A stretch of DNA of 64,000 bases, from assembly GCA_031429515.1 (NCBI GenBank), contig JANOZT010000013.1:121-64120 (forward strand). Direction: 5' to 3'. The DNA comes from Sphingobacteriia bacterium (GTDB taxonomy: Bacteria > Bacteroidota > Bacteroidia > Chitinophagales > Chitinophagaceae). The position numbers were made by a program, and so were the translations under genes. Below the pieces are notes generated by a model. The model searched no databases. It worked only from the letters and a program-made list of their open reading frames with translations, and was not told where the DNA came from. Positions 1 through 64,000 of this stretch are shown here, piece after piece (within the stretch, counting starts at the first letter, position 1; the number at the start of each line of letters is the position of its first letter).

Positions 1-275
1 GTCCCTATCTGTGGTGGGCGCTAGTAAATTGAGAGGACGTGACCTTAGTACGAGAGGACCGGGTTGCACGTACCGCTGGTGTATCTGTTATGCCGCCAGG
101 TGTAATGCAGAGTAGCTATGTACGGCAAGGATAAACGCTGAAAGCATCTAAGCGTGAAACCTTCCTTAAGATGAGTTTACTTTTAAGGGTCGTCGAAGAC
201 TACGACGTTGATAGGCTATAGGTGTAAAAATGGTAACATTAAAGCCAAGTAGTACTAATTGCCCGTAAGCTTTAT
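1..275 (+). rRNA. rrl: 23S rRNA, 3' end (partial; domains V end-VI incl. sarcin-ricin loop)
   Basis: Contains sarcin-ricin loop AGTACGAGAGGACC (47-60), GCTGAAAGCATCTAAG and GTTGATAGG...GTACTAAT 3'-terminal motifs; end position approximate (+/-5 nt). Confidence 0.97.
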
Positions 276-341
276 TTTTTTATGTTTTGATTTCTTTCCA
301 ATATGTTAACTTATTAAGGTTGAGTAATCAACCAAACTCTT

Positions 342-451
<110 letters not shown>

Positions 452-458
452 TTTATTG

Positions 459-491
459 AACCTCGATCTTTATTGATCGGGGTTTTTTTTT
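459..491 (+). terminator. Intrinsic terminator of rRNA operon
   Basis: AACCTCGATC-N6-GATCGGGGTT hairpin followed by T-tract directly after 5S. Confidence 0.85.
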
Positions 492-526
492 GCCCCTACC
501 TCAAAGTTTTGTAGTTGGTCGATGTT

Positions 527-598
527 GGTCAGACCAAACCGGTCAGACGGGGGGTACACCGTCAGACGGGGTGGGAAATAATCGGGGTGGTCAGACGG
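527..598 (+). repeat. Four same-orientation copies of GTCAGAC in a G-rich patch
   Basis: GTCAGAC at 528, 542, 561, 590; last three followed by GG. Confidence 0.7.
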
Positions 599-644
599 TG
601 TGTGGTGGGAATAAAACTTTTCTTAACTTGAAAAAAAATATTTG

Positions 645-1763
645 ATGAAGCGTTTCCTCTTATTACTCAGTATTACAATCACTTTACAAGTTGTTGCCCA
701 ACAAAAGAATTCCGATGTATACGATGCATTTATTACTGCTAAAATGAAAACAGATAGTTTCCCTGGTGCGGTATTATTGATCACCAAAAATGGCAAGCCT
801 CTTAAGTTTACTAGTTATGGTTTAGCGAATATTGAACAACAAACCAAGGCAAAACCCGAAACTATTTTTGAATTGGCATCCGTTTCAAAACCAATCACAG
901 CAACAGCTATGATGATATTAGTGGAGCAAGGAAAAATTTCCCTAGATTCATCTATATCAAAATATTTATCAGATGTTCCTGCTTCACATAAAGCAATTAC
1001 GATTCGTCAGATCATGACACATACTTCAGGAATTCCTGCAGATCATTTTGCGTATAATAAATTAATGGGCCCTACACCACTTCGTTATTCAATCAATGAC
1101 CAGCTCAGTGATTTGTATAAATTGAAATTGAAATCTGTTCCAGGTACTGCTTACTTGTATAGCAATGCTGCATTTTTTATGCAAGCGGCGATTATTGAAA
1201 AAATTTCCAGAATGCCTTTCTATCAATTTGTACAAAAGAACATTTTTAATCCATTGAGTATGAGTAAAACATCCTACATCAATGGAGACTCCATTATTTT
1301 AAATCGTGCACAAGGATATACAAAACGCAAAGGAATATTGGTACGTTCTAGTTTAGAAGTAATCTTGCAAGCCCTTGATGCCAATGGGTTTGGCGGTGGC
1401 ATGAGTACAGTAACTGATTATGAAAAATTCTTACAAGCAACAGCTCAACATAAACTATTGTCTGAATCTAGTTATACATTAATGACAACGCCCACTATTT
1501 TACCCAACGGAAATCCTGCACAAGCCAATGATGGAGCGACTATGGCACTGGGTTGGTTTGTAAAAGACATCAACGGACATAAAGCATTTTTGCATGGTGG
1601 TTATTCTGGCACTTTTGCTTTGCATTTTATCAAAGAAGATATCAGTGTAATTTTCTTCACCAACTTAAGTAGTGGATATGGAGCCATCACTGGAGATAAA
1701 GGATTTGATTTTATGAAGACTGGATTTGAGATTGCAACAATGGCTGTAGAGCAGTGGAAATAA
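645..1763 (+). CDS. Secreted serine hydrolase, beta-lactamase class C-like family
   Basis: Signal peptide; SxxK (LASVSK), YxN (YLYSN) and HGG motifs; ATG at 645 preferred to TTG 642. Confidence 0.85.
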   Translation: MKRFLLLLSITITLQVVAQQKNSDVYDAFITAKMKTDSFPGAVLLITKNGKPLKFTSYGLANIEQQTKAKPETIFELASVSKPITATAMMILVEQGKISLDSSISKYLSDVPASHKAITIRQIMTHTSGIPADHFAYNKLMGPTPLRYSINDQLSDLYKLKLKSVPGTAYLYSNAAFFMQAAIIEKISRMPFYQFVQKNIFNPLSMSKTSYINGDSIILNRAQGYTKRKGILVRSSLEVILQALDANGFGGGMSTVTDYEKFLQATAQHKLLSESSYTLMTTPTILPNGNPAQANDGATMALGWFVKDINGHKAFLHGGYSGTFALHFIKEDISVIFFTNLSSGYGAITGDKGFDFMKTGFEIATMAVEQWK

Positions 1764-2216
1764 TTATTTCACCATCTCAATATGTTCTATGCCATCTTCT
1801 AAATAAACATTGCCTTCTGTTTTAAATCCGAAAGCAGCATAGAAATTAATAAGGTAGCATTGTGCGCCTATGCGAATAGGGCCTTTGCCAAATAATTGAT
1901 GACAGCAATCAATGGCTTCGGCAATTAATTGTTTGCCAGCACTTATTCCTCTATAACCGGGTGAACTTACTACCCTGCCAATACTCATTTCTTCATACAT
2001 TAAACCAGGATGTAAAAGACGGCAATATGCAATGAGCTCATGGTTTTTCCAATACATTAAATGATGGCTGTCTTGATCTTTATTGTCGGCATCTTGAAAT
2101 ACACAGTTTTGTTCTACTACAAAAACCTCATTTCTTAAACGAAGAATTGAATATAGTTCACCAGGAGTTAATTCGTTGAAGGATTTCAGGGTAAAAAAAG
2201 GAGTTTCAGCGCTCAT
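1764..2216 (-). CDS. elaA: ElaA-family GNAT N-acetyltransferase
   Basis: [43 protein letters not shown] motifs. Confidence 0.85.
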
Positions 2217-2294
2217 TCAAGGGTTTTTAATCGATTTACCACAATATTTCTGCACCTTTGCGTCTTTACAAAATTACGAATACGTTTACCAATA

Positions 2295-3785
2295 ATGGCT
2301 AAAAATATTGCAATCATAGGAGCAGGGCCGGCAGGATTAACGGCTGCTTATTTACTCGGTAAAGCAAATCAACAAGTAACTGTTTTTGAAAAAGATCCTA
2401 CCTATGTGGGCGGAATTTCCAGAACTGAATCATACAAAGGGTATCATTTTGATATTGGAGGACATCGTTTCTTTTCTAAATCGAAAGAAGTAGAAGATTT
2501 TTGGACAGAAATTTTAGGCGATGAAATGTTGGAACGTCCTAGAAGTTCTCGAATCTATTACAATAAAAAATTCTTTTCTTATCCGCTCGTTGCATTTGAA
2601 GCATTGAACAAGCTAGGGATTATCGAAAGTGGTTTATGTGTGTTGAGTTATCTCAAGGCAAAAGCTTTTCCTGTAAAAAATCCCACCAATTTTCAGGATT
2701 GGGTTGTCAATCAATTTGGTCAACGGTTATTCAATATATTTTTCAAAACCTATACAGAGAAAGTATGGGGAATTCCCTGCAATGAAATATCTGCTGATTG
2801 GGCAGCACAAAGAATCAAAGGGCTTTCATTGAGCAGTGCCATTTGGAATGCGCTATTCAAACCAAAACCATCTGCTAATAAAGATCAAGTTATTAAAACT
2901 TTGATCGATTCTTTCCGCTATCCAAAATTAGGCCCAGGCATGATGTGGGAGCGTTGCACCGAAAAGTGCAGAGCAATGGGGGTGGAAGTGTTGATGAATA
3001 CTGGTGTAAAAGATATTGCCATGGCCGATGGAAAATGGACAGTGCATACTTCTGATGGGGTTAATAATTCTGATGGTAAAGCCTATGGCAATTTTGATTA
3101 TGTATTGTCTTCCGCACCTATGCGCGAATTGATTCAAGCAGTGAGTCCGAAATTTCCATCCAATGCATTTTCTTCTGCAGCTAATTTAGGATATCGCGAT
3201 TTTTTAACAGTAGTACTCATCTGTAAAGATGAAGATGCATTCAGTGATAACTGGATTTATATTCACGACCCTAGTGTAAAAGTTGGGCGTATACAAAATT
3301 TTAAATCATGGAGTCCATACATGGTGCCCGATCCGAATATGGCTTGTTATGGGTTAGAATATTTTTGTTTTGAAGGTGATGGTTTATGGATCAGTTCCGA
3401 TGAAACACTCATCAATCTGGCAAAAAAAGAAATTGAACAAATTGGTTTAACCAAGGACAACGCAGTGGTAGATGGATATGTTGTACGTCAACCAAAAGCT
3501 TATCCAGTGTATGATCATTCATATAAAGAGAATGTAGAAAATGTACGTGAAGCGTTGAAAGCCTATCCAGGCCTATATTTGGTAGGACGCAATGGAATGC
3601 ATAAATACAATAACCAAGATCATAGCATGATGACTGCAATACTCGCTGCAAAAAATATTATTGCAGGTAATGAATTGTACGATCTATGGGATGTGAATGA
3701 AGATGCAGAATACCATGAAGGTGGAGATCGAGGTGCTGATGTGGAAAAAGTTGCGGAGAGATTAATACCTCAGCGGACGAATTAA
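2295..3785 (+). CDS. FAD-dependent oxidoreductase (protoporphyrinogen oxidase/UDP-galactopyranose mutase-like family)
   Basis: GAGPAG Rossmann motif, [26 protein letters not shown]. Confidence 0.8.
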
Positions 3786-3792
3786 GAAAGAT

Positions 3793-3844
3793 GAAATATG
3801 AAAGCAGGAAGTAAAAATTTCTTCTTTCATATTTCTGCTTTCAT
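3793..3844. terminator. Probable bidirectional terminator between convergent genes
   Basis: 12-bp inverted repeat GAAATATGAAAG (3793-3804)/CTTTCATATTTC (3824-3835). Confidence 0.55.
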
Positions 3845-3846
3845 AA

Positions 3847-5100
3847 TTAATAATTGTATTTCCCTTTCCACCGCTCTCTCAAAAATTTCTTGAATTCATT
3901 TTCACGAGCATTGTTGCCTGGCACATAGAAAGCTGTATTTTTTATTGCATCGGGTAAATATTCCTGTTCAATAAAATTACCTTCCCCTAAATGTGAGTAT
4001 TGATAGTCTTTACCATAATCCATCTGCTTCATCATTTTAGTGGGTGCATTGCGCAAATGCAAGGGCACTGATAAATCTCCATGTTGACTAACTGCTTTTT
4101 GTGCTTTTGCAATGGCTTCATAAGCAGCATTGCTTTTAGAGGATGATGCTAAATAAGTAGCACATTGAGATAAAATAATTCTGCTCTCTGGATAGCCGAT
4201 TTTACTTACTGCATCAAAAGTAGCGTTCGCTAGCAAAAGCGCATTGGGATTGGCATTGCCGATATCTTCACTGGCAAAAATGAGCATTCTTCTGGCAATG
4301 AATTTTACATCTTCACCACCTTCAATCATTCTTGCCAACCAATATACTGCACCATTCGGATCGCTTCCCCGCATACTTTTGATGAATGCAGAAATGATAT
4401 CATAATGTTGTTCGCCGCTTTTGTCGTACAAAGCAATTTTTTGTTGAGCCACTTGCATAACTAGTGCATCAGTAATTTCTTGTTTGCCAGATTGAACCAC
4501 CAAATCCAATAAGTTTAATAATTTTCTGCCATCTCCACCACTGATATTAATGAGAGCTTCTGTTTCTTTGAGCTGAATATTTTTCTCTTTTAGTACAAGA
4601 TCTTTTGATAATGCATCTTGCAGCATTTGTACCAACTGCTCTTTTTCCAATGATTTCAACACATAGACTTGACACCTACTGAGCAAGGCACTGTTCACTT
4701 CAAATGAAGGATTCTCTGTAGTTGCTCCAATCAATCGAATGATTCCTTTTTCTACTGCACCCAATAATGCATCTTGTTGCGATTTATTAAAACGATGTAT
4801 CTCATCAATAAATAAAACCGCCCCTTTTAGTGAAGTAGATTGCTCTATAACATCTCTCAATTCCTTTACACCACTGCTTATGGCGCTTAATTGAAAATAA
4901 GGCACTTGCAGTGTTTGCGTAATTATATTGGCCAAAGTGGTTTTACCAACTCCAGGAGGCCCCCACAAAATCATGGAAGGAATGGTTTTGTTTTCGATGC
5001 TTTTCCTAAGTATACTACCCACACCTGTAATATGTTCTTGCCCAACAATTTCATCCAATGTATTGGGGCGCATTCTTTCGGCTAAGGGAATTGAACTCAT
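3847..5100 (-). CDS. rarA: Replication-associated recombination protein A (AAA+ ATPase)
   Basis: PLAERMRP, Walker A GPPGVGKT, Walker B FIDEIHRF, ATTENPSF, SAFIKSMRGSDP. Confidence 0.95.
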   Translation of the reverse strand: MSSIPLAERMRPNTLDEIVGQEHITGVGSILRKSIENKTIPSMILWGPPGVGKTTLANIITQTLQVPYFQLSAISSGVKELRDVIEQSTSLKGAVLFIDEIHRFNKSQQDALLGAVEKGIIRLIGATTENPSFEVNSALLSRCQVYVLKSLEKEQLVQMLQDALSKDLVLKEKNIQLKETEALINISGGDGRKLLNLLDLVVQSGKQEITDALVMQVAQQKIALYDKSGEQHYDIISAFIKSMRGSDPNGAVYWLARMIEGGEDVKFIARRMLIFASEDIGNANPNALLLANATFDAVSKIGYPESRIILSQCATYLASSSKSNAAYEAIAKAQKAVSQHGDLSVPLHLRNAPTKMMKQMDYGKDYQYSHLGEGNFIEQEYLPDAIKNTAFYVPGNNARENEFKKFLRERWKGKYNY

Positions 5101-5154
5101 TTAGGAAATTATTTGTTCTGACAATCTCTGAAAAATTTTAAATCAGTATAATTA

Positions 5155-5266
5155 TGTCGATTGATTTATTAAGAAAACAACTCCATCCAATTTGCTGAAT
5201 TTTCTATCGAAAATTCAAAGCGCACAAATTGTCTTAAGGTTTTATTTCTTAACAAATCAATCGACA
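5155..5266. repeat. 112-bp element with 22-bp terminal inverted repeats and an internal hairpin (MITE-like or structured RNA)
   Basis: TGTCGATTGATTTATTAAGAAA (5155-5176) vs TTTCTTAACAAATCAATCGACA (5245-5266), 1 mismatch; inner 9-bp stem 5196-5217. Confidence 0.7.
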
Positions 5267-5270
5267 ATAT

Positions 5271-6416
5271 TTAGTCTATAAATTTAGTGAATCTCGCTAA
5301 CAAAGTAGTTCCTAATCCTAAGAAGGCAATTAGTGTAAAAGACCATTGCAATCCGAAAGCTTCAGCTATGAATCCGATAATGGGTGGCCCAACTAAAAAC
5401 CCAAGGAATCCAATACTCGATACAGCTGCTAAAGCCATACCAGGCGATAGTTTGGTGGATCTCCCTGCTTGGCTATATACCAATGGCACAACCGATGAAA
5501 CACCAAAACCAACCAATAAAAATCCAATCGTAGCAAAAATCAAACTAGGAAATACAACTGCAATAAGTAGACCAATAGCAATTACTATACCACTGGCTTG
5601 AAGCATTCTTTTCTTACCAAAAGAAGCAACCAATCCATCTCCTACAAATCTTCCGGTTGCCATCGAACACATAAATGCAGCATAGCCAATCGTAATCAAT
5701 GATGTTGGCGCATGTACTATTTTTTGAAAATAAACACCACTCCAATCAAACATAGTTCCTTCTGCAGCCATACAACAAAATGCAATCAACCCTAATTTGA
5801 ATAGAATCATATCTGGTTTAGCAAAAAAAGTACTGCTTGCTTTGTTATCATCTTTTTCAATTGCTTTGCTTTGTGCAATCAATGAAATGGAAATGGTTAA
5901 AAATGCTATAATCATAAAATGAATCAAAGGGCTAATGTCTAAAGCAATCATCAATGTTCCGATAGCTGCTCCAGTAAATCCTGCTAAACTCCAAACACCA
6001 TGGAAAGATGCCATAATGGTTCTTTTGTACAAATGTTCTACCCCAACAGCTTGGGTATTAACGGAGATATTCATCATATTCCCAAAATGGCCGAACAAAA
6101 AGAGTAAACTGGCCAATTGAAGAACGCTATTACTATATCCAATTCCAATCAATAATAGCGGATAAACCAAGGAGCTTATTTGCATGATTCTTTTGCTTCC
6201 AAATCGGGAAACCAACCATCCAGAGATCGGTAAACTAGTCATTGAACCAACGGGCAAGGCAAATAATAATCCGCCTAGTGCTGCTTCGCTCAAACCCAAT
6301 TGCAGTTTGATATTGGGTATTCTACTTGCCCAACTTGCAAAACAGATCCCTGCTATAAAAAAGAAGCTGGCAATAGCTATCCGATGGGTTCTGGGGCTAA
6401 TTGATGCATCATTCAT
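5271..6416 (-). CDS. MFS transporter
   Basis: ~12 hydrophobic segments, G..VSRFGSK loop motif, typical 381-aa MFS length. Confidence 0.9.
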   Translation of the reverse strand: MNDASISPRTHRIAIASFFFIAGICFASWASRIPNIKLQLGLSEAALGGLLFALPVGSMTSLPISGWLVSRFGSKRIMQISSLVYPLLLIGIGYSNSVLQLASLLFLFGHFGNMMNISVNTQAVGVEHLYKRTIMASFHGVWSLAGFTGAAIGTLMIALDISPLIHFMIIAFLTISISLIAQSKAIEKDDNKASSTFFAKPDMILFKLGLIAFCCMAAEGTMFDWSGVYFQKIVHAPTSLITIGYAAFMCSMATGRFVGDGLVASFGKKRMLQASGIVIAIGLLIAVVFPSLIFATIGFLLVGFGVSSVVPLVYSQAGRSTKLSPGMALAAVSSIGFLGFLVGPPIIGFIAEAFGLQWSFTLIAFLGLGTTLLARFTKFID

Positions 6417-6421
6417 TGGCG

Positions 6422-6429
6422 CAAAAATA
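6422..6429 (-). promoter_or_regulatory. Bacteroidota -7 promoter element (TATTTTTG) for the MFS gene
   Basis: Matches TAnnTTTG, 5 nt upstream of ATG 6416. Confidence 0.55.
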
Positions 6430-6459
6430 CCTCAATTCTATAACTTTCCTGATTTAGGG

Positions 6460-6467
6460 TATATTTG
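6460..6467 (+). promoter_or_regulatory. Bacteroidota -7 promoter element (TATATTTG) for aspS
   Basis: Matches TAnnTTTG, 60 nt upstream of aspS. Confidence 0.65.
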
Positions 6468-6527
6468 CAGCCCGATTGGGTAGGTGAACTTATCTATTCA
6501 TAATAAATAAAAAATTAAGCTTTATAT

Positions 6528-8354
6528 ATGTATCGTACACATACTTGTGGAGAGTTGAGAATTGGTCAGGTAAATGAATTAATCAGTTTGGCTGGCTGGG
6601 TGCAAACAGTTCGAAAATTTGGTGCAATTACTTTTGTGGATTTAAGAGATCGTTATGGCATTACACAATTGTTATTTGGAGAAGATTTGAATGGAGCTTT
6701 AGATGCCAATCCGTTAGGCAGAGAATTTGTATTACAAGTAAAAGGGAAAGTGCAAGAACGCAGTAGCAAGAATGCCAATATTCCAACTGGAGAAATTGAA
6801 ATCAATGTGACTGATTTTGTTATTCTCAATAAATCTGCTGTTCCCCCATTCACCATTCAAGATGATACAGATGGCGGAGATGATCTGCGAATGAAATATC
6901 GATTCTTGGATTTGCGTAGAAATGCAGTCAAGAAAAATTTAGAATTGCGCTATGCAGTGAATCGCTCTGCTAGAAATTATTTGCATGAAAATAATTTCAT
7001 GGATATTGAAACGCCTTTCTTAATTAAGTCTACACCAGAAGGAGCAAGGGATTTTGTAGTTCCTTCTAGAATGAATCCAGGACAATTTTATGCTTTACCT
7101 CAATCACCTCAAACATTCAAGCAATTGTTGATGGTCAGTGGATACGATAGATACTATCAAATCGTAAAATGTTTTAGAGATGAAGATTTAAGAGCCGATC
7201 GTCAACCTGAATTTACACAGATCGATTGTGAGATGGCATTTGTTGAGCAGGAAGATATTTTGAATATGTTTGAAGGTTTGGTGAAGCGTGTTTTTAAAGA
7301 TGTAAAAAATATCGATTATACTGAACAAGTAGAACGAATGACTTGGGAAGATGCTATGTGGCAGTTTGGAAATGATAAGCCCGATATTCGTTTTGGCATG
7401 AAACTGGCCAATTTAAAATCGGCTTTTTTGAAAGGAGGAACTATTCAAGCAACTGGCGATCTCATTAATGGTGCTGGTTTCGGCGTTTTCGATAATGCTG
7501 AAACCGTGTTGGCAATAGCAGCTCCAGGATGTTCAGAATATACCCGTAAACAAACCGATGAATTAATCGAATGGGTGAAGCGTCCTCAAATTGGCATGCA
7601 AGGTTTGGTTTACATTAAGTGCAATGCAGATGGTACATATAAGAGTAGCGTAGATAAATTTTATACGGAAGAAAAATTAAAAGCGATTGCTGATTCAGCT
7701 GGTGCTCAAGCAGGAGATTTGGTATTGATTCTTGCAGGTAGAGAAGAGCGTACTCGTAAGGCAATATCCGATTTGCGTTTAGAAATGGGAAAGCGCTTAG
7801 GCTTACGTAATGCAGACGAGTATAAATTATTATGGGTGATGGATTTTCCACTCTTTGAATATGCGGAAGAAGACAATCGTTGGGTAGCCCGACATCATCC
7901 ATTTACTTCTCCAAAGCCCGATCATATTGAAGTGATGATCAATAACAATCCATTGATTGAAAATGCAGATAAATATTTAGAACATCCTTATTCCAATATC
8001 AAAGCAAATGCCTATGATATGGTATTGAACGGTAACGAAATAGGAGGTGGCTCCATTAGAATTTACCAACGTCCGTTACAGGAAAAAATGTTTGCAGCAT
8101 TAGGAATGACTGAAGAAGAAGCATTGCATAAATTTGGATTTTTATTAGGTGCTTTTGAGTATGGAGCTCCACCACATGGTGGCATTGCATTTGGCTTCGA
8201 CAGACTTTGTTCTATTTTAGGTGGAAGTGAAAGTATCAGAGACTTTATTGCCTTCCCTAAAAACAATAGTGGCAGAGATGTAATGCTCGATGCACCAAGC
8301 GCTATTGATGATAAACAATTTGATGAATTACAGATCAAATTGAATTTAAAATAA
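6528..8354 (+). CDS. aspS: Aspartate--tRNA ligase
   Basis: [16 protein letters not shown]-like [12 protein letters not shown], motif 2 [14 protein letters not shown], motif 3 [13 protein letters not shown]. Confidence 0.98.
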
Positions 8355-8374
8355 CACAATAAATAGCAGTACAC

Positions 8375-8881
8375 ATGAATCAGCTCACTATTTTTAAGAT
8401 CATTAGTTTTTTATTAATACCAGTAGCTCTTTTATTTGGACTTATGGATATAGCTGTTACCATTATGGCTTTGTCGGGAAATCCAGCATTCTTATTAATG
8501 GCCTTTGCAATGGCTTGTTTTGTGATTTATGTATTTGCATCTTTGTATTTTTTATTGAATGGAATTAACCATGAACGTCAATGTAAACCTTCTCTAAAAG
8601 ATTGGATAAAAGTAAACGCCTATGGGTCTTTGTTTATCAGTGTTTTGTTTTTAATGAATGCCTCCGCAGTTTTTTTCATCAATGATATCAATTTACGCCA
8701 GGTTATTAGTGAAATGATGGAACAACAACCTGAATTATCAGGTAAAATAACATTGGATGTTTTTATCAAAATGTTTAAGGTAGTTGCCGGATTGATGTTC
8801 GTTATAAGTGCACTAACCATTACGCATATCCTCATTCATTTCAAATTATTGAAGCGGTACGATTACTTGTTCAGCAAATAA
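8375..8881 (+). CDS. Hypothetical membrane protein (about 4 TM segments)
   Basis: 168-aa ORF with hydrophobic stretches, 20 nt after aspS. Confidence 0.7.
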   Translation: MNQLTIFKIISFLLIPVALLFGLMDIAVTIMALSGNPAFLLMAFAMACFVIYVFASLYFLLNGINHERQCKPSLKDWIKVNAYGSLFISVLFLMNASAVFFINDINLRQVISEMMEQQPELSGKITLDVFIKMFKVVAGLMFVISALTITHILIHFKLLKRYDYLFSK

Positions 8882-8936
8882 ACGGGGCTCTACATGCTAA
8901 ATTCATACTGTTTTTCTTTATTTGGGCTTCAATCCC

Positions 8937-8944
8937 TACTTTTG
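8937..8944 (+). promoter_or_regulatory. -7 promoter element (TACTTTTG) for efp
   Basis: TAnnTTTG match 38 nt upstream of efp. Confidence 0.65.
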
Positions 8945-8982
8945 CGCAATTCCTTGAATGAGGAGTTTTTAAACAAAATAAT

Positions 8983-9549
8983 ATGGCAACAACATCCGAC
9001 ATCAGCCGTGGTCTGATATTAAAATTAGATGGAAGCTTATACTCAGTAGTAGAGTTTGGCGAAAACAAAACTGCCAGAGCAGCTGCAAAAGTATGGGCAA
9101 AACTAAAAGGGGTAGATAATAAAAGATCTATCGAAAAAACCTGGAATAGTGGAGAAAATATCTATCCTGTCCGTGTTGAGAAAAAAGCATTCCAATATCT
9201 ATATAAAGATGAAAGTGGATACAATTTAATGAACAACGAAAACTTTGAGCAGATTGCATTAGCGGAAGAAATGATTGATGCGCCTCAGTTTTTAATGGAT
9301 GGATCTGAAGTATTTGTTTTCATTAATACAGAGACCGAATTGCCAATAGGGGCTGAACTCCCAGAAAAAATTGTAGTAAAAATTACTTATTGTGAGCCAG
9401 GTTTGAGAGGCGATACTGCAACTAGAGCTTTAAAGGCTGCAACAATTGAAAATGGGGCAACTGTAATGGTGCCATTATTTGTTGATCAAGGAGAAAGTAT
9501 TCGTGTGAATACAAAAACAGGCGAATACTTAGAAAGAGTAAAAGACTAG
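8983..9549 (+). CDS. efp: Elongation factor P
   Basis: EPGLRGDTAT...KAATIENGATVMVPLFV...GE.I.VNT.TGEY. Confidence 0.95.
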   Translation: MATTSDISRGLILKLDGSLYSVVEFGENKTARAAAKVWAKLKGVDNKRSIEKTWNSGENIYPVRVEKKAFQYLYKDESGYNLMNNENFEQIALAEEMIDAPQFLMDGSEVFVFINTETELPIGAELPEKIVVKITYCEPGLRGDTATRALKAATIENGATVMVPLFVDQGESIRVNTKTGEYLERVKD

Positions 9550-9573
9550 GAGAATATAATTTAAGCACTTTTT

Positions 9574-9606
9574 GGCCTGTTGTGTATAACTTCAGGCCTT
9601 TTTTTT
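9574..9606 (+). terminator. Intrinsic terminator after efp
   Basis: GGCCTG-N13-CAGGCC followed by T8. Confidence 0.6.
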
Positions 9607-9702
9607 AAAAAATATAAAAACAGCCCATTTTTAGTAAAAAAAGGCTATTTTGCCCTCCCAATCGACTAAAAATAACCGATTTTACCCCAAAAATTGCCAT
9701 TT

Positions 9703-10173
9703 ATGGACTTAAAACAAATCCACGAATTAATCAAAATCATCAACAAAAGTAATATTGGCGAGATAAGTATCGAAGACAAAGATGGTAAAGTAACCATCAA
9801 ACAAAAAGAGGAAGCCCCTATTACCCTTGCTGCACCAAGTCATCAAGTATTTACTACACAGGCCGCACATGCTCCTGCATTAGCAGCAGCACCTGTAGCC
9901 GCAGCACCTTCAGAAGCGCCAAAAGCAGATAATCTAATTACTGTGAAAAGTCCGATGATTGGTACATTCTATCGAAGGTCTTCTCCAGACAAACCAATAC
10001 TTGCCGAAGTGGGAACTGAAATAACACCCGGAAAAGTAGTTTGTATTATTGAAGCAATGAAGCTCTTTAATGAAATTGAAAGTGAAATAAAAGGAACCAT
10101 TGTTAAGGTATTGGTAGAAGATGCCAGCCCTGTGGAATATGATCAACCTTTATTTTTGGTAGAACCTGCCTAA
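9703..10173 (+). CDS. accB: Acetyl-CoA carboxylase biotin carboxyl carrier protein
   Basis: SPMIGTFYR, biotinylation motif EAMKLFNEIE, Ala/Pro linker; ATG 9703 preferred. Confidence 0.96.
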   Translation: MDLKQIHELIKIINKSNIGEISIEDKDGKVTIKQKEEAPITLAAPSHQVFTTQAAHAPALAAAPVAAAPSEAPKADNLITVKSPMIGTFYRRSSPDKPILAEVGTEITPGKVVCIIEAMKLFNEIESEIKGTIVKVLVEDASPVEYDQPLFLVEPA

Positions 10174-10189
10174 AATCTAAACTAGCTCA

Positions 10190-11527
10190 ATGTTTAAAAA
10201 AATATTAATTGCCAACAGGGGTGAAATTGCTTTACGTGTAATTAGAACCTGTAGAGAGATGGGTATTAAAACAGTGGCCGTGTATTCAACGGCTGACCGC
10301 GAAAGTTTGCATGTAAAATTTGCAGACGAAGCTGTTTGTATTGGTAAACCACAAAGTGCCGACTCTTATCTCAATATTGCCCATATAATGGCTGCTGCAG
10401 AAATTACCAACGCAGATGCCATTCATCCGGGATATGGATTCTTAGCAGAGAATGCCAAATTTTCACAGATTTGTGCCGATCATGGTATAAAATTTATTGG
10501 TCCTACTCCAGATATGATCAATAAAATGGGAGATAAAATAACTGCCAAGGAAACGATGATTAGGGCAGGAGTACCTGTTGTTCCCGGAGGACAAGGTTTG
10601 TTAGAGAGTATCGAACATGCCAAAACATCAGCTAAAGAAGTGGGCTATCCAGTTATTTTAAAAGCAACTGCTGGAGGTGGTGGAAAAGGTATGCGTGTTG
10701 TTTGGGAAGAAAGTGAAATAGAGAAAGCTTATACCACCGCAAAAATGGAAGCTGCAGCTTCATTTAAAAACGATGGCATCTACATGGAAAAATTTGTAGA
10801 AGAACCTCGTCATATCGAAATTCAAATTGCAGGAGATCAATACGGAAATGTTTGTCATTTAAGTGAGCGTGATTGTTCCATTCAAAGAAGACATCAAAAA
10901 TTAGTAGAAGAATCTCCATCACCTTTCATGACACCAGAATTACGTCAGAAAATGGGAGAGGCGGCAATTAAAGCAGCCTCAGCAATTAATTATGAAAGTG
11001 TTGGTACCATTGAGTTCTTGGTAGATAAGCATCGTAATTTTTATTTCATGGAAATGAATACTCGTATTCAAGTTGAACACTGTGTTACTGAAGAAGTAGT
11101 GAGTTTCGATTTGATTAAAGAGCAAATTAAAATTGCCATGGGTGAAAAAATTTCTGGCAAAAATTATGAACCAATGATGCATGCGATTGAATGTAGAATC
11201 AATGCAGAAGATCCATATAATGATTTCAGACCTTCACCAGGAAAGATCACCACTTTGTTTACACCTGGTGGTCATGGAGTTAGAGTAGACAGCCATGTCT
11301 ATGCTGGTTATGTAATTCCACCTTACTATGATTCTATGATTGGTAAATTAATTACAGTTGCACAAACAAGAGAAGAAGCGATCGATACCATGTACAGAGC
11401 ATTGAGTGAATATGTAATTGAAGGCATTAAAACCACCATCCCTTTTCATCTACAATTAATGCAAAATGAAGATTTTAGAAAGGGAAATTTCACCACTAAG
11501 TTTTTGGAATCATTCGAAATGAAATAA
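10190..11527 (+). CDS. accC: Acetyl-CoA carboxylase biotin carboxylase
   Basis: [45 protein letters not shown]. Confidence 0.98.
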
Positions 11528-11572
11528 ACAACAAATTTCAAAAGGGATAAAATAATACGGACTAGTAAGCAT

Positions 11573-11603
11573 AAAAAAAATCCCGATAAATTGGGATTTT
11601 TTT
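11573..11603. terminator. Bidirectional terminator
   Basis: A8-TCCCGATAAATTGGGA-T7 between convergent accC and 11624 ORF. Confidence 0.7.
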
Positions 11604-11623
11604 ATTGGGGGATATTACAAAAA

Positions 11624-11995
11624 CTAAATTCCGCCGCCTCTTCCGCCACCAGGACGTTGCTGCGACATTGCTTCTATTACTTTTTTAGCTAATTCAGCTG
11701 GAAGTGCTTTTTCAATTCTTTTGTTACGTTCATCAGTAATCTCTTTCATTTTTGCAGGTCTGTCTGCTTCAGACATATCTCTTAATGCCATTTGTTTAGG
11801 ACGCATATCGTTGGTGATTGCAATCAATGAATCACATTGAACATCATTGCAACCCATTCCTTTATAACGTTCTTTCATCATTGCTGTTCTTTGTTCTGGA
11901 GTCATTTGTCCACCGCCTCCTGCAGGAGGTTGTGCTATCAATGTAGTTAATGAGCAACAAAGTGCAATTGTTAATAATCCAAATACTTTTTTCAT
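11624..11995 (-). CDS. Small secreted helical protein (Spy/CpxP- or DUF4890-like)
   Basis: Start re-assigned to ATG 11995 (MKKVFG signal peptide); MTPEQRTAMMKER, helical Met/Glu/Lys-rich body, Gly/Arg tail. Confidence 0.65.
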   Translation of the reverse strand: MKKVFGLLTIALCCSLTTLIAQPPAGGGGQMTPEQRTAMMKERYKGMGCNDVQCDSLIAITNDMRPKQMALRDMSEADRPAKMKEITDERNKRIEKALPAELAKKVIEAMSQQRPGGGRGGGI

Positions 11996-12017
11996 GTGTT
12001 TTATTTTTATGTAAAAC

Positions 12018-12051
12018 AAAATAGTGGATTTTTTAGGGTCCACTATTTTTT
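12018..12051 (-). terminator. Intrinsic terminator after glutamine synthetase
   Basis: 11-bp stem AAAATAGTGGA/TCCACTATTTT. Confidence 0.7.
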
Positions 12052-12085
12052 ATCGGTAAAATTTAAGTTAAAGTCGGCACAGAGA

Positions 12086-14278
12086 TTATCTTAGGAACAA
12101 CATCTCTCTGTATTTTGGCAAAGTCCATGTTTCGTCGTCCACCAATTGTTCTAATTTATCTACATGGTAACGGATTTCGTCGAAGAAAGCAGATTTAACT
12201 TGACTTTCATAAGCAATGGCTTTTGTGCGAGTGTTTTCGATATTGTTCACAATTTTTCTTGCTTCAACCATACCATGAACTTTGGTATGAATTACTTGAA
12301 TATGCTCACTTACTTCTTTTAGAATGGATAATTGACTTGCATATGAAGACTCAGGTAATCCAGCAGATTTTAACCCATTAACGTTGGTCAATAAATCATT
12401 CTGGTATTTAATTGCAGAAGGCAATATATGGTTGATAGCTAAATCGCCCATAATTCTTGCTTCAATTTGCACCTTCTTGATGTATTTCTCTAATTCAATT
12501 TCATGACGAGCTTCTAGTTCAGTATGAGAATACACATTATTGGTTTCAAATAAATGCTTTGCTTTATCTGTAACCATTGCATCTAAAGCAACTGGAGTAG
12601 TTTTTAAATTAGGTAAACCTCTGCGTTCTGCTTCATGATGCCACTCATCGCTGTAACCATCTCCTTCGAATAATACTTTTTTACTTTCTACAATGTATTT
12701 CTGAATTACATGCATAATAGCAATTTCTTTTTTATCACCTTTTTCAATCAATGTATCTACATCTAGTTTGAATTTTCTCAAAGTATCTGCAACAATCGTA
12801 TTTAATACGGTCATAGAGATGGCGCAGTTTGCTGAAGAACCTACTGCACGGAATTCAAATTTATTTCCAGTAAAAGCAAAAGGAGATGTTCTGTTACGAT
12901 CTGTATTGTCTAGCATCAATTCAGGAATACTACGATGTAAATCTAATTTTAAGATAGCTTCGTCTTGTTCATCAAATTTATGTCCCACTCTTGTTTCAAC
13001 ATCAGCTAATACCTTGGCTAAATATTGACCCACAAAAACTGAAATGATTGCAGGAGGAGCTTCATTGGCACCTAAACGATGATCGTTAGGAGCAGATGCA
13101 ATTGCTGCACGTAAAATATCGGCATAATCATGAACTGCTTTAATAGTGTTCACAAAGAAAGTAAGGAACATCAAATTGGTCTTTGGCGTTTTTCCTGGTG
13201 CTAATAAATTCACACCTGTATCAGTTGCCATACTCCAGTTATTATGCTTACCACTTCCATTAATACCAGCAAATGGTTTTTCATGTAATAATACAACGAG
13301 CTTATGTCTTTTAGCAACTCGACTCATAACATCCATCAAAAGGGTATTATGGTCTACAGCAATATTTACTTCTTCAAAAATCGGAGCACACTCAAATTGA
13401 GCAGGAGCAACTTCATTGTGGCGGGTTCTTAAAGGAATGCCTAATTTATATGCTTCGGCTTCGTAGTCGCGCATAAAAGCATACACTCTTTCAGGAATAG
13501 ATCCAAAATAATGATCTTCTAACTGTTGACCTTTCGCTGGAGCAGCACCAAATACGGTTCTTCCACTTTGCACTAAATCGGGGCGAGCGTTTGCCAAAGC
13601 TTCGTCAATTACAAAGTATTCTTGTTCCCAGCCCAAAGTAGCAGTTACTTTAGTAACATTCTTATCGAAATAATTGCATACTTCAACAGCAGATTTATTC
13701 AAAGACTCTAAAGCTTTTAATAAAGGAGCTTTGTAATCTAAAGATTCACCTGTATAAGAAACGAAAATAGTTGGAATACACAATGTTCTTCCATCACCCG
13801 TTTCAATGATAAAAGCAGGAGAAGAAGGATCCCATGCAGTATAACCACGAGCTTCGAAAGTAGCTCTTAATCCACCACTCGGAAATGAAGATGCATCAGG
13901 TTCTTGTTGAATTAATGCAGCACCGTCAAATTCTTCGATTGCAGTTCCATCACTTTTTAAAGTGAAAAACGAATCATGCTTTTCTGCTGTGGTTCCTGTT
14001 AACGGCTGAAACCAGTGTGTATAGTGAGTAACGCCTTTGCTCTCTGCCCATGCCCTAATACCATTGGCAATCTGACTTGCTACATTTCTATCAATTTTTT
14101 TCCCACCACGAATGCTGGTAGTTAAACTTTTATAAGCTTCATCACTTAAAAATTCACGTGCGGTTTTAAGCGTAAACACACTTTCTCCGAAAATTCCTGT
14201 AATTTTTGTACTAGGTTTTGAGGCAATCCCTTCATTTTCTTTGGAGATGTTGCTAATTGCATTAAATCTTAAAGACAT
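12086..14278 (-). CDS. glnN: Glutamine synthetase type III
   Basis: THWFQPLTG.TAEKHDSF, EPDASSFPSGGLR.TFEARGY, HEKPFAGINGSGKHNNWS, DRNRTSPFAFTGNKFEFRA; 730 aa. Confidence 0.95.
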   Translation of the reverse strand: MSLRFNAISNISKENEGIASKPSTKITGIFGESVFTLKTAREFLSDEAYKSLTTSIRGGKKIDRNVASQIANGIRAWAESKGVTHYTHWFQPLTGTTAEKHDSFFTLKSDGTAIEEFDGAALIQQEPDASSFPSGGLRATFEARGYTAWDPSSPAFIIETGDGRTLCIPTIFVSYTGESLDYKAPLLKALESLNKSAVEVCNYFDKNVTKVTATLGWEQEYFVIDEALANARPDLVQSGRTVFGAAPAKGQQLEDHYFGSIPERVYAFMRDYEAEAYKLGIPLRTRHNEVAPAQFECAPIFEEVNIAVDHNTLLMDVMSRVAKRHKLVVLLHEKPFAGINGSGKHNNWSMATDTGVNLLAPGKTPKTNLMFLTFFVNTIKAVHDYADILRAAIASAPNDHRLGANEAPPAIISVFVGQYLAKVLADVETRVGHKFDEQDEAILKLDLHRSIPELMLDNTDRNRTSPFAFTGNKFEFRAVGSSANCAISMTVLNTIVADTLRKFKLDVDTLIEKGDKKEIAIMHVIQKYIVESKKVLFEGDGYSDEWHHEAERRGLPNLKTTPVALDAMVTDKAKHLFETNNVYSHTELEARHEIELEKYIKKVQIEARIMGDLAINHILPSAIKYQNDLLTNVNGLKSAGLPESSYASQLSILKEVSEHIQVIHTKVHGMVEARKIVNNIENTRTKAIAYESQVKSAFFDEIRYHVDKLEQLVDDETWTLPKYREMLFLR

Positions 14279-14448
14279 AAGTTTTTCTGTTTTTTCTACT
14301 CCAAAATAAAGCTTTTTAAATTAAACCGTCAACTTCTGACGAGGGAAAATCGGTTTTTGGGCATAAAAAGGGTAAAATAAATACATATAATTTATTATAA
14401 TTTGATAGCAGTTTTGTTAGACCAATTTCATGAAACGTATGGACATTA

Positions 14449-14474
14449 AAAAAGCGCCCCAATTGGAGCGCTTT
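14449..14474 (-). terminator. Intrinsic terminator after the 1403-aa T9SS cargo gene
   Basis: On minus strand AAAGCGCTCCAATTGGGGCGCTTTTTT. Confidence 0.7.
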
Positions 14475-14494
14475 GTATGCTAATAGAGTTTGTA

Positions 14495-17400
14495 TTAATC
14501 TTTACCCATTACCAATCTGGTAGCTTTGTATTTTACATTGCTTCCATCAAGACTAATGATATACACTTTTTGACCTTTGTTGATGTTCACATTAACTGGT
14601 ACAGCGTTTTCTCCTTTTGTAGCATTTACTGATTGACTCATTATTACATTACCAGTTCCAGCTTCTGTAACTTTTAAAGTAAGCGAGTAATCTTTATCTG
14701 CTTTAAACTTAAGGTTAAATGTTCCTTTAGAAGGATTAGGATATGCAGTAATATCTTTTGCAGATAAACTTCTGATATAGCCTATATCTTCTTTTGTAAA
14801 TGAAACATTGCTTAATGAAACTTCAACATTGGTATTTTTTCCAGCTGAAGTAGCTCCTAATGCAACAATCAAGGTAGTGATGTCTTTAGGATCGATTGAT
14901 TTATTAGAACCAGCAGATTTAAAGTCGCTTAATGGGATCAAGAAATCTGTCGCATCTTTATTTACAGCGAACTGATAAGTGTATTGATCAGCCCAATTTG
15001 TAATTGATTGTTTTACCAATGTTACTGTTAAAACCGAATTTCCAGCTGCAGTGATTTTCAGTGTTTTGAATGCACTTAGATCCTGTGCTGCACCACCACC
15101 TCTAAGTAATTTATATACTCCAATAAAGTCGGGAGTAGTTGCACTTACATCTACATTTCTGAAAAGATGGAATTCATCTTTAACTAATTGTGCAGTGCTA
15201 TTCTTTACATCAAATTTCTTAACACTTGTTGTATTGGTATTATAATCAACACCCCAAGATCCATCAGCCATAAATACTTCATCTTGCACAACTCCATTCA
15301 TATATAATTTAATGGTTGATTCATACAAGTCTCCAGTTTGAAGAGATATAGTTGTTTTACCATTGGCATTTACTGTGAAAGGAACCGTTCTTTTTGTATA
15401 AACAGTAGTGTTTTCAGTTGCTCTATCTGCCACTTCAAAATAACCACTTGTTCCTGCAGTTAAGTTATTAATGGTCATGCTAAGATTGTCTTCTACACGT
15501 TTACCTTCAGTAATATAAGTTTTTGGTAAACCAGCATTGCTCTTGATTTCATTAACTGGTAATCCAGCAGTTAAACGAGTGATGATATCAGCAGCCATAT
15601 CTGTTGCAAGAACAGGAGAACCACCCCAAAGTTGAATATTGTACATTGTTTCATCAACAGTATAATCTTTATTCAACCAATTGGATTGTATGGTATAACT
15701 ATTTCTTCCAGATTTTGCACCTATGATAAAGCTCATTGCATATTCAATATTACCATCGTTGTTTCTTAAGTTATATTGAACCATATTGATACCTTTTACG
15801 GTAACGTTTTGCATTGCTACTAATTCATATCCTTTCAAACGATCACAAATTGCTTTGGTATGATCGTACACTTCACCTTGAGTTTGAGTGCCAAATGCAA
15901 CCGCTTTAGGAGTATTTTCATTAACGAAGTCAATCGATAATACATCTTTAGCGTTGGTAATTCCAATCAGGTCTTTAGGTGTAGAAACAAAAGATTTAAA
16001 ATTGTAATTGACCAATTGACGAGGAAGAATATCAGACAATTTCAACTGAGATCCAGTTGCATTACTAACGATATTTCCTTTTCTTTCAGCGGATGGCATT
16101 TTACTATAATCAGCTGTTGCTGGAGTACTGTTAATGGCTTTATTGTAAACCCGAAGCGCAATTGCATCGCCTAAGCTTTTACTTTCAACTCCACCGCCAC
16201 CGCCACCACCAACTGAACCTGCAGTTGCAAATCCAAAATCGTAGCTATGGTTATTGGCACCGGAAACACCTGTAGTCATCATTATTGCAGAACGTTTATC
16301 TGTGCCTGCTAAACTCCATGCACTTCCGTCATTGTCTCTTTCATCTGCATTAGGATCTACTCCACCATTATTAGTCAGTGTAATATCATATCCACTCAAT
16401 GGAGCTTGTAATGGTGGTGCTCCTCCATCAAGACCATATATAGAAATAGTAAAGTCTGTATTAGGAGTAAGTTGTGTTAAACCATATTTCTCCGAAGCTG
16501 TTGAAGGTCTAGTAACACTTGGGTCTGAAGAAAATATATAATTTCCGTTTGCATCCGTTACGGCTGAAGCAATTAATGTATAAGCCGAACCTGGTCCAAC
16601 ATATTTAAGTAATTCAACAGTTACTCCTGCTATTCCATTTTCATCCGCATCTTGCACACCATTAGCATTCGCATCAAACCAAACACGGTTTCCAATTTCA
16701 ATTGGAGCTGGTGCAGAAATAATTTCTAAATCTCCTAAACCATTGGCTTTACCAAAAAATTCTACACTTCCACCTTCGTATAAAACTTTACCTGCTTTAG
16801 CAATACCATCTTGAGTAGAATAATATCGAACACCACCAGTATACCAGTTGGTAATAGGGTCAAAAGCAGTTGCAACTAATTCTTTACCTGGAAACATTGC
16901 AATACTACCAGTGCTGGTTTCTTCATGAGAAACACCACCATTAGTACCGTTAGCTGTATTGCCAATTCCCAAAGCACCACCTTGACCATTTTCATAACGA
17001 TCTGTGAAGAAAAACTCTCCACCGCCAGGGCCTTCATTGTTGCCAGCACCATTGGTAGTTATACTTCCACTCGTGCCATTACTTTCTAAAGTGAAGCTGG
17101 TATATGTTCCATTATTTGCAGCTTTTAAAATATCTCCAGCAGCATTTGATGTATACAAAGTGTTATTACCCATGCTTGTTGGAGCTAAATTCTGATTTCC
17201 GGATTGATGCCCAGATCTATCAGTAATGCCCAACATCATTGCACCATCAGCAGGATCAAATTCCAAAGAACTCAACATAGGTTGAGGATAAATAATTTTA
17301 TCTGATCCTGGAGGAATAACTGCTTCTGTAAAATTTCTAGCCCATGGATGCCATGAACCTTGGCACAATGTTGCTGCAGCTATTGTTCCATTTGGATCAA

Positions 17401-18706
17401 CGTAGTTAGAATTTTTATTTACTCCAAAACCAGTATTCATATTGGCTCTACGCTGATAGGTTAGTGGTGCATCTAATACGGTTGTAAACGTTTCTGTTCC
17501 GGGTGTAACGGTTGCACTCACTTTTAACACTACTGCTTTCAACTCAGATCTATTCACTGAAGAATTATCTGGTTTTACACCATCTAATACACCGCCTACA
17601 TAAATAGCACCTCTATAAAACTTAACTGCAAATGGTCTGAATGTGCTGTTACCAGCAGCTACAGGAAATGCATTATAAGCTACAATTTGAGAAGCTAAGG
17701 TTGGAGCAGTTCCATTAGTACCAATATCGACTCTCCATAATTTTTTATCATTTAAGTTGATGATGTATAAATATCTTCCATCATCAGAAATAGCCATTCC
17801 TCCCATGCCTTTTTTGCCTACTTCATCAAATACATTGCCACCAGTCATATCATCTCTATTGGCTTGGTTTCTAGCCTGATTACCAGGAGCAAAAGATCTG
17901 CCAGGCAAAGAGCCTGCGTCAAATGCTGGATTGATCGCATTTAAGTTAACAAAATTTCCAGTGTTGGTTTTAGTTGTTATTGCTTTTGCTCCAGTAGTAA
18001 CATAAATTCCATTCATGCCAAGAGGTCCAAGCGATACATGTCTTTTTACAAAAGCAGCATAAAATAATTTATCTGCTTTTCTACTATAAGCTGTGGCCCA
18101 AACTGAACCAGTTTGTCCCATATCGCTAATCACATTGGCAGCTGCGCCACTTCCATAATTAAAAGCATAAGTATTATCTGCACCAGATGCTGCTGGCCAT
18201 GCACCAGGAACTTGGTTATTACCGTTAGTATAGGATGGTACAACAATTCTTGCAGTTGCAGATTCAATATAATCACCAGGATAATTGATAGCAAAATTTG
18301 ACGTAATAGAAGGAGCTGTTACAAACTGAACACTTGTTTTATTATTTGTACCGTATGCTCCGGGATAATCTTCAGACATCCATCCGGTAAATTCTAAGCG
18401 TACTTTAGTTGCTGCAGAAATTTGACCTGAAGTAAAACTATAGTTGCCATTTGCACCAGATGTTGTAGTTGCTAATAAAGTGCCAGATGCATTATATGCA
18501 TTTACTGTAACTCCAGCAGCACCAGGTTCGTTGTAGCCAACGCCTGTTTCTTTAGTACCAGAAGCATTATAATCTCTAAAAACATTTCCACTGACTTGCG
18601 CGGAAAGTTCTGAAGAGCTAAAGGCAAAAACACATAAGGCAATAGCAATGCCTAATGATTTTTTTGCATTAATAATAATTGAGTAAATTTTTTTCATATA
18701 GTACAT
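14495..18706 (-). CDS. T9SS cargo: SdrD B-like domains + propeller-like region + shared C-terminal module + type A CTD
   Basis: Signal peptide ending AQ; [20 protein letters not shown] and [29 protein letters not shown] (SdrD_B-like); C-terminal AYPNPSKG...GEN CTD. Confidence 0.85.
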
Positions 18707-18874
18707 TTATGATTGAACCCTTGTATAAAATAGTACGGAACGTGTTTTTTTAACAATATTGTGTAAGTGAAAAAACAATTCTTGTAGTATATACTCTACA
18801 CACAACGTAAAAGTAACGAAATTTCTCGAAAAATACACTGTTTGCATATGCTAAAATCCTTACTGAGCAAGACG

Positions 18875-18894
18875 TATACCAACTAGTTTGTATA
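18875..18894. promoter_or_regulatory. 20-bp palindrome TATACCAACTAGTTTGTATA, candidate response-regulator operator
   Basis: 9 of 10 pairs complementary; close copy at 26249-26264. Confidence 0.6.
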
Positions 18895-18985
18895 TTTAGG
18901 TGTTAAATTTTAACCGATTTCAATTTTTTTAAAAGTTTTTTTTGAATATTTAATTTAAATTTACTTGCTGTACATTATAAAACAA

Positions 18986-19978
18986 ATGAATACACATTTT
19001 AATAAAAACAAATATGTCAAAGCGTCGAGTTTTCGATCATATGTAAATTTATTTACAAGTATCAATATTATTTTTCTGTGTTTTTTCATAATTCCCAACA
19101 ACTTGGTAGCACAATCTGCCATTAAGCCCTGCCAAAAGGAGCCAGATTTCATAAAATCTTTGGGATTTGATCCTTTGTGGACAGCATTAAGCACCAGTGA
19201 AAAAAAGCTCACTGGAATTGCTTTGATTGAATTTGAACAGATGGAAGGTCAAAAATCGCCTTCTCCAACAAATCCCAAAAAAACGGTGTATCAAGCTCCT
19301 TCATGGAAATCATTCGGCTATCTTTCCTCGATTGCTTTTGATATTAATGGCAATGCGTATACCATACCAACTCCTTTGATTTCCATGTTGTATAATCCTA
19401 TTGAAAAATTGAATACGATTTATCGATTGGATCAATACACCGGAGTATTGAATGAATGGTTGAATCTTCCGATTAATTCAAAAACAACCACTCGTAATCC
19501 TTTTGGATTATTGGGTATCACTTATGATTGTACTGCTAATATTTTGATTGCATCTACTGTAGCTGGCTCTGATCGATATCAAGAAAAAGGAATGATATTT
19601 TTGATCAATCCAAACACCCAAAAAATCATTGATACTTTAATGCATAAAGATGCAATAGGTCTCAATGTTGCTTTCGACGAAAATAAACAAAAACGATTGT
19701 ATATTGGAAGTGCAAGAAATGGAAATATCATTTCTATTCCAATCAATGCTCAAGGCCAATTAGTAAAGTCTAAATTGCGAAAAGAGCTTAGCTTGCAAGG
19801 GTTTGGGCCTAGAGGCGATGATAAAGCAAGAAAAATAAAAATGGTAGAGGGAGCGCTGATTATTAGTGGTGTTGCATTTAATTATAACTTACAAGCTTCT
19901 AGTGAAAAACCAGAAACAGTATACACTTTTAAGTGGAATACTTCTGCCAAAAACTGGGACTTGATTGACTATAAATAA
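18986..19978 (+). CDS. Secreted hypothetical protein, probable beta-propeller
   Basis: Hydrophobic leader ending LVAQ; repeated strand motifs (SIAFDINGNAYT, GITYDCTANILIAS, GLNVAFDEN..RLYIGS); start 18986 (ATG) or 18965 (TTG). Confidence 0.65.
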   Translation: MNTHFNKNKYVKASSFRSYVNLFTSINIIFLCFFIIPNNLVAQSAIKPCQKEPDFIKSLGFDPLWTALSTSEKKLTGIALIEFEQMEGQKSPSPTNPKKTVYQAPSWKSFGYLSSIAFDINGNAYTIPTPLISMLYNPIEKLNTIYRLDQYTGVLNEWLNLPINSKTTTRNPFGLLGITYDCTANILIASTVAGSDRYQEKGMIFLINPNTQKIIDTLMHKDAIGLNVAFDENKQKRLYIGSARNGNIISIPINAQGQLVKSKLRKELSLQGFGPRGDDKARKIKMVEGALIISGVAFNYNLQASSEKPETVYTFKWNTSAKNWDLIDYK

Positions 19979-19982
19979 GGCT

Positions 19983-21041
19983 ATGAAAAAGCAATGGAGC
20001 ATATTATTTTTTTTGGTGCTAATTATTTTTTCTTCCCTCTTTATTGACCAATTATTTTCTACTCCTATTCATTCTTCCAGTAATTCAAAAATCATTTTAG
20101 GCAGGTATTTATTCTTTGATAATCAATTGTCTTACAATCAAACAAAGTCTTGTGCTTCTTGTCATGATCCACAATTTGCATTTTCAGATGGGTATAGAAA
20201 ATCAGTTGGAGCAGATGGAGAAAATCTTACAAGAAATGCCCCTTCACTTTTAAATACTAAATACTTAAAAGCACTCACATGGGGGGATAGTTCTATTCAT
20301 GAATTTTATCAACAAATGAATTTTCCATTATTTAATGAACACCCAAAAGAATTGGGATGGACCAATAATGAATCGGAAATAATCAACCGTTTTAAATTAG
20401 ACCCTTTTTACCAAACCCTTTTCAGTAACGCATTTCCAAAGGAAAAAAATCCTTTTTCAACATTTTTTTTCCAAGAAGCCATTGCAGCTTTTGAAAATCA
20501 ATTACAATCTCAGAATAGTCCATATGATCAATATGTAAAAGGCAATAAAGATGCGATGAATGAAAAAGCAATCAATGGGTTAGCATTATTTAATTCCGCA
20601 AGTTTGGGATGTTTTAAATGCCATTCCTTGAATGTATCTCAACAACAATTATTGTATGCTAATACTGGTTTGTATAATCTAGATGAAGTTGGATCATACC
20701 CATCTTCAGACCAAGGGCTATATGAAATAACTAAAAACACCAACGACAAAGGCAAGTTTCGTGTGCCCTCATTGAGGAATATAATGCTAACAGCACCCTA
20801 CACACATGATGGTTCTGTTGAAACAATCCAACAAATGATTTATATTTATAAAAGAGGAGGTCGCTTAATTGAAGCGAAAGAAAACAAAGGGGATGGTCAT
20901 AACAATAAAAATAAATCTAGTTTAATAAAAGGCTTTACTTTATCAGATAAAGAGCAAACAGAATTAATTGAATTTCTTGCAGCTTTAACCGATACTAGCT
21001 ACTTAAGAAATAAGCAATTAATGAATCCTTTCAATAAATAA
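19983..21041 (+). CDS. Di-heme cytochrome c peroxidase-family enzyme, MbnH/MauG-like
   Basis: LGRYLFFD..LS, CASCH (20151-20165), CFKCH (20610-20624), NTGLYNLD..G.YP, GKFRVPSLRN..LTAPYTHDGS, GGR.I...GDG..N..KS..I.GF.L; N-terminal signal/anchor. Confidence 0.9.
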   Translation: MKKQWSILFFLVLIIFSSLFIDQLFSTPIHSSSNSKIILGRYLFFDNQLSYNQTKSCASCHDPQFAFSDGYRKSVGADGENLTRNAPSLLNTKYLKALTWGDSSIHEFYQQMNFPLFNEHPKELGWTNNESEIINRFKLDPFYQTLFSNAFPKEKNPFSTFFFQEAIAAFENQLQSQNSPYDQYVKGNKDAMNEKAINGLALFNSASLGCFKCHSLNVSQQQLLYANTGLYNLDEVGSYPSSDQGLYEITKNTNDKGKFRVPSLRNIMLTAPYTHDGSVETIQQMIYIYKRGGRLIEAKENKGDGHNNKNKSSLIKGFTLSDKEQTELIEFLAALTDTSYLRNKQLMNPFNK

Positions 21042-21043
21042 TA

Positions 21044-22831
21044 ATGATTGTACAAATAAAAAATTATTGGATAATAGTGCTTTTGTTAATGAGTTCAATC
21101 ATTGTATCTGCTCAACAAAAAAAATCTCTCCTAAAATCTACCAAAGCCAATGATGCGCTTTATTTGAGTGAGTTTAAAGAATCAGTTTTTGCAACAAAAA
21201 AAATAGACACCACTGCTTTTATTGTTGAACGAAAAAAACAAATCGACTCCATATTACATGATGAAATACCCGTGAAATACTATTCCGATAAAACCGATGA
21301 AAGAACTATGTTGGCGCAAAATATTGCTTTGCAAGACTCTTTTTTTATCAAATATATCTTTGATAAAAAAACGCATCAACCATTGTGGAATGAAATATTT
21401 GGTGTATATCCTGCAAGACCAGGGGATATTAGAAAAGGTGTTGTGAATTTGCCAGGTTCATTAATGCGTATTGAAATGTATAATTATGCGTTGAATTTAA
21501 CTACTATAGGTGTAGTCAATATCATAACACATAAAATGATCAGTGTAGATCACTATCCTCAAATGCAACCAGATATTCCTTCAAGGCTTACTAAATTGGC
21601 GGTAAAAATTGCGGTCAATTCACCTGAAGTGGAGAAAGCACTCGGATTTAAACCTTCTGCTGATTTGCCCATCATGTCGAGTACCAAAACAGCATTGAAT
21701 AGAACAAAATGCGAAAGGTCTCAGCATTTATGTGTTGCACCAACTTTTGTAAAAGGCAATAGAGCTTTATGGGCCATTGTGGACCTTACAGATAATCGAT
21801 TGGTAGGATTACGTTGGACCAATGTTGGGAAAGATGCTGAAAATTTAGTAGTTACAGAAAGAAAATTACAGAATGAAAATATGGCCGATTGTTATTGCGA
21901 AAAAATCAACACGGTTAAAAAAAATAACTGGGCAGTTGATTATGTTTTAACAGCCTCCGATGGACTCATGATTAGTAATGTAAGTTTCAATTCAAACAAA
22001 ATAATCAATAGTGCAAAATTGGTAGATTGGCATGTAAGTTACTCTGGTACTGATGGTTTCGGTTACAGTGATGCTGTAGGTTGCCCAATCTTTAGCCAAT
22101 CGGCTGTAGTGGCAACAGATCCGCCTATTATAGCAGACATAATTGAAGGGGATAGTACAGTTGGTTTTATGCTCGAACAGCGATTCTTCAGCGAATTATG
22201 GCCTATTGCTTGTAATTATAGTTATTCCCAGCGTTTTTTCTTTTACAAAAATGGTCAATTCAGAATGGTTTGTGCAAGTTTAGGAAGGGGTTGTGGAAAT
22301 AATGGAATTTACCGACCTGTGATGCGTATTTCATTTGCAGGTAATAAACAATCGTTTTATGAGTGGGGTAATAATGCTTGGAATATTTGGGACAAAGAAA
22401 AATGGCAATTACAACAACCAACAACATCTTATTCACCCAAGGGATTTCAGTATCAACTCCAAACGAGCAACAACAATGGGTTTTATATAGAGCCAGGCAA
22501 GGGTCAATTTAATGACAGTGGAAGAGGAGATAATGCCTACTTATACATTACTAAAAACCATTTAGATAAAAATGAAGGAGAAACCGATTTGGTAACAATT
22601 GGACCATGTTGCAATATCGATTACCGACAAGGCCCCGAAAAGTTCATTGAACCAAATCCAGAGCAAATTGTTAACACTGACTTAGTGCTCTGGTATGTTC
22701 CTCAAATGAAGAATGACGATACTCCAGGATCCAAATATTGTTGGGCTGAAACCTATTATGAGGGTGGTGTATATAAAATTAAATCTTACCCTTGTTTTGC
22801 AGGACCAATGTTTGTTCCTTTCAAAAAATGA
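21044..22831 (+). CDS. Secreted copper amine oxidase-fold protein lacking the canonical Cu-binding histidines
   Basis: Ordered CAO-like blocks: AIVDLTDNRLV, NWAVDY...GLMISNVSF...WHVSY..GYSD, CNYSYSQRFFFYKNGQF, YLYITKN, EQIVNTDLVLWY; recognised by eye against remembered E. coli TynA sequence. Confidence 0.75.
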   Translation: MIVQIKNYWIIVLLLMSSIIVSAQQKKSLLKSTKANDALYLSEFKESVFATKKIDTTAFIVERKKQIDSILHDEIPVKYYSDKTDERTMLAQNIALQDSFFIKYIFDKKTHQPLWNEIFGVYPARPGDIRKGVVNLPGSLMRIEMYNYALNLTTIGVVNIITHKMISVDHYPQMQPDIPSRLTKLAVKIAVNSPEVEKALGFKPSADLPIMSSTKTALNRTKCERSQHLCVAPTFVKGNRALWAIVDLTDNRLVGLRWTNVGKDAENLVVTERKLQNENMADCYCEKINTVKKNNWAVDYVLTASDGLMISNVSFNSNKIINSAKLVDWHVSYSGTDGFGYSDAVGCPIFSQSAVVATDPPIIADIIEGDSTVGFMLEQRFFSELWPIACNYSYSQRFFFYKNGQFRMVCASLGRGCGNNGIYRPVMRISFAGNKQSFYEWGNNAWNIWDKEKWQLQQPTTSYSPKGFQYQLQTSNNNGFYIEPGKGQFNDSGRGDNAYLYITKNHLDKNEGETDLVTIGPCCNIDYRQGPEKFIEPNPEQIVNTDLVLWYVPQMKNDDTPGSKYCWAETYYEGGVYKIKSYPCFAGPMFVPFKK

Positions 22832-22850
22832 CGTATATTGAATTTTATTT

Positions 22851-23489
22851 ATGAGCGAAAAAATTAACTTAATGATTGCCGATGACCATCCACTTTTTGT
22901 GGAAGGTCTAAAGATGATATTGGGGAGTGATCCAGCAATCAATATTGCAGGTATTGCAAATGACGGCAAGCAGTTGCTGTACTTACTCACTCAGCAACCA
23001 GATATTGATTTAATTTTATTGGATGTGAATATGCCTAACCTAAATGGCTTAGATACAATCAAATACATCAAACAATCTTTCGTTACTGTTAGGGTTTTAA
23101 TGCTTTCTGCATACAATGACGCAAAATTAATTGAGCAAGCAAAAAAAGCTGGCGCAGATGGATACATATTAAAGAACAGTAGCAAAGACGAACTATCGGG
23201 TGCCATTAAAAAAGTTGCCGGAGGTGAGTCTGTTTTCATTTTGGGAAAAGAAGAGAACTTGCCAGATGCTTTCAAAAAATTAGATACCTTTTTACACAAA
23301 TTCAATCTCACTAAGAGGGAATTAGAAATTGTTTATTACCTAAAGCAAACTTACACCAATCAGCAAATAGCAGAAAAATTGCATTTGAGTATTTATACGG
23401 TTGAAACACATCGTAAAAATATCATGCATAAATTACAATTAAATTCCCCAGCGGCTTTGGTTAAATTCATGATTGAATTTAACGTATAA
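22851..23489 (+). CDS. NarL/FixJ (LuxR-type HTH) two-component response regulator
   Basis: IADDH, LLDVNMP, MLS, GYILK receiver motifs; LTKRELEI...TNQQIAEKLHLSIYTVETHRKNIMHKL HTH. Confidence 0.95.
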   Translation: MSEKINLMIADDHPLFVEGLKMILGSDPAINIAGIANDGKQLLYLLTQQPDIDLILLDVNMPNLNGLDTIKYIKQSFVTVRVLMLSAYNDAKLIEQAKKAGADGYILKNSSKDELSGAIKKVAGGESVFILGKEENLPDAFKKLDTFLHKFNLTKRELEIVYYLKQTYTNQQIAEKLHLSIYTVETHRKNIMHKLQLNSPAALVKFMIEFNV

Positions 23490-23536
23490 AAAAAGCCCCC
23501 ATTGCTGGAAGCTATTTCTATTGAAGTCCTAAAAAT

Positions 23537-26029
23537 TTATTGTTGTATCAATATTTTCTGTGGTTGAAGTTTGATGCCATTTCCCTCAATGGTTAGTATG
23601 CTAATAGATATACCAGGTAAATTGGTCATCTGAACTGGAACCTGATTTTCTCCTTTCACTACATTGGCGTCTCTGGTAAATAATACTCTTCCGCTTGATG
23701 CATCAGTAATCTTAATAGTGGCAGTAGTATTTACTTCACTATTAAATTTCGCTGTGAATTTTCCTCCCTTTGCAGGATTAGGAAATACATTGATAAATGT
23801 ATTTGTAGCTGCAGCAACTTCATATGGCGCTTTTTTAGAAAAAGCAATATTGTTGATGGCCGCATCAATTGTTGTTGATCTTCCATCAAAAGTTTCGAAA
23901 GCAAATACAACAGTAACTATATCATTGGCTTCAAATCCGGCTGTTGAATTCGTTGCTTTGAAACTACTCAAATCTATTCTGTATTCTTTAAATTCTTTTC
24001 CAATAGTAGTGCTGTATTTAAATTGTTTTTCAAAATCGTTGATGGAATTTTTTGCCAAAGTAATTTTTAGTTTTGCATCTCCTTTAGCGGTTAATACCAA
24101 TGTTTTATATTCACTCAGATCTACTGCAACACCTGCTCCTTTTAATACTTTGTAAGCGGTAATATAATTAGGAGTTGTTGCCTTTATTTTTACATTTCTG
24201 AATACAGGATAGTCTCCTGCAGCAATTCCTTTTGAAGTATCGTTCAATATGCTAAACTCCTTTAATACAGTTTTGGAAGAGTCATAATCAATTCCCCAAG
24301 TGCCATCACTCATATAAACTTGATCCTGTAATTTGCCATTGATATACATAGATACATTGCTCTCAAAAACATCACTCATTGGGAAAGTAACGGTTGATTT
24401 GTTGAATGCATTTAAATTAAATGGAATAGTTCTTTTTGTTTTTATTGTTGCCATTTCGTTGGCTTTCTCTTCCACTTCAAAATATCCACTACTAAAGATG
24501 CTTTGATTATTGATGGATAAATTTAAATTGGTTCCATTACGACTTCCGCTTGTGAAATAAGTTTTAGGTAGTTCTGCGGAAGCAATAAATTGCTGAATAG
24601 GCATTATAGCATTCAATTTGCTCAAAATTTCTAAAGCCATATCTATGCATAAATACGGAGCTGCACCCCAAACCTGGTAGTTGATTAATGTGTCTTCACT
24701 GATATAATCTTTATTCAACCAATTAGATTGAAAAGAGAAACTATTCCTTCCTATTTTTTTACCTACTGAAAAGCTCATTGCATATTCAATATTTCCAGTA
24801 GACTGTTGTAAAGTGTACCTGATAAAATTTAAACTGTTTAAAGAAAAATTCTCCACATTCAATAATTCAGCACCTTTCAATCGATCACACATAGGTTTTG
24901 TATGATCATACATTACACCTTGTGTTTTTGTTGCAAAAGCTACTGCTTTGCAAATTCCATCTTTTGTAAAGTCTACAGATCTTACTTCTTTTGCGTTTGT
25001 AATAAAAGGAATATCTGTAGGTGTAGTTATATAAGCTGTGTATCCAGAATCTAATATGCGTGAAGGCATTAAGTCGGCCAATCTCAAGCCAGTATTAGAA
25101 GAAGTTGCATTGCTAGTGATCATTCTAGACTCAGGTTGGAGTAATTGCATTTGTTGATAATTCACTTCACCGTTACTTCCTTCTAGTAATTTTCCATAAA
25201 TTCTTTTAGCAATTTTATCTCCTAAGCTTTTGCTTTCTAATCCACCCGTATTTCCTGAAAATGAAATTTTTCCATCTATTGTTAAATCAGGAATACTATC
25301 CATTTTGTTGACGCATTCGATCGGTGTAACTGTTGTAAAAAATATCAAATCATTGAAGTCGTTATCACAGCCATTGTTATCTCTTCTAATATCTTCAAAA
25401 CCAATAACAATTCTATTGGAACTAGAATCTCTGAGTAAAACAGTATGTCTTTTATTTGAAACAATAGGTTCAGGATTAAAAGCTGCGGTAGAATACAATG
25501 TCCAGTTTCCAGGAGTTACAATAGTTCCATTCCATCCGTCAGCCATCAATACAAATCCAATACCTGTTTTTGCAGGAAAATTGCCTAAGAATACTTTATC
25601 ACCTGCATTTAATGCACCACCTGCACCATTTTTAGATGCATTGGGAAAAATTATTTTGATTTGATTTGCTGCAGGAGTAGAAGTAGGTGGATTGTCTGTA
25701 TTGAAAGTATAATAACCTAGGGCATTTCTATAACCAGCGCCTTCATCAACAAAAGTAATCCAAATATCTGAAGCACATTTAACATCAATGGTTTCGGTTC
25801 TTCCATCTGCAATTAAACGAGGGTTATAGGTTGGAACTGGTCTGTTCTCTGGCAAAGAAGCGGCAATCTTACTTAGGAATGATGCACTAAGCACATCTCT
25901 AGTTGGCAATAAATAATTTGGTTTCCCTTGATTATCATAAGTGCCTAAATATTGGTATTGGCCAATTGATTTTGTGGAAACTAGAATAAGTATGGTCAGT
26001 CCTAGATAATGCGTAAATTTCTTAAGCAT
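23537..26029 (-). CDS. T9SS cargo: DUF4114-like N-terminal domain + shared C-terminal module + type A CTD
   Basis: Signal peptide ending IGQ; TFVDEGAGYRNALGYY and GFEDIRRD...DNDFNDLIF; C-terminal NVFPNPAKG...GEN CTD; C-terminal ~570 aa colinear with 14495-18706 product. Confidence 0.85.
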   Translation of the reverse strand: MLKKFTHYLGLTILILVSTKSIGQYQYLGTYDNQGKPNYLLPTRDVLSASFLSKIAASLPENRPVPTYNPRLIADGRTETIDVKCASDIWITFVDEGAGYRNALGYYTFNTDNPPTSTPAANQIKIIFPNASKNGAGGALNAGDKVFLGNFPAKTGIGFVLMADGWNGTIVTPGNWTLYSTAAFNPEPIVSNKRHTVLLRDSSSNRIVIGFEDIRRDNNGCDNDFNDLIFFTTVTPIECVNKMDSIPDLTIDGKISFSGNTGGLESKSLGDKIAKRIYGKLLEGSNGEVNYQQMQLLQPESRMITSNATSSNTGLRLADLMPSRILDSGYTAYITTPTDIPFITNAKEVRSVDFTKDGICKAVAFATKTQGVMYDHTKPMCDRLKGAELLNVENFSLNSLNFIRYTLQQSTGNIEYAMSFSVGKKIGRNSFSFQSNWLNKDYISEDTLINYQVWGAAPYLCIDMALEILSKLNAIMPIQQFIASAELPKTYFTSGSRNGTNLNLSINNQSIFSSGYFEVEEKANEMATIKTKRTIPFNLNAFNKSTVTFPMSDVFESNVSMYINGKLQDQVYMSDGTWGIDYDSSKTVLKEFSILNDTSKGIAAGDYPVFRNVKIKATTPNYITAYKVLKGAGVAVDLSEYKTLVLTAKGDAKLKITLAKNSINDFEKQFKYSTTIGKEFKEYRIDLSSFKATNSTAGFEANDIVTVVFAFETFDGRSTTIDAAINNIAFSKKAPYEVAAATNTFINVFPNPAKGGKFTAKFNSEVNTTATIKITDASSGRVLFTRDANVVKGENQVPVQMTNLPGISISILTIEGNGIKLQPQKILIQQ

Positions 26030-26248
26030 ATTGTCCTATTTAGTAAACGGTTAATAATTGTTCACTATAGGGCAGGATTAAAGGAATTGGATGGTTCTAG
26101 TTTAAAATTATCTCAAATCCTATTTGCTAACGAAATTTCAACCTTGTTTGGTATATATTTCATCAAGAAATTTGAACTTTTTTATTTCATAAATAGTTCA
26201 TTTACAGTAATTTAAGATAAAATGACCTGCTAAGATCAATTATTAAAA

Positions 26249-26264
26249 TACCAACTGGTTGGTA
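26249..26264. promoter_or_regulatory. 7-2-7 palindrome TACCAAC-TG-GTTGGTA, candidate operator
   Basis: Perfect 7-bp arms; matches core of 18877-18892 at 14/16. Confidence 0.6.
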
Positions 26265-26390
26265 GAGTCAATTAAGCTGTTTTGTAGATTTTCATTAAAA
26301 AAATACCTATTACTGGTTATTATTTAACTTTTATAGAAGAGGAAAACTTCATATGGTCTGTTTAAGGTACTTTCTTAACTTCGCCGCAAT

Positions 26391-28595
26391 ATGGAAATTA
26401 CTGTAAAAACCGCTCAACAGCTCCGCCTTACTGCTGAAGAATTTGAGCTGATCCAACAAAAATTAAATAGAACACCCAATTTCACTGAGTTATGTGCTTT
26501 TAGCGGCATGTGGAGTGAACATTGTAGTTATAAAAACTCCATTAAATGGTTAAAAACATTGCCAAGAAATGGCGGTAGAATGTTGGTAGCTGCAGGAGAA
26601 GAAAATGCAGGTTTAATGGATATTGGAAATGGTTTTGGTGTAGTGTTTAAAATAGAAAGCCATAATCATCCTAGTGCAATAGAACCATTTCAAGGTGCTG
26701 CAACTGGTGTTGGCGGAATTCAAAGAGATATATTCACCATGGGAGCAAGGCCTATTGCTTCAATGAATAGTTTGCGCTTTGGAAATCTAAAAGATAAAAA
26801 AACGCAACACTTATTATCAGGTGTTGTAAAGGGTATTGGGCATTATGGAAATTGTTTTGGTGTTCCAACAGTTGGAGGTGAAGTTTATTTTGAAGATTGT
26901 TACCATACCAATCCTTTAGTGAATGCAATGAGTGTTGGGATAATGAAAGCTGGTGATATGGTAAGTGCAACAGCAAAAGGCACTGGCAATCCTGTAATTT
27001 ATGTTGGAAGTGCAACCGGAAAAGATGGAATTGGTGGAGCTAGTTTTGCGAGTGCAGATATTACTCATGATAGTGTTCAAGAATTGCCTGCAGTTCAAGT
27101 GGGCGATCCTTTTCAAGAGAAGAAATTATTAGAAGCTTGTTTAGAAGTATTAACAACAGGAGCTGTTGTAGGTATGCAGGATATGGGTGCGGCAGGAATT
27201 ATTTGCAGTACAGCAGAGATGAGTGCAAAAGGCGAAGTAGGAATGCATATCGATTTAGAGAAAGTACCTACTCGACAACAAAACATGAAAGCTTGGGAAT
27301 TACTTTTAAGTGAAAGTCAGGAAAGAATGTTGATGGTTGTAGAAAAAGGAAGAGAAGCAGAAGTAGTTGCTGTTTTTGAAAAATGGGATTTAAGTGCAAG
27401 CACAATTGGTCATGTTACCGACGACGGTTTGTTGAAATTTTACATGAATGGAGAACTAGAAGCATCATTACCTGCATACGAATTGGTATTAGGTGGAGGT
27501 GCTCCTCAATACACTAGAGAATACACGGAGCCTGCTTATTTCGAAAAAATCAATGCATTCAATATTGCAGATATAGAAGACATTGCTGATATAAAAGAAG
27601 TTGCTGAATCATTAGTGTCATTGCCCAATATCGCCAGTAAACGATGGATATATACGCAATATGATAGTATGGTTGGTGCTGCAAATTTGAGTACCAATAA
27701 TCCTAGCGATGCTTCTATTGTTTTAGCAAAAGGAACTGGTAAAGCCTTGGCAATGACCGTAGATTGCAATAGCAAATATGTTTATGCAAATCCTTATATC
27801 GGTGGAATGATTGCTGTTGCAGAAGCAGCAAGAAATATTGTTTGTAGTGGTGCTGAGCCAATCGGTGTGACCAATTGTTTGAATTTTGGAAACCCGTATG
27901 ACCCCGAAGTTTATTTTCAATTTGTACATGCCGTTACTGGTATGGGCGATGCTTGTAAAAAATTCAATACACCAGTAACTGGTGGTAATGTGAGTTTCTA
28001 TAATCAAAACCCTGATGGTCCGGTATATCCAACACCAACAATTGGAATGGTGGGTATCTTGGAAGATATCGAAGCAAAAATGACCTTGCATTTTAAAAAT
28101 GCAGGTGATACGATTGTATTAATTGGTCAGCAACACAATGATATTGCATCAAGTGAATATTTACATAAACTAAAGAAAGTTCAATATTCACCAGCGCCCT
28201 ATTTTAATTTGGATGAAGAATACAATATACAACAGTTTGTGTATGAGCTCATTCAAAAAAAGAAAATCAACAGCGCTCATGATATTAGCGAAGGGGGATT
28301 GATGATTACTTTATTTGAGAGTGGATTTGCTGGTAATAAGGGATTCAATGTAGATCCTTCAATAGAAATGAGAAAAGACGCTTATTGGTTTGGAGAAGCT
28401 CAAGGAAGAATTGTTGTTTCAGTTAATACCAATGCGTTGGACACTTTATTGAATGATGCAAAAGCTGCTGGAATTGCATGTTCAATAGTAGGAACAGTAA
28501 CAGAAAGTGATATTGAAGTGAGTGGAGAAAATTGGGGAGATATCAATGGTTGGAAAGAGAAATATGATACTGCTATAGAAAAGATGATTCAATAA
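26391..28595 (+). CDS. purL: Phosphoribosylformylglycinamidine synthase subunit PurL
   Basis: MWSEHCSYK, KIESHNHPSAIEPFQGAATGVGGIQRD, QDMGAAG, TGGNVSFYN. Confidence 0.97.
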   Translation: MEITVKTAQQLRLTAEEFELIQQKLNRTPNFTELCAFSGMWSEHCSYKNSIKWLKTLPRNGGRMLVAAGEENAGLMDIGNGFGVVFKIESHNHPSAIEPFQGAATGVGGIQRDIFTMGARPIASMNSLRFGNLKDKKTQHLLSGVVKGIGHYGNCFGVPTVGGEVYFEDCYHTNPLVNAMSVGIMKAGDMVSATAKGTGNPVIYVGSATGKDGIGGASFASADITHDSVQELPAVQVGDPFQEKKLLEACLEVLTTGAVVGMQDMGAAGIICSTAEMSAKGEVGMHIDLEKVPTRQQNMKAWELLLSESQERMLMVVEKGREAEVVAVFEKWDLSASTIGHVTDDGLLKFYMNGELEASLPAYELVLGGGAPQYTREYTEPAYFEKINAFNIADIEDIADIKEVAESLVSLPNIASKRWIYTQYDSMVGAANLSTNNPSDASIVLAKGTGKALAMTVDCNSKYVYANPYIGGMIAVAEAARNIVCSGAEPIGVTNCLNFGNPYDPEVYFQFVHAVTGMGDACKKFNTPVTGGNVSFYNQNPDGPVYPTPTIGMVGILEDIEAKMTLHFKNAGDTIVLIGQQHNDIASSEYLHKLKKVQYSPAPYFNLDEEYNIQQFVYELIQKKKINSAHDISEGGLMITLFESGFAGNKGFNVDPSIEMRKDAYWFGEAQGRIVVSVNTNALDTLLNDAKAAGIACSIVGTVTESDIEVSGENWGDINGWKEKYDTAIEKMIQ

Positions 28596-28600
28596 TTGCG

Positions 28601-29623
28601 ATGGATAAGGATAAACAAATATTGGTTACAGGCGCTGCTGGATTTATTGGTAGTTGTATGGTTCAATATTTGAACGATCAAGGGTTTAACAAGTTGATAT
28701 TAGTAGATGATTTTGGTGTAGAAGAAAAAAGAAAGAACTGGGAATCGAAATCTTTTGAAACAATTGTTGAACGATATAATTTATTCAATTGGTTAGAAGC
28801 GCATCAACCAAAAATTGATATTGTTATTCATCTTGGAGCAAGAACCGATACTACGGAATTTGATTATGCGGTTCATGTAGAGTTAAACTTAGAGTATTCT
28901 AAATCAATATGGAATTATTGCAATGCACATCAAGTGCCATTAATTTATGCATCAAGTGCAGCCACATACGGAGATGGGGAATTTGGCTATAGCGATGATC
29001 ACACACTAATAGACAAATTAATTCCACTTAATCCTTATGGAGTTAGTAAAAATGAGTTTGATAAATGGGCGTTGCAACAATTGGAGCAGCCCCCTTTTTG
29101 GGCAGGGTTAAAATTTTTTAATGTGTATGGTCCAAACGAATCTCATAAAGAAAGAATGGCTAGTGTGATATGGCATTCTTTTAATCAAATTAAATCTAAA
29201 GGGTTGGTGAAACTATTTAAAAGTCATAAAGAGGGCTTTAAAGATGGAGAACAATTGCGGGATTTCATATATGTAAAAGATGTGTTGAAAGTTATCTTCT
29301 GGATGATGGAGAAAATGGGAGATTTTGTAGAGAATCAATCGCCAAATCCTTGGACTAGTTCAATCAACGGAATTTATAATTTAGGAACTGGCAAAGCAAG
29401 AACATTCACGGATCTAGTAAATGCTACATTTAAAGGACTTGACTTAGCCCCAAAAATCCAATTCATAGATATGCCATTGGATATAAGAGACAAATACCAA
29501 TATTTTACGGAAGCCGATATGCACAAATTACATAAAGCCGGTTATGATCAACCATTTTGCTCTTTGGAAAATGGTGTTGAAGACTATGTTCGCAATTATT
29601 TAGCAGTATCAAAGCAATTTTAA
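28601..29623 (+). CDS. rfaD: ADP-glyceromanno-heptose 6-epimerase
   Basis: TGAAGFIGS, YASSAATYG, YGVSK, YFN-like FFNVYGPNE.HK.RMASV, RDFIYVKD, YQYFTEAD. Confidence 0.92.
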   Translation: MDKDKQILVTGAAGFIGSCMVQYLNDQGFNKLILVDDFGVEEKRKNWESKSFETIVERYNLFNWLEAHQPKIDIVIHLGARTDTTEFDYAVHVELNLEYSKSIWNYCNAHQVPLIYASSAATYGDGEFGYSDDHTLIDKLIPLNPYGVSKNEFDKWALQQLEQPPFWAGLKFFNVYGPNESHKERMASVIWHSFNQIKSKGLVKLFKSHKEGFKDGEQLRDFIYVKDVLKVIFWMMEKMGDFVENQSPNPWTSSINGIYNLGTGKARTFTDLVNATFKGLDLAPKIQFIDMPLDIRDKYQYFTEADMHKLHKAGYDQPFCSLENGVEDYVRNYLAVSKQF

Positions 29624-29634
29624 TTTTATGATTT

Positions 29635-30435
29635 ATGGCAAATACAATCGCAATTATCGGTGGAGGTAATTTAGGTACTGCAATGGCAGAGGGTTTGGTG
29701 AATAGCGCATTTAGTAAACCCGAAAATATTATTGTTACCAAAAGAAATACAACTACACTAGCATCATTGGCTTCTAAAGGAGTCATTGTTAGCAACAACA
29801 ATATTGAAGCTGTTACAAAAGCTAGTTGGATCATTCTGGCGATTAAACCTTTTCAAATTAAGGAAGTACTCGAAGAGATCAAGCCATTGCTGAATAAAGA
29901 CAAACATGTATTAATAAGTGTAGCGACCGGAATTTGGATCAATGAAATACAAGAAATTGTTGGAGCTGACTTTCCTGTATTTAGAGCTATGCCGAATACA
30001 GCTATTGCCATTCAAGAAAGCATGACTTGCATCAATGGAAGCAAAGTAACACCAGCGCAAACTGAATTTGTTACACAGCTTTTTAACCAATTAGGAAAAA
30101 CAGTGTTGATCGAAGAAAAATTAATGGATGCAGCTACTGTGCTAGGAGCTTGTGGTACCGCCTATGCCATGCGTTATATCAGGGCCAATATACAAGGAGG
30201 AATCGAAATTGGGTTTTCTGCAGCAACTGCTTCATTAATTGCTGCACAAACTGTAAAAGGAGCAGCTGAATTACTATTACAAAAGAATACTCACCCGGAA
30301 CAAGAAATTGATAAAGTAACTACACCGAAGGGATGTACCATTGCGGGGTTGAACGAAATGGAACATCAGGGCTTTAGTTCCTCATTAATTAAGGGGATAG
30401 TAACTAGCTATAAAAAGATTATTCAGGATATGTAA
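29635..30435 (+). CDS. proC: Pyrroline-5-carboxylate reductase
   Basis: IIGGGNLG, RAMPNT, GACGTAY, VTTPKGCTIAGL. Confidence 0.95.
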   Translation: MANTIAIIGGGNLGTAMAEGLVNSAFSKPENIIVTKRNTTTLASLASKGVIVSNNNIEAVTKASWIILAIKPFQIKEVLEEIKPLLNKDKHVLISVATGIWINEIQEIVGADFPVFRAMPNTAIAIQESMTCINGSKVTPAQTEFVTQLFNQLGKTVLIEEKLMDAATVLGACGTAYAMRYIRANIQGGIEIGFSAATASLIAAQTVKGAAELLLQKNTHPEQEIDKVTTPKGCTIAGLNEMEHQGFSSSLIKGIVTSYKKIIQDM

Positions 30436-31718
30436 TTAATAAAGCTTGCCGTCGCTTAAATTCAGTTTGTAAGTTAGCGGTGAAATTCGAGCATATTCTT
30501 TAATAATAGAATAATCGCTTTTGCCGAATTTTACACCAGATAATAATGAGTTTTTAATATTATCTCTTACGAATAAATTTAAATGCGAGAAATAGTATTC
30601 ATTTTGATTGTCTTTTATCAATTTGATAAAAAGTCCGTTACCAGTATTATAGAATAAATCTTTACCATCAAAATAGCCCCAAATTCCATAACTGTTTTTC
30701 TCCATTCCATTAATGAATGGTTGAATTTGAGTGGCGTAAGTGGGTATATCTTCACCCATATTATAAGATTTTACTACAATTGCAGAATCAGTAAAAGGAG
30801 CCTGTTCAATAAATTTCTCAAAACTTTCATAAACCCCTTTTGCCGGATTCAATGTGATCATTTTTTTAGATCTAATCTCATTTAAATAGGCATTGAAAGC
30901 TGTTGCATCAATTTTTAATTTATTTGATTCAATTTTCCCATCTTCAAAATCAAATCCTTTTTTTTCTATTAAATCCTGTAAAGTATCCATTAAACGTTGA
31001 TAAGCCTTTCCTTCCTCATAAGGTAGAGAAAACCCACCATTCAATTTTTTTAAGGGGTAGTAGTCATTTTCAATTTGAGTAAAAAGTTCAATGTTATAAT
31101 TTAATGTTGTTATCAATGAATTGTTTGCTGAATGTCTGTGAACAAAAGCATCTTGACTAAACCAACAATCTCTTAGCACCAATATTAATCTTCTGCTAGT
31201 TGTAGTATCAATTGAAAGAGGTATTGTTTCCAGCCAATTTTTTAACCATACTAAAGGGCTTTGATTAACGGTTATTCCTACTGTATTTATTCCTTGCTTT
31301 TTTAAAGCTAAATTAATCGGAAAGAATCCTGTTTTTTGTTGATCGGATCTTACATCAAATAATCTAATAGTGTTTATTTGAGATAAATTGAATGAACTAG
31401 CTGCTGTTGTAATATTAAGGTTAACAATTGGAAAAAATTTATTTAAAGTATTCGCAATATTGTCGAGTGATTTATTCCCAGATTTTACAAAAGGATAAGA
31501 ATTGTTATTTTGATTTGAGTGATTATTTGATTCCGCATTTTTAGCAATATTTACTGCATCTTTTGTATTTTCTGCAACTATAGTTACACCATTAATAGTT
31601 ATGACATCCCTTGTTTCATTAGGATTAGTAACCACTCGACCTGGAGGAACGGCAACAGCTTGAGCAATTGAATTTCCTATTATTAAAATAATACTGATAG
31701 ATAAAAAAAACAGCTTCA
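30436..31718 (-). CDS. Secreted hypothetical protein
   Basis: Signal peptide from ATG 31718 (MKLFF...SIAQ); no recognisable domain. Confidence 0.7.
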
Positions 31719-31766
31719 TGATGTTGATTTTAATTAAAACTTTCAACTAAATATCAATAATTATGC

Positions 31767-32657
31767 CTACAATTTTTTCTTCAAGAATTCAATCGTTTTA
31801 GTATGAGCATCTTCCGTTGCTTCTTTATTAAAGCTTGGGTTGCTTGGGTTGGCAAATCCATGACCTGCTTCATATTTATTGGTAGTAATTTTCTTACCTA
31901 CAGTAGCCATATCTGCTTCGAATTTAGTTACAACAGCAGGAGCAGGACTCTGGTCTTTATTTCCAAAGAATCCTATTATCTCACAGTTCAAGTTTTTAAG
32001 TTTTTCTAAATTGGTTTCAGGTCGTCCATAATACATCACACATCCTGCAGCTTGTTTGCCGGCCAATAAACTGGTTTGTAAGCTCCACATTCCTCCAAAG
32101 CACCAACCAATAGTAAAAATTTTGGCATCTTCTCCAACATAGGCAATTGCCCCTTTAACGATGCTTTCAAGTCTTGGTGTGGTAGCGGCTCTCATAAATG
32201 CCATCGCGCTGTCCGCGGTTGTAGCTACTTTTCCATCATACATATCCAATGCCAATACATTCACATTGCCTAGTTCTGCAGAAAGCGCTTCTGCTTCTCT
32301 TTTGATATTATCGTTTAATCCCCACCATTCCTGTATCACAAAGATCCAATTCTTGGTTTTTTTCTTGCTTTTGATGAAATAGGCAGTCCCTTCTTTTCCA
32401 TCAGGGCTTTGAAATTGTATTGTCTTCCCTGTTTGGTCCTCTAAAATGAATGCTTTAGGATTTTCATGTAAAGCTGCAAAACTAGCTGTATTGGCTTCGT
32501 TTCTGAACTGTTCTCTCACATCGCCACTAAAACAAGACTCATAACATGCTGGTGTAAGCATTTTTGGAGCTGGATTTTTATTGGTATTGGCTAGGAATGC
32601 AGCCGTTGAGAAAGCAGCCAAAGTAATCAGGAGGATTTTTTTCATATTTGAATGCAT
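31767..32657 (-). CDS. Dienelactone hydrolase family protein (secreted)
   Basis: IQEWWGLND, nucleophile GWCFGG, YEAGHGFANP. Confidence 0.9.
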   Translation of the reverse strand: MHSNMKKILLITLAAFSTAAFLANTNKNPAPKMLTPACYESCFSGDVREQFRNEANTASFAALHENPKAFILEDQTGKTIQFQSPDGKEGTAYFIKSKKKTKNWIFVIQEWWGLNDNIKREAEALSAELGNVNVLALDMYDGKVATTADSAMAFMRAATTPRLESIVKGAIAYVGEDAKIFTIGWCFGGMWSLQTSLLAGKQAAGCVMYYGRPETNLEKLKNLNCEIIGFFGNKDQSPAPAVVTKFEADMATVGKKITTNKYEAGHGFANPSNPSFNKEATEDAHTKTIEFLKKKL

Positions 32658-32739
32658 AAGATTTGCACGTTAAATTAACACTTTCCACCAACTAAAGTTT
32701 AAATCGAAAGGACTATTTTTTGGAATTAATTATTTGCTG

Positions 32740-32747
32740 TAGGTTTG
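32740..32747 (+). promoter_or_regulatory. Candidate -7 element (TAGGTTTG) for pyrG
   Basis: TAnnTTTG match 170 nt upstream of pyrG. Confidence 0.45.
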
Positions 32748-32908
32748 TACGACCTCAGAACTATTTCAGTTCCATTTTCCAAGGTCGTTTTGTTCTTATT
32801 TTTTATTGAATTCGCGAATTCATTCATTCACGGATTATCCTAATACCGTATAATTTATATCTGTTGATATGCGGCTTTTTGGGTGTTTTATTATTTAATG
32901 GTAGATAA

Positions 32909-35667
<2,759 letters not shown>

Positions 35668-35837
35668 AACAACGTATTTGAAGTGAGTACACTTGAAAAA
35701 TGAAAAAAATGGTTGGTTGTTGGTTGGAAGGAGGCCTAAAGAAACGATGAATATTCAATATTTGGTCAAAATAGCCCTTTTTTATAGCTTTTTTAACGAC
35801 TATCCAAGTTCTAATTCACATTTGTCAATCCAAATAC

Positions 35838-35845
35838 TACCTTTG
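35838..35845 (+). promoter_or_regulatory. -7 element (TACCTTTG) for yidC
   Basis: TAnnTTTG match 19 nt upstream of ATG. Confidence 0.7.
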
Positions 35846-35864
35846 CCGCTCAATAAAATGGAGT

Positions 35865-37703
35865 ATGAAGACGGATAAAAATTCGGTCATTGGATTTGTA
35901 TTACTAGGAGCACTGTTTATTCTTTATTTCTGGTACACAGGACAACAACAAAATGCAGTCCTTAAGCTAAAGCAGAAAGAAGAAGATTCATTGGCAAAAA
36001 TTGCAAATGCTAGAGTTAAAATATTGGATACTGTTACAGCAAAAATAGATTCTTTAAAAAGAGATACTGCAGTAAGAAAAGCTACAGCGGGTAATTTTAC
36101 TAGTGCTGCACTGGGTAATGAAACCTTTGTAACAATTGAGAATGAATTATTGTCCGCCACTTTCACCAATAAAGGAGCACAAATTAAAAAGATTGTTCTA
36201 AAAAATTACAAAGACGGTAAAGGTAATCCGGTAGTGTTGGCAGATAATAATGTTGTCAGCTATACAATTAATACAGCACCGGGTCAATCTGCTAGTAGCG
36301 AAACCTTGTTTTTTAATGCTGGAACAGTTGAGAAATTAAATGATAGTAGTCAGTTGATTAAGTTCACAATCGATGCAGCTAATGGTCAACGTGTTGAGCA
36401 TCAATTTCTAGTTAAGTCCAATAGTTTTATGATTGATTGGAAATTGATCATGAATGGAGCGGACCAACTTTTATCGAATGGTGCATTGAATTTAAATTGG
36501 AATGTAGCGACTCGTCAAATGGAACGTACCGCAGTGTATGAGCGCCAAGTTTCTAATATTTGTTTTTCTGAAGGAAATGCTTTCGACTATATTTCTTCCA
36601 AGCAGGAACATACTTTTGAAAAGCCAATTCAATGGGTTTCTGTAGTTCAGCAATTCTTTAATAATACTTTGATTGCGGGAAATGGGTTTTCAAGTGGTGG
36701 CATTAAATGGGCTCGTAAAACAGATACTTCTCATGAATTAGCTACTACTTCTGCTTCATTACAAATGAAATTGCAGCCAGCTTCATCTATTACTATTCCA
36801 TTTCAATTTTATATAGGTCCTAGCGAATATAAATTACTCAGTAAGCAAGCTCCAGAAATGGATAAAATCGTCAACTTAGGTAGGGATATGTATTCCTTTG
36901 TTCGTCCGATCAATAAATACATTATCATGAATGTATTTGACTTTTTCGCTGGCTTTGTAAAAAATTACGGTTGGGTTGTATTGTTATTGACTTTGTTTAT
37001 TCGCTTGGTTACAGCACCATTAACTTACACTAGCTATTTAAGTGGCGCTAAAATGAAAGCAATGAAACCCGAATTGGATACACTCAAGAAAAAATTTGGA
37101 GATGATCAGCAAGGTTTTGCAATGGAACAAATGAAGTTGTTCAGAGAAGCAGGTGTAAATCCTTTAGGAGGATGTATTCCAGCACTACTTCAAATCCCTA
37201 TCTTCTTTGCATTGTATAGTTTCTTTAATTCAAATATTGCTTTGAGAGGACAGGAGTTTTTATGGAGTAAAGATTTATCATCCTATGATTCAATTGCTAC
37301 TTTACCATTCATGATTCCTGCATTTGGTAATCATATTAGCCTATTTACCATTACGGCAGTAATAACCAGCTTCTTGATTTCTATTTATAACATGAGTATG
37401 ACCCCAACCCAGGATAACCCTGCGTTAAAATACATGCCTTATATTTTTCCTTTCATGTTATTATTCATCTTTAATAGTCTTCCATCGGCATTAACATGGT
37501 ATTATACGGTATCTAATATTATCACATTGGCACTGCAGTTTGTAATTCAGAATTATATCATTGATCACGATAAGATATTGGCCAAAATAGATCAAAAAAG
37601 AAAGGCTCCAAAGACCAAAAGCAAATGGCAGGAGCGTTACGAACAAATGATGGATAGTCAGAAAAAATTACAGGATTTAAAATCCAAAACCAACAAAAAA
37701 TAA
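35865..37703 (+). CDS. yidC: Membrane protein insertase YidC
   Basis: N-terminal TM, large periplasmic domain, GVNPLGGCIPALLQIPIFFALY, FLWSKDLSSYD, LPSALTWYY. Confidence 0.96.
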   Translation: MKTDKNSVIGFVLLGALFILYFWYTGQQQNAVLKLKQKEEDSLAKIANARVKILDTVTAKIDSLKRDTAVRKATAGNFTSAALGNETFVTIENELLSATFTNKGAQIKKIVLKNYKDGKGNPVVLADNNVVSYTINTAPGQSASSETLFFNAGTVEKLNDSSQLIKFTIDAANGQRVEHQFLVKSNSFMIDWKLIMNGADQLLSNGALNLNWNVATRQMERTAVYERQVSNICFSEGNAFDYISSKQEHTFEKPIQWVSVVQQFFNNTLIAGNGFSSGGIKWARKTDTSHELATTSASLQMKLQPASSITIPFQFYIGPSEYKLLSKQAPEMDKIVNLGRDMYSFVRPINKYIIMNVFDFFAGFVKNYGWVVLLLTLFIRLVTAPLTYTSYLSGAKMKAMKPELDTLKKKFGDDQQGFAMEQMKLFREAGVNPLGGCIPALLQIPIFFALYSFFNSNIALRGQEFLWSKDLSSYDSIATLPFMIPAFGNHISLFTITAVITSFLISIYNMSMTPTQDNPALKYMPYIFPFMLLFIFNSLPSALTWYYTVSNIITLALQFVIQNYIIDHDKILAKIDQKRKAPKTKSKWQERYEQMMDSQKKLQDLKSKTNKK

Positions 37704-37710
37704 CTAGAAT

Positions 37711-37740
37711 AAAAACCCTTCCTAATTGGAGGGGTTTTTT
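37711..37740 (+). terminator. Intrinsic terminator after yidC
   Basis: AAAAACCCTTCC-TAAT-TGGAGGGGTTTTTT hairpin. Confidence 0.65.
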
Positions 37741-37755
37741 AGTTAATTTTACTCT

Positions 37756-38391
37756 ATGAAAAATGTAGCTTTTTCTCTTTTATCTTTTTTTACAATGATT
37801 ACTGTTAATGCACAAACTCGTGTTGTAGCCGAATGCACAGTCAACTATTCCATTCAAATTAGTGGAGATGAAAAAATCGATAATGAAACCGCATCACTAT
37901 TAAAATCAAGTAGTAAAACGGTTTATATTAAAGGGAATGACAGCAGGGTTGATTTATTGAGTACTTCTTTTTTGCAAACCTTAATTTACGATAAATCTAC
38001 TGGCAAAGCAGTTATTATGAGAGAGTTAGGAGCCAATAAATTCATGACCAAATTAGACAATAAATCTTGGGTTGAACAAAACAATAAATTCAATGGTATG
38101 ATGATTTCCTATGTAAATGAGATCAAGCAAATTCTTGGATATGAGTGTAAAAAAGCAATATTACAATTGCAAGACGGAAGCTCTTTTACAGTGTATTATT
38201 CAACCGCTATAGCCCCTTCAGTAAGAGAATTCGAATACCAGTTTAAAGACATTCCTGGTTTTGTATTAGAATATGAAGCTATAGAAGGAAAGGGATTAAA
38301 AATAATTTATACTGCAACTAAAATCAACTTGAATCCAGTGCCTGCTTCTAAATTTGATATACCCACAAGTGGATATAGATTACTTAATTAA
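37756..38391 (+). CDS. Secreted GLPGLI-like family protein
   Basis: Signal peptide; ILGYECKKA, VYYSTAI, KDIPGFVLEY, FDIP..Y. Confidence 0.65.
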   Translation: MKNVAFSLLSFFTMITVNAQTRVVAECTVNYSIQISGDEKIDNETASLLKSSSKTVYIKGNDSRVDLLSTSFLQTLIYDKSTGKAVIMRELGANKFMTKLDNKSWVEQNNKFNGMMISYVNEIKQILGYECKKAILQLQDGSSFTVYYSTAIAPSVREFEYQFKDIPGFVLEYEAIEGKGLKIIYTATKINLNPVPASKFDIPTSGYRLLN

Positions 38392-38741
38392 TGAGTAGTA
38401 GGCGAAGGTGTCTTGAATTTTGGAACTTTCACTTTAAACTTATAAGGATAGATATAAGTAGTGTTTCCATTATCGTATTGCAACATACTGTTGATTTCTT
38501 TGCCTTGAAAACTTGGTGTTGCATTAGGTATATGAATACCCTTGTATTGTAAACTCGACTTGATGGCGCCAAGCGTTAACCCTTTTCTTGTGTAGTTATT
38601 CAAACTGCGTAGAGAATATTTGTTATTACGTGTTTTGTCATCTACAATACCAGTGAAAGAAAGTGCAGCATAAGCCAGCTGCATACTCATAATGAGCATA
38701 ACAACTAAGACTATTTTTTGATATGTTAACTGCTTCTTCAC
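38388..38741 (-). CDS. Small secreted hypothetical protein
   Basis: GTG start, MKK signal peptide, 117 aa; TAACTTTG element at 38746-38753. Confidence 0.65.
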   Translation of the reverse strand: MKKQLTYQKIVLVVMLIMSMQLAYAALSFTGIVDDKTRNNKYSLRSLNNYTRKGLTLGAIKSSLQYKGIHIPNATPSFQGKEINSMLQYDNGNTTYIYPYKFKVKVPKFKTPSPTTH

Positions 38742-38885
38742 CTTGCAAAGTTATATTTTATTCTTATTTGGGCAATTTTTATTTTTTATTAACATTTGAG
38801 AAAAAACGTTAATAATAGGATAAATGATAAAAAAAGGACTAAAAAGTTCAAATAATTGGTCTAAATTAGAATAACCAATAGGCAT

Positions 38886-40307
38886 ATGCGAGAAAATCCC
38901 TACCGCGAAGACCGTGAAGAAATGAAGGAACTGATCAATCAGTATCAAAATCTGAAGCACGGCAGATCACATAGTTTCTTAGAAGAAGACGCATTTGAGC
39001 GAATAATAGACTACTACGACGAAAAGGACAATATTCCAGAAGCAATGGAGGCGGCTGAAATTGCTTTAGAGCAATTCCCTTATTCTTCCAACCTGATGAT
39101 CAAAAAAGCAGATTTATTATTAGCTACAAGAAAATACCAGGAAGCATTGGATATTTTAGAAACTGCTGGCCTTTTCGACAGTAGCGATTTGAATTTATAC
39201 ATTTTAAAAACAGATGCTTATTTAGCATTAGATCAGCAATCTAAGGCGGTTGAATTATTAGAATCTGCTTTGAATTTATTTGAAGGAGATGAGCGGTTGG
39301 ATTTATTATTTGAATTGGCTGATGTGTATGATGACTACGAAGAATTCGATAAAGTTTTTGATTGCTTAAAATTGATATTAGAAGAAGAGCCAACCAACGA
39401 AGAGGCTTTATATAAAATTTGTTTTTGGACTGATTTTACAGGAAGGAACGAAGAAAGTATTCGATTACATCAACAAATTATTGATGAGTTTCCGTTCAAT
39501 GAATTGGCTTGGTTTAATTTGGCGGCAGCTTATCAAGGAATTAAATTGTATGAAAAGTCAATTGATGCATATCAATACGCTGTAGCAATTGATGAGAAAT
39601 TTGATTACGCTTATAGAAATATGGGTGATGCTTTTTTAAGATTAAGAAAATACAAAGAAGCGATAGAAGTTTTAGAAAAAGTATTGGAGTTAACAAGACC
39701 TGAAGATGTAATTTATGAAGCAATAGGTCATTGTTATCATCGAATGGGAAAAAATGCGCAAGCCCGATTTAATTATAAGAAAGCGGTCCATTTAAATCCG
39801 GACGATAGTAAACTTCATTATAAGATTGCGGTAACATATATGCTAGAAGAGCAATGGTCTAGTGCTTGTAAACAATTGGAGAATGCCATGCGAATTCAGC
39901 GAACCGTTCCAGAATACAATCTTGCTATGGGGGAATGTAAGATGAACATGAATAAGTTCAAAGAGGCCATTCAATATTTTGGAACAGTAGTCCGTCACAA
40001 ACCAAAGAATGTTGCTGGATGGGAAGCATTGATTCGCTGTTTATTAAAAGCCGAATATTTTGAAGAAGCCTTAGATCAATCTTTGAACGCGTTAAAAGCA
40101 ACAGATGCTAAACCGATTTTCTATTTTTATGCAAGCACTTCTTTATTTGTATTAGGTAAAACCAAAGAAGCGTTATTGCAATTAGAAGAAGGCATGAACA
40201 AAGCACCTAAATTGCTTAAAAAATTCATAGAATTAAATCCATCTATTTTACAAAATAATCAGGTAGTAGACATTATTGCTCGATATAAAAAAGGGAAAAA
40301 GATTTAG
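38886..40307 (+). CDS. Tetratricopeptide repeat protein
   Basis: Multiple 34-aa TPR units (e.g. AWFNLAAAYQGIKLYEKSIDAYQYAVAIDEKFDY). Confidence 0.9.
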   Translation: MRENPYREDREEMKELINQYQNLKHGRSHSFLEEDAFERIIDYYDEKDNIPEAMEAAEIALEQFPYSSNLMIKKADLLLATRKYQEALDILETAGLFDSSDLNLYILKTDAYLALDQQSKAVELLESALNLFEGDERLDLLFELADVYDDYEEFDKVFDCLKLILEEEPTNEEALYKICFWTDFTGRNEESIRLHQQIIDEFPFNELAWFNLAAAYQGIKLYEKSIDAYQYAVAIDEKFDYAYRNMGDAFLRLRKYKEAIEVLEKVLELTRPEDVIYEAIGHCYHRMGKNAQARFNYKKAVHLNPDDSKLHYKIAVTYMLEEQWSSACKQLENAMRIQRTVPEYNLAMGECKMNMNKFKEAIQYFGTVVRHKPKNVAGWEALIRCLLKAEYFEEALDQSLNALKATDAKPIFYFYASTSLFVLGKTKEALLQLEEGMNKAPKLLKKFIELNPSILQNNQVVDIIARYKKGKKI

Positions 40308-40361
40308 CAATTTTTTAGTAATCGAATAATCCCCTCAATTATCCATTTCATTCGATTTGCG

Positions 40362-40369
40362 TACCTTTG
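40362..40369 (+). promoter_or_regulatory. -7 element (TACCTTTG) for comA-aroE
   Basis: TAnnTTTG match 20 nt upstream of ATG. Confidence 0.7.
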
Positions 40370-40389
40370 CCGCTGATTAAATAGATAAT

Positions 40390-41154
40390 ATGAATTTCAA
40401 TCTTACTCAAATACCAGAAAGAACAAAGCAACCACGTAATTATGGTTTGACCATGGTAATGGATAAAGGTCTTAGCATTAACCAGGTAAAAGATTTCATG
40501 AGTGTTGCAGGCCCTCATGTTGATATCGTAAAATTAGGTTTTGGAACTTCATTTGTAACACCCAATTTGAGAGAGAAAATAGAATTATACCATACATACA
40601 ATATTCCTATTTATTTTGGAGGAACTTTGTTCGAAGCTTTTTTAATCAGAAATCAATTTGATGATTTTATTGCAGTATGTAAAGATTATGCAATCAACTA
40701 TATTGAAGTAAGTGATGGTTCTATCACTATTCCTCATGCTGAGAAATGTGGGTATATAGAAAAACTAACCAAACATGCAACGGTTTTGAGTGAGGTAGGA
40801 AGCAAAGACGCTGCACATATTATTCCTCCATATAAATGGATAGAATTGATGAGGGCAGAATTAGAAGCTGGTTCTTCTTATGTAATTGCAGAAGCAAGGG
40901 AGGCTGGAAATGTGGGTATTTATAGAGGAAGCGGAGAAGTAAGAGAAGGTTTGGTACAAGAAATTCTAACACAAATTCCAGCAGATAAAATTATATGGGA
41001 AGCACCTCAAAAAGCACAGCAATTGTATTTCTTAGAGTTAATAGGATGTAATGTTAATTTAGGCAATATTGCACCAAATGAAGTGATTCCTTTAGAATCT
41101 ATGAGAATAGGGTTGAGAGGTGATACTTTTGAATTATACCTCGATAAAAAATAG
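40390..41154 (+). CDS. comA: Phosphosulfolactate synthase (ComA family)
   Basis: KQPRNYGLTMVMDKG, DIVKLGFGTS, GGTLFE, IEVSDG, SEVGSK, VIAEARE.G, VNLGNI...LE..RIGLRGDT. Confidence 0.92.
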   Translation: MNFNLTQIPERTKQPRNYGLTMVMDKGLSINQVKDFMSVAGPHVDIVKLGFGTSFVTPNLREKIELYHTYNIPIYFGGTLFEAFLIRNQFDDFIAVCKDYAINYIEVSDGSITIPHAEKCGYIEKLTKHATVLSEVGSKDAAHIIPPYKWIELMRAELEAGSSYVIAEAREAGNVGIYRGSGEVREGLVQEILTQIPADKIIWEAPQKAQQLYFLELIGCNVNLGNIAPNEVIPLESMRIGLRGDTFELYLDKK

Positions 41155-41156
41155 TT

Positions 41157-41894
41157 ATGCGGACATATGGTTTGATCGGTTATCCGCTTAGTCACTCATT
41201 TTCGCAACAATATTTTACACAAAAGTTTTTTGATCTTGGCATTACAGATGCTGAGTACTTTACTTTTTCTATTCCAGCAATTAATGATTTAAATGAAATA
41301 ATTGCTACTCATCCAAATCTTTGCGGATTCAATATTACCATACCCTACAAAAAAAAGGTATTGTCTTTTTTGACTCATGCCGATGAAACTGTTACAGTAT
41401 TAGGAGCCTGTAATTGTGTACATATAAAAAATGGACAATTATTAGGTTACAATACAGATGTAATTGGCTTTGAAAAATCATTAAAGCCTTTTTTGCAACC
41501 CAATCATCAAAAAGCATTGATACTAGGAACAGGGGGCGCAGCTGCAGCTGTGGCCTATGTTTTAGGAAAATTAAATATTGAATTCCAATTCGTTTCTCGA
41601 GATGAGGGCGAATCGAATCTTTCGTATGAACAATTAAATGACAGGATCATTAATGATCACACTTTAATTGTAAATACAAGCCCAGTTGGTCAATACCCTA
41701 ATATCAATGAAGCACCTGCATTGCCTTACGATAACATCGGAACTCAGCATCATTTATTTGATCTTATTTATAATCCCAATGAAACTTCATTTTTGCAAAA
41801 TGGAAGATCAAGAGGTGCAACTATTCAAAACGGATATGAAATGTTGGTATTACAAGCCGAGGCAAGCTGGGATATTTGGAATGATATCAGCTAA
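41157..41894 (+). CDS. aroE: Shikimate dehydrogenase
   Basis: GYPLSHSFS, NITIPYK, GYNTD, LGTGGAA, DLIYNP..T, NGYEML..QA. Confidence 0.92.
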   Translation: MRTYGLIGYPLSHSFSQQYFTQKFFDLGITDAEYFTFSIPAINDLNEIIATHPNLCGFNITIPYKKKVLSFLTHADETVTVLGACNCVHIKNGQLLGYNTDVIGFEKSLKPFLQPNHQKALILGTGGAAAAVAYVLGKLNIEFQFVSRDEGESNLSYEQLNDRIINDHTLIVNTSPVGQYPNINEAPALPYDNIGTQHHLFDLIYNPNETSFLQNGRSRGATIQNGYEMLVLQAEASWDIWNDIS

Positions 41895-42315
41895 GTTCTT
41901 TCATTAATTCTTCTGACAATGGTACTTTCTTTTTATTGGAATAATCATACAATAACATGCCCGTTTTTGCTCTTGTAGCAAGAATGAATTGTTCATCTTG
42001 TATCAATTCAATTTTATAATAAAAATCAAAACCCATTTTGTCAAAATCAACTGCAGCAACAGATACTAAAATAGTATCTGCATAATTCAATTCCTTTTTG
42101 TATTCTATTGATGCATCAACCATGATCAATCCTTTGCCATTAATATTCAATTCTTGATGGCCTTTCGATTGTAGGTATTGTTGTCTCGCTTCTTGTAAAA
42201 TTGATAAAATGGTATCATTGCCAACATGACCACCATAATTTAAATCACTGATTCTGATGGTCAGTTTTGTGCTAAACGAAAAATGGTCAGGCAATTTTAT
42301 TTTTATTCTGTTCAT
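41887..42315 (-). CDS. Thioesterase family (4HBT/hotdog) protein
   Basis: IRISDLNYGGHVGND..L..LQEAR. Confidence 0.88.
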   Translation of the reverse strand: MNRIKIKLPDHFSFSTKLTIRISDLNYGGHVGNDTILSILQEARQQYLQSKGHQELNINGKGLIMVDASIEYKKELNYADTILVSVAAVDFDKMGFDFYYKIELIQDEQFILATRAKTGMLLYDYSNKKKVPLSEELMKELS

Positions 42316-42899
42316 TTAATGGTTTTCAAAAATGATATTAATTGGGTAACTGCTTTTTTTCTATGACTAAAATTATTTTTTTCTTCCATACTCATTTCGG
42401 CAAAAGTTTTAGTAGATCCTTCTGGGATAAAAACAGGATCATATCCAAATCCATCTAGACCATTTTGGGTTTCGGTGATTTTCCCTTTACAAATGCCTTC
42501 AAAAAAATACTCTTTTTCATTCCAAATTAACGAGATCACTGTTCTGAACTGCGCACTACGGTTGAATTTGCCTGATAAATTTTTTAACAATAAATGAATA
42601 TTATCTTGAAAATCTCTACCATCACCTGCATAGCGAGCACTCTTCACACCTGGATCTTCATTTAATTCGGCTACTTCTAATCCGGTGTCTTCACTAAAAC
42701 AGTTTTGACCAGTTAACCGATGAATAACAGAAGACTTTTCTCTGGCATTCGCATGAAGTGTATCATGTGGTTCAGGAATATCAATATCAATAGCAGCTTC
42801 AGCTAATGAAATAATATTGATTGTATTTCCAACCACCGATTTTATTTCTTTTACTTTATGGGTATTATTAGTTGCAAAAATGAGCGTTTGAATTTGCAT
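42312..42899 (-). CDS. rdgB: Non-canonical purine NTP pyrophosphatase
   Basis: ATNNTHK, EDTGL, PGVKSARYAG, GFGYDPVF, SHRKKA. Confidence 0.95.
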   Translation of the reverse strand: MQIQTLIFATNNTHKVKEIKSVVGNTINIISLAEAAIDIDIPEPHDTLHANAREKSSVIHRLTGQNCFSEDTGLEVAELNEDPGVKSARYAGDGRDFQDNIHLLLKNLSGKFNRSAQFRTVISLIWNEKEYFFEGICKGKITETQNGLDGFGYDPVFIPEGSTKTFAEMSMEEKNNFSHRKKAVTQLISFLKTIK

Positions 42900-42909
42900 G
42901 GATCATGCT

Positions 42910-43500
42910 TTACAAATTAAAAATAGTTTTTAAGCTAACCCAAAGTTTGGTTTTAGCTAATTTGGCTTCAGTGGACTCTCCATCAAAAGAAGCTATTGAA
43001 GGTGCCATTAAGAATGTACAACCACCGTATTTCTGTATTTGATAATCGGGAATTGTAAATGGAAGTGCTATAGATTGAGCTTTCACATCAAATAAAATGC
43101 AGGTATTGGGCAATAAATTTTTTTTAATTAATTCAAAACTGGTGGGAAACTGTGCTATATTAACAACAGCAATATCTCCCATATTCAATTTGCAAGCCCC
43201 TAAAATTTTAGTGAGGAATTGTAAACTATTCTCTTGCAAAAAAACCACATCAGGTTCGCTAACAAGTATTGTAATATTTTTATTATTATTACCCAAAAAC
43301 CATTTCTCTGGACTTGCTTTTGGTAGTATTTTTTCTTGTTTCGTTTTTTTATTTTCTTTTTCAACTGGTAAACCAATAGGAGATTCCAAGGTTATTTTTT
43401 CGGCAATGAGCTCTTTTTGTAGGGATATTTCAGTCTCCACTAGCACCAAACTATTCGGAAATAGGTCTGTAAGTATGAAATCCGGTAATATTTTATCCAT
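42910..43500 (-). CDS. Conserved hypothetical protein
   Basis: 196-aa ORF co-oriented and 10 nt upstream of rdgB. Confidence 0.7.
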   Translation of the reverse strand: MDKILPDFILTDLFPNSLVLVETEISLQKELIAEKITLESPIGLPVEKENKKTKQEKILPKASPEKWFLGNNNKNITILVSEPDVVFLQENSLQFLTKILGACKLNMGDIAVVNIAQFPTSFELIKKNLLPNTCILFDVKAQSIALPFTIPDYQIQKYGGCTFLMAPSIASFDGESTEAKLAKTKLWVSLKTIFNL

Positions 43501-43573
43501 TTTAATGACCTTTTAAAATAATAACAAGCGTTAGTTTTTTATTTTTTTGTTTCTTTGCACCAAATATAAAACT

Positions 43574-44638
43574 ATGAGCGCAGTGATCGACATAAACATT
43601 ACCCCGATTAACAAAACGAGAGTGAATGACCAGTCTTTGGAAAATATTGCCTTTGGACAGATTTTTACTGATCATATGTTGGTGGCAAATTTTGCGAATG
43701 GAGAATGGCAGAATATTGAAATAAAACCATATCAACCCTTATCATTAGAGCCTTCTTTGGCTGCTTTGCATTATGGACAGTCTATTTTTGAAGGGGTTAA
43801 AGCCTATAAGCATCCTGATGGGGAAGTTTACATTTCCCGCCCTTATGATAATTTAGAGCGTTTCAATATTTCAGCCAAACGAATGAATATGCCTACTATT
43901 CCTGAAGGAATTTTTATCGACGGAATGAAAGTCTTGGTAGAATTAGATAAGAGCTGGGTTCCTGCTTTTAAGGATCATTCATTATACATTCGTCCCTTCA
44001 TGTTTGCTACTGATGCGGTTCTAGGAGTAAAACCTTCTGAAACCTATACCTTCATTATTATATTAAGTCCTACAGGGCCTTATTTTAGTGAACCAATGCG
44101 AATTTATGTGGAAGAAAAATATACTCGAGCCGTAACTGGAGGAGTTGGTTTTTCTAAGAATGCGGGAAATTATGGAGCAAGTATGTATCCTACCGCAAAA
44201 GCCAGAGAATTGGGTTATGACCAAGTTTTATGGACGGATGCATTTGAGCACAAATACTTACAAGAAGTAGGAATGATGAATGTGTTTTTCATCATCAACA
44301 ATATTGCTGTTACCCCATCGTTAGAAGAGGGGACTATTTTGGCTGGAATTACCCGTGACAGTGCTTTGCAGCTTTTACAAGACATGGGCTATGAAGTTGC
44401 TGAACGCAAAATCAGTGTTGACGAATTAATTGATGCGCACAAAGCTGGTTTGGTTTCAGAAGTTTTTGGATCAGGAACTGCTGCTACTATTTCTATGATC
44501 AAAGAATTAAGGTATAAAGATTATGTGATGCATTTTGATACCAATAGTTGGACAATTGCACCGGCTCTGAAAAAAAGTTTAGATGCCATTCGAACTGGCA
44601 ACTCAGCGGACTTGCACAATTGGATGGTTAAAATTTAG
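43574..44638 (+). CDS. ilvE: Branched-chain amino acid aminotransferase
   Basis: LHYGQSIFEGVKAY, YIRPFM, KNAGNY (PLP Lys), EVGMMNVF, ILAGITRDS, EVFGSGTAA; ATG 43574 preferred. Confidence 0.96.
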   Translation: MSAVIDINITPINKTRVNDQSLENIAFGQIFTDHMLVANFANGEWQNIEIKPYQPLSLEPSLAALHYGQSIFEGVKAYKHPDGEVYISRPYDNLERFNISAKRMNMPTIPEGIFIDGMKVLVELDKSWVPAFKDHSLYIRPFMFATDAVLGVKPSETYTFIIILSPTGPYFSEPMRIYVEEKYTRAVTGGVGFSKNAGNYGASMYPTAKARELGYDQVLWTDAFEHKYLQEVGMMNVFFIINNIAVTPSLEEGTILAGITRDSALQLLQDMGYEVAERKISVDELIDAHKAGLVSEVFGSGTAATISMIKELRYKDYVMHFDTNSWTIAPALKKSLDAIRTGNSADLHNWMVKI

Positions 44639-44662
44639 ATCGATTGCCTGCTTATAAACTGT

Positions 44663-44691
44663 AACGCCCCGATTTTTTCGGGGCGTTTTTT
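44663..44691. terminator. Terminator between convergent ilvE and T9SS cargo gene
   Basis: AACGCCCCGA-TTTTT-TCGGGGCGTT followed by T-tract. Confidence 0.8.
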
Positions 44692-47600
44692 ATTGTTTGA
44701 TAAAAGTTAGAGAACGTTGATGGTCTCCATTAATTACTTGCAGAATATAAGTTCCTGCATTTAGTTCTGATACTGGTATTTGGATGGTTCCAGATTGAAT
44801 AGCACCCACATTAATAGTTTTCAGCAAAACCCCAGCACTTGAATAAATCTGTATACTAGTATTGGCTGAAAGGGATGATTTTATTCCAACAGTAAGTTCA
44901 TTATTTACAGGATTAGGATATATTTTAACAGTTAAATAATGAAGTAACTGATTAATATTTCCTTTAGGTATAAATTGGCTTATTTCAAATCTGTCTTTAT
45001 TAATTGCAGAATCGGAACTAAGTGTAAAATAATAAATACTGTCTTTGACCAATGGTAAATACTGATTAGTAAATCGATCATGTAAAACCAATTTATTATC
45101 AGCAGGCAAGAATGCCTGATCTATTTTGAAATAAAAAGATTCATTAATAGTAGATTCCAAATGTAAAGGAACAATGGTACTATTGTTTATTCTTCTTGCA
45201 TCTACAGATAGTTTTTGCAGATCGGAACTTTGACTAAATAAATTCACATCAGGATTGGTTAATTTAATGGCATCAGTAGAGTCCAAACTATTTTTACTAG
45301 TTCCATGATCTATTAAAACGAATTGATCCCAGAATTGATTGGCAGAATACAATCCAATAATTGCATGGTATTTATTTTCTTCTACATAAGAAATGTTGTT
45401 ACTATTATTCCAATTATTTGTTTTGCTTTCTTCTGCGATCAACAATTGATTATCTGCATTAGAACGGGCTTCTGCAATAAATGTCTCAAAAGGATTGAGG
45501 GTATAATTTTGAGTGCTTGAAATAGCTGTGTATCCGCCATTCAAGCCCTGTTTAGGATTCCAAATCCAATAATGATTTCCTACCATTGATCCTTTAGAGA
45601 TAGTATTTAGTTTAATGGGACTTACAAATGGATTTGCAATAATATTCAAGCCATTGTTTCCCCATTTTGTTATTCTAATTTCTTGCGACCCATGATTCAA
45701 CGAACCTTTAAAATCGGTTTTTAAATCAGCAGCTGAATTAGTTGATTCAATTTGCAATTGAATTCCTTGATATTTTTTCCACTGATTATTTTCATTCAAT
45801 GTATTCATGTTGAAAGGTTGCCATATTTTCAGCAGATTGCTACTGTCTTGATTGTTTGTTTGAAGATGAAAATATTGATTGGGCAATTGGCTAATTTGAT
45901 TGATAGAAATCGATTGGTTAAATGGATGGCCAATTAAATATTTCCCTTTATTCAGAGTTGCAAAATTTTGTTCAACCGACACTATACCATTAATGGCAGT
46001 GCCATTTGCCGATGCGCCAACTTGAGCTTTGTAGCTAAGGGTTAACTGATTATTGGTGAAAAGCGTTCCTTTGGATAAGGTAAGCATTTTACCAATGATT
46101 ACTTTATTGTTAATACTTACACCTGATCCATTATTGATCTGCAATTCACTAATGCGGTTGTTTTCAAAAATATGTCCATTCAAATTTTGTGAAGTATTTC
46201 CCTTTAGAATAATTGTTCCATTCATCGAATTTACTGAAGCAGTGTCTGAAATTATTTGATCACTAATCGATAATACTCCAGTGATCAATAATCGAGCGCC
46301 CTTATTCATTTGTATACTTCTGACAGAAGCGGCAACAGAAATGGTTGGAGCAAAAGTAGTACCCAATGGAATACTAATATCTGCTGAGTCTGATGGTAGA
46401 GCATTTCCGCACCAATTTGCAGGGTTATTCCAATCAGCGCTCATTTTTCCTATCCACTGACTGCTTTTTGCCATTGAAATTTGTACAATATTAGAAATGG
46501 AAGTACAAGCGTTCAGTGTCAATTTTCTTCTCCACCAACTCGTTTTGGATAGCGCTGTTGGTTGATAATTGGTTTCGTTATTTTTTCCACTGGCTAGCGT
46601 AAACCCAGTACTATCATTAGTGGTACTTTGCTCCCATAAATAAATAGCAGCACTGTCTTTAATTGATTTCATTGTTCCTGATAATAATGCAGGTACTGTT
46701 CCGCTACAAATTTCCTGATTCGACTGAATGGAATTATTGGTTTCAATGGAAATTGAATTAAAAAAGATTTTCTTAATGACCACATTAATTCCATCAGATA
46801 AACTAAAGCTTGCTGAATCAATACCCTTGAAAGATTCCGGATTTTCAACAGTAAAATCTATCGGCAGCATGCTTGAAGCAGTGCTGCTTTGTTGATGAAT
46901 CGATTTGGCAATCAGTAAAGCTTTTGGTGGACTCAACAAACGCCAAGTTAATATTTCATCTGGTTCTTTATTATTCACTTTTAAATATTCGTTGATGCTC
47001 ATTTTTGAATTAGAAGCACAAAGTATAATACTGGTATCTTTTGGATTGGTAAATTCAGGAGCTATCGCATCTACTTTAATGTGTTGTATAGGCCCCGATT
47101 GAATCGATATAGTAGCAGCATTTCCTGCAAGATCTTTAATCAATAAATTTTTACTTGAAAATGCAGAAGCAATTCTAATTCCATCTTTATCTGTTTCTGC
47201 AGCTTGAATTATATAATGAAATTGTAAAGCTGCAGAATTATTGCCTGAAGCATATAGGATGTTTTTTACACGACTACCAATGGTTACAGGAATATAATTG
47301 GTTGGAGAGTTGGCATCCAAAATTACAGGCTCGTTAAATTGAATAACCAATTTCAAAGTATCGCCAGCTTTTAATAGAGAATCGGAAATACTATTGAATG
47401 AAACCTGAATAGGTTTATTAAAATCAATTGGGTCATTGTTTTGCTCAATAGGTAAATTGTACACATCACTTTTATTTCCCAAACTATCTTGTACAATAAT
47501 TGATAACGGAATGGGATCTTTTGCTAAAATATCTGTTCCGTTGGTTGGTAAAATAAAATAGCTACTATAAGTAGAATCAGTTTCTTTTTTTATGGGTTGA

Positions 47601-48799
47601 ATAACATAATTATTAATATTTCCTTGAAACAATTTGCAGGTTGTTTTTTCTGAATTGAGATAAATTATTAAAGGCACAGTATCACCGCCTTTCATCAACT
47701 GATTTGGGATAGAAACCTTTTTAATAATTGGCCCTACTTTATCGATCCATTGGGTATCAATATCAAAATTGGGGAGACCTTGTAATCCGGGAATAAGGTT
47801 ATTGTCATTCACAATTCCTAGTTGAATAAATCCCTCGCCTTTTCCTGTATAAATAGCAGCGGTATAATCATTTCCCGTTCCCGATATCGACACTAATTTT
47901 GCATCGGAAATTCCAGTTGATCTTATTTGAAAATTGGTAGTATTTAAACCAGTTGTATTTCCACCTAATTTTACCGCATATTGAATGGTGTCGGCATTCG
48001 TGGGGTTACTCGCTAAACTTTGAATATCGTTTATGGCAACCGGATTAGGTGCATTGTATTTGGCAGAGAAACTAAATTGATCAATGCCCATTGCGTCATC
48101 ACTTCCCACTTCATCGGCATCATCCCACCTGATCAATAATTGCTCTCCATTTTTCCATTGAATATTTTGTATTGTGTAATTAATTGTTGTTTGATTTTCT
48201 GGTAGATTTCCATTCAATGTGGCAGTTCCAGAACTCGTTTGTAATGAAGCAAAATTGAGCATAGGTTCATCTACTAAATTGGATTGATCAATTGAATTAA
48301 AAACACCTGTTTTATACTTGCACTTCCAGGTATTTTTATTTCCTGATCCACCCTTTCTCCATTGCTTTGCTATAAATGAAATGGTTGCTGTATTTAAAGT
48401 GATTCCAGTGTTATTAGTGAATACTATACCAACAGAATAAATTCCTGTACTTGACGCCAAAGTTCCTAAAGATCTATCTGTTGCATTCGATAATCCAAAA
48501 CTGTAGACACTGCTTCCTGTACCAGATCCTGTACCGACTAAAAAACCAATATTGGTTCCGCTACCACTAACCATCATCATCTGCCAACCAGGTAAATTCA
48601 CCCCGTTGATGGGAGCGGTGCTCAAAGCAATTGGCCCCTTTCCAACTAAAGAAAAACTTCCTGTTGCAGGCAATCCATCAAAATTTTGAGAATAGACACT
48701 GTTTTGGGTGCTATAATTTATTCCGGCCAAAGATTGGCTGGTTGCCATTGGAGCATAGGCAAGAAGGCCCATCAAAAGGGCATAAAAAGGCAGTTTCAT
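44690..48799 (-). CDS. Large T9SS cargo with Ig-like repeats (adhesin-like)
   Basis: Signal peptide ending SQ; Ig-like blocks (LKAGDTLKLVIQFNEPV...LQFHYII, QEICSG...YLWEQST), WIG..SADWNNPANW; CTD KIYPNPVNN...LNAGTYIL...FIKQ. Confidence 0.85.
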   Translation of the reverse strand: MKLPFYALLMGLLAYAPMATSQSLAGINYSTQNSVYSQNFDGLPATGSFSLVGKGPIALSTAPINGVNLPGWQMMMVSGSGTNIGFLVGTGSGTGSSVYSFGLSNATDRSLGTLASSTGIYSVGIVFTNNTGITLNTATISFIAKQWRKGGSGNKNTWKCKYKTGVFNSIDQSNLVDEPMLNFASLQTSSGTATLNGNLPENQTTINYTIQNIQWKNGEQLLIRWDDADEVGSDDAMGIDQFSFSAKYNAPNPVAINDIQSLASNPTNADTIQYAVKLGGNTTGLNTTNFQIRSTGISDAKLVSISGTGNDYTAAIYTGKGEGFIQLGIVNDNNLIPGLQGLPNFDIDTQWIDKVGPIIKKVSIPNQLMKGGDTVPLIIYLNSEKTTCKLFQGNINNYVIQPIKKETDSTYSSYFILPTNGTDILAKDPIPLSIIVQDSLGNKSDVYNLPIEQNNDPIDFNKPIQVSFNSISDSLLKAGDTLKLVIQFNEPVILDANSPTNYIPVTIGSRVKNILYASGNNSAALQFHYIIQAAETDKDGIRIASAFSSKNLLIKDLAGNAATISIQSGPIQHIKVDAIAPEFTNPKDTSIILCASNSKMSINEYLKVNNKEPDEILTWRLLSPPKALLIAKSIHQQSSTASSMLPIDFTVENPESFKGIDSASFSLSDGINVVIKKIFFNSISIETNNSIQSNQEICSGTVPALLSGTMKSIKDSAAIYLWEQSTTNDSTGFTLASGKNNETNYQPTALSKTSWWRRKLTLNACTSISNIVQISMAKSSQWIGKMSADWNNPANWCGNALPSDSADISIPLGTTFAPTISVAASVRSIQMNKGARLLITGVLSISDQIISDTASVNSMNGTIILKGNTSQNLNGHIFENNRISELQINNGSGVSINNKVIIGKMLTLSKGTLFTNNQLTLSYKAQVGASANGTAINGIVSVEQNFATLNKGKYLIGHPFNQSISINQISQLPNQYFHLQTNNQDSSNLLKIWQPFNMNTLNENNQWKKYQGIQLQIESTNSAADLKTDFKGSLNHGSQEIRITKWGNNGLNIIANPFVSPIKLNTISKGSMVGNHYWIWNPKQGLNGGYTAISSTQNYTLNPFETFIAEARSNADNQLLIAEESKTNNWNNSNNISYVEENKYHAIIGLYSANQFWDQFVLIDHGTSKNSLDSTDAIKLTNPDVNLFSQSSDLQKLSVDARRINNSTIVPLHLESTINESFYFKIDQAFLPADNKLVLHDRFTNQYLPLVKDSIYYFTLSSDSAINKDRFEISQFIPKGNINQLLHYLTVKIYPNPVNNELTVGIKSSLSANTSIQIYSSAGVLLKTINVGAIQSGTIQIPVSELNAGTYILQVINGDHQRSLTFIKQ

Positions 48800-48951
48800 A
48801 GGGTATTGGTCTACTGCGGGGTTACAAAATCAAAATAAATAGAGATTTTTGATTCTGCCAAGAGAGTGGATTAAATTGGGTTATAAAACGGGCTGATCAA
48901 AGGAATTTCTACTTTTTTGGTAAAACATTTTGGATTGTCGTTTTTGGCCAT

Positions 48952-48959
48952 TACCTTTG
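48952..48959 (+). promoter_or_regulatory. -7 element (TACCTTTG) for rpsL-rpsG
   Basis: TAnnTTTG match 26 nt upstream of rpsL ATG. Confidence 0.75.
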
Positions 48960-48985
48960 CCGTCCGAAATTTTAAATGGTTTATA

Positions 48986-49366
48986 ATGCCTACAATACAG
49001 CAATTAGTTAGAAAAGGCCGCGAAATAATCAGGGCTAAGAGTAAGTCAAGAGCTTTGGATGCATGTCCTCAGCGTCGTGGTGTTTGTACACGTGTGTACA
49101 CTACCACTCCTAAAAAACCAAACTCAGCCTTACGTAAAGTGGCTAAAGTGCGTTTAACAAACAAAATCGAAGTGATTGCTTATATCCCTGGAGAGGGGCA
49201 TAATTTACAAGAGCACTCTATCGTGTTAATCCGCGGAGGTCGTGTAAAGGATTTGCCAGGAGTACGTTACCATATTGTTCGTGGAAGTCTGGATACTGCA
49301 GGTGTTAAAGACCGTAAGCAGAGCCGTTCTAAATATGGTACCAAGAAAGTAAAAGCAAAAAAATAG
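48986..49366 (+). CDS. rpsL: 30S ribosomal protein S12
   Basis: [33 protein letters not shown]; true start ATG 48986. Confidence 0.99.
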
Positions 49367-49435
49367 TATCTCATCATTTAAGCTGAGTAAAGTTTTAATA
49401 CTTGAAGAATTTCAGCTTATTTTAAAAATTAAACA

Positions 49436-49903
49436 ATGCGTAAAGCACAAGCAAAAAAATTACCCTTAGCACCCGATGGTCGTTTTAACGACAAATTAGT
49501 TACCAGATTCATCAATAATTTGATGTGGGATGGTAAAAAAAGTACAGCGATCAACATTTTCTACGATGCAGTTGACAAGGTTTCTAAAACAACTGGAGAA
49601 GATGGTTATGAGATCTGGAAGAAGGCAATTGCCAATGTTACACCTGCTGTTGAAGTAAGAAGCCGTAGAATTGGTGGTGCTACATTCCAAATTCCTGCTG
49701 AAGTTAGAGCTGATCGTAAAATTTCTTTGAGTATGAAGTGGTTGATCCGCTACAGCCGCGAAAGAAATGGTAGAACAATGGCCGATAAATTATCTAGTGA
49801 GATCATGTCAGCTGCTAAAGGTGAAGGTGCTGCTTTCAAAAAGAAAGAAGATACACACCGTATGGCAGAAGCTAACAAAGCTTTCTCTCACTTTAAGGTT
49901 TAA
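49436..49903 (+). CDS. rpsG: 30S ribosomal protein S7
   Basis: RRIGGATFQIP, HRMAEANKAFSHF. Confidence 0.99.
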   Translation: MRKAQAKKLPLAPDGRFNDKLVTRFINNLMWDGKKSTAINIFYDAVDKVSKTTGEDGYEIWKKAIANVTPAVEVRSRRIGGATFQIPAEVRADRKISLSMKWLIRYSRERNGRTMADKLSSEIMSAAKGEGAAFKKKEDTHRMAEANKAFSHFKV

Positions 49904-49934
49904 AAAACATACAAAAACTAACAGTTTATATAGG

Positions 49935-49960
49935 GTCCCGAGCAATCGGGACTTTTTTTT
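49935..49960 (+). terminator. Intrinsic terminator after rpsG
   Basis: GTCCCGA-GCAA-TCGGGAC + T8. Confidence 0.88.
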
Positions 49961-50003
49961 GCCTTAAATTGAATAGATTTGAGAAAATAATTAATAAATA
50001 ATT

Positions 50004-50025
50004 ATACTTATTAGTAAGTAAGTAT
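50004..50025. promoter_or_regulatory. Candidate TetR operator 1
   Basis: TACTTA-TTAG-TAAGTA palindrome (50005-50020) just upstream of TetR gene. Confidence 0.75.
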
Positions 50026-50032
50026 TACTTTT

Positions 50033-50605
50033 ATGTCAGAAAAATCAATTGATACGAAAACAGCTATTCTCACCATCGCTAAAGATTTGATGAAGCAATT
50101 GGGATATAATGCATTCAGTTATGCAGATATAGCCCAGCAATTGAACATTAAGAATGCTGCGATTCATTATCATTATCCTGCAAAAGAAGATCTGTTATTG
50201 GGCGTAATTGATACTTATATAGAAGAATACCAGCACTTGGGAAAGCAATTGGTTGCAGCCCCAATTAGTTCTTTGCAAAAGCTTTCATTATTTATTGATA
50301 AGTATGCCGTTCTAATAGACCAGAAAAGCATTTGTATCATTGGCTCTGTTGCTTCCGATTACAATACTTTACCCAAATCAGTACGAGAAAAAGTGTTGAA
50401 ATTAATTGATTTGGTTATTCTGATGGTTGCTCAAACTTTAGCCGATGGACGAGCCAAAGGGGAGTTGGATTTTAAAGAAGAACCTAAAGTAAAATCGTTA
50501 TTGATAATGACCAATTTGGCAGCAGGTGTACAATTGGCCAGGATCACTGGTAAGAATGATTTTAATGAAATTGTAAAAGCTTTATTAGATCAAATAAAAA
50601 AGTAA
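50033..50605 (+). CDS. TetR/AcrR family transcriptional regulator
   Basis: ILTIAKDLMKQLGYNAFSYADIAQQLNIKNAAIHYHYPAKEDL HTH. Confidence 0.95.
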   Translation: MSEKSIDTKTAILTIAKDLMKQLGYNAFSYADIAQQLNIKNAAIHYHYPAKEDLLLGVIDTYIEEYQHLGKQLVAAPISSLQKLSLFIDKYAVLIDQKSICIIGSVASDYNTLPKSVREKVLKLIDLVILMVAQTLADGRAKGELDFKEEPKVKSLLIMTNLAAGVQLARITGKNDFNEIVKALLDQIKK

Positions 50606-50620
50606 ATTTTTTTAACTACA

Positions 50621-50642
50621 ATACTTACTTATTAGTAAGTAT
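50621..50642. promoter_or_regulatory. Candidate TetR operator 2
   Basis: Identical 16-mer TACTTATTAGTAAGTA at 50626-50641 upstream of the 188-aa gene. Confidence 0.75.
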
Positions 50643-50667
50643 AATTTAAACCAAAAAAACAAGTATC

Positions 50668-51234
50668 ATGAAAAAGACAGCATTTTCTTTCGTTATTGCT
50701 TTATTTTTTGCAATAACTGTATTTGCACAATCAAATACAACCGATTTTTTACCAGGTTCATTTACCAGTTTTTCCAATGAAAAAACAATTGGAACAGTAA
50801 AACAACAGTTTAAGCAGCGAGGTGCAATTATTTTCACCGCTTCAAATGGCAAAAAAACAGCATACACGCCCAATGAAATTCAAGGTTTTGAAATGAATGG
50901 GGAGCAATACATTAGCTATTCTGGAGATTTTTACAAAGTAATGGTTACTGGTGCAAAATTGAATCTTTTGCAAAAAGTGACTGACAACGCTGGTAAAATT
51001 TATTACAACGGAAGTCAGGCAATTGCCACTATTGGAGTAGAAGGAAAACTCAATGATTACTATTTACAACAAACTTCAACAGATGGTTTTTACCGTATTA
51101 CCGCTGAAAATTATAAAGCAGTTGCAGAAACTGTATTTGCAGGTAATCCAACTATATTGGCTGCTATAAAAAGCAATCAAACAGATTATAGCAAATTGGC
51201 GGAATCTGTAACAAAAGTAAATGCAATGAAATAA
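50668..51234 (+). CDS. Secreted hypothetical protein
   Basis: MKKTAF...VFAQ signal peptide; no recognisable catalytic motif. Confidence 0.8.
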   Translation: MKKTAFSFVIALFFAITVFAQSNTTDFLPGSFTSFSNEKTIGTVKQQFKQRGAIIFTASNGKKTAYTPNEIQGFEMNGEQYISYSGDFYKVMVTGAKLNLLQKVTDNAGKIYYNGSQAIATIGVEGKLNDYYLQQTSTDGFYRITAENYKAVAETVFAGNPTILAAIKSNQTDYSKLAESVTKVNAMK

Positions 51235-51253
51235 TTCAGTTTTCAACTTTCAG

Positions 51254-51289
51254 ATGGTCCTATACTTTTAAGCCTAGGACCATTTTTTT
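51254..51289 (+). terminator. Intrinsic terminator after TetR cassette
   Basis: ATGGTCCTA-N12-TAGGACCAT + T-tract. Confidence 0.75.
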
Positions 51290-51360
51290 GTTATTTTGAC
51301 TAGAGTTTTCCCCATCCAAATTAAATCTTCAACAACCCTTTGTAGAAAGTAGAGAATGTG

Positions 51361-51368
51361 TACCTTTG
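51361..51368 (+). promoter_or_regulatory. -7 element (TACCTTTG) for fusA
   Basis: TAnnTTTG match 26 nt upstream of fusA. Confidence 0.75.
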
Positions 51369-51394
51369 CCGCCTCTAAAAAATAAGAACTCTTT

Positions 51395-53545
51395 ATGGCT
51401 GACTTGAAATTTCAAAGAAACTTTGGTATTGCCGCCCACATTGATGCCGGTAAAACCACCACCACAGAGCGTATCCTGCGTTATACAGGTATGATTCATA
51501 AGATTGGTGAAGTACATGATGGTGCTGCTACAACCGACTGGATGGAGCAAGAAAAAGAAAGAGGTATTACCATTACTTCAGCAGCTGTAAGCTGTGCATG
51601 GAAATTTCCTACTAATAAGGGAAAGGACGATGCAAATACAAAGTCTTACTATTTCAATATTATTGATACTCCAGGTCACGTGGATTTTACTGTAGAAGTA
51701 GAACGTTCTATGCGTGTTTTGGATGGTTTGATCGCTTTATTTTCTGCAGTAGATGGAGTTGAACCTCAGTCTGAAACTGTTTGGCGTCAAGCAAATCGTT
51801 ATAAAGTTCCACGTATCGGATTCGTAAATAAAATGGACCGTGCAGGTGCAGACTTTTTAATGGTTGTTACGCAGGTAAAAGAAATGCTCGGTGCTAAAGC
51901 CGTGCCTTTGCAGTTACCAATTGGTGCTGAAGAGAATTTTACTGGTGTGGTAGATTTGATTAAAATGAAAGGTATTATTTGGCATATGGAAACCGAAGGA
52001 ATGACTTTCGATGAAATTCCTGTTCCAGCTGATATGATGGAAGATGTTAATTTCTGGAGACAGAATTTGATTGAAGCTGTTGCTGAATACGACGATAAAT
52101 TAATGGAGAAATTCTTCGATAATCCGGATACAATTTCTGAAGAAGAAGTACACGAAGCAATTCGTAAAGCTTGTATCGATTTGAGCATTGTTCCGATGAT
52201 GTGTGGTTCTTCTTTCAAAAACAAAGGAGTACAAACTGCATTAGATGCGGTATGTCGTTACCTACCTTCTCCAATTGATTTGGAAGATACAGTAGGTACA
52301 GATCCTGAAACAGGAGAAACTATTACTCGTAAGCCAGATCCAAAAGCACCATTTGCTGCATTGGCTTTCAAAATCATGACCGATCCTTTTGTTGGTCGTT
52401 TGGCATTCTTCCGTTGCTACTCTGGTCGTTTAGATGCTGGTTCTTATGTATTGAATGTAAGAAGTGGAAAGAAAGAACGTATCAGCCGTATCATGAAGAT
52501 GTTTGCGAATAAACAAAATCCAATTGATTTCATTGAAGCAGGAGATATTGCAGCAGCAGTAGGTTTCAAGGAAATTAAAACTGGAGATACTTTATGCGAT
52601 GAAAAACATCCAATTACATTGGAGAATATGTTCATCCCTGAACCTGTAATTGCCATTGCAGTTGAGCCTAAAACCCAAGTGGACGTTGATAAAATGGGTA
52701 TGGCCATTGCCAAATTAGTTGAAGAAGATCCAACATTGCGTGTTAATACCGATGAAGATACTGGTCAGACCATTCTTCGTGGAATGGGTGAATTGCACTT
52801 AGAGATCATCATCGATCGTATGCGCAGAGAATTTAAAGTAGAAGTTAACCAAGGAGCTCCTCAGGTTGCATATAAAGAATCATTTGCTAAAACAATTGAC
52901 CATAGAGAAGTATTGAAGAAACAATCTGGTGGTCGTGGAAAGTTTGCCGATATTCAATTTGAATTTGGGCCAGCTGATGAAGAGTGGATGAAAACAAATG
53001 AAGGAAAGCATTTCCAATTTGTGAATGATTTATTTGGAGGATCGATCCCTAAAGAATTTGTTCCTGCCATTCAGAAAGGTTTTGAAACTTCAATGACAAC
53101 AGGCGTATTGGCTGGTTATCCAGTGAATAACATGAAAGTACGTGTGTATGACGGAAGCTACCATGATGTGGATTCTGATGCAATGAGTTTTGAATTATGT
53201 GCCAAAGGCGGTTTCCGCGAAGCTGGTCGTAAAGCAAAACCAACATTGTTAGAGCCAATCATGAAAGTGGAAGTGTTAACTCCAGACCAATACATGGGAG
53301 ATGTTACTGGTGACTTGAACCGTCGTCGTGGAATGTTAGAAGGAATGGACACACGAGCTAATCTTCAAGTAATCAAAGCAAAAGTTCCATTGAGCGAAAT
53401 GTTTGGTTATGTAACCCAATTACGTTCATTGAGTTCTGGTCGTGCAACTTCTACCATGGAATTCTCGCATTATTCTCCTGCACCAAATAACGTAGCAGAA
53501 GAGATAATTGCTAAGAGCAAGGGTAAGGTGAAAATTGAGGACTGA
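51395..53545 (+). CDS. fusA: Elongation factor G
   Basis: [44 protein letters not shown]. Confidence 0.99.
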
Positions 53546-53570
53546 TCATAAGTATCAATAAATTAAGTTA

Positions 53571-53704
53571 AAGCCCTCTCTTTCAGTGAAAGAGAGGGCT
53601 TTTTGTAATACAAATGATGAGATCCAAGCCAACCATCTAAAAGATTTGCAGAGACTATACTTTTGAGGAATCTCTCTTTCAGTGAAAGAGAGGGCTTTTT
53701 TTTT
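53571..53704 (+). terminator. Duplicated terminator after fusA (29-bp direct repeat)
   Basis: CTCTCTTTCAGTGAAAGAGAGGGCTTTTT at 53576-53604 and 53672-53700; first copy has 14-bp stem. Confidence 0.85.
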
Positions 53705-53861
53705 ACAATTAGCCTGTTTTTATATTTAAATTATCTATCATATAAATTGAATTTTAGGACTTTTTTGATGCTTGAAGTCTATTTCGGTGATTTATTTTAC
53801 CATTTTCTAAAAAAAGACCGAAAAAAAACAATAAAAACTTGTCTATTCCATTGCAGCTACT

Positions 53862-53869
53862 TACCTTTG
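53862..53869 (+). promoter_or_regulatory. -7 element (TACCTTTG) for S10 operon
   Basis: TAnnTTTG match 30 nt upstream of rpsJ ATG. Confidence 0.75.
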
Positions 53870-53899
53870 CAACCCCAACGTAAAAATTGGTTTTTGACT

Positions 53900-54205
53900 A
53901 TGTCTCAACGAATCAGAATCAAATTACAATCATACGATCACAATCTAGTAGATAAATCTGCAGAAAAGATCGTAAAGACAGTACGCAGTACAGGTGCAGT
54001 AGTTACAGGACCTATTCCTTTGCCTACGCATAAAAGAATTTTTACTGTTTTGCGTTCACCACACGTGAACAAGAAGAGCCGTGAGCAATTTCAATTAGCT
54101 ACGCATAAGCGTCTATTGGATATCTACACTTCTTCTTCTAGAACAGTAGATGCGTTGAGTAAGTTAGATCTTCCTTCAGGAGTGGAGGTTGAAATCAAAG
54201 CTTAA
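53900..54205 (+). CDS. rpsJ: 30S ribosomal protein S10
   Basis: [29 protein letters not shown]; true start ATG 53900. Confidence 0.99.
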
Positions 54206-54206
54206 C

Positions 54207-54342
54207 ACCCCCAACCCCCTAAAGGGGGAATAAAGGTTAGTTCTTATAAATTATTTTCATCTGCCAACTTCCTCCGGGAAATAAAGCAGCTCTGAGCAAA
54301 AGAAAATTCACTTCCAATGCCCCCTCTAGGGGGATAGGGGGT
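54207..54342. repeat. REP-like inverted pair A
   Basis: ACCCCCAACCCCCTAAAGGGGGA (54207-54229) and TCCAATGCCCCCTCTAGGGGGATAGGGGGT (54313-54342). Confidence 0.75.
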
Positions 54343-54369
54343 GGGACATATAAACAGGCCCTTCGAGGT

Positions 54370-54498
54370 TTGTTTACTACTGGTACTTCCTCTTCCCAAC
54401 TTGTTGGGAAAACAACGGAAAAGGTCGGTAGCAAACAAGGATTGAATTCCGATTTCATCATCGGAATGTCCTCACAACCATGCGGGGCATAAACCGCA
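54370..54498 (+). ncRNA. Candidate structured cis-regulatory RNA upstream of rplC
   Basis: Nested and serial stems 54370-80/54428-38, 54393-400/54403-10, 54446-53/54460-67, 54481-85/54494-98. Confidence 0.4.
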
Positions 54499-54502
54499 AA
54501 CG

Positions 54503-55120
54503 ATGAAAGGAATTATTGGAAAAAAAATCGGCATGACCAGCATCTTCGCTGCTGATGGCAAGCAAACAGCTTGTACCATTATCGAAGCTGCTCCAAATAC
54601 CGTTACACAAGTTAAAACACAGGAGACCGATGGTTATTCTGCTGTTCAATTAGGTCTCGGCGACAAGAAAGAAAAACATTCTACAAAGTCCGAGTTAAAT
54701 CACTACGCAAAAGCACAAACTGCTGCTAAGAAATTTGTAAAAGAATTTCGTAACTACTCAATAGAAAAGAATTTAGGAGACACTGTAACATTAGACATCT
54801 TCGAAGAAGGTGATAGTGTTGAAATTGTTGGAACTACCAAAGGAAAAGGTTTCCAGGGTGTTGTAAAACGCCATGGTTTCTCTGGAGTTGGTGAAGCGTC
54901 TCATGGTCAGCATGACCGACAGCGTGCACCAGGTTCTATTGGTGGATCTTCTTATCCTGCAAGAGTATTCAAAGGAATGAGAATGGCTGGCCGTATGGGC
55001 GGTGACCGTGTAAAAATGAAAGGTTTGAAAGTGGTAAAAATATTTCCTGAAAAGAACTATATACTTATTAGTGGCTCTGTGCCGGGTAATAACGGTTCTA
55101 TCGTTTTAATCCAGAAATAA
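54503..55120 (+). CDS. rplC: 50S ribosomal protein L3
   Basis: [34 protein letters not shown]. Confidence 0.99.
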
Positions 55121-55136
55121 TCACCAGTTTAAAAGA

Positions 55137-55781
55137 ATGATCATGCAAGTAGATGTATTAGATATAAAAGGACAGAAAACCGGCAGAACAGTTGAGTTAC
55201 CTCAGGACATTTTTGGTATCGAGCCAAATGATCACGTAATTTACTTAGCTGTTAAACAATATTTAGCTGCTCGTAGAACAGGAACACATAAAGTAAAAAC
55301 GCGTGCTGAAGTACAAGGTGCTAGCCGCAAATTACACAAGCAAAAAGGTACAGGTGGAGCTCGTAAGGGTAATATCCGTAACCCTTTATATAAAGGTGGT
55401 GGTACTATTTTTGGACCAAAACCACACTCTTACGATTTCAAATTGAATCGTAAAGTAAAGGATCTTGCTAAAATTTCTGCTTTGAGTCATAAAGCAAAAG
55501 ACAATGCAATCATTGTTGTTGAAGAAATTACAATGGCAACTCCCAAAACCAAACAATTGGTTGAAGTGATGGGTAACTTAAAAGTGTCTGATAAAAAAGC
55601 CTTGATCGTTTTACCTGAGTACAATGACAATCTTTACCTCAGCACTCGTAATGTGCCAAATGTTGCTAGTACTTTATTAGCCGACATCAATACTTACGAC
55701 ATTATGAATGCAGATGTATTAGTTATCACAGAAAATACTGCAAAAATCTTCGCAGAAGATCAAGCAGAAGTAGTAGCATAA
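55137..55781 (+). CDS. rplD: 50S ribosomal protein L4
   Basis: RTGTHKVKTRAEV, KQKGTGGARKG, GGGTIFGPKP. Confidence 0.99.
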   Translation: MIMQVDVLDIKGQKTGRTVELPQDIFGIEPNDHVIYLAVKQYLAARRTGTHKVKTRAEVQGASRKLHKQKGTGGARKGNIRNPLYKGGGTIFGPKPHSYDFKLNRKVKDLAKISALSHKAKDNAIIVVEEITMATPKTKQLVEVMGNLKVSDKKALIVLPEYNDNLYLSTRNVPNVASTLLADINTYDIMNADVLVITENTAKIFAEDQAEVVA

Positions 55782-55807
55782 TTTAAGTAACGTTTCAATA
55801 ATCAACA

Positions 55808-56107
55808 ATGAGACAGTCAGAAATTTTAATAAAGCCGATCTTAACAGAGAAAGCAAACGCTCAACAAGAATCGTTGAGAAGATATGCTTTTAAAGTTGAC
55901 CGTAGAGCAAATAAATTAGAGATCAAAAAAGCAATTGAAGATTTCTATGGTGTAAATGTAATTGATGTTAATACCGCAGTTGCTCCAGGAAAAAACAAAG
56001 CTCGTTATACAAAAGCTGGTTTTATTCAAGGAATGAAATCTGCTTACAAGAAAGCATTTGTAACAGTTGCTGTAGGAGAAACAATTGATCTTTACGCAAA
56101 TATTTAA
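55808..56107 (+). CDS. rplW: 50S ribosomal protein L23
   Basis: PILTEKA, YAFKVDRRANKLEIKKAIE, KKAFVT. Confidence 0.98.
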   Translation: MRQSEILIKPILTEKANAQQESLRRYAFKVDRRANKLEIKKAIEDFYGVNVIDVNTAVAPGKNKARYTKAGFIQGMKSAYKKAFVTVAVGETIDLYANI

Positions 56108-56230
56108 CCCCCGCCCCTAAAGGGGAGTAACGGGAAGTTATTGAATAAGATAATAAAGAATGGTAGTATCAGCTACCGCAAAAGTTGATTAAAAAACAAT
56201 TCCAAATCCCCCTCTAGGGGGTGAGGGGGT
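56107..56230. repeat. REP-like inverted pair B
   Basis: ACCCCCGCCCCTAAAGGGGA (56107-56126) and TCCAAATCCCCCTCTAGGGGGTGAGGGGGT (56201-56230). Confidence 0.75.
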
Positions 56231-56242
56231 AAAATTTAAAAA

Positions 56243-57082
56243 ATGGCACTAAAAAAGTACAAACCAATTACAGCAGGAACACGTTGGAGAATTGGTAATG
56301 CTTATGCTGAAATCACTACTAATAAACCGGAGAAGAGTTTATTAGAACCTCAAAAGAACACTGCAGGACGTAACTTCCAAGGTCGTCGTGTAATGCGCTA
56401 TATGGGTGGTGGAAATAAGCAACACTATCGTATTATCGATTTCAAACGTAATAAAAGAGATATGGCTGCAACAGTTGTATCTATTGAATACGATCCTAAC
56501 CGTACATCTTTTATTGCTTTGGTGCAATACACTGATGGCGAAAAAAGATACATCATTGCTCCAAACGGTCTTCAAGTAGGTGCAAATGTTATCGCTGGAG
56601 ATGAAGTTGCTCCTGAAATTGGAAACGCTTTGGTGATGAAGAATATGCCTTTGGGTACTATGATTCACAACATTGAATTACAACCAGGACAAGGTGGTAA
56701 AATGGTTAGAAGTGCAGGTACTTCTGCTCAATTAGCCAACAAGGAAGAAAAATACGCAGTATTAAAAATGCCTTCTGGAGAGTTGAGAAAAGTATTGATC
56801 AATTGTTATGCAACAGTTGGTGTTGTATCTAACAGTGATCATAACTTGGAAACTGCTGGTAAAGCTGGAAAGAATCGTTGGAAAGGTATTCGCCCTCGTG
56901 TTCGTGGTGTTGCCATGAACCCTGTAGATCATCCGATGGGTGGTGGTGAAGGTAAAGCTTCTGGTGGTCATCCTCGTAGCAGAACTGGTAAGTATGCTAA
57001 AGGAGAGAAGACAAGAACCAAAGGAAAAGGAAGCGATAAATTGATCATCCAACGCAGAGACGGAAAAAAATTGGCTAAGTAA
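56243..57082 (+). CDS. rplB: 50S ribosomal protein L2
   Basis: [23 protein letters not shown]. Confidence 0.99.
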
Positions 57083-57128
57083 TTAGCAGGTAACTAAATA
57101 AATAATAGACCAGTAAACAAAAATAATT

Positions 57129-57398
57129 ATGGGTCGTTCGATTAAAAAAGGTCCTTACGTAGACGCAAACTTAGAAGGTAAGATTGTTGCAATAAACGAT
57201 GGCAAGGTTAAGAAGAATGTTATCAAAACCTGGAGTCGCCGCAGCACTATTACTCCTGATTTTGTTGGACATACTTTTGCAGTGCACAACGGTAACAAGT
57301 TTATCCCTGTTTATGTAACAGAATTCATGGTAGGTCATAAATTAGGTGAATTTTCTCCTACCAGAAATTTCAGAGGACACGCAGGAACTAAAAAATAA
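57129..57398 (+). CDS. rpsS: 30S ribosomal protein S19
   Basis: [25 protein letters not shown]. Confidence 0.99.
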
Positions 57399-57481
57399 AA
57401 TAGTTTAGGAATGAGAGTGAGATAAGCGAGGAGTAATTCTTTCTGATCAAATCGAATTCCAAACTTCAAACAAAAAAAGAA

Positions 57482-57829
57482 ATGGAAGCAGTAGCTAAAC
57501 TGAACAATTATCCGACAGGGCCGCGTAAGATGCGCCTGTTAGCCGATGTGATCCGTGGAATGGAAGTAGAAAAAGCCTTGGCTATTCTAGAACACCATCC
57601 ACAGCACAATGCCACTCCATTGGCAAAGCTGTTGAAAAGTGCTATCAGTAACTGGGAGCAGAAGAACAATGGGGCTAGTGCTGCTGATAGTAGCTTAGTG
57701 GTAAAAACCGTATTTGTAGATGGCGGTAGAGTGTTAAAGCGCATGCGCCCAGCACCTCAAGGCCGTGGTTACAGAGTACGTAAGCGCAGCAACCATGTAA
57801 CATTAATCGTAGATTCTAAAACTAATTAG
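57482..57829 (+). CDS. rplV: 50S ribosomal protein L22
   Basis: PRKMRLLADVIRG, VDGG..LKR.RP.PQGRG. Confidence 0.98.
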   Translation: MEAVAKLNNYPTGPRKMRLLADVIRGMEVEKALAILEHHPQHNATPLAKLLKSAISNWEQKNNGASAADSSLVVKTVFVDGGRVLKRMRPAPQGRGYRVRKRSNHVTLIVDSKTN

Positions 57830-57841
57830 TAAAACCATTAT

Positions 57842-58624
57842 ATGGGTCAGAAAGCAAATCCAATTGGTAACAGGTTAGGCATCATCCGCGGATGGGACAG
57901 TAACTGGTATGGTAGTAAAAAAGACTATGCATCCAAACTGATCGAAGATCATAAGATCCGTACCTACTTGAGTGCCCGTATCAACAAAGGTGGTATCGCA
58001 AAGATTGTAATCGAGCGTACACTAGGTAAATTGATTGTAACTATTCATACTTCTAAGCCAGGTATCATCATCGGAAAAGGTGGTAACGAGGTTGATCGTA
58101 TCAAAGAAGAGTTGAAAAAGTTAACCGGTAAAGAAGATGTTCAGATTAATATTCTGGAGATCCGCAGACCTGAATTGGATGCAACAATTGTAGGAGATAC
58201 AATTGCTCGTCAAATTGAGAACCGTATCAATTTCAAACGTGCTACTAAAATGGCGATCGCTTCTACACTTCGTATGGGTGCAGAAGGTATCAAAGTAAAA
58301 TTAAGTGGTCGTTTAGGTGGATCTGAAATTGCTCGTAGTGAAGAATTTAAACAAGGTCGTACTCCATTACATACATTCCGTATGGATATAGATTATGCCA
58401 ATGTTTTTGCTCAAACTGTATACGGCAAGATCGGTATCAAAGTATGGATCTGTAAAGGTGAAGTACTAGGTAAGCGAGAATTGAATCCAAATTTTGTTGG
58501 TGGAAAGAACGACATGAGCGATAGAAGAGACAGCAGACCAGGAGGAGATGATAGAAGACCGGGTGGAGATAGAAGAGATGACAGAAGAGGCGGTGGCGGA
58601 AGAGGCGGAGAACGCAGAAATTAA
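57842..58624 (+). CDS. rpsC: 30S ribosomal protein S3
   Basis: [29 protein letters not shown]; Arg/Gly/Asp-rich tail. Confidence 0.99.
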
Positions 58625-58681
58625 TAATAATCAGTTTCAATTAATCGGAACATAGTAATCCGGTGACAAAAAAACTACAAA

Positions 58682-59101
58682 ATGTTACAGCCGAAAAGAA
58701 GTAAACATAGGAAGCAACAAAAAGGACGCATTCGCGAAGTTGCAAAGCGCGGTACAGCAATATCATTCGGATCTTTTGCCTTAAAAGCTTTAGAACCAAT
58801 TTGGTTAACTAACCGTCAGATCGAGTCTGCTCGTCAGGCAATGACTCGTGCAATGAAACGTGAAGGAAATGTATGGATCAGAATTTTCCCTGATAAAATC
58901 ATTACTCGTAAACCTGCAGAAGTGAGGATGGGTAAAGGTAAGGGTAACCCTGAGTTTTGGGCAGCAGTAGTTGAACCAGGACGCATCATTTTCGAATGTG
59001 ACGGTGTTACAGAAGCTGTAGCAAAAGAAGCGATGGGATTAGCAGCACAAAAACTGCCTATCGCAACAAAATTTGTAATCAGAAGAGATTTGCAAGCATA
59101 A
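58682..59101 (+). CDS. rplP: 50S ribosomal protein L16
   Basis: [23 protein letters not shown]. Confidence 0.99.
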
Positions 59102-59119
59102 CCAAAAAAAGAAATTGCA

Positions 59120-59335
59120 ATGGCTAATAAAAAAACATACGAATTCAACAAAAACCTAAAAGGTCTTACAGTAGTAGATCTAAAGGCTAAGATCCAAGAA
59201 GATCAGTTGAGATTAAAAAAATTGGAGTTTGCTCACGCAATTTCTCCATTGGAAAATCCAATGAATATTCGCGGTCTTCGTAGAGATATCGCCCGTTTGA
59301 AAACGGAATTGACCAAAAAAGAAATGGGTGTTTAA
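59120..59335 (+). CDS. rpmC: 50S ribosomal protein L29
   Basis: [19 protein letters not shown]; position between rplP and rpsQ. Confidence 0.95.
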
Positions 59336-59352
59336 ACCATAAATTAAAAACA

Positions 59353-59610
59353 ATGGAAGAAAGAAATTTGCGTAAAACAAGAACAGGGATCGTTACCAGC
59401 GATAAGATGGATAAAACCATTACTGTTGCGGTTGAAAGAAAAGTAAAACACCCTATCTATGGTAAGTTCGTAAAGAAGACTACCAAGTTCCATGCTCATG
59501 ATGAAAAAGGAGAGTGTACGATTGGTGATATAGTAAAGATCATGGAAACTCGTCCGCTTAGCAAAACAAAGCGTTGGAGATTGGTTGAAGTAGTTGAAAA
59601 AGCGAAATAA
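59353..59610 (+). CDS. rpsQ: 30S ribosomal protein S17
   Basis: [27 protein letters not shown]. Confidence 0.99.
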
Positions 59611-59614
59611 ATAT

Positions 59615-59667
59615 ATTTCTGATTTGAGGTTTGAGATTTACTGAATAAGAGAAATCAAATCTGAAAT
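59615..59667. repeat. Low-complexity inverted repeat in rpsQ-rplN spacer
   Basis: ATTTCTGATTTGA (59615-59627) vs TCAAATCTGAAAT (59655-59667), 1 mismatch. Confidence 0.55.
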
Positions 59668-59691
59668 TTAAAAATTTTCAAATTAAATAAA

Positions 59692-60060
59692 ATGATTCAG
59701 CAAGAGAGCAGATTAAACGTAGCCGACAACAGCGGAGCTAAAGAAGTACTTTGTATTAAAGTACTTGGTAACAGCGGACAGGACTATGCTAAAATTGGCG
59801 ATAAGATTGTTGTAACGGTGAAAGATGCTATCCCTGCAGGAGGCGTTAAAAAAGGAACAGTTTCTAAAGCAGTTATTGTTCGTACTAAAAACAAGCTTCG
59901 CAGAAAAGATGGTTCTTACATTCGTTTCGATGACAACGCTGTAGTGTTATTAAACACTTCAGATGAGCCTCGCGGCACACGTATATTCGGACCGGTAGCA
60001 AGAGAATTGCGTGATAAAGGATACATGAAGATTATTTCTCTTGCTCCTGAAGTATTATAA
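59692..60060 (+). CDS. rplN: 50S ribosomal protein L14
   Basis: [27 protein letters not shown]. Confidence 0.99.
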
Positions 60061-60082
60061 AAAAAGCTAAAAGCTAAATAAA

Positions 60083-60421
60083 ATGAGTACAAGATTTAAA
60101 GCCAAATTCAGCATCAAAAAAGGTGATACCGTAGTGGTAATTACTGGAGATGATAAGGATTTGAAAAAGCCAAGGAAAGTGTTGGAAGTAATTCTAGATA
60201 AAGGACGTGTAGTGGTTGAGGGAGTGAACATTGTTACTAAGCACACAAAACCTTCCGCTCAAAATACCAAAGGTGGTATCGTTAAAGTTGAAGCACCAAT
60301 TAACATTAGTAACATCATGTTATGGGATGCTAAAACAAGTGAACCAACTAAAGTAAAGCGCACACGTGAAACTGGTAAATTAATACGTATATCTAAAAAA
60401 TCTGGGGAGGTAATCAAATAA
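60083..60421 (+). CDS. rplX: 50S ribosomal protein L24
   Basis: [28 protein letters not shown]. Confidence 0.98.
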
Positions 60422-60990
60422 TGAGTACTGAAAAATATACACCAAGATTAGCAACTAAGTACAGCAAAGAAGTTGTACCTGCTTTAATGAAGAAGTTTTC
60501 TTACAAAACTGTAATGCAAGCTCCTAAGTTATCAAAAATCTGTATTAACCGTGGTGTTAACGGAGCGGTTACAGATAAAAAATTAGTAGACATTGCTGTA
60601 GATGAGTTGAATACCATCACTGGTCAGAAAGCTGTTCCTACAATGTCTAAGAAAGATATTTCCAACTTTAAATTGCGTAAGGGAATGCCAATTGGTGCTC
60701 GCGTAACTTTAAGAGGAGAGAAAATGTATGAATTCCTTGACAGATTGGTTTCTGTTGCGTTGCCACGTGTTCGTGACTTCAAAGGAATCAGCGATAAAGC
60801 TTTTGACGGAAGAGGTAATTACACATTAGGTGTTACTGAACAAATCATTTTCCCTGAAATCGATATCGATAAAGTTAATAAGATCACTGGATTAGACATC
60901 ACATTTGTAACAAGTGCAAATACCAATGAAGAAGCATATGAATTGCTTAAAGAATTGGGAATGCCGTTCAAAGGAATCAAGAAAGATTAA
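60421..60990 (+). CDS. rplE: 50S ribosomal protein L5
   Basis: [37 protein letters not shown]. Confidence 0.99.
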
Positions 60991-61009
60991 TTAAACACCC
61001 AATAAAATT

Positions 61010-61279
61010 ATGGCAAAAGAATCAGTAAAAGCCAGACAAAGAAAGCGCGAAAAAATGGTAGCTCAGTATGCTGAAAAGCGTGCAGCTCTTAAAGCAGCAG
61101 GAGATTACGCTGGTTTAGATCTACTACCTAAAAACGCTTCACCGGTTCGTTTAAAAAACCGTTGTCAGCTTACAGGAAGACCTAAAGGTTATATGCGTTA
61201 CTTCGGATTGTCTAGGATTATGTTCCGCGACATGGCTTTGAACGGTATGATTCCAGGTGTTAAAAAAGCAAGCTGGTAG
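61010..61279 (+). CDS. rpsN: 30S ribosomal protein S14 (Zn-independent type)
   Basis: [20 protein letters not shown]; single Cys. Confidence 0.98.
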
Positions 61280-61326
61280 TATCCAGTTTGGTAAACAAAA
61301 TTTAGAACTCGTATAATTATAATAAT

Positions 61327-61725
61327 ATGGTAACTGATCCTATAGCAGACTTCTTAACTAGAATTCGTAATGCTCAGTTGGCTGGTCATAGACTGGTTGA
61401 AATTCCTGCTTCTAATTTGAAGAAGCGTTTAACAGAGATTTTGTATGATCAAGGATATATCTTGAAATACAAATTCGAAGACGATAACAAGCAAGGTTTG
61501 ATTAAGATCGCGTTGAAATACGATCCTAATACAAAAGTGCCTGCAATCCGTTCTTTGGAAAGAGTTAGCCGTCCTGGTTTACGCCAGTATGCTAAGCCTG
61601 CAGAAATTAAGCGTGTAATCAATGGATTAGGTGTAGCTATTTTGAGTACTTCAAAAGGGGTGCTTACTGATAAGCAAGCAAAAGCGCAGAATGTGGGTGG
61701 AGAAGTGTTGTGTTATATTTCATAA
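61327..61725 (+). CDS. rpsH: 30S ribosomal protein S8
   Basis: DPIADFLTRIRNA, SRPGLRQY, GGEVLCY. Confidence 0.99.
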   Translation: MVTDPIADFLTRIRNAQLAGHRLVEIPASNLKKRLTEILYDQGYILKYKFEDDNKQGLIKIALKYDPNTKVPAIRSLERVSRPGLRQYAKPAEIKRVINGLGVAILSTSKGVLTDKQAKAQNVGGEVLCYIS

Positions 61726-61803
61726 ATTAATGGTTCTGACAATTAAGCCTCTTAGTCGTGGCTGAACACAGAACTGAGTTCATCATAAAATAAAAAATCG
61801 ACT

Positions 61804-62358
61804 ATGTCTCGTATAGGTAAACAACCGGTAGTTATTCCAAGTGGGGTTACCCTTTCAATCGGCAGCAACAATGTTGTTACGGTTAAAGGACCTAAAGGTG
61901 AATTAACAGAAGCAATTGATAGAGATATCAAAGTAGAAATAGCAGATGGTCAAATGACTTTCGCTCGTCCAACTGATCAAATTCGTCACCGCGCAATGCA
62001 TGGTTTATACCGTTCATTGGTGAGCAATATGGTAAAAGGGGTAACTGAAGGTTATAAAAAAGAATTGGAATTAGTAGGGGTTGGTTTTAAAGCCGCAAAT
62101 GCTGGAAACGTTTTAGATCTTTCATTAGGATATTCTCATAATATCATTTTTGAAATTCCTAGCGAATTGAAAGTAACAACTACTACTGAAAAAGGTCAGA
62201 ACCCTAAGATCTTTTTAGAAGGTATCGACAAGCAATTGATTGGCCAGGTAGCAGCTAAATTACGCAGCTTACGTAAACCTGAACCATACAAAGGAAAGGG
62301 TGTTAAATACGCTGGTGAAATCTTAAGAAGAAAAGCAGGTAAAGCAGCTGGTAAGTAA
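61804..62358 (+). CDS. rplF: 50S ribosomal protein L6
   Basis: MSRIGKQP, GPKGEL, RKPEPYKGKG. Confidence 0.99.
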   Translation: MSRIGKQPVVIPSGVTLSIGSNNVVTVKGPKGELTEAIDRDIKVEIADGQMTFARPTDQIRHRAMHGLYRSLVSNMVKGVTEGYKKELELVGVGFKAANAGNVLDLSLGYSHNIIFEIPSELKVTTTTEKGQNPKIFLEGIDKQLIGQVAAKLRSLRKPEPYKGKGVKYAGEILRRKAGKAAGK

Positions 62359-62439
62359 ACCCCCCGGCCCCCTAAAGTGGGAGTGGGTAAACATAAATAA
62401 GATTAATAAGTTCCTCATCTTTAATATAGAGTTGGGGGT
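62359..62439. repeat. REP-like pair C (right arm degenerate)
   Basis: ACCCCCCGGCCCCCTAAAGTGGGA (62359-62382); right arm ends TTGGGGGT (62439). Confidence 0.6.
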
Positions 62440-62451
62440 AAATTAAAAACA

Positions 62452-62802
62452 ATGGGTAAATTAATTCAAAGGCAGAAAATCAGATACCGCATTCGTAAGA
62501 AAGTAGCAGGTACAGCTGTAAAGCCTCGCCTAGCGGTATACAGAAGCAATGCAGATATCTATGCTCAATTAATTGATGATGATAATGGAGTTACATTGGT
62601 AGCCGCATCATCTAGAGATAAAGATATTGCTGCACAAAAAATCACTAAAATAGAGAAATCTAAATTAGTAGGTGCAGCTGTTGCAACAAAAGCACTAGCC
62701 TTAGGCTTAAGTGGTTGTGTATTCGATAGAGGTGGAAACTTATATCACGGTCGTGTGAAATCTGTTGCAGATGGTGCAAGAGAAGGTGGATTACAATTTT
62801 AA
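62452..62802 (+). CDS. rplR: 50S ribosomal protein L18
   Basis: [39 protein letters not shown]. Confidence 0.99.
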
Positions 62803-62831
62803 TTTGCTAACAACAATTAATCGCTCAATAA

Positions 62832-63353
62832 ATGTCTAAAGTAAGCGTAAATAAAGTAAAAGCGGGTGGCGACATCGAACTTAAAGATAAAGTAGTTGCT
62901 ATTAACCGTGTGGTTAAAACCACAAAAGGTGGACGTACATTTAGCTTTTCTGCACTTGTAGTTGTAGGAAATGAAAATGGTGTAGTTGGCCAAGGTTTAG
63001 GAAAAGCAAAAGAAGTACAAGAAGCTATTGCAAAAGGTATTGAAGATGCTAAGAAAAATTTGGTTAAAGTACCTATCATGCACGGAACTATTCCTCACGA
63101 ACAGTGGGCAAAAGAAGGTGCTGCAAAAGTATTGATCAAGCCGGCTGCTCATGGAGCGGGTGTGATCGCGGGAGGCAGCATGCGTTCTGTATTAGAAAGC
63201 GCTGGTGTTACCGACGTTTTGGCAAAAAGTTTAGGTTCTGCTAATCCACACAATGTGGTTAAAGCTACTATCAAAGCTTTGAGCTTGTTGAGAGAACCAA
63301 TTCAGGTTGCAAAAGGCCGTAGCATTAAGTTGAGTAAAGTATTTAACGGGTAA
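62832..63353 (+). CDS. rpsE: 30S ribosomal protein S5
   Basis: [31 protein letters not shown]. Confidence 0.99.
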
Positions 63354-63356
63354 TAA

Positions 63357-63429
63357 ACCCCCTAACCCCCTAAAGGAGGAATAGGATATTAATTATAAAA
63401 AAAATAGTCCGTATTTGGCGGATTTGGGT
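63357..63429. repeat. REP-like pair D (right arm degenerate)
   Basis: ACCCCCTAACCCCCTAAAGGAGGA (63357-63380); residual GGCGGATTTGGG before rpmD. Confidence 0.6.
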
Positions 63430-63430
63430 T

Positions 63431-63613
63431 ATGAAAAAGATTAAGATCACACAAATTAAAAGCGGAATCGACAGATCTGAGCGTCAAAAGCAAACATTGA
63501 TTGCTTTAGGTTTGAAGAAATTAAACGCAACCAAAGAAGTTGAAGCAACTCCTCAAATTCTAGGAATGGTTAATAAAGTTAGCCACCTAGTTAAAGTAGA
63601 AGAATTAGCTTAA
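63431..63613 (+). CDS. rpmD: 50S ribosomal protein L30
   Basis: [29 protein letters not shown]. Confidence 0.97.
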
Positions 63614-63745
63614 GAGAATTAAGAATTAAGAGAGAAGAATTAAGAATTGCGAATGAATAATTGGAGTAACAACAATTATTCATTCGTTTTTTAAATTCAA
63701 AATTCAAAAATCAAAACTCTTAATTCATAATTCATAATTCATAAT
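63614..63745. repeat. Heptamer tandem repeats arranged as inverted arms around a 14-bp hairpin
   Basis: (AAGAATT)n 63614-63648; CGAATGAATAATTG/CAATTATTCATTCG 63650-63686; (TAATTCA)x3 63721-63741. Confidence 0.8.
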
Positions 63746-63793
63746 TTTCATAAAGCGAGGGGTGATACCCCGTAAGTTCAAAATCAATAAAAA

Positions 63794-64000
63794 ATGAAAC
63801 TACACAACTTAAAACCTGCAGAAGGTTCAGTAAAAAAAGCAATCAGAATTGGTAGAGGTGAAGCATCTGGTAAAGGTGGTACATCTACAAAAGGTAACAA
63901 AGGTGGTCAGAGCCGTGCAGGTTACAAAAGCAAAATGGGTCATGAGGGTGGACAGATGCCTATTCAGCGTCGTATCCCTAAGCGTGGATTTAAAAATTTC
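63794..64000 (+). CDS. rplO: 50S ribosomal protein L15 (5' part, truncated by window end; not in ORF track)
   Basis: [12 protein letters not shown]...[13 protein letters not shown]...[18 protein letters not shown]. Confidence 0.97.

Follow-up and report, generated by a model that had tools for sequence, protein, structure and literature searches.

Gene organization of the locus

The window analysed, 64,000 nucleotides of a Sphingobacteriia bacterium with a Sediminibacterium-type genome (contig JANOZT010000013.1, positions 121-64,120; assembly GCA_031429515.1), contains a block of 11.5 kb between GSIII (12086-14278) and purL (26391-28595). A plus-strand operon, encoding in this order a beta-propeller, a di-heme enzyme, an amine-oxidase-fold protein and a NarL-type regulator, is flanked on both sides by minus-strand genes for T9SS-type cargo proteins, A and B (Table 1). 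Every part of the six-gene block given in a preliminary description of the locus was found at its coordinates, and the tight spacing of the operon (gaps of 4, 2 and 19 nt) was reproduced with ATG starts.

Table 1 Features of the locus, with coordinates in nucleotides of the window
Feature	Position	Strand	Details
Hairpin terminator 3' of cargo A gene	14451-14474	-	10-bp stem with 6 G-C pairs, then T run
Cargo A	14495-18706	-	1403 aa; signal peptide; N-terminal SdrD_B-like domain; conserved head aa 131-670 (nt 16697-18316); SdrD_B repeat ~aa 670-790; twin C-terminal module aa 835-1310; T9SS-type CTD aa 1322-1403
Palindromic operator candidate 1, TACCAACTAGTTTGTA	18877-18892		Divergent cargo A/operon intergenic region
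Beta-propeller, exported	18986-19978	+	330 aa from ATG; 337 aa from TTG at 18965
Predicted MbnH-family (MauG-type) di-heme enzyme	19983-21041	+	352 aa from ATG; 358 aa from 19965
Predicted copper-site-less amine-oxidase-fold protein	21044-22831	+	595 aa; signal peptide
Candidate active site of the 595-aa protein	22211-22225 (last motif)		Y333, D343, C390-N391-Y392-S393-Y394
NarL/LuxR-type response regulator	22851-23489	+	212 aa; last operon gene
Hairpin terminator in the 47-nt convergent gap regulator/cargo B	23494-23513	-	8-bp stem, then T run
Cargo B	23537-26029	-	830 aa; signal peptide; DUF4114 aa 151-233; twin module aa 259-745; T9SS-type CTD aa 748-830
Palindromic operator candidate 2, TACCAACTGGTTGGTA	26249-26264		Upstream of cargo B

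The propeller named in the preliminary description was confidently modelled by AF2 as a 337-aa beta-propeller (pLDDT 89.3, pTM 0.83), which has paraoxonase-1 and YncE as its top Foldseek matches (E about 1e-5) and a profile match to YncE (E 2.7e-4). The di-heme enzyme, described earlier as MbnH/MauG-like, passes the cutoff of TIGR04039, the model of MbnH family di-heme enzymes (368.9 bits for the 358-aa protein; cutoff 362.85), and also matches PF03150 (E 5.9e-42). It carries the heme motifs C57xxCH61 and C210xxCH214. Among PDB entries it matches 6e1c best (E 5e-68), which we take to be MbnH, and its match to MauG is weaker (E 4e-20). The conserved Trp between the hemes corresponds to W100, and the Tyr of 'DIYSEGG' in 6e1c to Y289; at least 95% of 68 di-heme homologs retain Y289 and both CXXCH motifs. 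The role of the equivalent tyrosine as sixth heme ligand is established for MauG and BthA (PMC6405878). By these sequence features, the protein is a MauG/MbnH-type enzyme with a tyrosine at the predicted sixth-ligand position.

The regulator has both a receiver domain (Response_reg, PF00072, E 3.8e-26) and a GerE helix-turn-helix (PF00196, E 2.3e-15), as anticipated, with all NarL-type NCBIfam matches under their cutoffs; no kinase for it was found among the window ORFs scanned. The palindrome reported upstream of both cargo genes, ACCAACTNGTTKGT, occurs at about 18878 and 26250 and nowhere else in the 64 kb (0.23 expected), a count that was not matched in any of 100 shuffles. Relatives with the regulator keep a matching palindrome between the cargo A and propeller genes, and relatives also keep one in the cargo B/purL intergenic region. 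In Sediminibacterium-like genomes the regulator probably binds these TACCAAC-N2-GTTGGTA palindromes, which would lead to co-regulation of the operon and both cargo genes.

Cargo A contains a Pfam SdrD_B match (E 1.1e-22) and cargo B a DUF4114 match (E 1.8e-16), and the two are 40% identical over 573 aa (E 3e-157), with a common C-terminal module of 570 aa. Both of the twin cargo genes described earlier are present, but their putative T9SS C-terminal sorting domains (PF18962/TIGR04183) score 22.1 bits in A and 18.9 bits in B, under the cutoff of 27, with homologs at 26.5-34. The host is one of the Bacteroidota, and the window also encodes a clear T9SS cargo (44690-48799). Homologs of the cargo A head, with 28-37% identity, adjoin the trio of propeller, di-heme and oxidase-like genes in distant Bacteroidota loci, where the head is followed by variable SdrD_B repeats and then a T9SS CTD. 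The profile of the head weakly matches the YVTN propeller 1l0q (E 4.8e-5).

Fold and candidate active site of the 595-aa protein

Against PF01179 the 595-aa protein scores 20.3 bits, under the Pfam gathering threshold of 27, and it gave no match in a sequence-level search of the PDB. The HMM of its family reached 336 clusters in 1.84 billion proteins, and copper amine oxidases (CAOs) were not among them. In Foldseek, the AF2 model, which is of moderate confidence (pLDDT 76) and has global TM-scores of ~0.3 to CAOs, retrieved copper amine oxidases throughout the top 50 (E 2e-16, probability 1.0), and hhalign against eight CAOs aligned 447 columns with a probability of 99.1% and an E of 1.6e-18, at ~12% identity. 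Both approaches confirm the amine-oxidase fold (D2/D3/D4) proposed earlier for this protein, whose homology to copper amine oxidases is remote but clear.

In the hhalign alignment, N391-Y392-x-Y394 falls exactly on the N-TPQ-E-Y of CAOs, with Y392 at the TPQ-precursor position, while Y333 and D343 fall on the TPQ-contacting Y287 and the catalytic base Asp301, respectively, the last two assignments coming from the alignment only. Y333 is kept in 192 of the 193 family members, Y392, Y394 and D343 in 191 each, C390 in 190 and N391 in 175, and the five residues other than N391 are kept in Chloroflexota members too. The position right after the cofactor Tyr, D/E in the TPQ consensus, is S/N/R in this family. 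The segment with the copper-ligand HxH is deleted (alignment 'YRPV------MRI'), and K556/N557 stand in place of the third copper-ligand His, with no His at 556/557 in the 193 members. This computation shows that all three copper-ligand histidines are lost and that the predicted organic part of the active site is kept. The label 'His-less' given in the preliminary description holds for these three ligands but not for the whole protein, since two other histidines, H228 and H330, are conserved. The idea of a protein-derived cofactor is strengthened, as the TPQ Tyr, the Asn before it, the Tyr that follows, the catalytic Asp and the TPQ-contacting Tyr are near-invariant and the copper ligands are gone. 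The family also has many invariant cysteines, which could be plain disulfides.

The loss of the copper site, the many invariant cysteines, as in disulfide-rich exported proteins, the association with large T9SS adhesin-like proteins and the PKD domains fused to Chloroflexota homologs would also suit a non-catalytic descendant of amine oxidases, with a binding or structural role, in a gene set that serves surface-protein assembly or adhesion with no quinone chemistry. This explanation seems improbable to us, since an Asp and a TPQ Tyr motif that stay near-invariant across two phyla, despite the low identity to CAOs, are hard to explain without catalysis. The conserved linkage with an oxidising di-heme enzyme poses the same difficulty.

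Conservation of the gene neighbourhood

The preliminary description had let its reading depend on the genes recurring together in other genomes. This check comes out in its favour. Among 47 species-level genomes in which the oxidase-like gene has 3 kb or more of sequence on each side, the di-heme gene is present in 46 loci, the propeller gene in 46 and both in 45. The Chloroflexales Viridilinea and ZM16-3 have the di-heme/oxidase-like pair too, with no propeller or cargo homolog. Three different orders of the propeller, di-heme and oxidase-like genes are seen, which argues against mere inherited synteny. The propeller gene adjoins the oxidase-like gene in 46 of the 47 loci, and also in Kouleothrix. 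In 69 loci the oxidase-like gene directly follows the di-heme gene (median gap ~2 nt), as it does in the two Chloroflexales genomes; the di-heme gene is beside the oxidase-like gene, not beside the propeller gene, in 69 of 70. From their sequences and linkage, the propeller, the MauG/MbnH-type di-heme enzyme and the distant CAO homolog are a conserved three-gene module, predicted to be extracytoplasmic.

The other genes are less constant. Cargo A is present in 38 of the 47 loci and the regulator in 23; the regulator, the twin C-terminal module and the 830-aa gene of cargo B are confined to Sediminibacterium-like genomes. The earlier picture of bracketing twins is correct for the common C-terminal module at this locus, but only the N-terminal head of cargo A is widely conserved as a neighbour. 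Several homologs in Chloroflexota and a few loci in Bacteroidota lack a di-heme neighbour. Within 6-8 kb, no di-heme gene is found at four stand-alone Chloroflexota homologs of the Anaerolineae/Ardenticatenia type, nor at Kouleothrix and the loci L072 and L099, all with the same conserved residues; at L099 a membrane protein occupies its place. The di-heme clade seen in Chloroflexales is also found where there is no oxidase-like gene. The di-heme gene is not an obligatory neighbour of the oxidase-like gene.

MbnH converts a Trp of MbnP to kynurenine, making a copper site. The di-heme enzyme, which belongs to the MbnH family by HMM score, could likewise, as is inferred for MopE and CorA, turn a Trp of the propeller or of the cargo A head into a kynurenine copper site, the oxidase-like protein then having a separate role. 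Both candidate targets co-occur with the trio, the propeller has an invariant W107 and a near-invariant W324, and kynurenine-copper sites are known from MopE and CorA, which are surface proteins (PMC11951088). We consider such a modification of another neighbour quite unlikely, given the position of the di-heme gene next to the oxidase-like gene and not the propeller gene, the Chloroflexales pairs that lack both targets, and the absence of cargo A from nine of the 47 loci. In contrast to MbnH/MbnP, the locus has no methanobactin context and no MbnP-family protein (no match among eight locus proteins at E <= 0.01), and what recurs beside the di-heme enzyme is the oxidase-like protein.

A possible heme-driven maturation of a quinoprotein

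We propose, with a probability of about 0.4, that the di-heme enzyme matures the 595-aa protein into a quinoprotein that does not depend on copper, with associated partner and regulator roles for the other genes. The protein would still be a quinoprotein, and Y392 would be unable to self-process, because TPQ/LTQ formation normally needs copper and O2, so that the adjacent di-heme enzyme would oxidise Y392 to the quinone. This oxidation would consume H2O2 and proceed by long-range radical chemistry via a bis-Fe(IV) state, the state through which MauG oxidises tryptophans of methylamine dehydrogenase. A cross-link of Y392, for example to the invariant C390, is also possible. The mature protein, a copper-free oxidase or dehydrogenase, would oxidise primary amines, either free ones or those in the lysine side chains of surface proteins. 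The propeller may act as a scaffold or partner subunit; for the head of cargo A, a role as partner or substrate is likely while T9SS-exported cargo A crosses the periplasm. Several observations count against this proposal: to our knowledge, the characterised MauG-family enzymes have tryptophan and not tyrosine as their substrate; the TPQ Tyr is no longer followed by an acidic residue; homologs without the di-heme gene and a di-heme clade without the oxidase-like gene exist; and the AF2 confidence is moderate, with low TM-scores and invariant cysteines that may be disulfides.

Alternatively, the oxidase-like protein may mature alone or with the help of a different factor or metal. The di-heme enzyme would then be a redox partner and not a maturase, and would remove H2O2 produced by the oxidase or carry electrons to or from the reduced quinone. 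The homologs that keep the active-site residues with no di-heme gene nearby agree with this possibility, as do the peroxidase activity retained by BthA, another Tyr-His di-heme enzyme (PMC6405878), and the H2O2 made by amine oxidases (PMC11951088). We find it unlikely, as the oxidase-like protein has no copper site for self-processing and a tight, order-conserved pair across two phyla is typical of maturase-substrate pairs, although a partner role is still compatible with the latter. In addition, Tyr-His heme ligation, as established for MauG, gives low heme potentials and favours bis-Fe(IV) chemistry instead of electron shuttling.

Maturation by the di-heme enzyme can be set against known systems. 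The 595-aa protein shares with copper amine oxidases (AGAO, E. coli TynA) the D2-D3-D4 fold and, by alignment, an N-Y-x-Y motif at the TPQ position, the catalytic Asp and the TPQ-contacting Tyr, but it differs in the missing copper histidines, the replaced acidic residue, the Pfam score under threshold and the linkage of its gene to a di-heme enzyme, whereas the TPQ of CAOs forms autocatalytically. As in the MauG/methylamine dehydrogenase system, a Tyr-His type di-heme enzyme is paired with a quinoprotein (here a candidate one) in the periplasm, and a propeller is present in both sets. The heavy subunit of methylamine dehydrogenase is a beta-propeller, and the likeness of our propeller to MauB is one of fold class. 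The putative target is a Tyr in a 595-aa amine-oxidase fold, in contrast to two Trp in a small light subunit. According to a 2025 review, the formation of TPQ and LTQ is autocatalytic, requiring copper and O2, and accessory enzymes serve only Trp-derived quinones (PMC11951088). CTQ and LTQ quinoproteins also use protein-derived quinones for amine oxidation, some needing accessory enzymes and some acting on protein lysines (PMC11951088). The folds of these proteins (QHNDH, LodA/GoxA, lysyl oxidase) differ from that of the 595-aa protein, their maturation involves flavoproteins or radical-SAM enzymes, or copper for LTQ, in place of a di-heme enzyme, and none of these systems pairs an amine-oxidase fold with a di-heme partner.

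The overall reading of the preliminary description is partly supported: the co-occurrence of the genes and the cofactor residues favour it, but the di-heme gene is not obligatory and the twin module is not widely conserved. No description of such an envelope gene set was found in the literature, in agreement with its remark that it knew of no described system of this composition. The gene set points to a possible new, heme-driven route to a tyrosine-derived quinone cofactor.

The amine-oxidase-like site of the 595-aa protein

The relationship of the 595-aa oxidase-like protein to amine oxidases is visible only by fold search and profile-profile comparison. Searches of the PDB with the single sequence and with a profile returned no amine oxidase and no match at sequence level, and the match to PF01179 reached only 20 bits, under the Pfam threshold. 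In contrast, the top 50 Foldseek hits for its AF2 model (pLDDT 76) were copper amine oxidases (CAOs) only, with an E-value of 2e-16. We then compared the family, using hhalign, with eight aligned amine oxidases from bacteria and archaea. With close homologs only, the probability was 96.5% and the catalytic Asp fell in a gap; with Chloroflexota members added it was 99.1% (E 1.6e-18, 447 columns, domains D2 to D4), and the alignment of the catalytic Asp was resolved.

In the hhalign comparison, N391-Y392-S393-Y394 aligns exactly with the N-Y(TPQ)-E-Y motif of amine oxidases, where TPQ is the tyrosine-derived quinone cofactor, Y333 aligns with the conserved Tyr of 'VPYGDP', and D343 with the catalytic Asp of 'FDxGEY'. 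Where the HxH copper ligands would lie there is a six-residue deletion, and K556/N557 occupy the position of the third His, where none of the 193 family members has a His. Y392, Y394 and D343 are each conserved in 191 of these 193 members, Y333 in 192 and C390 in 190. This near-invariance, combined with the loss of the His ligands, indicates that, of the amine-oxidase site, the organic half has been retained and the copper half lost. That the protein is a non-catalytic relic seems improbable to us. Further invariant cysteines (C283/C285, C347 and the vicinal C522-C523) lie within low-confidence loops of the AF2 model (residues 264-285, 344-352 and 517-535), and could be paired in disulfides, ligate a metal or serve as cross-link partners.

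The 595-aa protein keeps the tyrosines of the TPQ motif, with S393 in place of the acidic residue found in CAOs, and has none of the copper ligands. Since the copper ligands are missing and the score is under the Pfam threshold, its sequence marks it as a distant amine-oxidase homolog and not a member. The family is common in freshwater and soil Chitinophagaceae and comprises at least 1635 clusters at 90% identity, of which every source-named one is called 'hypothetical'. It is compact, with just 336 clusters at 50% identity among 1.84 billion proteins, which indicates that the family HMM does not reach true amine oxidases.

The di-heme enzyme and the recurrence of the gene set

On TIGR04039, the model of the MbnH family, the di-heme enzyme reaches 368.9 bits (cutoff 362.85); its score on the MauG model is far lower. 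Its best sequence relative in the PDB is another di-heme enzyme, 6e1c (E 5e-68), followed by canonical peroxidases (~1e-36) and MauG (~1e-20). Its sequence contains two CXXCH motifs. W100 aligns with the Trp between the hemes, and Y289 with the Tyr in the 'DIYSEGG' segment of 6e1c, a position that provides the sixth heme ligand in the family, as a Tyr in MauG and BthA and as a Met in peroxidases (PMC6405878). At least 95% of 68 di-heme homologs retain Y289 and the CXXCH motifs. A search with the MbnP model found no MbnP-like partner among the proteins of the locus. By score and motifs the enzyme is therefore assigned to the MbnH family, and differs from the MbnH/MbnP system in having no MbnP partner. 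It might modify the propeller or the head of cargo A, as MbnH does MbnP, an alternative to which we give a low probability. The propeller protein has a confident AF2 model as a beta-propeller (pLDDT 89) and no Pfam family, and its likeness to paraoxonase and YncE is generic only. In five MAG loci (L027, L038, L039, L063 and L065) its homologs contain internal stops or are not callable as one ORF, which may reflect assembly errors or decaying genes.

Whether the genes co-occur in other genomes had been set beforehand as a test of the proposed system. A scan with one genome per species gave 312 genomes with a relative, of which the best 80 were analysed; these are labelled nearly all as Chitinophagaceae, Sphingobacteriia or other Bacteroidota. 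Among 47 loci having at least 3 kb on each side, the di-heme gene is present in 46, the propeller gene in 46 and both in 45. A cargo-family gene is found in 38 of the 47, and the regulator in 23. The order propeller/di-heme/oxidase-like occurs in 39 loci, di-heme/oxidase-like/propeller in 25 and oxidase-like/propeller/di-heme in one, and the oxidase-like gene lies directly 3' of the di-heme gene in 69 loci, with a median gap of about 2 nt. Cultured carriers of the gene set exist, namely Sediminibacterium salmoneum NBRC 103935 (L028) and Parasediminibacterium paludis CECT 8010 (L046). One Bacteroidota locus, L072, has no di-heme gene within 8 kb, and another, L099, has in its place a gene (7099-7995) for a polytopic membrane protein of 298 aa that weakly matches RnfD/NqrB, 5' of oxidase-like, propeller and cargo A-like genes.

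All remote family members with an organism name are from Chloroflexota. A gene for a MauG-type di-heme lipoprotein lies immediately 5' of the oxidase-like gene in Candidatus Viridilinea and in Chloroflexales ZM16-3; in Viridilinea the lipoprotein contains two CXXCH motifs and 'PYFHDG...RFY'. This di-heme clade also occurs without an oxidase-like gene, in Oscillochloris and in L102. In Kouleothrix a propeller homolog adjoins the oxidase-like gene and the locus has no di-heme gene. Four homologs of the Anaerolineae/Ardenticatenia type stand alone, with no di-heme or propeller gene within 8 kb; members of this type (L090-L096) have C-terminal extensions, with PKD repeats in some. A Bac_luciferase-family gene adjoins the oxidase-like gene in Kouleothrix (L097, 6874-7806) and a related di-heme gene in Oscillochloris trichoides (L100, 4804-5823), and may be a recurrent neighbour in Chloroflexales.

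These mixed contexts, paired in Viridilinea and ZM16-3 and unpaired in L072, L099, Kouleothrix and the stand-alone homologs, show that the pairing of di-heme and oxidase-like genes is strong and recurs across phyla, yet is not obligatory. The homologs without a di-heme gene favour another explanation, in which the oxidase-like protein self-matures and the di-heme enzyme serves as its partner, for redox or for the removal of H2O2; we regard this as unlikely, if worth keeping in mind.

Locus organization, regulation and cargo proteins

The 11.5-kb block, whose features are listed in the table, is flanked by GSIII and purL. The ORF map agrees with the preliminary description in placing four plus-strand genes in a run with gaps of 4, 2 and 19 nt. 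Hairpin terminators are found 3' of cargo A and within the 47 nt that separate the convergent regulator and cargo B genes. No terminator of comparable strength was detected within the run (stems of at most 7 pairs, versus 8-10 at the terminators found), which fits a single operon. A sigma-70 promoter scan was uninformative (50 sites, 51 expected).

Features of the block
Feature	Length	Position	Strand	Basis
Cargo A	1403 aa	14495-18706	-	ORF map
Propeller	330 aa	18986-19978	+	ORF map
Di-heme enzyme	352 aa	19983-21041	+	ORF map
Oxidase-like protein	595 aa	21044-22831	+	ORF map
Regulator	212 aa	22851-23489	+	ORF map; receiver and GerE domains
Cargo B	830 aa	23537-26029	-	ORF map
Twin C-terminal module	~480 aa	14777-16204 (cargo A), 23795-25255 (cargo B)

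The 595-aa protein is 95% identical to counterparts in Sediminibacterium MAGs having the same GSIII-to-purL synteny. A horizontal-transfer island was considered and set aside. The block shows conserved synteny, between GSIII and purL, in Sediminibacterium genomes, and its GC content is only slightly lower. The surrounding genes are housekeeping genes, with aspS, accC and GSIII on one side, and purL, an epimerase, proC, pyrG, yidC and fusA on the other. The GC content is 0.31-0.33 at 19000-21500, which covers the propeller and di-heme genes, versus 0.36-0.39 in the flanks.

A palindrome common to both cargo upstream regions had been noticed earlier, and is borne out by the counts: ACCAACTNGTTKGT occurs at only 2 sites in the 64 kb, one 5' of each cargo gene, where 0.23 are expected. 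In Sediminibacterium-like genomes it is kept in the cargo A/propeller intergenic region and 5' of cargo B, and it is largely missing where loci have no regulator, which makes it a plausible candidate operator for the NarL-type regulator. This regulator is an orphan in the window; no histidine kinase turned up in Pfam scans of 18 of the 32 window ORFs that reach 200 aa or more.

The two cargo genes had been described as T9SS twins with a common C-terminal module. The common module holds, with 40% identity over 573 C-terminal residues; the sorting domains of both proteins are sub-threshold. In cargo A an N-terminal SdrD_B-like domain is followed by a head of 540 aa, an SdrD_B repeat, the twin module and the sorting domain; cargo B consists of DUF4114, the twin module and a sorting domain. 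Pfam and PDB searches gave no match for the twin module, and for the head of cargo A there is no family match beyond a weak propeller-like profile match. The twin module, cargo B and the regulator are restricted to Sediminibacterium-like genomes. Within cargo A it is the N-terminal head that is conserved; in distant loci 1 to 10 SdrD_B repeats come after it, then a T9SS sorting domain. The window also has a third large T9SS cargo gene (44690-48799, minus strand), whose 1369-aa product shows a clear sorting domain (42.5 bits) with no further Pfam domain.

A possible enzyme-installed tyrosyl quinone

TPQ and LTQ, another tyrosine-derived quinone, arise through copper- and O2-dependent self-processing, Trp-derived quinones require accessory enzymes, and MauG and MbnH act through bis-Fe(IV) to oxidise residues of a partner encoded alongside them (PMC11951088). 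From homology, residue conservation, copper-site loss, MauG-type features and genomic linkage, we infer that the di-heme enzyme would oxidise Y392 to a quinone, and that the oxidase-like protein would then be a copper-free amine-oxidising quinoprotein. The propeller would be a partner; the head of cargo A, in transit through the periplasm to the T9SS, would be a candidate for a substrate or a partner. We place the probability of this tentative reading at about 0.4.

The known kind that the gene set resembles is a quinoprotein with an accessory maturase. The preliminary description knew of no system with this composition, and a literature search found no description of this gene set; such a combination is not mentioned in an SSN paper on the bCCP_MauG superfamily or in a 2025 review of protein-derived cofactors (PMC11951088). 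It is conceivable, if rather doubtful, that this is the first tyrosine-derived quinone (TPQ-like, or a Cys-linked tyrosylquinone via C390) installed by a MauG-type di-heme enzyme and not by copper and O2. Such proteins would form a class of amine-oxidase-fold quinoproteins that does not depend on copper, located in the envelope of Chitinophagales and of some Chloroflexales and possibly acting on lysines of T9SS-exported surface proteins.

To our knowledge, TPQ and LTQ are the only two tyrosine-derived quinones, both thought to form only via copper- and O2-dependent self-processing, and tryptophan is the sole residue known to be modified by MauG-type enzymes. The module described here, a protein with a TPQ-like site and without a copper site, paired with a MauG-type enzyme, therefore offers a concrete testable case for enzyme-installed tyrosyl quinones, for a wider substrate range of di-heme maturases, and for amine oxidation without copper at the surface of bacteria. 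This gene set has a high experimental value, and a family known in all named sources as 'hypothetical' now has a functional hypothesis.

Follow-up and report, generated by a model that had tools for sequence, protein, structure and literature searches.

The window, by which we mean the whole 64-kb stretch of DNA analysed, carries an 11.7-kb island of Sediminibacterium that is inserted between the genes for glutamine synthetase III (GSIII) and purL. Its six genes (Table 1) comprise a 1403-aa T9SS cargo gene, an operon with the order p337-MbnH-p595-regulator, and an 830-aa cargo gene. The first operon gene, p337, encodes a secreted, propeller-like protein, and the C-terminal ~570 aa of the 1403-aa protein are ~40% identical to the 830-aa protein. 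The same operon order is found in G018, L027, L028, L150 and L151 (G, L and C numbers are our own labels for genomes, loci and contigs). As in the MbnH/MbnP "metallo-mystery pair" loci, the second operon gene passes the MbnH-family model TIGR04039, but Pfam and NCBIfam profile searches of the island detected no MbnP partner, which sets it apart from those loci. Among the six island genes, these profile collections likewise revealed no DNA-binding protein besides the regulator. To our knowledge, a NarL-type regulator with a palindromic operator has not been described for MbnH/MbnP loci, and our literature search found no publication linking such loci with a response regulator. This comparison concerns the cargo of the presumptive regulon rather than the operators themselves.

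Table 1. Features of the island and of the adjoining purL promoter, in window coordinates.
Feature	Positions	Strand	Description
1403-aa secreted protein	14495-18706	-	Pfam: SdrD_B repeats; weak, sub-threshold T9SS C-terminal sorting domain; divergent from site 1
Site 1, TACCAACTAGTTTGTA	18877-18892	.	7-2-7 palindrome TACCAAC-TA-GTTTGTA, read from the sequence
Operon genes ahead of the regulator (p337, MbnH, p595)	18986-22831	+	ORFs; probable operon ATG at 18986
MbnH-family di-haem enzyme	19965-21041	+	TIGR04039, 368.9 bits (cut-off 362.85)
p595	21044-22831	+	Faint copper-amine-oxidase likeness
Orphan NarL/LuxR-type response regulator, 212 aa	22851-23489	+	Last operon gene, 20 nt after the p595 stop; proposed binder
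830-aa secreted protein	23537-26029	-	Pfam, NCBIfam: DUF4114, weak T9SS tail; divergent from site 2
Isolated half-site GTTTGGTAT	26146-26154	.	100 bp from site 2, on the side of the 830-aa gene
Site 2, TACCAACTGGTTGGTA	26249-26264	.	Perfect 7-2-7 palindrome TACCAAC-TG-GTTGGTA
purL core promoter -7 box, TAACTTCG	26376-26383	+	Bacteroidota type TAnnTTTG; ~120 nt downstream of site 2

Two 7-2-7 palindromes lie in this region. Site 1, which has one arm mismatch, occupies the spacer between the divergent 1403-aa gene and the operon, with its centre ~101 nt from the operon ATG and ~178 nt from that of the 1403-aa gene. The extended form ATAC...GTAT of this site spans 18876-18893, and the longer string around it, TATACCAACTAGTTTGTATA, spans 18875-18894. 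Site 2 is situated between the 830-aa gene and purL, and its centre is ~227 nt from the ATG of the former and ~134 nt from the ATG of the latter, at 26391. The 16-nt cores of the two sites are identical at 14 of 16 positions. All coordinates and counts given for both palindromes in a preliminary description of this DNA were confirmed when the sequence was read again, as was its caveat that site 2 ends 126 nt ahead of the purL ATG.

The palindromes are not chance occurrences. Four matches to TACCAACNNGTTGGTA with at most two mismatches are present in the window, where 0.19 would be expected, and none of 100 shuffles reached four. Likewise, the host genome (3.3 Mb, 35% GC) contains three perfect copies compared with ~0.01 expected from base composition. 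A genome-wide scan, which the preliminary description had proposed, yielded five occurrences of the degenerate form TACMAASNNSTTKGTA in the 3.3 Mb, whereas 840 palindromes with permuted half-sites average 0.59 occurrences. Two of these five sites fall inside the 11.7-kb island, and the probability of at least two doing so is 1.3e-4, although the motif statistics in part reuse sites that were picked by pattern match. The sites conform to the consensus a-ATAC[C/A]AAC-YR-GTT[G/T]GTAT-t, in which the flanking A and T, not part of the search pattern, are conserved in 29 of 34 half-sites. A third window match with two mismatches, TCCCAACAACTTGGTA at 19093-19108, was treated as chance because it is part of the p337 reading frame, in the stretch encoding the signal peptide, and owes its conservation to that coding role. 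The match at 54394 also has two mismatches. High-scoring sites far from the island are found in G000, at C51:23571 and C72:39408.

The regulator carries a receiver domain (Response_reg, PF00072, 3.8e-26) and a GerE output domain (PF00196, 2.3e-15). The receiver residues DD11-12, D58 (within LLDVNMP), S86 and K108 are present in the alignment, and the output domain is a GerE/LuxR four-helix HTH. The protein matches NarL 1a04 and VraR over its full length, and its closest solved structures are NarL 1a04 (4e-29) and VraR 7ve6 and 4gvp (~1e-28). It is not a NarL orthologue, since it scores 130.6 bits against the NCBIfam NarL equivalog NF007935, for which the cut-off is 250. Neither the island nor the 64-kb window encodes a kinase for it, and there is no adjacent HisKA_3 protein. 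The island copy is thus an orphan, which does not exclude it from the family. An adjacent kinase, of the 7TMR-DISM sensor type, accompanies the orthologues of the regulator in G017, L154 and L152. A tblastn search of G000 with the kinase of G017 as query recovered a single unpaired HisKA_3 core, on C29, all other matches being paired kinases; this core is a candidate for the partner kinase.

Comparison with related regulators ties this protein to the palindromes. In a FastTree tree of 192 NarL-type regulators, those of the window and of G017 belong to one clade of 11 members (support 0.98, 48-100% identity). Palindromes with at most two mismatches co-occur specifically with this clade, because at least one lies within 5 kb of 10 of the 11 members but of only 5 of the 181 regulators outside it (Fisher p = 2e-12). 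The corresponding match densities are 19 per 95 kb in the clade and 5 per 1392 kb outside. For the eleventh member, in G007, a site is found on another contig, adjoining purL. The clade covers three unrelated gene contexts, namely the island (G000, G018, L027, L028, L150 and L151), a cluster of a 7TMR-DISM kinase, regulator, PDZ and DUF6498 genes (G017, L154 and L152), and a pair of genes for 595-aa and 244-aa proteins divergent from the regulator (L029 and L215). Common to all three are the regulator gene and the palindrome only. The complete 3.7-Mb genome G017 has three occurrences of the degenerate form, all in 4.6 kb around its kinase-regulator pair, a clustering for which the chance is ~2e-8. 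In G017, L152, L153, L215 and L029, the site centres precede the start codon of either the regulator or its kinase by ~20-70 nt. Because related regulators elsewhere almost always adjoin the same palindrome, it is very probable that the island regulator binds DNA at the two palindromes. Comparative genomics hence backs the earlier proposal that the local NarL-type regulator would recognise both. Within the protein, the segment TNQQ[I/M]A..L.LS[I/V]YTVETHRKNIM.K is near-invariant across the clade. Its recognition-helix core TVETHRKN does not discriminate, since it is also frequent in Bacteroidota paralogues with no nearby palindrome.

Site 1 is the best-conserved block in a four-species alignment in which the rest of the spacer is barely alignable. 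It is kept in six of six island copies, with counterparts in G018, L027, L028 and L151 and a weaker one in L150. Site 2 is conserved at 16 of 16 positions in G018, where the bases immediately upstream differ. Further counterparts adjoin purL in L027, L150, L151 and G007, and degenerate ones in G003 and G010, but the L028 island copy, which does not adjoin purL, is without site 2. The proposal of the preliminary description that all three transcription units are co-regulated fares accordingly: the retention of site 1 in every island copy is in its favor, and the lack of site 2 in L028 is not. Hence, we leave the target of site 2 as the 830-aa gene and/or purL.

GSIII and purL are direct neighbours in 8 island-less genomes. 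In 12 island-less genomes of the same genus there is no palindrome upstream of purL, the best match having at least four mismatches, so the occurrence there that the preliminary description had named as evidence against its reading was looked for and was absent. Judged by this comparison, site 2 arrived with the island. All 18 aligned sequences of the genus retain the purL -7 box, and upstream of about -40 the promoter differs between island-bearing and island-less genomes. It is conceivable, if rather doubtful, that island insertion exchanged the upstream portion of the ancestral purL promoter for island DNA and placed an operator there. If so, purL-rfaD-proC, and with it de novo purine synthesis, would now answer to the same orphan NarL-type regulator as the two T9SS cargo genes and the MbnH-type redox module, and further targets of that regulator might include a GYF/nuo locus, porV and a T9SS cargo gene on the second contig of G018 (C2).

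The palindromes might instead be operators of another factor encoded elsewhere, such as TetR, Crp or another HTH dimer, with the proximity of the regulator being incidental. This would accommodate G010 and G003, whose assemblies have no regulator orthologue yet keep a few matching palindromes, including a perfect one upstream of porV and a degenerate one adjoining purL, next to a decayed cargo gene. Such copies may be either relics or targets of another factor. The distant high-scoring sites in G000 and the recognition-helix core shared with paralogues also speak for such a factor. However, neither among the six island genes nor around the regulators of G017 and L029 was a TetR_N protein or any other HTH protein found apart from the regulator itself, and no other gene is shared by the three contexts. 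Moreover, a global factor should leave sites in the other 12 genomes of the genus, from which perfect sites are absent. Together with the skewed distribution among the 192 regulators and the flanking of the regulator by all three G017 sites, these observations make a different binder unlikely. It is also possible to regard site 2 alone as a purine-pathway control element of purL whose likeness to site 1 is coincidental. Every purL-abutting island copy has site 2, and the one copy lacking it is not next to purL. In G003, G010, L150 and L151 the site precedes the purL -7 box by only ~55 nt, and a conserved ATGTTGGTAA[A/T]TC upstream of purL in island-less genomes contains the half-site GTTGGTA. 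Nevertheless, a conserved purL element was rejected as the identity of site 2 on the mismatches noted above in the 12 island-less genomes, one of which, G017, has a regulator orthologue elsewhere, and the extended motif of site 2 is that of site 1 and of the kinase-regulator loci. Coincidence is therefore very unlikely, and a role in purL control leaves room for the regulator to act on purL as well, such that this explanation is partly a sub-case of regulator binding.

An origin of the palindromes as nucleic-acid structures (terminator or attenuator hairpins, cruciforms or island-end repeats) or as fortuitous matches appears most improbable. Two relatives of the sites, G017 site b and G000 C91:6179, are embedded in more extensive inverted repeats that have T/A runs, and might serve as terminators too, and site 2 is near the right-hand island junction. 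But when folded as RNA, neither site does better than shuffled sequence on either strand (z = +0.9, +1.3, 0.0 and -0.7), no terminator call covers either site, and there is no Rfam match. Furthermore, both sites are between divergently transcribed genes, with no transcript end there, and the half-sites vary independently: positions 4 and 13 do not covary, and a C half is paired with an A half in 11 of 17 sites. An intrinsic terminator or structured RNA was rejected on these grounds, and island-end inverted repeats were rejected given that the left junction has no matching copy. Fortuitous matches are excluded by the window shuffles, the genome counts against permuted palindromes and the clustering statistics.

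We consider it probable, from the patterns of sequence conservation and co-occurrence, that the NarL/LuxR-family response regulator encoded in the island uses both palindromes as its operators. If it works like NarL and VraR, a kinase encoded elsewhere would phosphorylate Asp58 and thereby free the C-terminal HTH domain, which would bind as a dimer with one monomer per heptamer. From site 1 the regulator would govern its own operon, p337-MbnH-p595-regulator, and probably the divergent 1403-aa cargo gene as well; from site 2 it would act on one or both of the neighbouring genes. Autoregulation is expected, since the predicted operator is upstream of the operon in which the regulator gene itself lies. 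Activation seems to us somewhat the likelier mode, since no recognisable Bacteroidota -7 box precedes the island genes; none of the canonical form TAnnTT[T/C]G was found for them in G000 or G018.

The likeness to E. coli NarL and NarP includes the combination of a receiver with a GerE/LuxR HTH, NarL 1a04 being the best solved-structure match, and extends to the sites. The preliminary description had likened these to the 7-2-7 inverted heptamers bound by NarL-family regulators, and the geometry fits. However, E. coli NarL/NarP heptamers follow the consensus TACYYMT-N2-AKRRGTA, with which TACCAAC agrees at five of seven positions, failing at 5 and 7, and so departs from it beyond TACC. An engineered high-affinity NarL site, TACCCCTAAAGGGGTA, consists of inverted heptamers with 2-bp spacing and outer TACC/GGTA (PMC4549865). 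The outer bases are TACC/GGTA in the island sites too, but the inner ones are CAAC, where NarL has CCCT or YYMT. What is held in common with NarL sites is 7-2-7 geometry, not membership of a NarL regulon. Unlike the E. coli system, the island has no adjacent NarX/NarQ-type kinase and no nitrate-respiration genes, and its host belongs to the Chitinophagales, with Bacteroidota-type promoters. VraR is an equally close structural relative, and regulators of the VraR/LiaR type resemble this one in having an operator upstream of their own operon. In VraSR and LiaFSR, though, the kinase is in the same operon, whereas a kinase accompanies only the more distant G017 and L152 orthologues of the orphan island copy. 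The predicted island targets also differ, being T9SS cargo and an MbnH-type redox module instead of cell-wall stress genes.

Autoregulation by a NarL-type protein through a 7-2-7 site is a textbook mechanism and an ordinary bacterial gene switch. We know of almost no transcription-factor sites in Chitinophagales, and ATAC[C/A]AAC-N2-GTT[G/T]GTAT is a concrete candidate operator motif for an uncharacterised clade of NarL-family regulators in this order. Through this motif, the two T9SS cargo genes probably form one regulatory unit with the MbnH/p595 redox operon, and such shared regulation supports the view of the island as a single functional system. Over-expression of the regulator, or a phosphomimetic variant, offers a handle for switching the island on to learn its function. 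The locus also provides an example of an inserted island bringing a putative regulator-binding site to a housekeeping promoter, that of purL. Half-sites occur genome-wide at ~0.9 per kb. The isolated one near site 2 might be an auxiliary heptamer, a faint suggestion to which the recurrence of the same arrangement in G018 (100 bp) and L027 (97 bp) is relevant.

The preliminary description reported two 7-2-7 palindromes, TATACCAACTAGTTTGTATA at 18875-18894 and TACCAACTGGTTGGTA at 26249-26264, and both are present exactly as given, with cores that agree at 14 of 16 positions and with the second (site 2) ending 126 nt before the ATG of purL. The inverted repeat is perfect in site 2 and has a single mismatch between the arms in site 1. 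Such palindromes exceed chance in this DNA. When up to two mismatches to TACCAACNNGTTGGTA are allowed, the window holds four copies versus 0.19 expected, and the home genome (3.3 Mb, 35% GC) carries three perfect copies versus about 0.01 predicted from base composition. The degenerate form TACMAASNNSTTKGTA is found five times in that genome, whereas 840 palindromes with permuted half-sites average 0.59 occurrences, and two of the five copies lie inside the 11.7-kb island that separates the glutamine synthetase gene GSIII from purL (p = 1.3e-4).

Features of the island and its borders in the window
Feature	Position	Strand	Basis
Glutamine synthetase type III (GSIII)	12086-14278	-	ORF listing and family scans
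1403-aa SdrD_B-repeat protein, weak T9SS sorting tail	14495-18706	-	ORF listing and family scans
Site 1	18877-18892	.	sequence read
p337, secreted, faint propeller likeness	18986-19978	+	ORF listing and family scans
MbnH-family di-haem enzyme	19965-21041	+	TIGR04039, above NCBIfam cut-off
p595, 595 aa	21044-22831	+	faint copper-amine-oxidase likeness only, E about 3e-4
NarL/LuxR response regulator	22851-23489	+	ORF listing and family scans
830-aa DUF4114 protein, weak T9SS tail	23537-26029	-	ORF listing and family scans
Site 2	26249-26264	.	sequence read
purL	26391 onward	+	ORF listing and family scans

The island, comprising the 1403-aa gene, the operon with its regulator and the 830-aa gene, is an insertion of ~11.7 kb (within 14279-26390) into the divergent GSIII-purL spacer, and in eight genomes of the same genus without island genes GSIII and purL are directly adjoining and divergent. 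Neither an integrase nor a tRNA was detected at the island junctions. Over ~570 residues at their C-termini, the 1403-aa and 830-aa proteins share ~40% identity (tblastn; 14495-16200 and 23537-25250); they are cargo paralogues that differ in their N-terminal modules. No MbnP partner of the MbnH-family enzyme was detectable, and this enzyme and p595 (19965-22831) possibly form a protein-derived-cofactor system.

According to the preliminary description, conservation of the motif upstream of purL in genomes lacking the locus would refute the proposed regulon. Such conservation was not found. In all twelve island-less genomes of the genus, the best palindrome match within 500 bp upstream of purL has at least four mismatches, which is the chance level, and site 2 arrived with the island. 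The -7 box of purL, TAACTTCG (26376-26383 in the window), is common to all genomes of the genus; upstream of about -40, island-bearing genomes have GGAAAACTTCAT, and 11 of 12 aligned island-less genomes (loci L113-L122 among them; G017 is the exception) have ATGTTGGTAA[A/T]TC upstream of the box. This last element contains one GTTGGTA half-site and no palindrome, and may represent an ancestral control element of purL, displaced by the island.

Five other loci share the island's gene order, with regulators 99% (G018), 81% (L027), 78% (L150), 77% (L028) and 75% (L151) identical to that of the window, and all five have a site 1 counterpart, the one in L150 being weaker (ATACCCACCGATTTGTAT). The divergent spacers of four species can barely be aligned outside the palindrome, which stands out as the most clearly conserved block. 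A counterpart of site 2 is found wherever the 830-aa gene abuts purL (G018, L027, L150, L151 and G007), and degenerate versions occur in G003 and G010, whose cargo gene is incomplete or decayed. Genome G007 has kept site 2 together with the regulator and the 830-aa gene. Its operon has decayed (L025:1741-3008): only fragments of p595 persist, in two pieces, while p337, MbnH and also the 1403-aa gene are missing. The proposal that all three transcription units are co-regulated is only partly supported: site 1 has a counterpart in every island copy, but site 2 is missing from L028, the sole island copy whose 830-aa gene does not adjoin purL.

The key link between palindrome and regulator comes from comparing regulator sequences and their surroundings. 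Regulators 48-53% identical to that of the window reside in quite different neighbourhoods, namely a 7TMR-DISM/HisKA_3 kinase-regulator-PDZ-DUF6498 cluster (G017, L154, L152), a 595-aa/244-aa gene pair divergent from the regulator (L029, L215) and a convergent TPR-type kinase (L153). In each of these settings the palindrome precedes the regulator or kinase-regulator operon, in the promoter region, with its centre ~20-70 nt ahead of the start codon. Genome G017, which is complete (3.7 Mb), contains just three matches to the degenerate pattern, and all of them fall in 4.6 kb of sequence surrounding the kinase-regulator pair (chance about 2e-8). In a FastTree phylogeny of 192 NarL-type regulators, drawn from the home genome and from all the loci compared, the window and G017 regulators fall together in an 11-member clade (support 0.98). 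Ten of the 11 clade members have one or more sites with up to two mismatches within 5 kb, versus 5 of the 181 regulators outside (Fisher p = 2e-12), and match densities are 19 per 95 kb and 5 per 1.39 Mb, respectively. The eleventh member is that of G007, whose regulator contig ends early and whose site is on the purL contig. This co-occurrence supports the suggestion of the preliminary description that the regulator recognises both palindromes. We consider the palindrome a new predicted operator motif, belonging to a new clade within a well-known family of regulators. Many paralogues that have no palindrome nearby also contain the recognition-helix core TVETHRKN, and G010 and G003 lack a regulator orthologue yet keep a few sites.

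Family scans detected no DNA-binding protein encoded in the island besides the regulator. The regulator is not a NarL orthologue: its equivalog score of 130.6 bits is below the cut-off of 250, and the heptamer fits TACYYMT, the E. coli NarL consensus, at only 5 of 7 positions. NarL and VraR are the closest structural relatives of the regulator, which has the full receiver signature (DD, D58, S86, K108). The NarL output domain, once released by phosphorylation, binds 7-2-7 sites as a dimer, and an engineered high-affinity NarL site, TACCCCTAAAGGGGTA, has outer TACC/GGTA in common with the present motif (PMC4549865). Given this signature, relatedness and precedent, we propose that the regulator acts like NarL or VraR and would bind the palindromes as a phosphorylation-dependent dimer. 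Binding at site 1 would autoregulate the operon and control the divergent 1403-aa gene, and binding at site 2 would control the 830-aa gene, purL or both. No kinase gene accompanies the island copy, which must therefore receive its signal from elsewhere; contig C29 carries one unpaired HisKA_3 kinase core. No Bacteroidota -7 box is recognisable ahead of the island genes in the home genome or G018, consistent with activator dependence.

An inverted repeat might instead act as an RNA hairpin. The consensus of 17 sites is a-ATAC[C/A]AA[C]-YR-[G]TT[G/T]GTAT-t, in which the flanking A and T, outside the search pattern, are retained in 29 of 34 half-sites and mismatches are clustered at heptamer positions 4 and 7. 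There is no covariation between positions 4 and 13, as 11 of the 17 sites pair a C-type half with an A-type half, which is predicted for independent contacts between protein and half-site and not for a hairpin. RNA folds of both sites on either strand were not better than shuffles, no terminator was called at either site, and 18000-27000 contains no Rfam match. Some copies elsewhere form part of longer inverted repeats flanked by A/T runs (L026:10253-10288 in G017; contig C91:6171-6202 in the home genome), for example CCATTCAAAA-TACCAACCAGTTTGTA-TTTTGAATGG, and these could double as bidirectional terminators. An isolated half-site, GTTTGGTAT (26146-26154), lies 100 bp from site 2 on the side of the 830-aa gene, a spacing repeated in G018 (100 bp) and L027 (97 bp); this is weak evidence because half-sites are common (0.9 per kb).

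Several copies outside the island are candidate sites only. The best-scoring copy in the home genome, ATACCAACTAGTTGGTAT (C51:23571-23586), immediately follows an S41 peptidase gene; ~80 bp further downstream comes a small ORF with a GYF domain and then nuoA-nuoB-nuoC-nuoD. This copy is kept in G018, where the downstream genes differ. Another, TACAAATTGGTTGGTA (C72:39408-39423), has two mismatches, lies 5 nt before the ATG of an unannotated ORF and has flanks (ttaaaa...gag) nearly identical to those of site 2. Perfect palindromes occur on the second contig of G018, flanked by a Wza-like exporter operon and the gene for a 1077-aa cargo protein with a T9SS tail (C2:13184; L010:5185-5200), and in G010, which is without the regulator, ~165 bp upstream of porV (C76:3315; L012). 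In the home genome, a copy with one mismatch is found ~260 bp ahead of the porV orthologue, within the preceding ORF (C20:3301), and together these last three copies hint at a T9SS theme.

Follow-up and report, generated by a model that had tools for sequence, protein, structure and literature searches.

A conserved Chitinophagales cassette that links an MbnH/MauG-type di-heme protein to a copper amine oxidase-like protein without a copper site

In the 64-kb stretch of DNA analysed here (hereafter, the window), three plus-strand genes form a compact cassette. They encode, in order, a β-propeller protein (330 aa; 18986..19978), a di-heme enzyme of the MbnH/MauG type (352 aa, ATG to TAA; 19983..21041), and a 595-aa protein annotated as 'hypothetical' and predicted to adopt the fold of copper amine oxidases (CuAOs; 21044..22831). 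A gene for a NarL/LuxR-type response regulator follows on the same strand (22851..23489), and the successive gaps between the four genes measure 4, 2, and 19 nt. The response regulator gene, which is conserved only in Sediminibacterium-like loci, is probably co-transcribed with the cassette. N-terminal export signals are predicted from the sequences of all three cassette proteins, that of the di-heme enzyme being a signal peptide. The sequencing runs that contain the locus consist of sediment and freshwater metagenome DNA, with no RNA runs among them. A scan for sigma-70 promoters returned sites no more numerous than in shuffled sequence; the sigma-70 consensus is not the one that promoters of Bacteroidota follow. 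The divergent neighbor (14495..18706, minus strand) encodes a protein of 1403 aa in which Pfam recognizes an SdrD_B domain and which carries a C-terminal sorting domain of type IX secretion (T9SS). SdrD_B homologs or similar giant surface proteins also adjoin the three-gene set (the triad) in the related loci L001, L002, L005, and L098 and in many genome loci; this association recurs without being universal, and any functional link is putative.

The di-heme protein carries both CxxCH motifs listed in the initial annotation of this DNA, namely CASCH (aa 57–61; 20151..20165), which is 100% conserved and belongs to the N-terminal, presumably peroxidatic five-coordinate heme, and CFKCH (aa 210–214; 20610..20624), which belongs to the C-terminal six-coordinate heme. 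It also contains a PYTHDG motif and the MbnH-like segments NTGLYNLDEVGSYPSSDQGLYEIT and GGRLIEAKENKGDGHNNKNKSSLIKGFTL. These signatures were found as quoted, except that the dot spacing given for the second segment is only approximate and that the motif tyrosine is residue 273 when counted from the ATG at 19983, the number 279 having been taken from a longer ORF with a TTG start. When profile models were compared, the protein scored 369 bits with TIGR04039 (MbnH family), which exceeds the cut-off of 362.85 by a margin of only 6 bits, 146 bits with TIGR03791 (MauG), which is below the cut-off of 443.85, and 144 with Pfam CCP_MauG. Ranked by sequence score, its relatives of solved structure run from MbnH (PDB 6e1c; 233 bits and ~40% identity), the closest characterized sequence relative, through the canonical peroxidases (bCcPs; ~100–128 bits) to MauG (~75 bits).

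The residues at the heme-ligand positions bear out the initial assignment to the MbnH/MauG type rather than to the canonical peroxidases. Tyr289 (IYIY289KRGG; 20847..20849, plus strand), the predicted axial ligand of heme 2, corresponds to Tyr294 of MauG and, in bCcPs, to the Met ligand; in HMMER alignments to MauG chains, ILFY294 pairs with IYIY289, and the residue is conserved in 99% of the clade that holds all CuAO-linked di-heme proteins and in 100% of the MbnH clade. The tyrosine ligand had been assigned to the PY motif, which proved to be the wrong one: its Tyr aligns with MauG Y278, and Y289 lies 16 residues further downstream. Trp100 (20280..20282, plus strand), the equivalent of the inter-heme Trp of MauG (Trp93) and bCcPs (Trp94), aligns to the CcpA Trp and is kept in 159 of the 178 proteins of the clade with the CuAO-linked members and in 9/9 MbnH-clade proteins. 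Tyr–His ligation and the role of Trp93 in MauG have been described previously (PMC6405878). Canonical bCcP features are absent, with the CcpA alignment breaking off at Tyr289, in the place of the Met ligand, and Ala77 (20211..20213, plus strand) replacing the distal His. These losses bear on the idea that the protein is a periplasmic peroxidase that clears H2O2 from a neighboring oxidase, the two forming a detoxification pair. The CCP_MauG superfamily membership, the label 'cytochrome c peroxidase' that several sources attach to relatives, and the formation of H2O2 as a product by amine oxidases would all suit such a role; set against them, the missing canonical features, the bCcP scores far below that of MbnH, the poor peroxidase activity typical of MauG-type enzymes (PMC11892367), and a partner protein without the copper site on which the O2-to-H2O2 half-reaction depends in CuAOs make it very unlikely.

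The window protein and MbnH have in common the two CxxCH motifs, a Tyr in the axial-ligand position, the inter-heme Trp, and a long C-terminal GGR...GDG...KS segment, and each is an exported protein whose operon contains a presumed protein substrate. The MbnH/MbnP system of Methylosinus trichosporium OB3b (PDB 6e1c, 7L6G) differs from the present cassette in its substrate gene and in its surroundings. tblastn and phmmer searches of all six frames of the window with a genuine MbnP (PF20243, from locus L004) yielded nothing better than E = 0.047, in agreement with the initial statement that no MbnP-like ORF is present. None of the three proteins of the cassette contains a WxW motif, the Trp target in MbnP; for the two that flank the di-heme protein this had already been noted. 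PF20243 was likewise absent among the called genes of the related cassette loci inspected (L001–L003, L005, L098, and L099), and no CopC, CopD, SCO1, or PCuAC genes were seen near the cassette in the loci inspected. In contrast, in every MbnP-linked case examined (L004, L095, and L096), mbnP is located immediately upstream of mbnH and overlaps it, and copper genes (CopC/CopD, SCO1, PCuAC-like) are found nearby.

A neighbor-joining tree of 190 sequences places the MbnP-linked proteins in a clade of nine (bootstrap 87/100), which includes 6e1c and the three proteins verified as MbnP-linked; the linkage thus held for 3/3 clade members checked, plus 6e1c. The window protein and all 70 CuAO-linked di-heme proteins fall outside this clade, although the bootstrap for the CuAO-linked di-heme proteins as a monophyletic group of their own is only 24/100. 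That the protein is an ordinary MbnH with its mbnP gene at another place in the genome, serving copper homeostasis through Trp-to-kynurenine chemistry, would agree with the passed TIGR04039 cut-off and with the name 'MbnH family di-heme enzyme' that NCBI gives to some close relatives (others are plain 'di-heme enzyme'). Considering that here and in 70 related loci the triad genes fill the place of the overlapping upstream mbnP, with no copper genes, and that the window protein lies outside the MbnP-linked clade, this explanation has very little probability. The partner in the present cassette is a 595-aa CuAO-fold protein together with a propeller, and kynurenine in a copper site is not an expected product. 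The 'MbnH family' name of TIGR04039 is probably being given to proteins that are not functional MbnHs. Judged by its sequence, the window protein is classified as a putative periplasmic MauG/MbnH-type di-heme oxidase whose lineage is related to the MbnP-linked MbnHs without belonging to them. A substrate different from MbnP, as the initial annotation proposed, is likely because the protein is of the MbnH/MauG type, no MbnP is encoded in the window, and the protein stands outside the MbnP-linked clade; the new chemistry that was taken to follow from this goes a step further and is worded conditionally below.

The initial annotation had checked the flanking proteins for WxW only and overlooked that the gene directly downstream encodes a conserved CuAO homolog without a copper site, the obvious candidate substrate. 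The relation to CuAOs is evident only through an AF2 model compared by Foldseek and through a profile built from nine CuAO sequences. With the model of the 595-aa protein (pLDDT 75), every one of the top 50 Foldseek matches was a copper amine oxidase (best E = 1e-17), with low TM-scores of ~0.3, and hhalign of the family against the nine-CuAO profile gave a probability of 93.5% and E = 2e-7 over 476 columns. With PF01179 the window protein reaches 20.3 bits, below the gathering threshold of 27, and its relatives reach 24–28 bits, only over the first ~50 profile positions. A PDB search with the sequence profile of the family gave no significant match, and single-sequence hhalign and hmmsearch comparisons with TynA were too weak. 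On the combined model and profile evidence, the protein is a predicted remote CuAO homolog comprising the equivalent of domains D2-D3-D4. Clustering at 50% identity divides the family into 335 clusters, and relatives are encoded in 374 species-level genomes.

The segment C390-N391-Y392-S393-Y394 (22211..22225, plus strand) aligns in hhalign with the CuAO topaquinone (TPQ) consensus N-Y-D/E-Y; residues 391–394 pair with N495-Y496-D-Y of E. coli TynA, and Y392 is the counterpart of the TPQ precursor Tyr (Y466 in the mature protein, Y496 in the precursor). Among 71 representatives of 50%-identity clusters, Y392 is present in all, C390 and Y394 in 70 each, and the D/E position is variable; in set A1, the C390-N-Y392-S-Y394 residues are invariant. 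By the same method, Y333 in the sequence WHVSY (22040..22042, plus strand; 72 of 73 representatives) is the counterpart of Tyr369 (E. coli numbering), an active-site residue of CuAOs that hydrogen-bonds the O4 of TPQ. D343 (22070..22072, plus strand; 70/73 representatives) is acidic and lies in a loop matched by the alignment to the region of the catalytic base, its exact equivalence being ambiguous. These features are shared with the copper amine oxidases of PF01179 (TynA/ECAO, AGAO, and HPAO), whereas the positions of all three copper-ligand His residues (the HxH pair and a third, C-terminal His) fall in deletions or gaps of the hhalign alignment. No HxH motif occurs in any of the 72 cluster representatives, and only two His residues, H330 and H506, are left in the catalytic-domain equivalent (aa 286–595) of the window protein. 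Further differences from CuAOs are extra invariant Cys residues, which include C390 beside the TPQ motif and a CC pair, and the linked, dedicated di-heme gene; CuAOs, in contrast, form TPQ autocatalytically, with copper and O2 as the only requirements. Five Trp residues (W296, W329, W386, W550, and W567) are near-invariant in the 595-aa family.

To describe the genomic context of the family, 80 genome loci encoding it were compared. The di-heme gene is present in 70 of these; its ORF and the CuAO-like ORF are at most 300 nt apart in 69/70, and it lies directly upstream of the CuAO-like gene in all but one locus (L084). Six of the ten loci without a di-heme gene are on contigs that end at the CuAO-like gene. 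Three others (L073, L081, and L082) have good flanks and a CuAO-like gene with no di-heme gene nearby. An HMM-based census of the propeller gene revealed the full triad in 49 of the 52 loci with at least 2.3 kb of flank on both sides, in three gene orders: propeller–di-heme–CuAO-like (31 loci), di-heme–CuAO-like–propeller (17 loci), and CuAO-like–propeller–di-heme (one locus); in L005 the arrangement of the triad genes is convergent. A different MauG-like gene, scoring about equally (~240 bits) on TIGR04039 and TIGR03791, adjoins the CuAO-like gene in 6/15 loci of a deeply diverged, high-GC branch of the family. Most loci of the distant subfamily are without a di-heme gene, and in eight of its loci a gene for a Rieske-type ferredoxin overlaps the 5' end of the CuAO-like gene. 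A literature search found no description of a MauG-like/CuAO-like pairing.

The first gene of the window cassette encodes a predicted exported or membrane-anchored protein in which an N-terminal hydrophobic helix (aa 9–39) precedes the propeller. It has no Pfam match and only a weak match to YncE; its AF2 model (pLDDT 87) retrieves generic six- or seven-bladed propellers in Foldseek (YncE, strictosidine synthase, PON1, and Drp35; E ~1e-6). A PhoX-like identity was considered and rejected because there is no Pfam or NCBIfam match. In Flavobacterium, the MauG-like gene Fjoh_2477 lies in the phoX operon and is suspected of supplying a cofactor (PMC8812569). The two cases are alike in gene context, in that a Bacteroidota MauG-like gene shares an operon with an exported propeller enzyme; they differ in that the Flavobacterium partner is a PhoX phosphatase with no CuAO-like gene reported, while the window propeller has no PhoX signature. 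The Flavobacterium operon, with the cofactor role proposed for it (PMC8812569), the place of the propeller gene in the conserved triad, and the invariant W107 and two invariant Cys residues of the protein would be compatible with the propeller protein, and not the CuAO-like protein, being the substrate of the di-heme enzyme. We regard this as quite improbable, considering that the adjacency of the di-heme and CuAO-like genes is constant in both main gene orders while the propeller gene shifts from front to back, that conservation is lower in the propeller than in either of the other two proteins, that it resembles only generic propellers and no cofactor-bearing family, and that, of the six distant loci in which a di-heme gene adjoins the CuAO-like one, five lack a propeller gene and only L132 has both.

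The same gene pair could also be joined by electron transfer, with a copper-less CuAO-like dehydrogenase or reductase exchanging electrons with the di-heme cytochrome, comparable with the hemes of quinohemoprotein amine dehydrogenases. Operon coupling is expected equally for a redox pair, the copper-free enzyme is without its usual O2-reactive site, and the Rieske-type gene that takes the adjacent position in the eight distant-branch loci suggests that such proteins need a redox partner. However, the di-heme protein keeps the hallmarks of MauG and MbnH, namely a Tyr in the place of the axial ligand and a heme 1 whose distal site is open, and not those of a carrier cytochrome, and these two closest characterized relatives modify proteins. 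Furthermore, the Tyr/His-ligated hemes of MauG have low potentials and would therefore be poor acceptors for a quinol. An electron-transfer pair is thus considered unlikely.

A parallel in logic is the maturation of pre-methylamine dehydrogenase by MauG (TTQ biogenesis), where a di-heme enzyme with His/Tyr ligation, whose gene adjoins that of a quinoprotein amine oxidizer, completes the cofactor of the latter by long-range oxidation, and where the cofactor-bearing subunit of methylamine dehydrogenase is paired with a β-propeller subunit. The cassette differs from that system in its low MauG-model score (146 bits, with a cut-off of 444), in having no mauA- or mauB-like genes, and in its candidate target, a Tyr in a CuAO fold rather than the two Trp residues of the small TTQ subunit. 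BthA of Burkholderia (PDB 6nx0), which forms a stable bis-Fe(IV) state, is likewise a MauG-type orphan found by genome context and without a known substrate; it is a distant relative (41 bits) and has no inter-heme Trp, whereas the window protein keeps this residue.

We infer that the cognate partner of the di-heme enzyme is the CuAO-like product encoded 2 nt downstream, not MbnP. Our preferred reading of the genomic evidence, to which we assign a probability of roughly 45%, is that the di-heme protein is a MauG/MbnH-type maturase that oxidizes a residue, probably Y392, of its copper-site-less partner. In such a scheme, H2O2 (or O2 plus electrons) would react at the five-coordinate N-terminal heme, and a high-valent bis-Fe(IV)-type state would be shared through W100 with the His/Tyr289-ligated heme. 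Hole-hopping could then carry oxidizing equivalents into the CuAO-like protein, where a residue, most probably Y392, would be oxygenated or cross-linked to yield a TPQ-like or Cys-linked quinone, the di-heme step substituting for the Cu/O2 self-processing that the partner would have lost. The membrane-tethered, co-conserved propeller may act as a third subunit, a scaffold, or a chaperone. The target residue is uncertain because both MauG and MbnH oxidize Trp and the partner has near-invariant Trp residues. The maturase reading is also opposed by the well-flanked loci L073, L081, and L082 and by most loci of the distant subfamily, in which no di-heme gene is nearby, and the Rieske-type gene of distant loci is equally compatible with a partner in electron transfer and with a maturase. 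A more specific proposal, which we advance as a tentative and somewhat doubtful possibility, is that the 595-aa proteins form a copper-free family of CuAO-fold quinoproteins in which Tyr392, possibly cross-linked to Cys390 or another Cys, is converted to a quinone-type cofactor by the dedicated MauG/MbnH-type maturase instead of by copper self-processing.

To our knowledge, MauG-type di-heme enzymes have just two known substrates, preMADH and MbnP, each of which is modified at Trp. The textbook example of a self-processing cofactor is the topaquinone of copper amine oxidases. Against this background, a conserved operon that combines an MbnH-like enzyme with a copper-site-less CuAO homolog retaining the TPQ tyrosine is a concrete and easily testable candidate. 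If Tyr392 is indeed made into a quinone by the di-heme maturase, this enzyme would be the first in the MauG class to target Tyr, and TPQ-like cofactors would have a second route of formation, one that depends on an enzyme. The cassette, present in many Chitinophagales genomes, suggests that a protein-derived cofactor is made with the help of an enzyme in a manner not described before; it could represent a third substrate class of MauG-type enzymes, a way to a Tyr-derived cofactor that does without copper, and a new family of periplasmic redox enzymes that is common among Chitinophagales of fresh water and soil.

In the window, the gene for the di-heme enzyme (19983..21041, + strand) occupies second place in a tight run of four genes on that strand. 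It is situated between a gene for a 330-aa protein (18986..19978, +), 4 nt upstream, and one for a 595-aa protein (21044..22831, +), 2 nt downstream, the latter a remote homologue of copper amine oxidases (CuAOs). A NarL/LuxR response regulator gene (22851..23489, +) follows after a further 19 nt as the last of the four. No histidine kinase accompanies this orphan regulator in the cassette; its sequence is 74–99% identical in almost all Sediminibacterium-like loci, and it is missing from nearly all more distant loci carrying the other three genes, L053 being an exception.

The di-heme ORF runs from ATG to TAA and encodes 352 aa with a hydrophobic N-terminus. As the initial annotation proposed, it carries two heme-c motifs, CASCH (aa 57–61) and CFKCH (aa 210–214), and both the PYTHDG motif and the long C-terminal signature segments are found in the translation. 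The tyrosine of the PY motif is real, while its number, 279, derives from a longer TTG-start ORF; counted from the ATG, it is Y273. Placement in the MbnH subfamily rather than among classical peroxidases was likewise borne out: a score of 369 bits only just passes the curated threshold (362.85) of the NCBIfam MbnH model TIGR04039, the MauG model reaches 146 bits (cut-off 444), and Pfam CCP_MauG gives 144. The top solved-structure match is MbnH 6e1c (233 bits), with canonical bacterial cytochrome c peroxidases (bCcPs) at ~100–128 bits, MauG at ~75 and BthA at ~41. The tyrosine heme ligand had been assigned to the PY motif, and this did not hold: the PY tyrosine aligns with MauG Y278, and it is instead Y289 (IYIY289KRGG) that occupies the position of Tyr294, the axial ligand in the Tyr-His ligation of MauG (PMC6405878). 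The same position holds the Met ligand in bCcPs; Y289 is conserved in 99% of the window protein's lineage and in 100% of MbnP-linked MbnHs. W100 aligns with the inter-heme Trp and is kept in 159 of 178 members of the lineage, and Ala77 is found at the distal-His position of activatable bCcPs. Because of these residues at the ligand, inter-heme and distal positions, the protein is predicted to be an oxidant-generating enzyme of the MauG/MbnH type and not an H2O2-detoxifying peroxidase.

Judged by sequence, MbnH is its nearest characterised relative (identity ~40–44%), and few positions (P63, Y71, R72 and D243) separate the CuAO-linked di-heme group from the MbnH clade. An NJ tree built from 190 sequences, with a CcpA as root, grouped 6e1c MbnH and eight database proteins in one clade (bootstrap 87/100), and the window protein and all 70 CuAO-linked di-heme proteins fell outside it; monophyly of the CuAO-linked group was weakly supported (24/100). 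Residues and scores keep the enzyme apart from canonical peroxidases, as had been expected, but it also stands outside the MbnP-linked MbnHs. The three clade members looked up (P0118, P0104 and P0119) all have mbnP (PF20243) directly upstream and overlapping, in agreement with the claim that mbnP normally adjoins mbnH, and have CopC/CopD, SCO1 or PCuAC-like genes nearby. Two proteins of this clade, P0100 (549 aa) and P0108 (565 aa), exceed the usual length by ~200 aa and may be MbnP-MbnH fusions or bear an extra domain. A search of all six reading frames of the window with a genuine MbnP from locus L004, marked by PF20243, gave no match, as previously noted, and the WxW motif is absent from all three cassette proteins, as had been noted for the two flanking ones. 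The di-heme enzyme therefore lacks an MbnP partner in the window, the clade membership and the copper context of a functional MbnH; with its clade and gene context pointing elsewhere, it is very improbable that it is an ordinary MbnH whose mbnP lies elsewhere in the genome.

The 595-aa protein is extraordinarily conserved and is labelled "hypothetical" in every annotation. Its match to PF01179 (Cu_amine_oxid) is faint, with 20 bits for the window protein and 24–28 for relatives against a cut-off of 27. The 50 best PDB matches of the AF2 model (pLDDT 75) are copper amine oxidases only (best E = 1e-17), and a profile-profile alignment to nine diverse CuAOs (probability 93.5%, E = 2e-7) spans 476 columns and the D2, D3 and D4 domains. 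In this alignment, C390-N391-Y392-S393-Y394 corresponds to the N-Y-D/E-Y consensus of topaquinone (TPQ), Y392 taking the place of the TPQ precursor Tyr; Y333 (WHVSY) aligns with the CuAO active-site Tyr369. The catalytic-base loop contains the invariant D343, and D337 is close by, the exact equivalence being ambiguous. Deletions remove the positions of the HxH copper ligands and of the third His, and the equivalent of the catalytic domain (aa 286–595) contains only two His, H330 and H506. The family comprises 335 clusters at 50% identity (E <= 1e-3). In 72 representative full-length sequences, each from one such cluster, C223, C230, W296, D306, W329, Y333, D343, C347, W386, C390, Y392, Y394, C417, Y423, R428, E452, E511, W550, C566 and W567 are near-invariant, and none has HxH at the copper position. 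Some distant members (P0401, P0407, P0410, P0411, P0414 and P0421; 700–1100 aa) bear C-terminal extensions of 150–550 aa. The family thus resembles CuAOs in fold and TPQ motif and is predicted to keep the TPQ environment, yet lacks their copper ligands and should be unable to bind copper as CuAOs do. In CuAOs, TPQ is made by Cu/O2 self-processing; since copper could not be bound in that way, this route would be closed to the CuAO-like protein. The same lack of an O2-reactive copper, together with the missing bCcP features, makes it quite improbable that the di-heme protein is a peroxide scavenger serving an oxidase.

To assess linkage, one genome per species was scanned; relatives of the 595-aa protein occurred in 374 genomes, and synteny was taken from the best 80. 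Essentially all of these are Chitinophagales-type Bacteroidota by label or consistent with it, a few MAG labels being clearly off; among them are the cultured Sediminibacterium salmoneum NBRC 103935, Sediminibacterium sp. C3 and Parasediminibacterium paludis, and the window itself derives from freshwater sediment metagenomes. An HMM scan of locus ORFs detected the di-heme gene in 70 of the 80 loci, in 69 of them no more than 300 nt from the CuAO-like ORF and in all but one (L084) directly upstream; in six of the ten remaining loci, the contig stops at the CuAO-like gene. Among the 52 loci with flanks of 2.3 kb or more in both directions, 49 have all three genes, in the orders propeller–di-heme–CuAO (31 loci), di-heme–CuAO–propeller (17) and CuAO–propeller–di-heme (1), and L005 shows a convergent arrangement. 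Survival of the triad through gene-order shuffling is good evidence that its members are functionally coupled. Three loci (L073, L081 and L082) have no di-heme gene within 3–7 kb of the CuAO-like gene, L073 and L082 retaining the propeller gene; here the di-heme gene may be dispensable or sited elsewhere in the genome. In the S. salmoneum-type loci L021–L035, di-heme proteins of ~305 aa are 42–45% identical to that of the window and the CuAO-like partners 69–70%; this difference reflects either much faster evolution of the di-heme enzyme than of its partner or replacement of the enzyme by a paralogue.

The 330-aa protein matched no family; its AF2 model (pLDDT 87) consists of an N-terminal helix and a generic beta-propeller resembling YncE, strictosidine synthase, PON1 and Drp35. 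If this propeller were the substrate of the di-heme enzyme, there would be a parallel in Flavobacterium, where phoX operons contain a MauG-like gene (PMC8812569), but the constant feature is the di-heme/CuAO-like adjacency, and of the three genes that of the propeller shows the lowest conservation, which renders this option improbable.

The triad also adjoins a giant SdrD_B-domain surface protein with a T9SS-type C-terminal sorting domain (14495..18706, −). Many loci have giant surface proteins of this kind beside the triad, with SdrD_B domains and a T9SS or CHU_C sorting domain at the C-terminus, among them L002 (2575-6729), L005 (11827-16987) and L098 (1-7810 and 12849-19788). Their identity to the first ~830 aa of the window protein is 30–34%, and the adjacency persists despite differing gene order and lineage. 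As pure speculation, the CuAO-like enzyme could have them as a substrate or functional companion, for instance in lysyl-oxidase-type cross-linking. The 1403-aa window protein shares a paralogous C-terminal region of ~570 aa with an 830-aa DUF4114 protein (23537..26029, −), with similar ESKSLGD... segments and a T9SS-type sorting domain at its end (39–44% identity by tblastn in related loci).

A distant high-GC (50–67%) subfamily of the CuAO-like family, probably not from Bacteroidota, keeps a C-N-Y-R-Y motif. A di-heme gene, usually convergent, is found beside the CuAO-like gene in six of its 15 metagenome loci with usable flanks, and scores ~240 bits on both the MbnH and MauG models, below both cut-offs; the association is either recurrent or very old. 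Eight other loci (L111, L115, L122, L126, L129, L134, L137 and L139) instead have, directly upstream of the CuAO-like gene and often reaching into its 5' end, a gene for a Rieske-type [2Fe-2S] ferredoxin of ~120 aa whose best NCBIfam matches are dioxygenase ferredoxin subunits, and several loci have neither partner. The ferredoxin gene hints that the CuAO-like family needs a redox partner, and the pattern as a whole means that the di-heme link is not universal across the wider family. For that reason a purely electron-transfer role, with the di-heme protein serving a copper-less dehydrogenase, keeps some likelihood, and the Rieske alternative speaks for it; set against the MauG-type ligand set, we consider it unlikely.

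We hypothesize, with a probability of roughly 45%, that the di-heme enzyme is a maturase of the CuAO-like protein, encoded beside the protein it would oxidise, as in the MauG/preMADH and MbnH/MbnP systems. Heme 1 would react with H2O2, giving a bis-Fe(IV)-type state that the two hemes would share by way of W100, and the oxidising equivalents would hole-hop to the CuAO-like partner. The target residue we infer is Y392, whose conversion to a quinone is a more tentative proposal; the product could be TPQ-like or, because C390 and other Cys residues are invariant, a Cys-linked derivative. The membrane-tethered propeller may act as a third subunit or scaffold; methylamine dehydrogenase (MADH), too, pairs a cofactor subunit with a propeller subunit. 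A literature search for the di-heme/CuAO-like pairing found no description of it, and an "MbnH without MbnP" group may have been mentioned earlier. Based on comparative genomics and predicted structure, the maturase hypothesis is specific and would be surprising for the field of protein-derived cofactors.

Follow-up and report, generated by a model that had tools for sequence, protein, structure and literature searches.

A copper amine oxidase-like protein family of Bacteroidota with a conserved tyrosine at the topaquinone-precursor position, no copper histidines and a linked MbnH-type di-haem enzyme gene

Topaquinone (TPQ) formation is the textbook example of a protein cofactor made by copper-dependent self-processing. 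It occurs in the copper amine oxidases (CAOs; PF01179, EC 1.4.3.21/22) such as TynA (ECAO) of E. coli, AGAO from Arthrobacter and HPAO from Hansenula, which use O2 to convert amines to aldehydes with release of NH3 and H2O2. The LTQ cofactor of lysyl oxidase is also copper-dependent and self-processed, and the maturases of CTQ quinoproteins are flavoproteins or radical SAM enzymes. LodA and GoxA, with the flavoproteins LodB and GoxB, and QHNDH are amine-oxidising enzymes whose quinone cofactor needs a dedicated partner enzyme, which makes them a conceptual parallel to the locus described here; the folds of these CTQ/LTQ quinoproteins, lysyl oxidase included, are unrelated to the protein under study. 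In methylamine dehydrogenase (MADH), of which the heavy subunit is a β-propeller, TTQ biogenesis takes place on a small Trp-Trp light subunit and depends on MauG, a Tyr-His-type di-haem enzyme. A 2025 review of protein-derived cofactors describes TPQ formation as autocatalytic only, and describes MbnH and MauG as modifying partner proteins, with two protein substrates only (PMC11951088). Plant clade I CuAOs (e.g. the Brassicaceae CuAO-zeta) form a CAO branch that departs from the canonical active site by losing the T/S-X-X-N-Y-D cofactor motif, whereas the family described here keeps the Tyr and loses the metal site (PMC12058724).

The window analysed here is a stretch of 64,000 nt from Sphingobacteriia bacterium (assembly GCA_031429515.1, contig JANOZT010000013.1, forward strand, positions 121 to 64,120), with the GTDB lineage Bacteria; Bacteroidota; Bacteroidia; Chitinophagales; Chitinophagaceae. 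The protein under study, hereafter the CAO-like protein, is encoded in a three-gene operon with intergenic gaps of 2-4 nt. The genes at this locus, and the signal peptide of the CAO-like protein, are as follows:

14495-18706, - strand: large T9SS surface protein of 1403 aa, divergent from the operon (SdrD_B, Por_Secre_tail)
18986-19978, + strand: secreted β-propeller of 330 aa (PROP), third conserved operon gene (AlphaFold, Foldseek)
19983-21041, + strand: MbnH-family di-haem enzyme, 352 aa from the ATG (TIGR04039, match to 6E1C)
21044-22831, + strand: CAO-like protein of 595 aa, predicted to be secreted, with D2-D3-D4 architecture and without copper ligands (ORF, Foldseek, hhalign)
21044-21112, + strand: probable Sec signal peptide of the CAO-like protein, aa 1-23 (...VSA/QQ; sequence inspection)
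22851-23489, + strand: NarL/LuxR-type response regulator (Pfam Response_reg and GerE)

An earlier note, made from the DNA letters of the window, had described a secreted CAO fold directly downstream of a MauG/MbnH-like gene. The ORF of 595 aa is real and starts 2 nt past the stop of the di-haem CCP_MauG gene, and all motifs quoted for the protein are found at their given residue numbers. On inspection, its N-terminus indeed resembles a Sec signal peptide (MIVQIKNYWIIVLLLMSSIIVSA, then QQ); in the alignment of many homologues a lipobox-like Cys replaces the cleavage point. The di-haem ORF opens at a TTG at 19965. The response regulator starts 19 nt past the CAO-like stop codon, and such a regulator is located 4-22 bp downstream of the CAO-like gene in ~35 loci, all of the Sediminibacterium-type gene order. 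A promoter and terminator scan of 18600-23700 gave matches at chance level and is uninformative for Bacteroidota.

The CAO-like protein is a remote homologue of the CAOs, as found by both Foldseek and profile-profile comparison, and has the D2-D3-D4 fold in common with them, the large β-sandwich catalytic domain included. When its AlphaFold model (mean pLDDT 72; loops 334-352 and 515-536 below 50) was searched against the PDB, all 50 matches listed were CAOs (E ~1e-17, TM 0.42), in agreement with the fold proposed earlier. An hhalign comparison of the family (43 members) with a CAO profile of 13 plasmid-borne sequences gave probabilities of 98.9-99.6% and E-values of 4e-17 to 2e-23 over 497-529 columns spanning D2-D3-D4, by which TynA residues 72-743 are covered. 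Against TynA alone, the probability was 1% for a shallow family alignment and 83% for a diverse one. PF01179 matches the protein in aa 289-337 only and with 20.3 bits, under the threshold of 27. No CAO was matched when PDB sequences were searched by phmmer/hmmsearch with the CAO-like protein or a 28-sequence profile.

The family comprises at least 1635 proteins from 374 species genomes, all named 'hypothetical'; no Pfam or NCBIfam model for it was found, nor a description in the literature on MbnH/MauG with amine oxidase or topaquinone. Conservation was counted in 73 representatives (25-50% identity), and selected segments were inspected in 22 members. The active-site features of the window protein are:

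22040-22042, + strand: Tyr333 codon, aligned with ECAO Tyr369, the hydrogen-bond partner of TPQ O4 (hhalign high-confidence block)
22070-22084, + strand: D343-A-V-G-C347, the most conserved loop of the family (D343 71/73, C347 73/73)
22217-22219, + strand: codon of Tyr392, which pairs with Tyr466, the TPQ precursor in E. coli TynA (hhalign high-confidence block)
22304-22327, + strand: G421-I-Y423-R424-P-V-M-R428, in place of the CAO HxH motif (hhalign anchor R428, conservation)
22712-22714, + strand: Asn557 codon, where ECAO has its third copper ligand, His689 (ungapped alignment from W550)

The CAO features that are kept include the cofactor Tyr, the Tyr that follows it (N-Y-x-Y), the Tyr369-like residue, the 'WVT' and 'NTD..VW' strands and the C-terminal strand. 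Four pairings that had been made by eye with TynA were returned by hhalign: CNY392SY with GNY(TPQ)DY, at high confidence, WHVSY333 with MIVPY369, YLYITKN with LWVTRY, and NTDLVLWYVPQMKN557 with NTDAVVWMTTGTTH689. Y392, which is contained in the tryptic peptide ...LWPIACNYSYSQR, is kept by 71 of the 73 representatives, compared with 72 for Y333 and 70 for Y394. Of the residues singled out earlier for a conservation check, Y392 and D343 are thus near-invariant, but N391 is found in only 55/73. The Asp/Glu that follows the TPQ Tyr in CAOs is not retained (S393 here, Arg in 45/73).

The proposal that GY341SD343 corresponds to Y381LD383, with D343 as the catalytic base, fared less well. ECAO D383 falls in a gap in hhalign, and D343 is set three residues ahead of the Gly of the CAO 'GCDC', with a posterior of only 0.1-0.3; a Y-x-D alignment of this region to D383 is equally possible. 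Since the alignment is of low confidence and the loop is modelled with a pLDDT below 50, D343 is at most a candidate for the catalytic base.

Unlike the CAOs, the protein has none of the three copper His ligands. At position 557, to which the third ligand had been assigned, the representatives have Asn (37/73) or Thr (24/73) and never His (0/73). For the other two ligands, the earlier note had NNGIY replacing HQH; the segment does lack His, but its exact register is uncertain. Anchoring R428 on the Arg of the CAO 'RLD' puts G421 and Y423 at the two HxH His positions, and Y423, R424 and R428 are near-invariant in the family. Residues 405-440 and 551-567 of the window protein contain no His, the same holds for the equivalent stretches in all 22 members inspected, and across the 73 representatives His is not among the residues listed at the copper-ligand columns tabulated; the only conserved His in the whole protein are H330 and H228. 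Without His at the copper-ligand positions, Cu-dependent self-processing as known for CAOs is not possible. The protein is also shorter than CAOs by ~38 residues between Y333 and Y392 and by ~35 residues ahead of the HxH position. The alignments support a CAO-superfamily member in which the predicted TPQ-precursor Tyr and its Tyr369-like partner are under strong selection and the copper histidines are absent.

A further difference from CAOs is the set of ten conserved Cys in the family, which can pair as five disulfides. Two features concern them:

22211-22294, + strand: TPQ-type β-hairpin bounded by C390 and C417, which are probably stapled together by a disulfide (co-loss; hairpin register predicted)
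22607-22612, + strand: vicinal Cys522-Cys523 (co-loss pattern)

The window protein has the 12 Cys counted before (223, 230, 283, 285, 347, 390, 410, 417, 522, 523, 566 and 584). C390 and C417 are both present in 70/73 representatives and jointly lost in the other 3; because of this joint loss and their cross-strand placement in the TPQ hairpin, as deduced from hairpin geometry, they probably form a structural disulfide. A Cys-Tyr crosslink via C390, which had been suggested from its position next to the Asn-Tyr site, was rejected as leading idea on the same grounds, with five possible disulfides accounting for the ten Cys. In six representatives other residues take the place of both C522 and C523, and five more, several of them truncated or misaligned, have gaps at the two positions, while C566 and C584 mostly remain; P0237 lacks C523 only. 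This pattern suggests that C522 and C523 pair with each other. The Trp cluster (W441, W446, W449, W454) that had been pointed out is present but only partly conserved, W449 being variable (21/73). The invariant Trp of the protein are W296, W386, W550 and W567.

For the di-haem enzyme, the following features were located:

20151-20165 and 20610-20624, + strand: CXXCH motifs (CASCH at aa 63, CFKCH at aa 216)
20847-20849, + strand: Tyr295 codon, aligned with MauG Tyr294 (alignment)

The protein scores 368.9 bits with TIGR04039, the MbnH family model (cut-off 362.85), and matches PDB 6E1C (Di-heme enzyme), which we take to be MbnH of M. trichosporium, over its full length at 5e-68 and an identity in the 45% range. 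The matches to MauG (1e-19) and to peroxidases (1e-29 to 1e-36) are weaker. In the MauG alignments (3L4M-type chains) Tyr295 falls on chain residue 294, and in that to 6E1C it is also matched by a Tyr, and the peroxidase alignments end just ahead of their Met-ligand region. Tyr295 is a candidate axial ligand, at the site filled by Tyr294 in MauG and not by a Met as in peroxidases. Among the cluster orthologues, the Tyr295 equivalent is present in 66/68 and both CXXCH motifs in 68/68. The neighbour is thus a genuine MbnH/MauG-type enzyme, as had been claimed.

In Chitinophagaceae-type genomes, the CAO-like gene, the MbnH-family di-haem gene and a ~300-aa β-propeller gene form a tight operon, with the di-haem gene in place of the aldehyde dehydrogenase or other amine-catabolism genes that accompany CAOs. 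Of the species-level loci with room, 67/71 have all three genes side by side and in one orientation, in three gene orders, and the arrangement is also seen at 40% identity; the di-haem gene is absent from 4 loci with room. Cultured carriers are Sediminibacterium salmoneum NBRC 103935, Sediminibacterium sp. C3 and Parasediminibacterium paludis CECT 8010. A distant clade B retains the core residues, including Y392, D343 and C347, and has members with fused PKD and Ig domains. Its neighbours vary (GSDH propellers, an AhpC/Redoxin, a weak Reeler-like protein), and no di-haem gene was found in the seven contexts examined (P0237, P0170, P0184, P0201, P0178, P0210 and P0187, of which the contigs of P0210 and P0187 are short). 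As clade B has the same core residues without an adjacent di-haem gene, universal dependence on the di-haem enzyme is not established. The residues specific to the MbnH-linked clade are D328, P348, P361 and P387 only, with no aromatic among them.

Two described systems resemble this arrangement. As in the MauG/pre-methylamine dehydrogenase system, a Tyr-His-type di-haem enzyme is found beside a would-be quinone protein and a β-propeller protein. However, the relation of the di-haem enzyme to MauG is distant, no relation of PROP to the MADH heavy subunit could be detected, and the candidate substrate is a CAO-fold protein of 595 aa with a Tyr as target, not a small Trp-Trp light subunit. No small Trp-pair cofactor subunit and no mau operon genes were found in the cluster, and the resemblance is by analogy only. 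In the case of MbnH/MbnP, with its kynurenine copper site, the enzyme is a full-length homologue, but its partners here are a CAO-fold protein and a propeller, outside any methanobactin or copper-transport context.

Since the conserved Tyr pair without copper His coincides with an MbnH/MauG-type neighbour in conserved linkage (67/71), enzyme-assisted modification, the central proposal of the earlier note, is a reasonable leading hypothesis; of the cofactors then listed, the Cys-Tyr option is weakened and the Trp cluster is only partly conserved. The reading that we prefer, tentatively, is that the CAO-like protein may be a copper-independent enzyme with a putative Tyr392-derived cofactor installed by the di-haem enzyme. 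As a secreted or periplasmic CAO-superfamily member, the protein has lost its copper site and kept the buried Y392 along with Y333, and its gene is predicted to be co-transcribed, and probably translationally coupled, with the di-haem and β-propeller genes. Using H2O2 or O2, the di-haem enzyme would reach a high-valent bis-Fe(IV)-type state and from there oxidise the CAO-like protein at one residue through long-range radical chemistry, for which MauG acting on pre-methylamine dehydrogenase and MbnH acting on MbnP are precedents. The favoured target would be Y392, converted to a DOPA/TPQ-type quinone in a step that would replace the Cu(II)/O2 self-processing no longer possible in this protein. 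The mature protein could then be a copper-independent quinoprotein that oxidises primary amines, with PROP either as one of its subunits or in the role of presenting the substrate, for which an amine or lysine carried by the adjacent T9SS surface protein is a possible candidate.

Counted against this reading are the clade B contexts without a di-haem gene, the four loci with room that lack this gene, the lack of an aromatic specific to the MbnH-linked clade, the standing of D343 as no more than a candidate catalytic base, the conservation of N391 in only 55/73 and the modelling of the active-site loops at a pLDDT below 50. No route is evident for re-oxidation of the reduced quinone without copper. 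The stronger statement, of a TPQ-like quinone installed by a dedicated MauG/MbnH-type enzyme in what would be the first amine oxidase superfamily branch to work without copper, is rather doubtful. Either the self-processing paradigm has an exception, or the CAO scaffold has been re-used for another role. If the proposal is true, MbnH/MauG enzymes would gain a third class of substrates, a classical cofactor would be made by a new biogenesis route, and Bacteroidota would have a new class of extracellular quinoproteins, with amines or lysines of the T9SS surface protein encoded at the same locus as possible substrates. It would also give a function to well over a thousand freshwater and soil Bacteroidota proteins now named 'hypothetical'.

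It is unlikely, in our estimate, that the di-haem enzyme acts as MbnH does, converting a Trp or other residue of a partner (the CAO-like protein, PROP or the surface protein) into a metal ligand such as kynurenine, with the CAO fold as a scaffold only and the cluster serving metal (copper) binding or acquisition. The enzyme passes the MbnH family model and is, among solved structures, far nearer to 6E1C/MbnH than to MauG or peroxidases; MbnH itself converts Trp to kynurenine for copper binding (PMC11951088), and invariant Trp are available in the CAO-like protein (W296, W386, W550, W567) and in PROP (W80, W297). However, W296 and W550 are conserved in ordinary CAOs too and therefore look structural, there is no conserved His or Met to complete a copper site, no copper-handling genes occur in the local context of the CAO-like gene, and no match to TIGR04052 (the MbnP family) was found among the four cluster proteins in an NCBIfam scan. 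The invariant tyrosines of the TPQ pocket would also be left unexplained.

We likewise give a low probability to the CAO-like protein being a pseudo-enzyme of the cell envelope with a binding or structural function and no catalysis, in which the conserved Tyr, Asp and Cys would be needed only for folding or for binding a ligand and which would work with PROP and the large surface protein, e.g. in adhesion or surface assembly. The loss of all copper ligands in every sequence inspected would fit such a role, as would ten conserved Cys acting as five disulfide pairs, which is typical of stable extracellular proteins, the PKD and Ig fusions of clade B and the frequent adjacency of the SdrD_B surface protein. 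Yet near-invariance of Y392, Y333, Y394, D343, Y423 and R428 at 25-50% identity exceeds usual fold maintenance, and a pseudo-enzyme would hardly account for the tight coupling to a haem enzyme that oxidises proteins. The plant CAO clades presumed to be function-less lose the N-Y-D motif, the opposite pattern (PMC12058724).

That the di-haem protein is a redox partner and not a maturase, taking electrons from the CAO-like enzyme in a dehydrogenase system or clearing its H2O2, with any cofactor made otherwise or unneeded, seems somewhat less likely still. In its favour, the CCP_MauG family includes true peroxidases, matched at 1e-29 to 1e-36, quinohaemoprotein amine dehydrogenase combines a di-haem cytochrome subunit with a propeller subunit (PMC11951088), and clade B does without the di-haem gene, in the contexts examined, near GSDH, AhpC/Redoxin and weakly Reeler-like proteins. 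Against it, Tyr295 at the MauG Tyr294 position and peroxidase alignments that stop before the Met ligand are typical of protein-oxidising MauG/MbnH enzymes, and the identity to MbnH runs full length.

PROP and the often adjacent large surface protein were absent from the earlier note. Either of them could be the real substrate of the di-haem enzyme. The AlphaFold model of PROP (pLDDT 88.8) matches generic 6-7-bladed propellers in Foldseek, including YncE, PON1/Drp35 lactonases and glucose dehydrogenases. A relation to the GSDH propellers of clade B was not detectable, with an hhalign probability of ~1%. PROP homologues adjoin the CAO-like gene in other genomes, and the N-terminal ~830-aa module of the surface protein recurs beside the trio as well. 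For the three gene orders, a homologue of the surface protein lies no more than 1.5 kb away in 26/27, 4/12 and 1/1 loci, respectively.

The 595-aa copper amine oxidase (CAO)-like protein is encoded within a compact gene group, here listed with its flanks.

12086-14278, minus strand: type III glutamine synthetase (GSIII_N, Gln-synt_C), housekeeping flank
14495-18706, minus strand: 1403-aa T9SS surface protein, divergent from the operon
18986-19978: 330-aa propeller protein (PROP), first gene of the operon
19983-21041: MbnH-family di-haem enzyme, 352 aa
21044-22831, plus strand: CAO-like protein, 595 aa
22851-23489, plus strand: orphan NarL/LuxR-type response regulator
23537-26029, minus strand: 830-aa DUF4114 protein, sharing its C-terminal module with the 1403-aa protein
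26391-28595, plus strand: 734-aa ORF, purL-like FGAM synthase as read from its sequence only, housekeeping flank

The CAO-like gene starts 2 nt past the stop of the di-haem CCP_MauG gene, which itself starts either 4 nt after the 330-aa gene (ATG 19983) or overlapping it (TTG 19965), and the response regulator begins 19 nt past the CAO-like stop. Because of these spacings, the four genes look like one operon. A scan of the region for consensus promoters and terminators gave chance-level hits only and was uninformative. The response regulator may be co-transcribed; it occupies the same place (4-22 bp downstream of the CAO-like gene) in about 35 related loci, and no histidine kinase was seen around it between 14000 and 30000. 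By inspection, the N-terminus of the CAO-like protein reads as a Sec signal peptide.

Direct sequence methods barely detect the relationship of this protein to CAOs. Pfam PF01179 scored 20.3 bits, short of its threshold of 27, and matched aa 289-337 only, so that membership of this family as defined is not established; the NCBIfam primary-amine oxidase model scored 19.8 bits, and sequence searches of the PDB returned no matches. An AlphaFold model was built from 28 homologues (mean pLDDT 72; low-confidence segments 334-352, 488-495 and 515-536). When it was compared with solved structures using Foldseek, all 50 matches listed were CAOs (E about 1e-17, probability 1.0, TM 0.42). A diverse family alignment (43 sequences, 25-55% identity) was then aligned using hhalign to a CAO profile of E. 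coli TynA and twelve diverse plasmid-borne CAOs, giving a probability of 98.9% (local) and 99.6% (global) with E 4e-17 to 2e-23 over 497-529 columns. This alignment spans TynA residues 72 to 743, including domains D2, D3 and D4. Homology to CAOs is established by these structure and profile comparisons.

The residue correspondences below fall in high-confidence hhalign blocks.

Residues of the CAO-like protein and their TynA counterparts
Y392: Tyr466, the topaquinone (TPQ) Tyr
N391: Asn465
Y394: Tyr468
Y333: Tyr369
YLYITKN: LWVTRY
W550: Trp of 'VVW'
N557: His689, seven ungapped residues past W550

The HxH motif of CAOs aligns to a gap; if R428 is equated with the Arg in 'RLD' of CAOs, G421 and Y423 stand at the two His positions. 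The protein has seven His in total, with none in 405-440 or 551-567. Neither the matching segments of the 22 representatives that were inspected nor the listed residues in the tabulated columns for all 73 full-length representatives include a His, and the three-His copper site is thus absent from the family as sampled. Only H330 (65/73) and H228 (62/73) are conserved His, and the side chain of H330 should face away from Y333, as the two alternate on one strand. The core observation of the earlier note, a CAO-like fold that keeps the cofactor Tyr, lacks the copper His and neighbors an MbnH-type enzyme, is confirmed, and all motifs and residue numbers it quoted were found (12 Cys, Trp 441/446/449/454, NNGIY 419-423, N557). 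The earlier note's pairing of D343 with D383, the catalytic base, may or may not hold and gains no support from the alignment: hhalign leaves D383 out and sets 'DAVGC' against '..GCDC' of CAOs with a posterior of only 0.1-0.3, and the AlphaFold model cannot be relied on in this loop.

The family comprises no fewer than 1635 proteins (E ≤ 1e-3), every one named 'hypothetical', which form 273 clusters at 50% identity; relatives are present in 374 species-level genomes, and literature searches turned up no description of the family. Among the 73 representatives, C347 is invariant (73/73), followed by Y333, W296 and C285 (72/73 each), Y392, D343, Y423 and R428 (71/73 each) and C390, C417, Y394, W386 and W550 (70/73 each). 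Less conserved are N391 (55/73), position 557 (N in 37/73, T in 24/73) and W449 (21/73). A plant CAO clade displays the opposite pattern, having lost the N-Y-D motif (PMC12058724), whereas the present family keeps the cofactor Tyr.

The way in which Cys residues are lost suggests that there are five disulfides. Apart from one N-terminally truncated sequence, every representative has both C285 and C347. C390 and C417 disappear together in three cases, two of them affected by truncation or misalignment at that point. Judged from strand register, C390 and C417 probably face each other in the hairpin that bears the TPQ Tyr in CAOs, so that C390, the Cys beside the Asn-Tyr site, is most simply a structural staple. 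The remaining pairs would be C223/C230, C566/C584 and C522-C523. The last (22607-22612) are adjacent within a 'GPCCN' motif. Both are substituted in six representatives and gapped in five (several truncated or misaligned), with C566 and C584 mostly kept; C523 alone is lost in one (P0237). The pattern suggests that the two form a vicinal disulfide, which is rare but occurs in some quinoprotein dehydrogenases.

The upstream di-haem protein scores 368.9 bits with the NCBIfam MbnH family model, above the cut-off of 362.85. It aligns from end to end with the di-haem enzyme 6E1C (5e-68), a much better match than those to peroxidases (1e-29 to 1e-36) or MauG (1e-19), and contains two CXXCH motifs. 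Tyr295 is paired both with MauG chain residue 294, the Tyr axial ligand, and with a Tyr of 6E1C, whereas alignments to peroxidases end just short of this region; among cluster-linked orthologues, the Tyr is found in 66/68 and both haem motifs in 68/68. On these grounds, its sequence assigns it to the protein-oxidising MauG/MbnH type rather than to plain peroxidases.

The propeller, di-haem and CAO-like genes are adjacent on one strand in 67 of 80 species-representative loci, in three gene orders.

PROP, MbnH, CAO-like: 42 loci
MbnH, CAO-like, PROP: 24 loci
CAO-like, PROP, MbnH: 1 locus

The second order also occurs around P0141, a member with 40% identity. The CAO-like genes nearest to the one described here (95% identity) come from Sediminibacterium MAGs, which makes this genus the probable source of the window. 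Nine of the 13 loci without the full trio are cut by contig ends. The other four (L074, L086, L094 and L095) have room, housekeeping neighbors and no di-haem gene, and L094 also has no propeller. Since linkage persists through gene-order permutation, it argues for a functional unit.

We tentatively favor a reading in which the di-haem enzyme would post-translationally oxidise a partner protein, with Y392 of the CAO-like protein as the favored target. Y392 stands out as a candidate because the TPQ pocket is kept, the copper for self-processing is lost and MauG-type chemistry can remove several electrons from aromatic residues that are buried. A 2025 review of protein-derived cofactors gives TPQ as autocatalytic only (PMC11951088). 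The CAO-like protein and its neighbor should greatly interest cofactor biochemists and lend themselves readily to testing. Cofactor formation by the haem enzyme, as proposed in the earlier note, is plausible in view of the conserved three-gene operon, but is weakened by a distant clade (clade B, 25-41% identity) that showed no adjacent haem gene.

Clade B representatives have the motifs 'WG..CNYRYEQ' and 'G[YF]xDxxGC', keep the core residues without His and frequently have C-terminal PKD or Ig domains. Seven contexts could be read, including two on short contigs, and the di-haem gene is in none of them. Nothing else speaks as strongly against the idea that Y392 can mature only with the haem enzyme, although the gene could lie elsewhere in these genomes or a substitute enzyme could act. 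No aromatic residues are specific to the MbnH-linked clade. Rival readings are less likely. The CAO-like protein as a non-catalytic scaffold and an MbnP-like metal-ligand modification on any partner are about equally unlikely, and the haem protein as a redox partner or peroxidase is somewhat less likely still.

PROP is predicted to be a secreted beta-propeller (pLDDT 88.8) with generic structural neighbors only (YncE, lactonases, glucose dehydrogenases; TM about 0.45-0.5). In clade B, P0170 (L101 6001-9324) is fused to a GSDH (PF07995) propeller, a type resembling PQQ-dependent sugar dehydrogenases, and P0184 adjoins a GSDH gene (L102 8558-9781). P0201 is one of two tandem paralogues; downstream of it come the gene of a 233-aa protein and, next, a GSDH gene (L104 5079-6410). 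Such fusion and adjacency in distant members hint that, for this family, partnership with a propeller is the older association, although the GSDH propellers and PROP have no detectable relationship in sequence. P0210 is followed by a homologue of the 233-aa protein (35% identity, weak Reeler-like match), P0178 is preceded by an AhpC/Redoxin gene, and P0237 and P0187 have no notable neighbors. The side-by-side paralogues (596 and 595 aa) lie at L104 349-2139 and 2448-4235. A membrane-anchored protein of ~225 aa follows the CAO-like gene at two clade B loci (L104 4318-5019, L109 4143-4808); in L109, the start of this protein overlaps the CAO-like stop codon.

The 1403-aa surface protein consists of an N-terminal ~830-aa module with a propeller-blade-like stretch, SdrD_B, a C-terminal ~570-aa module and Por_Secre_tail. 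In 31/40 well-flanked loci (26/27, 4/12 and 1/1 by gene order), a homologue of the N-terminal module (E 1e-63 to 1e-105) is found no more than 1.5 kb from the trio, in varying position and strand, and the second gene order has two further homologues within 5 kb. This is suggestive only; the surface protein could be a substrate or docking partner. The ~570-aa module (14495-16200, minus strand), which has no family assignment, is shared with the DUF4114 protein (40% identity over 573 aa), and most loci of the Sediminibacterium type also have a copy downstream of the operon.
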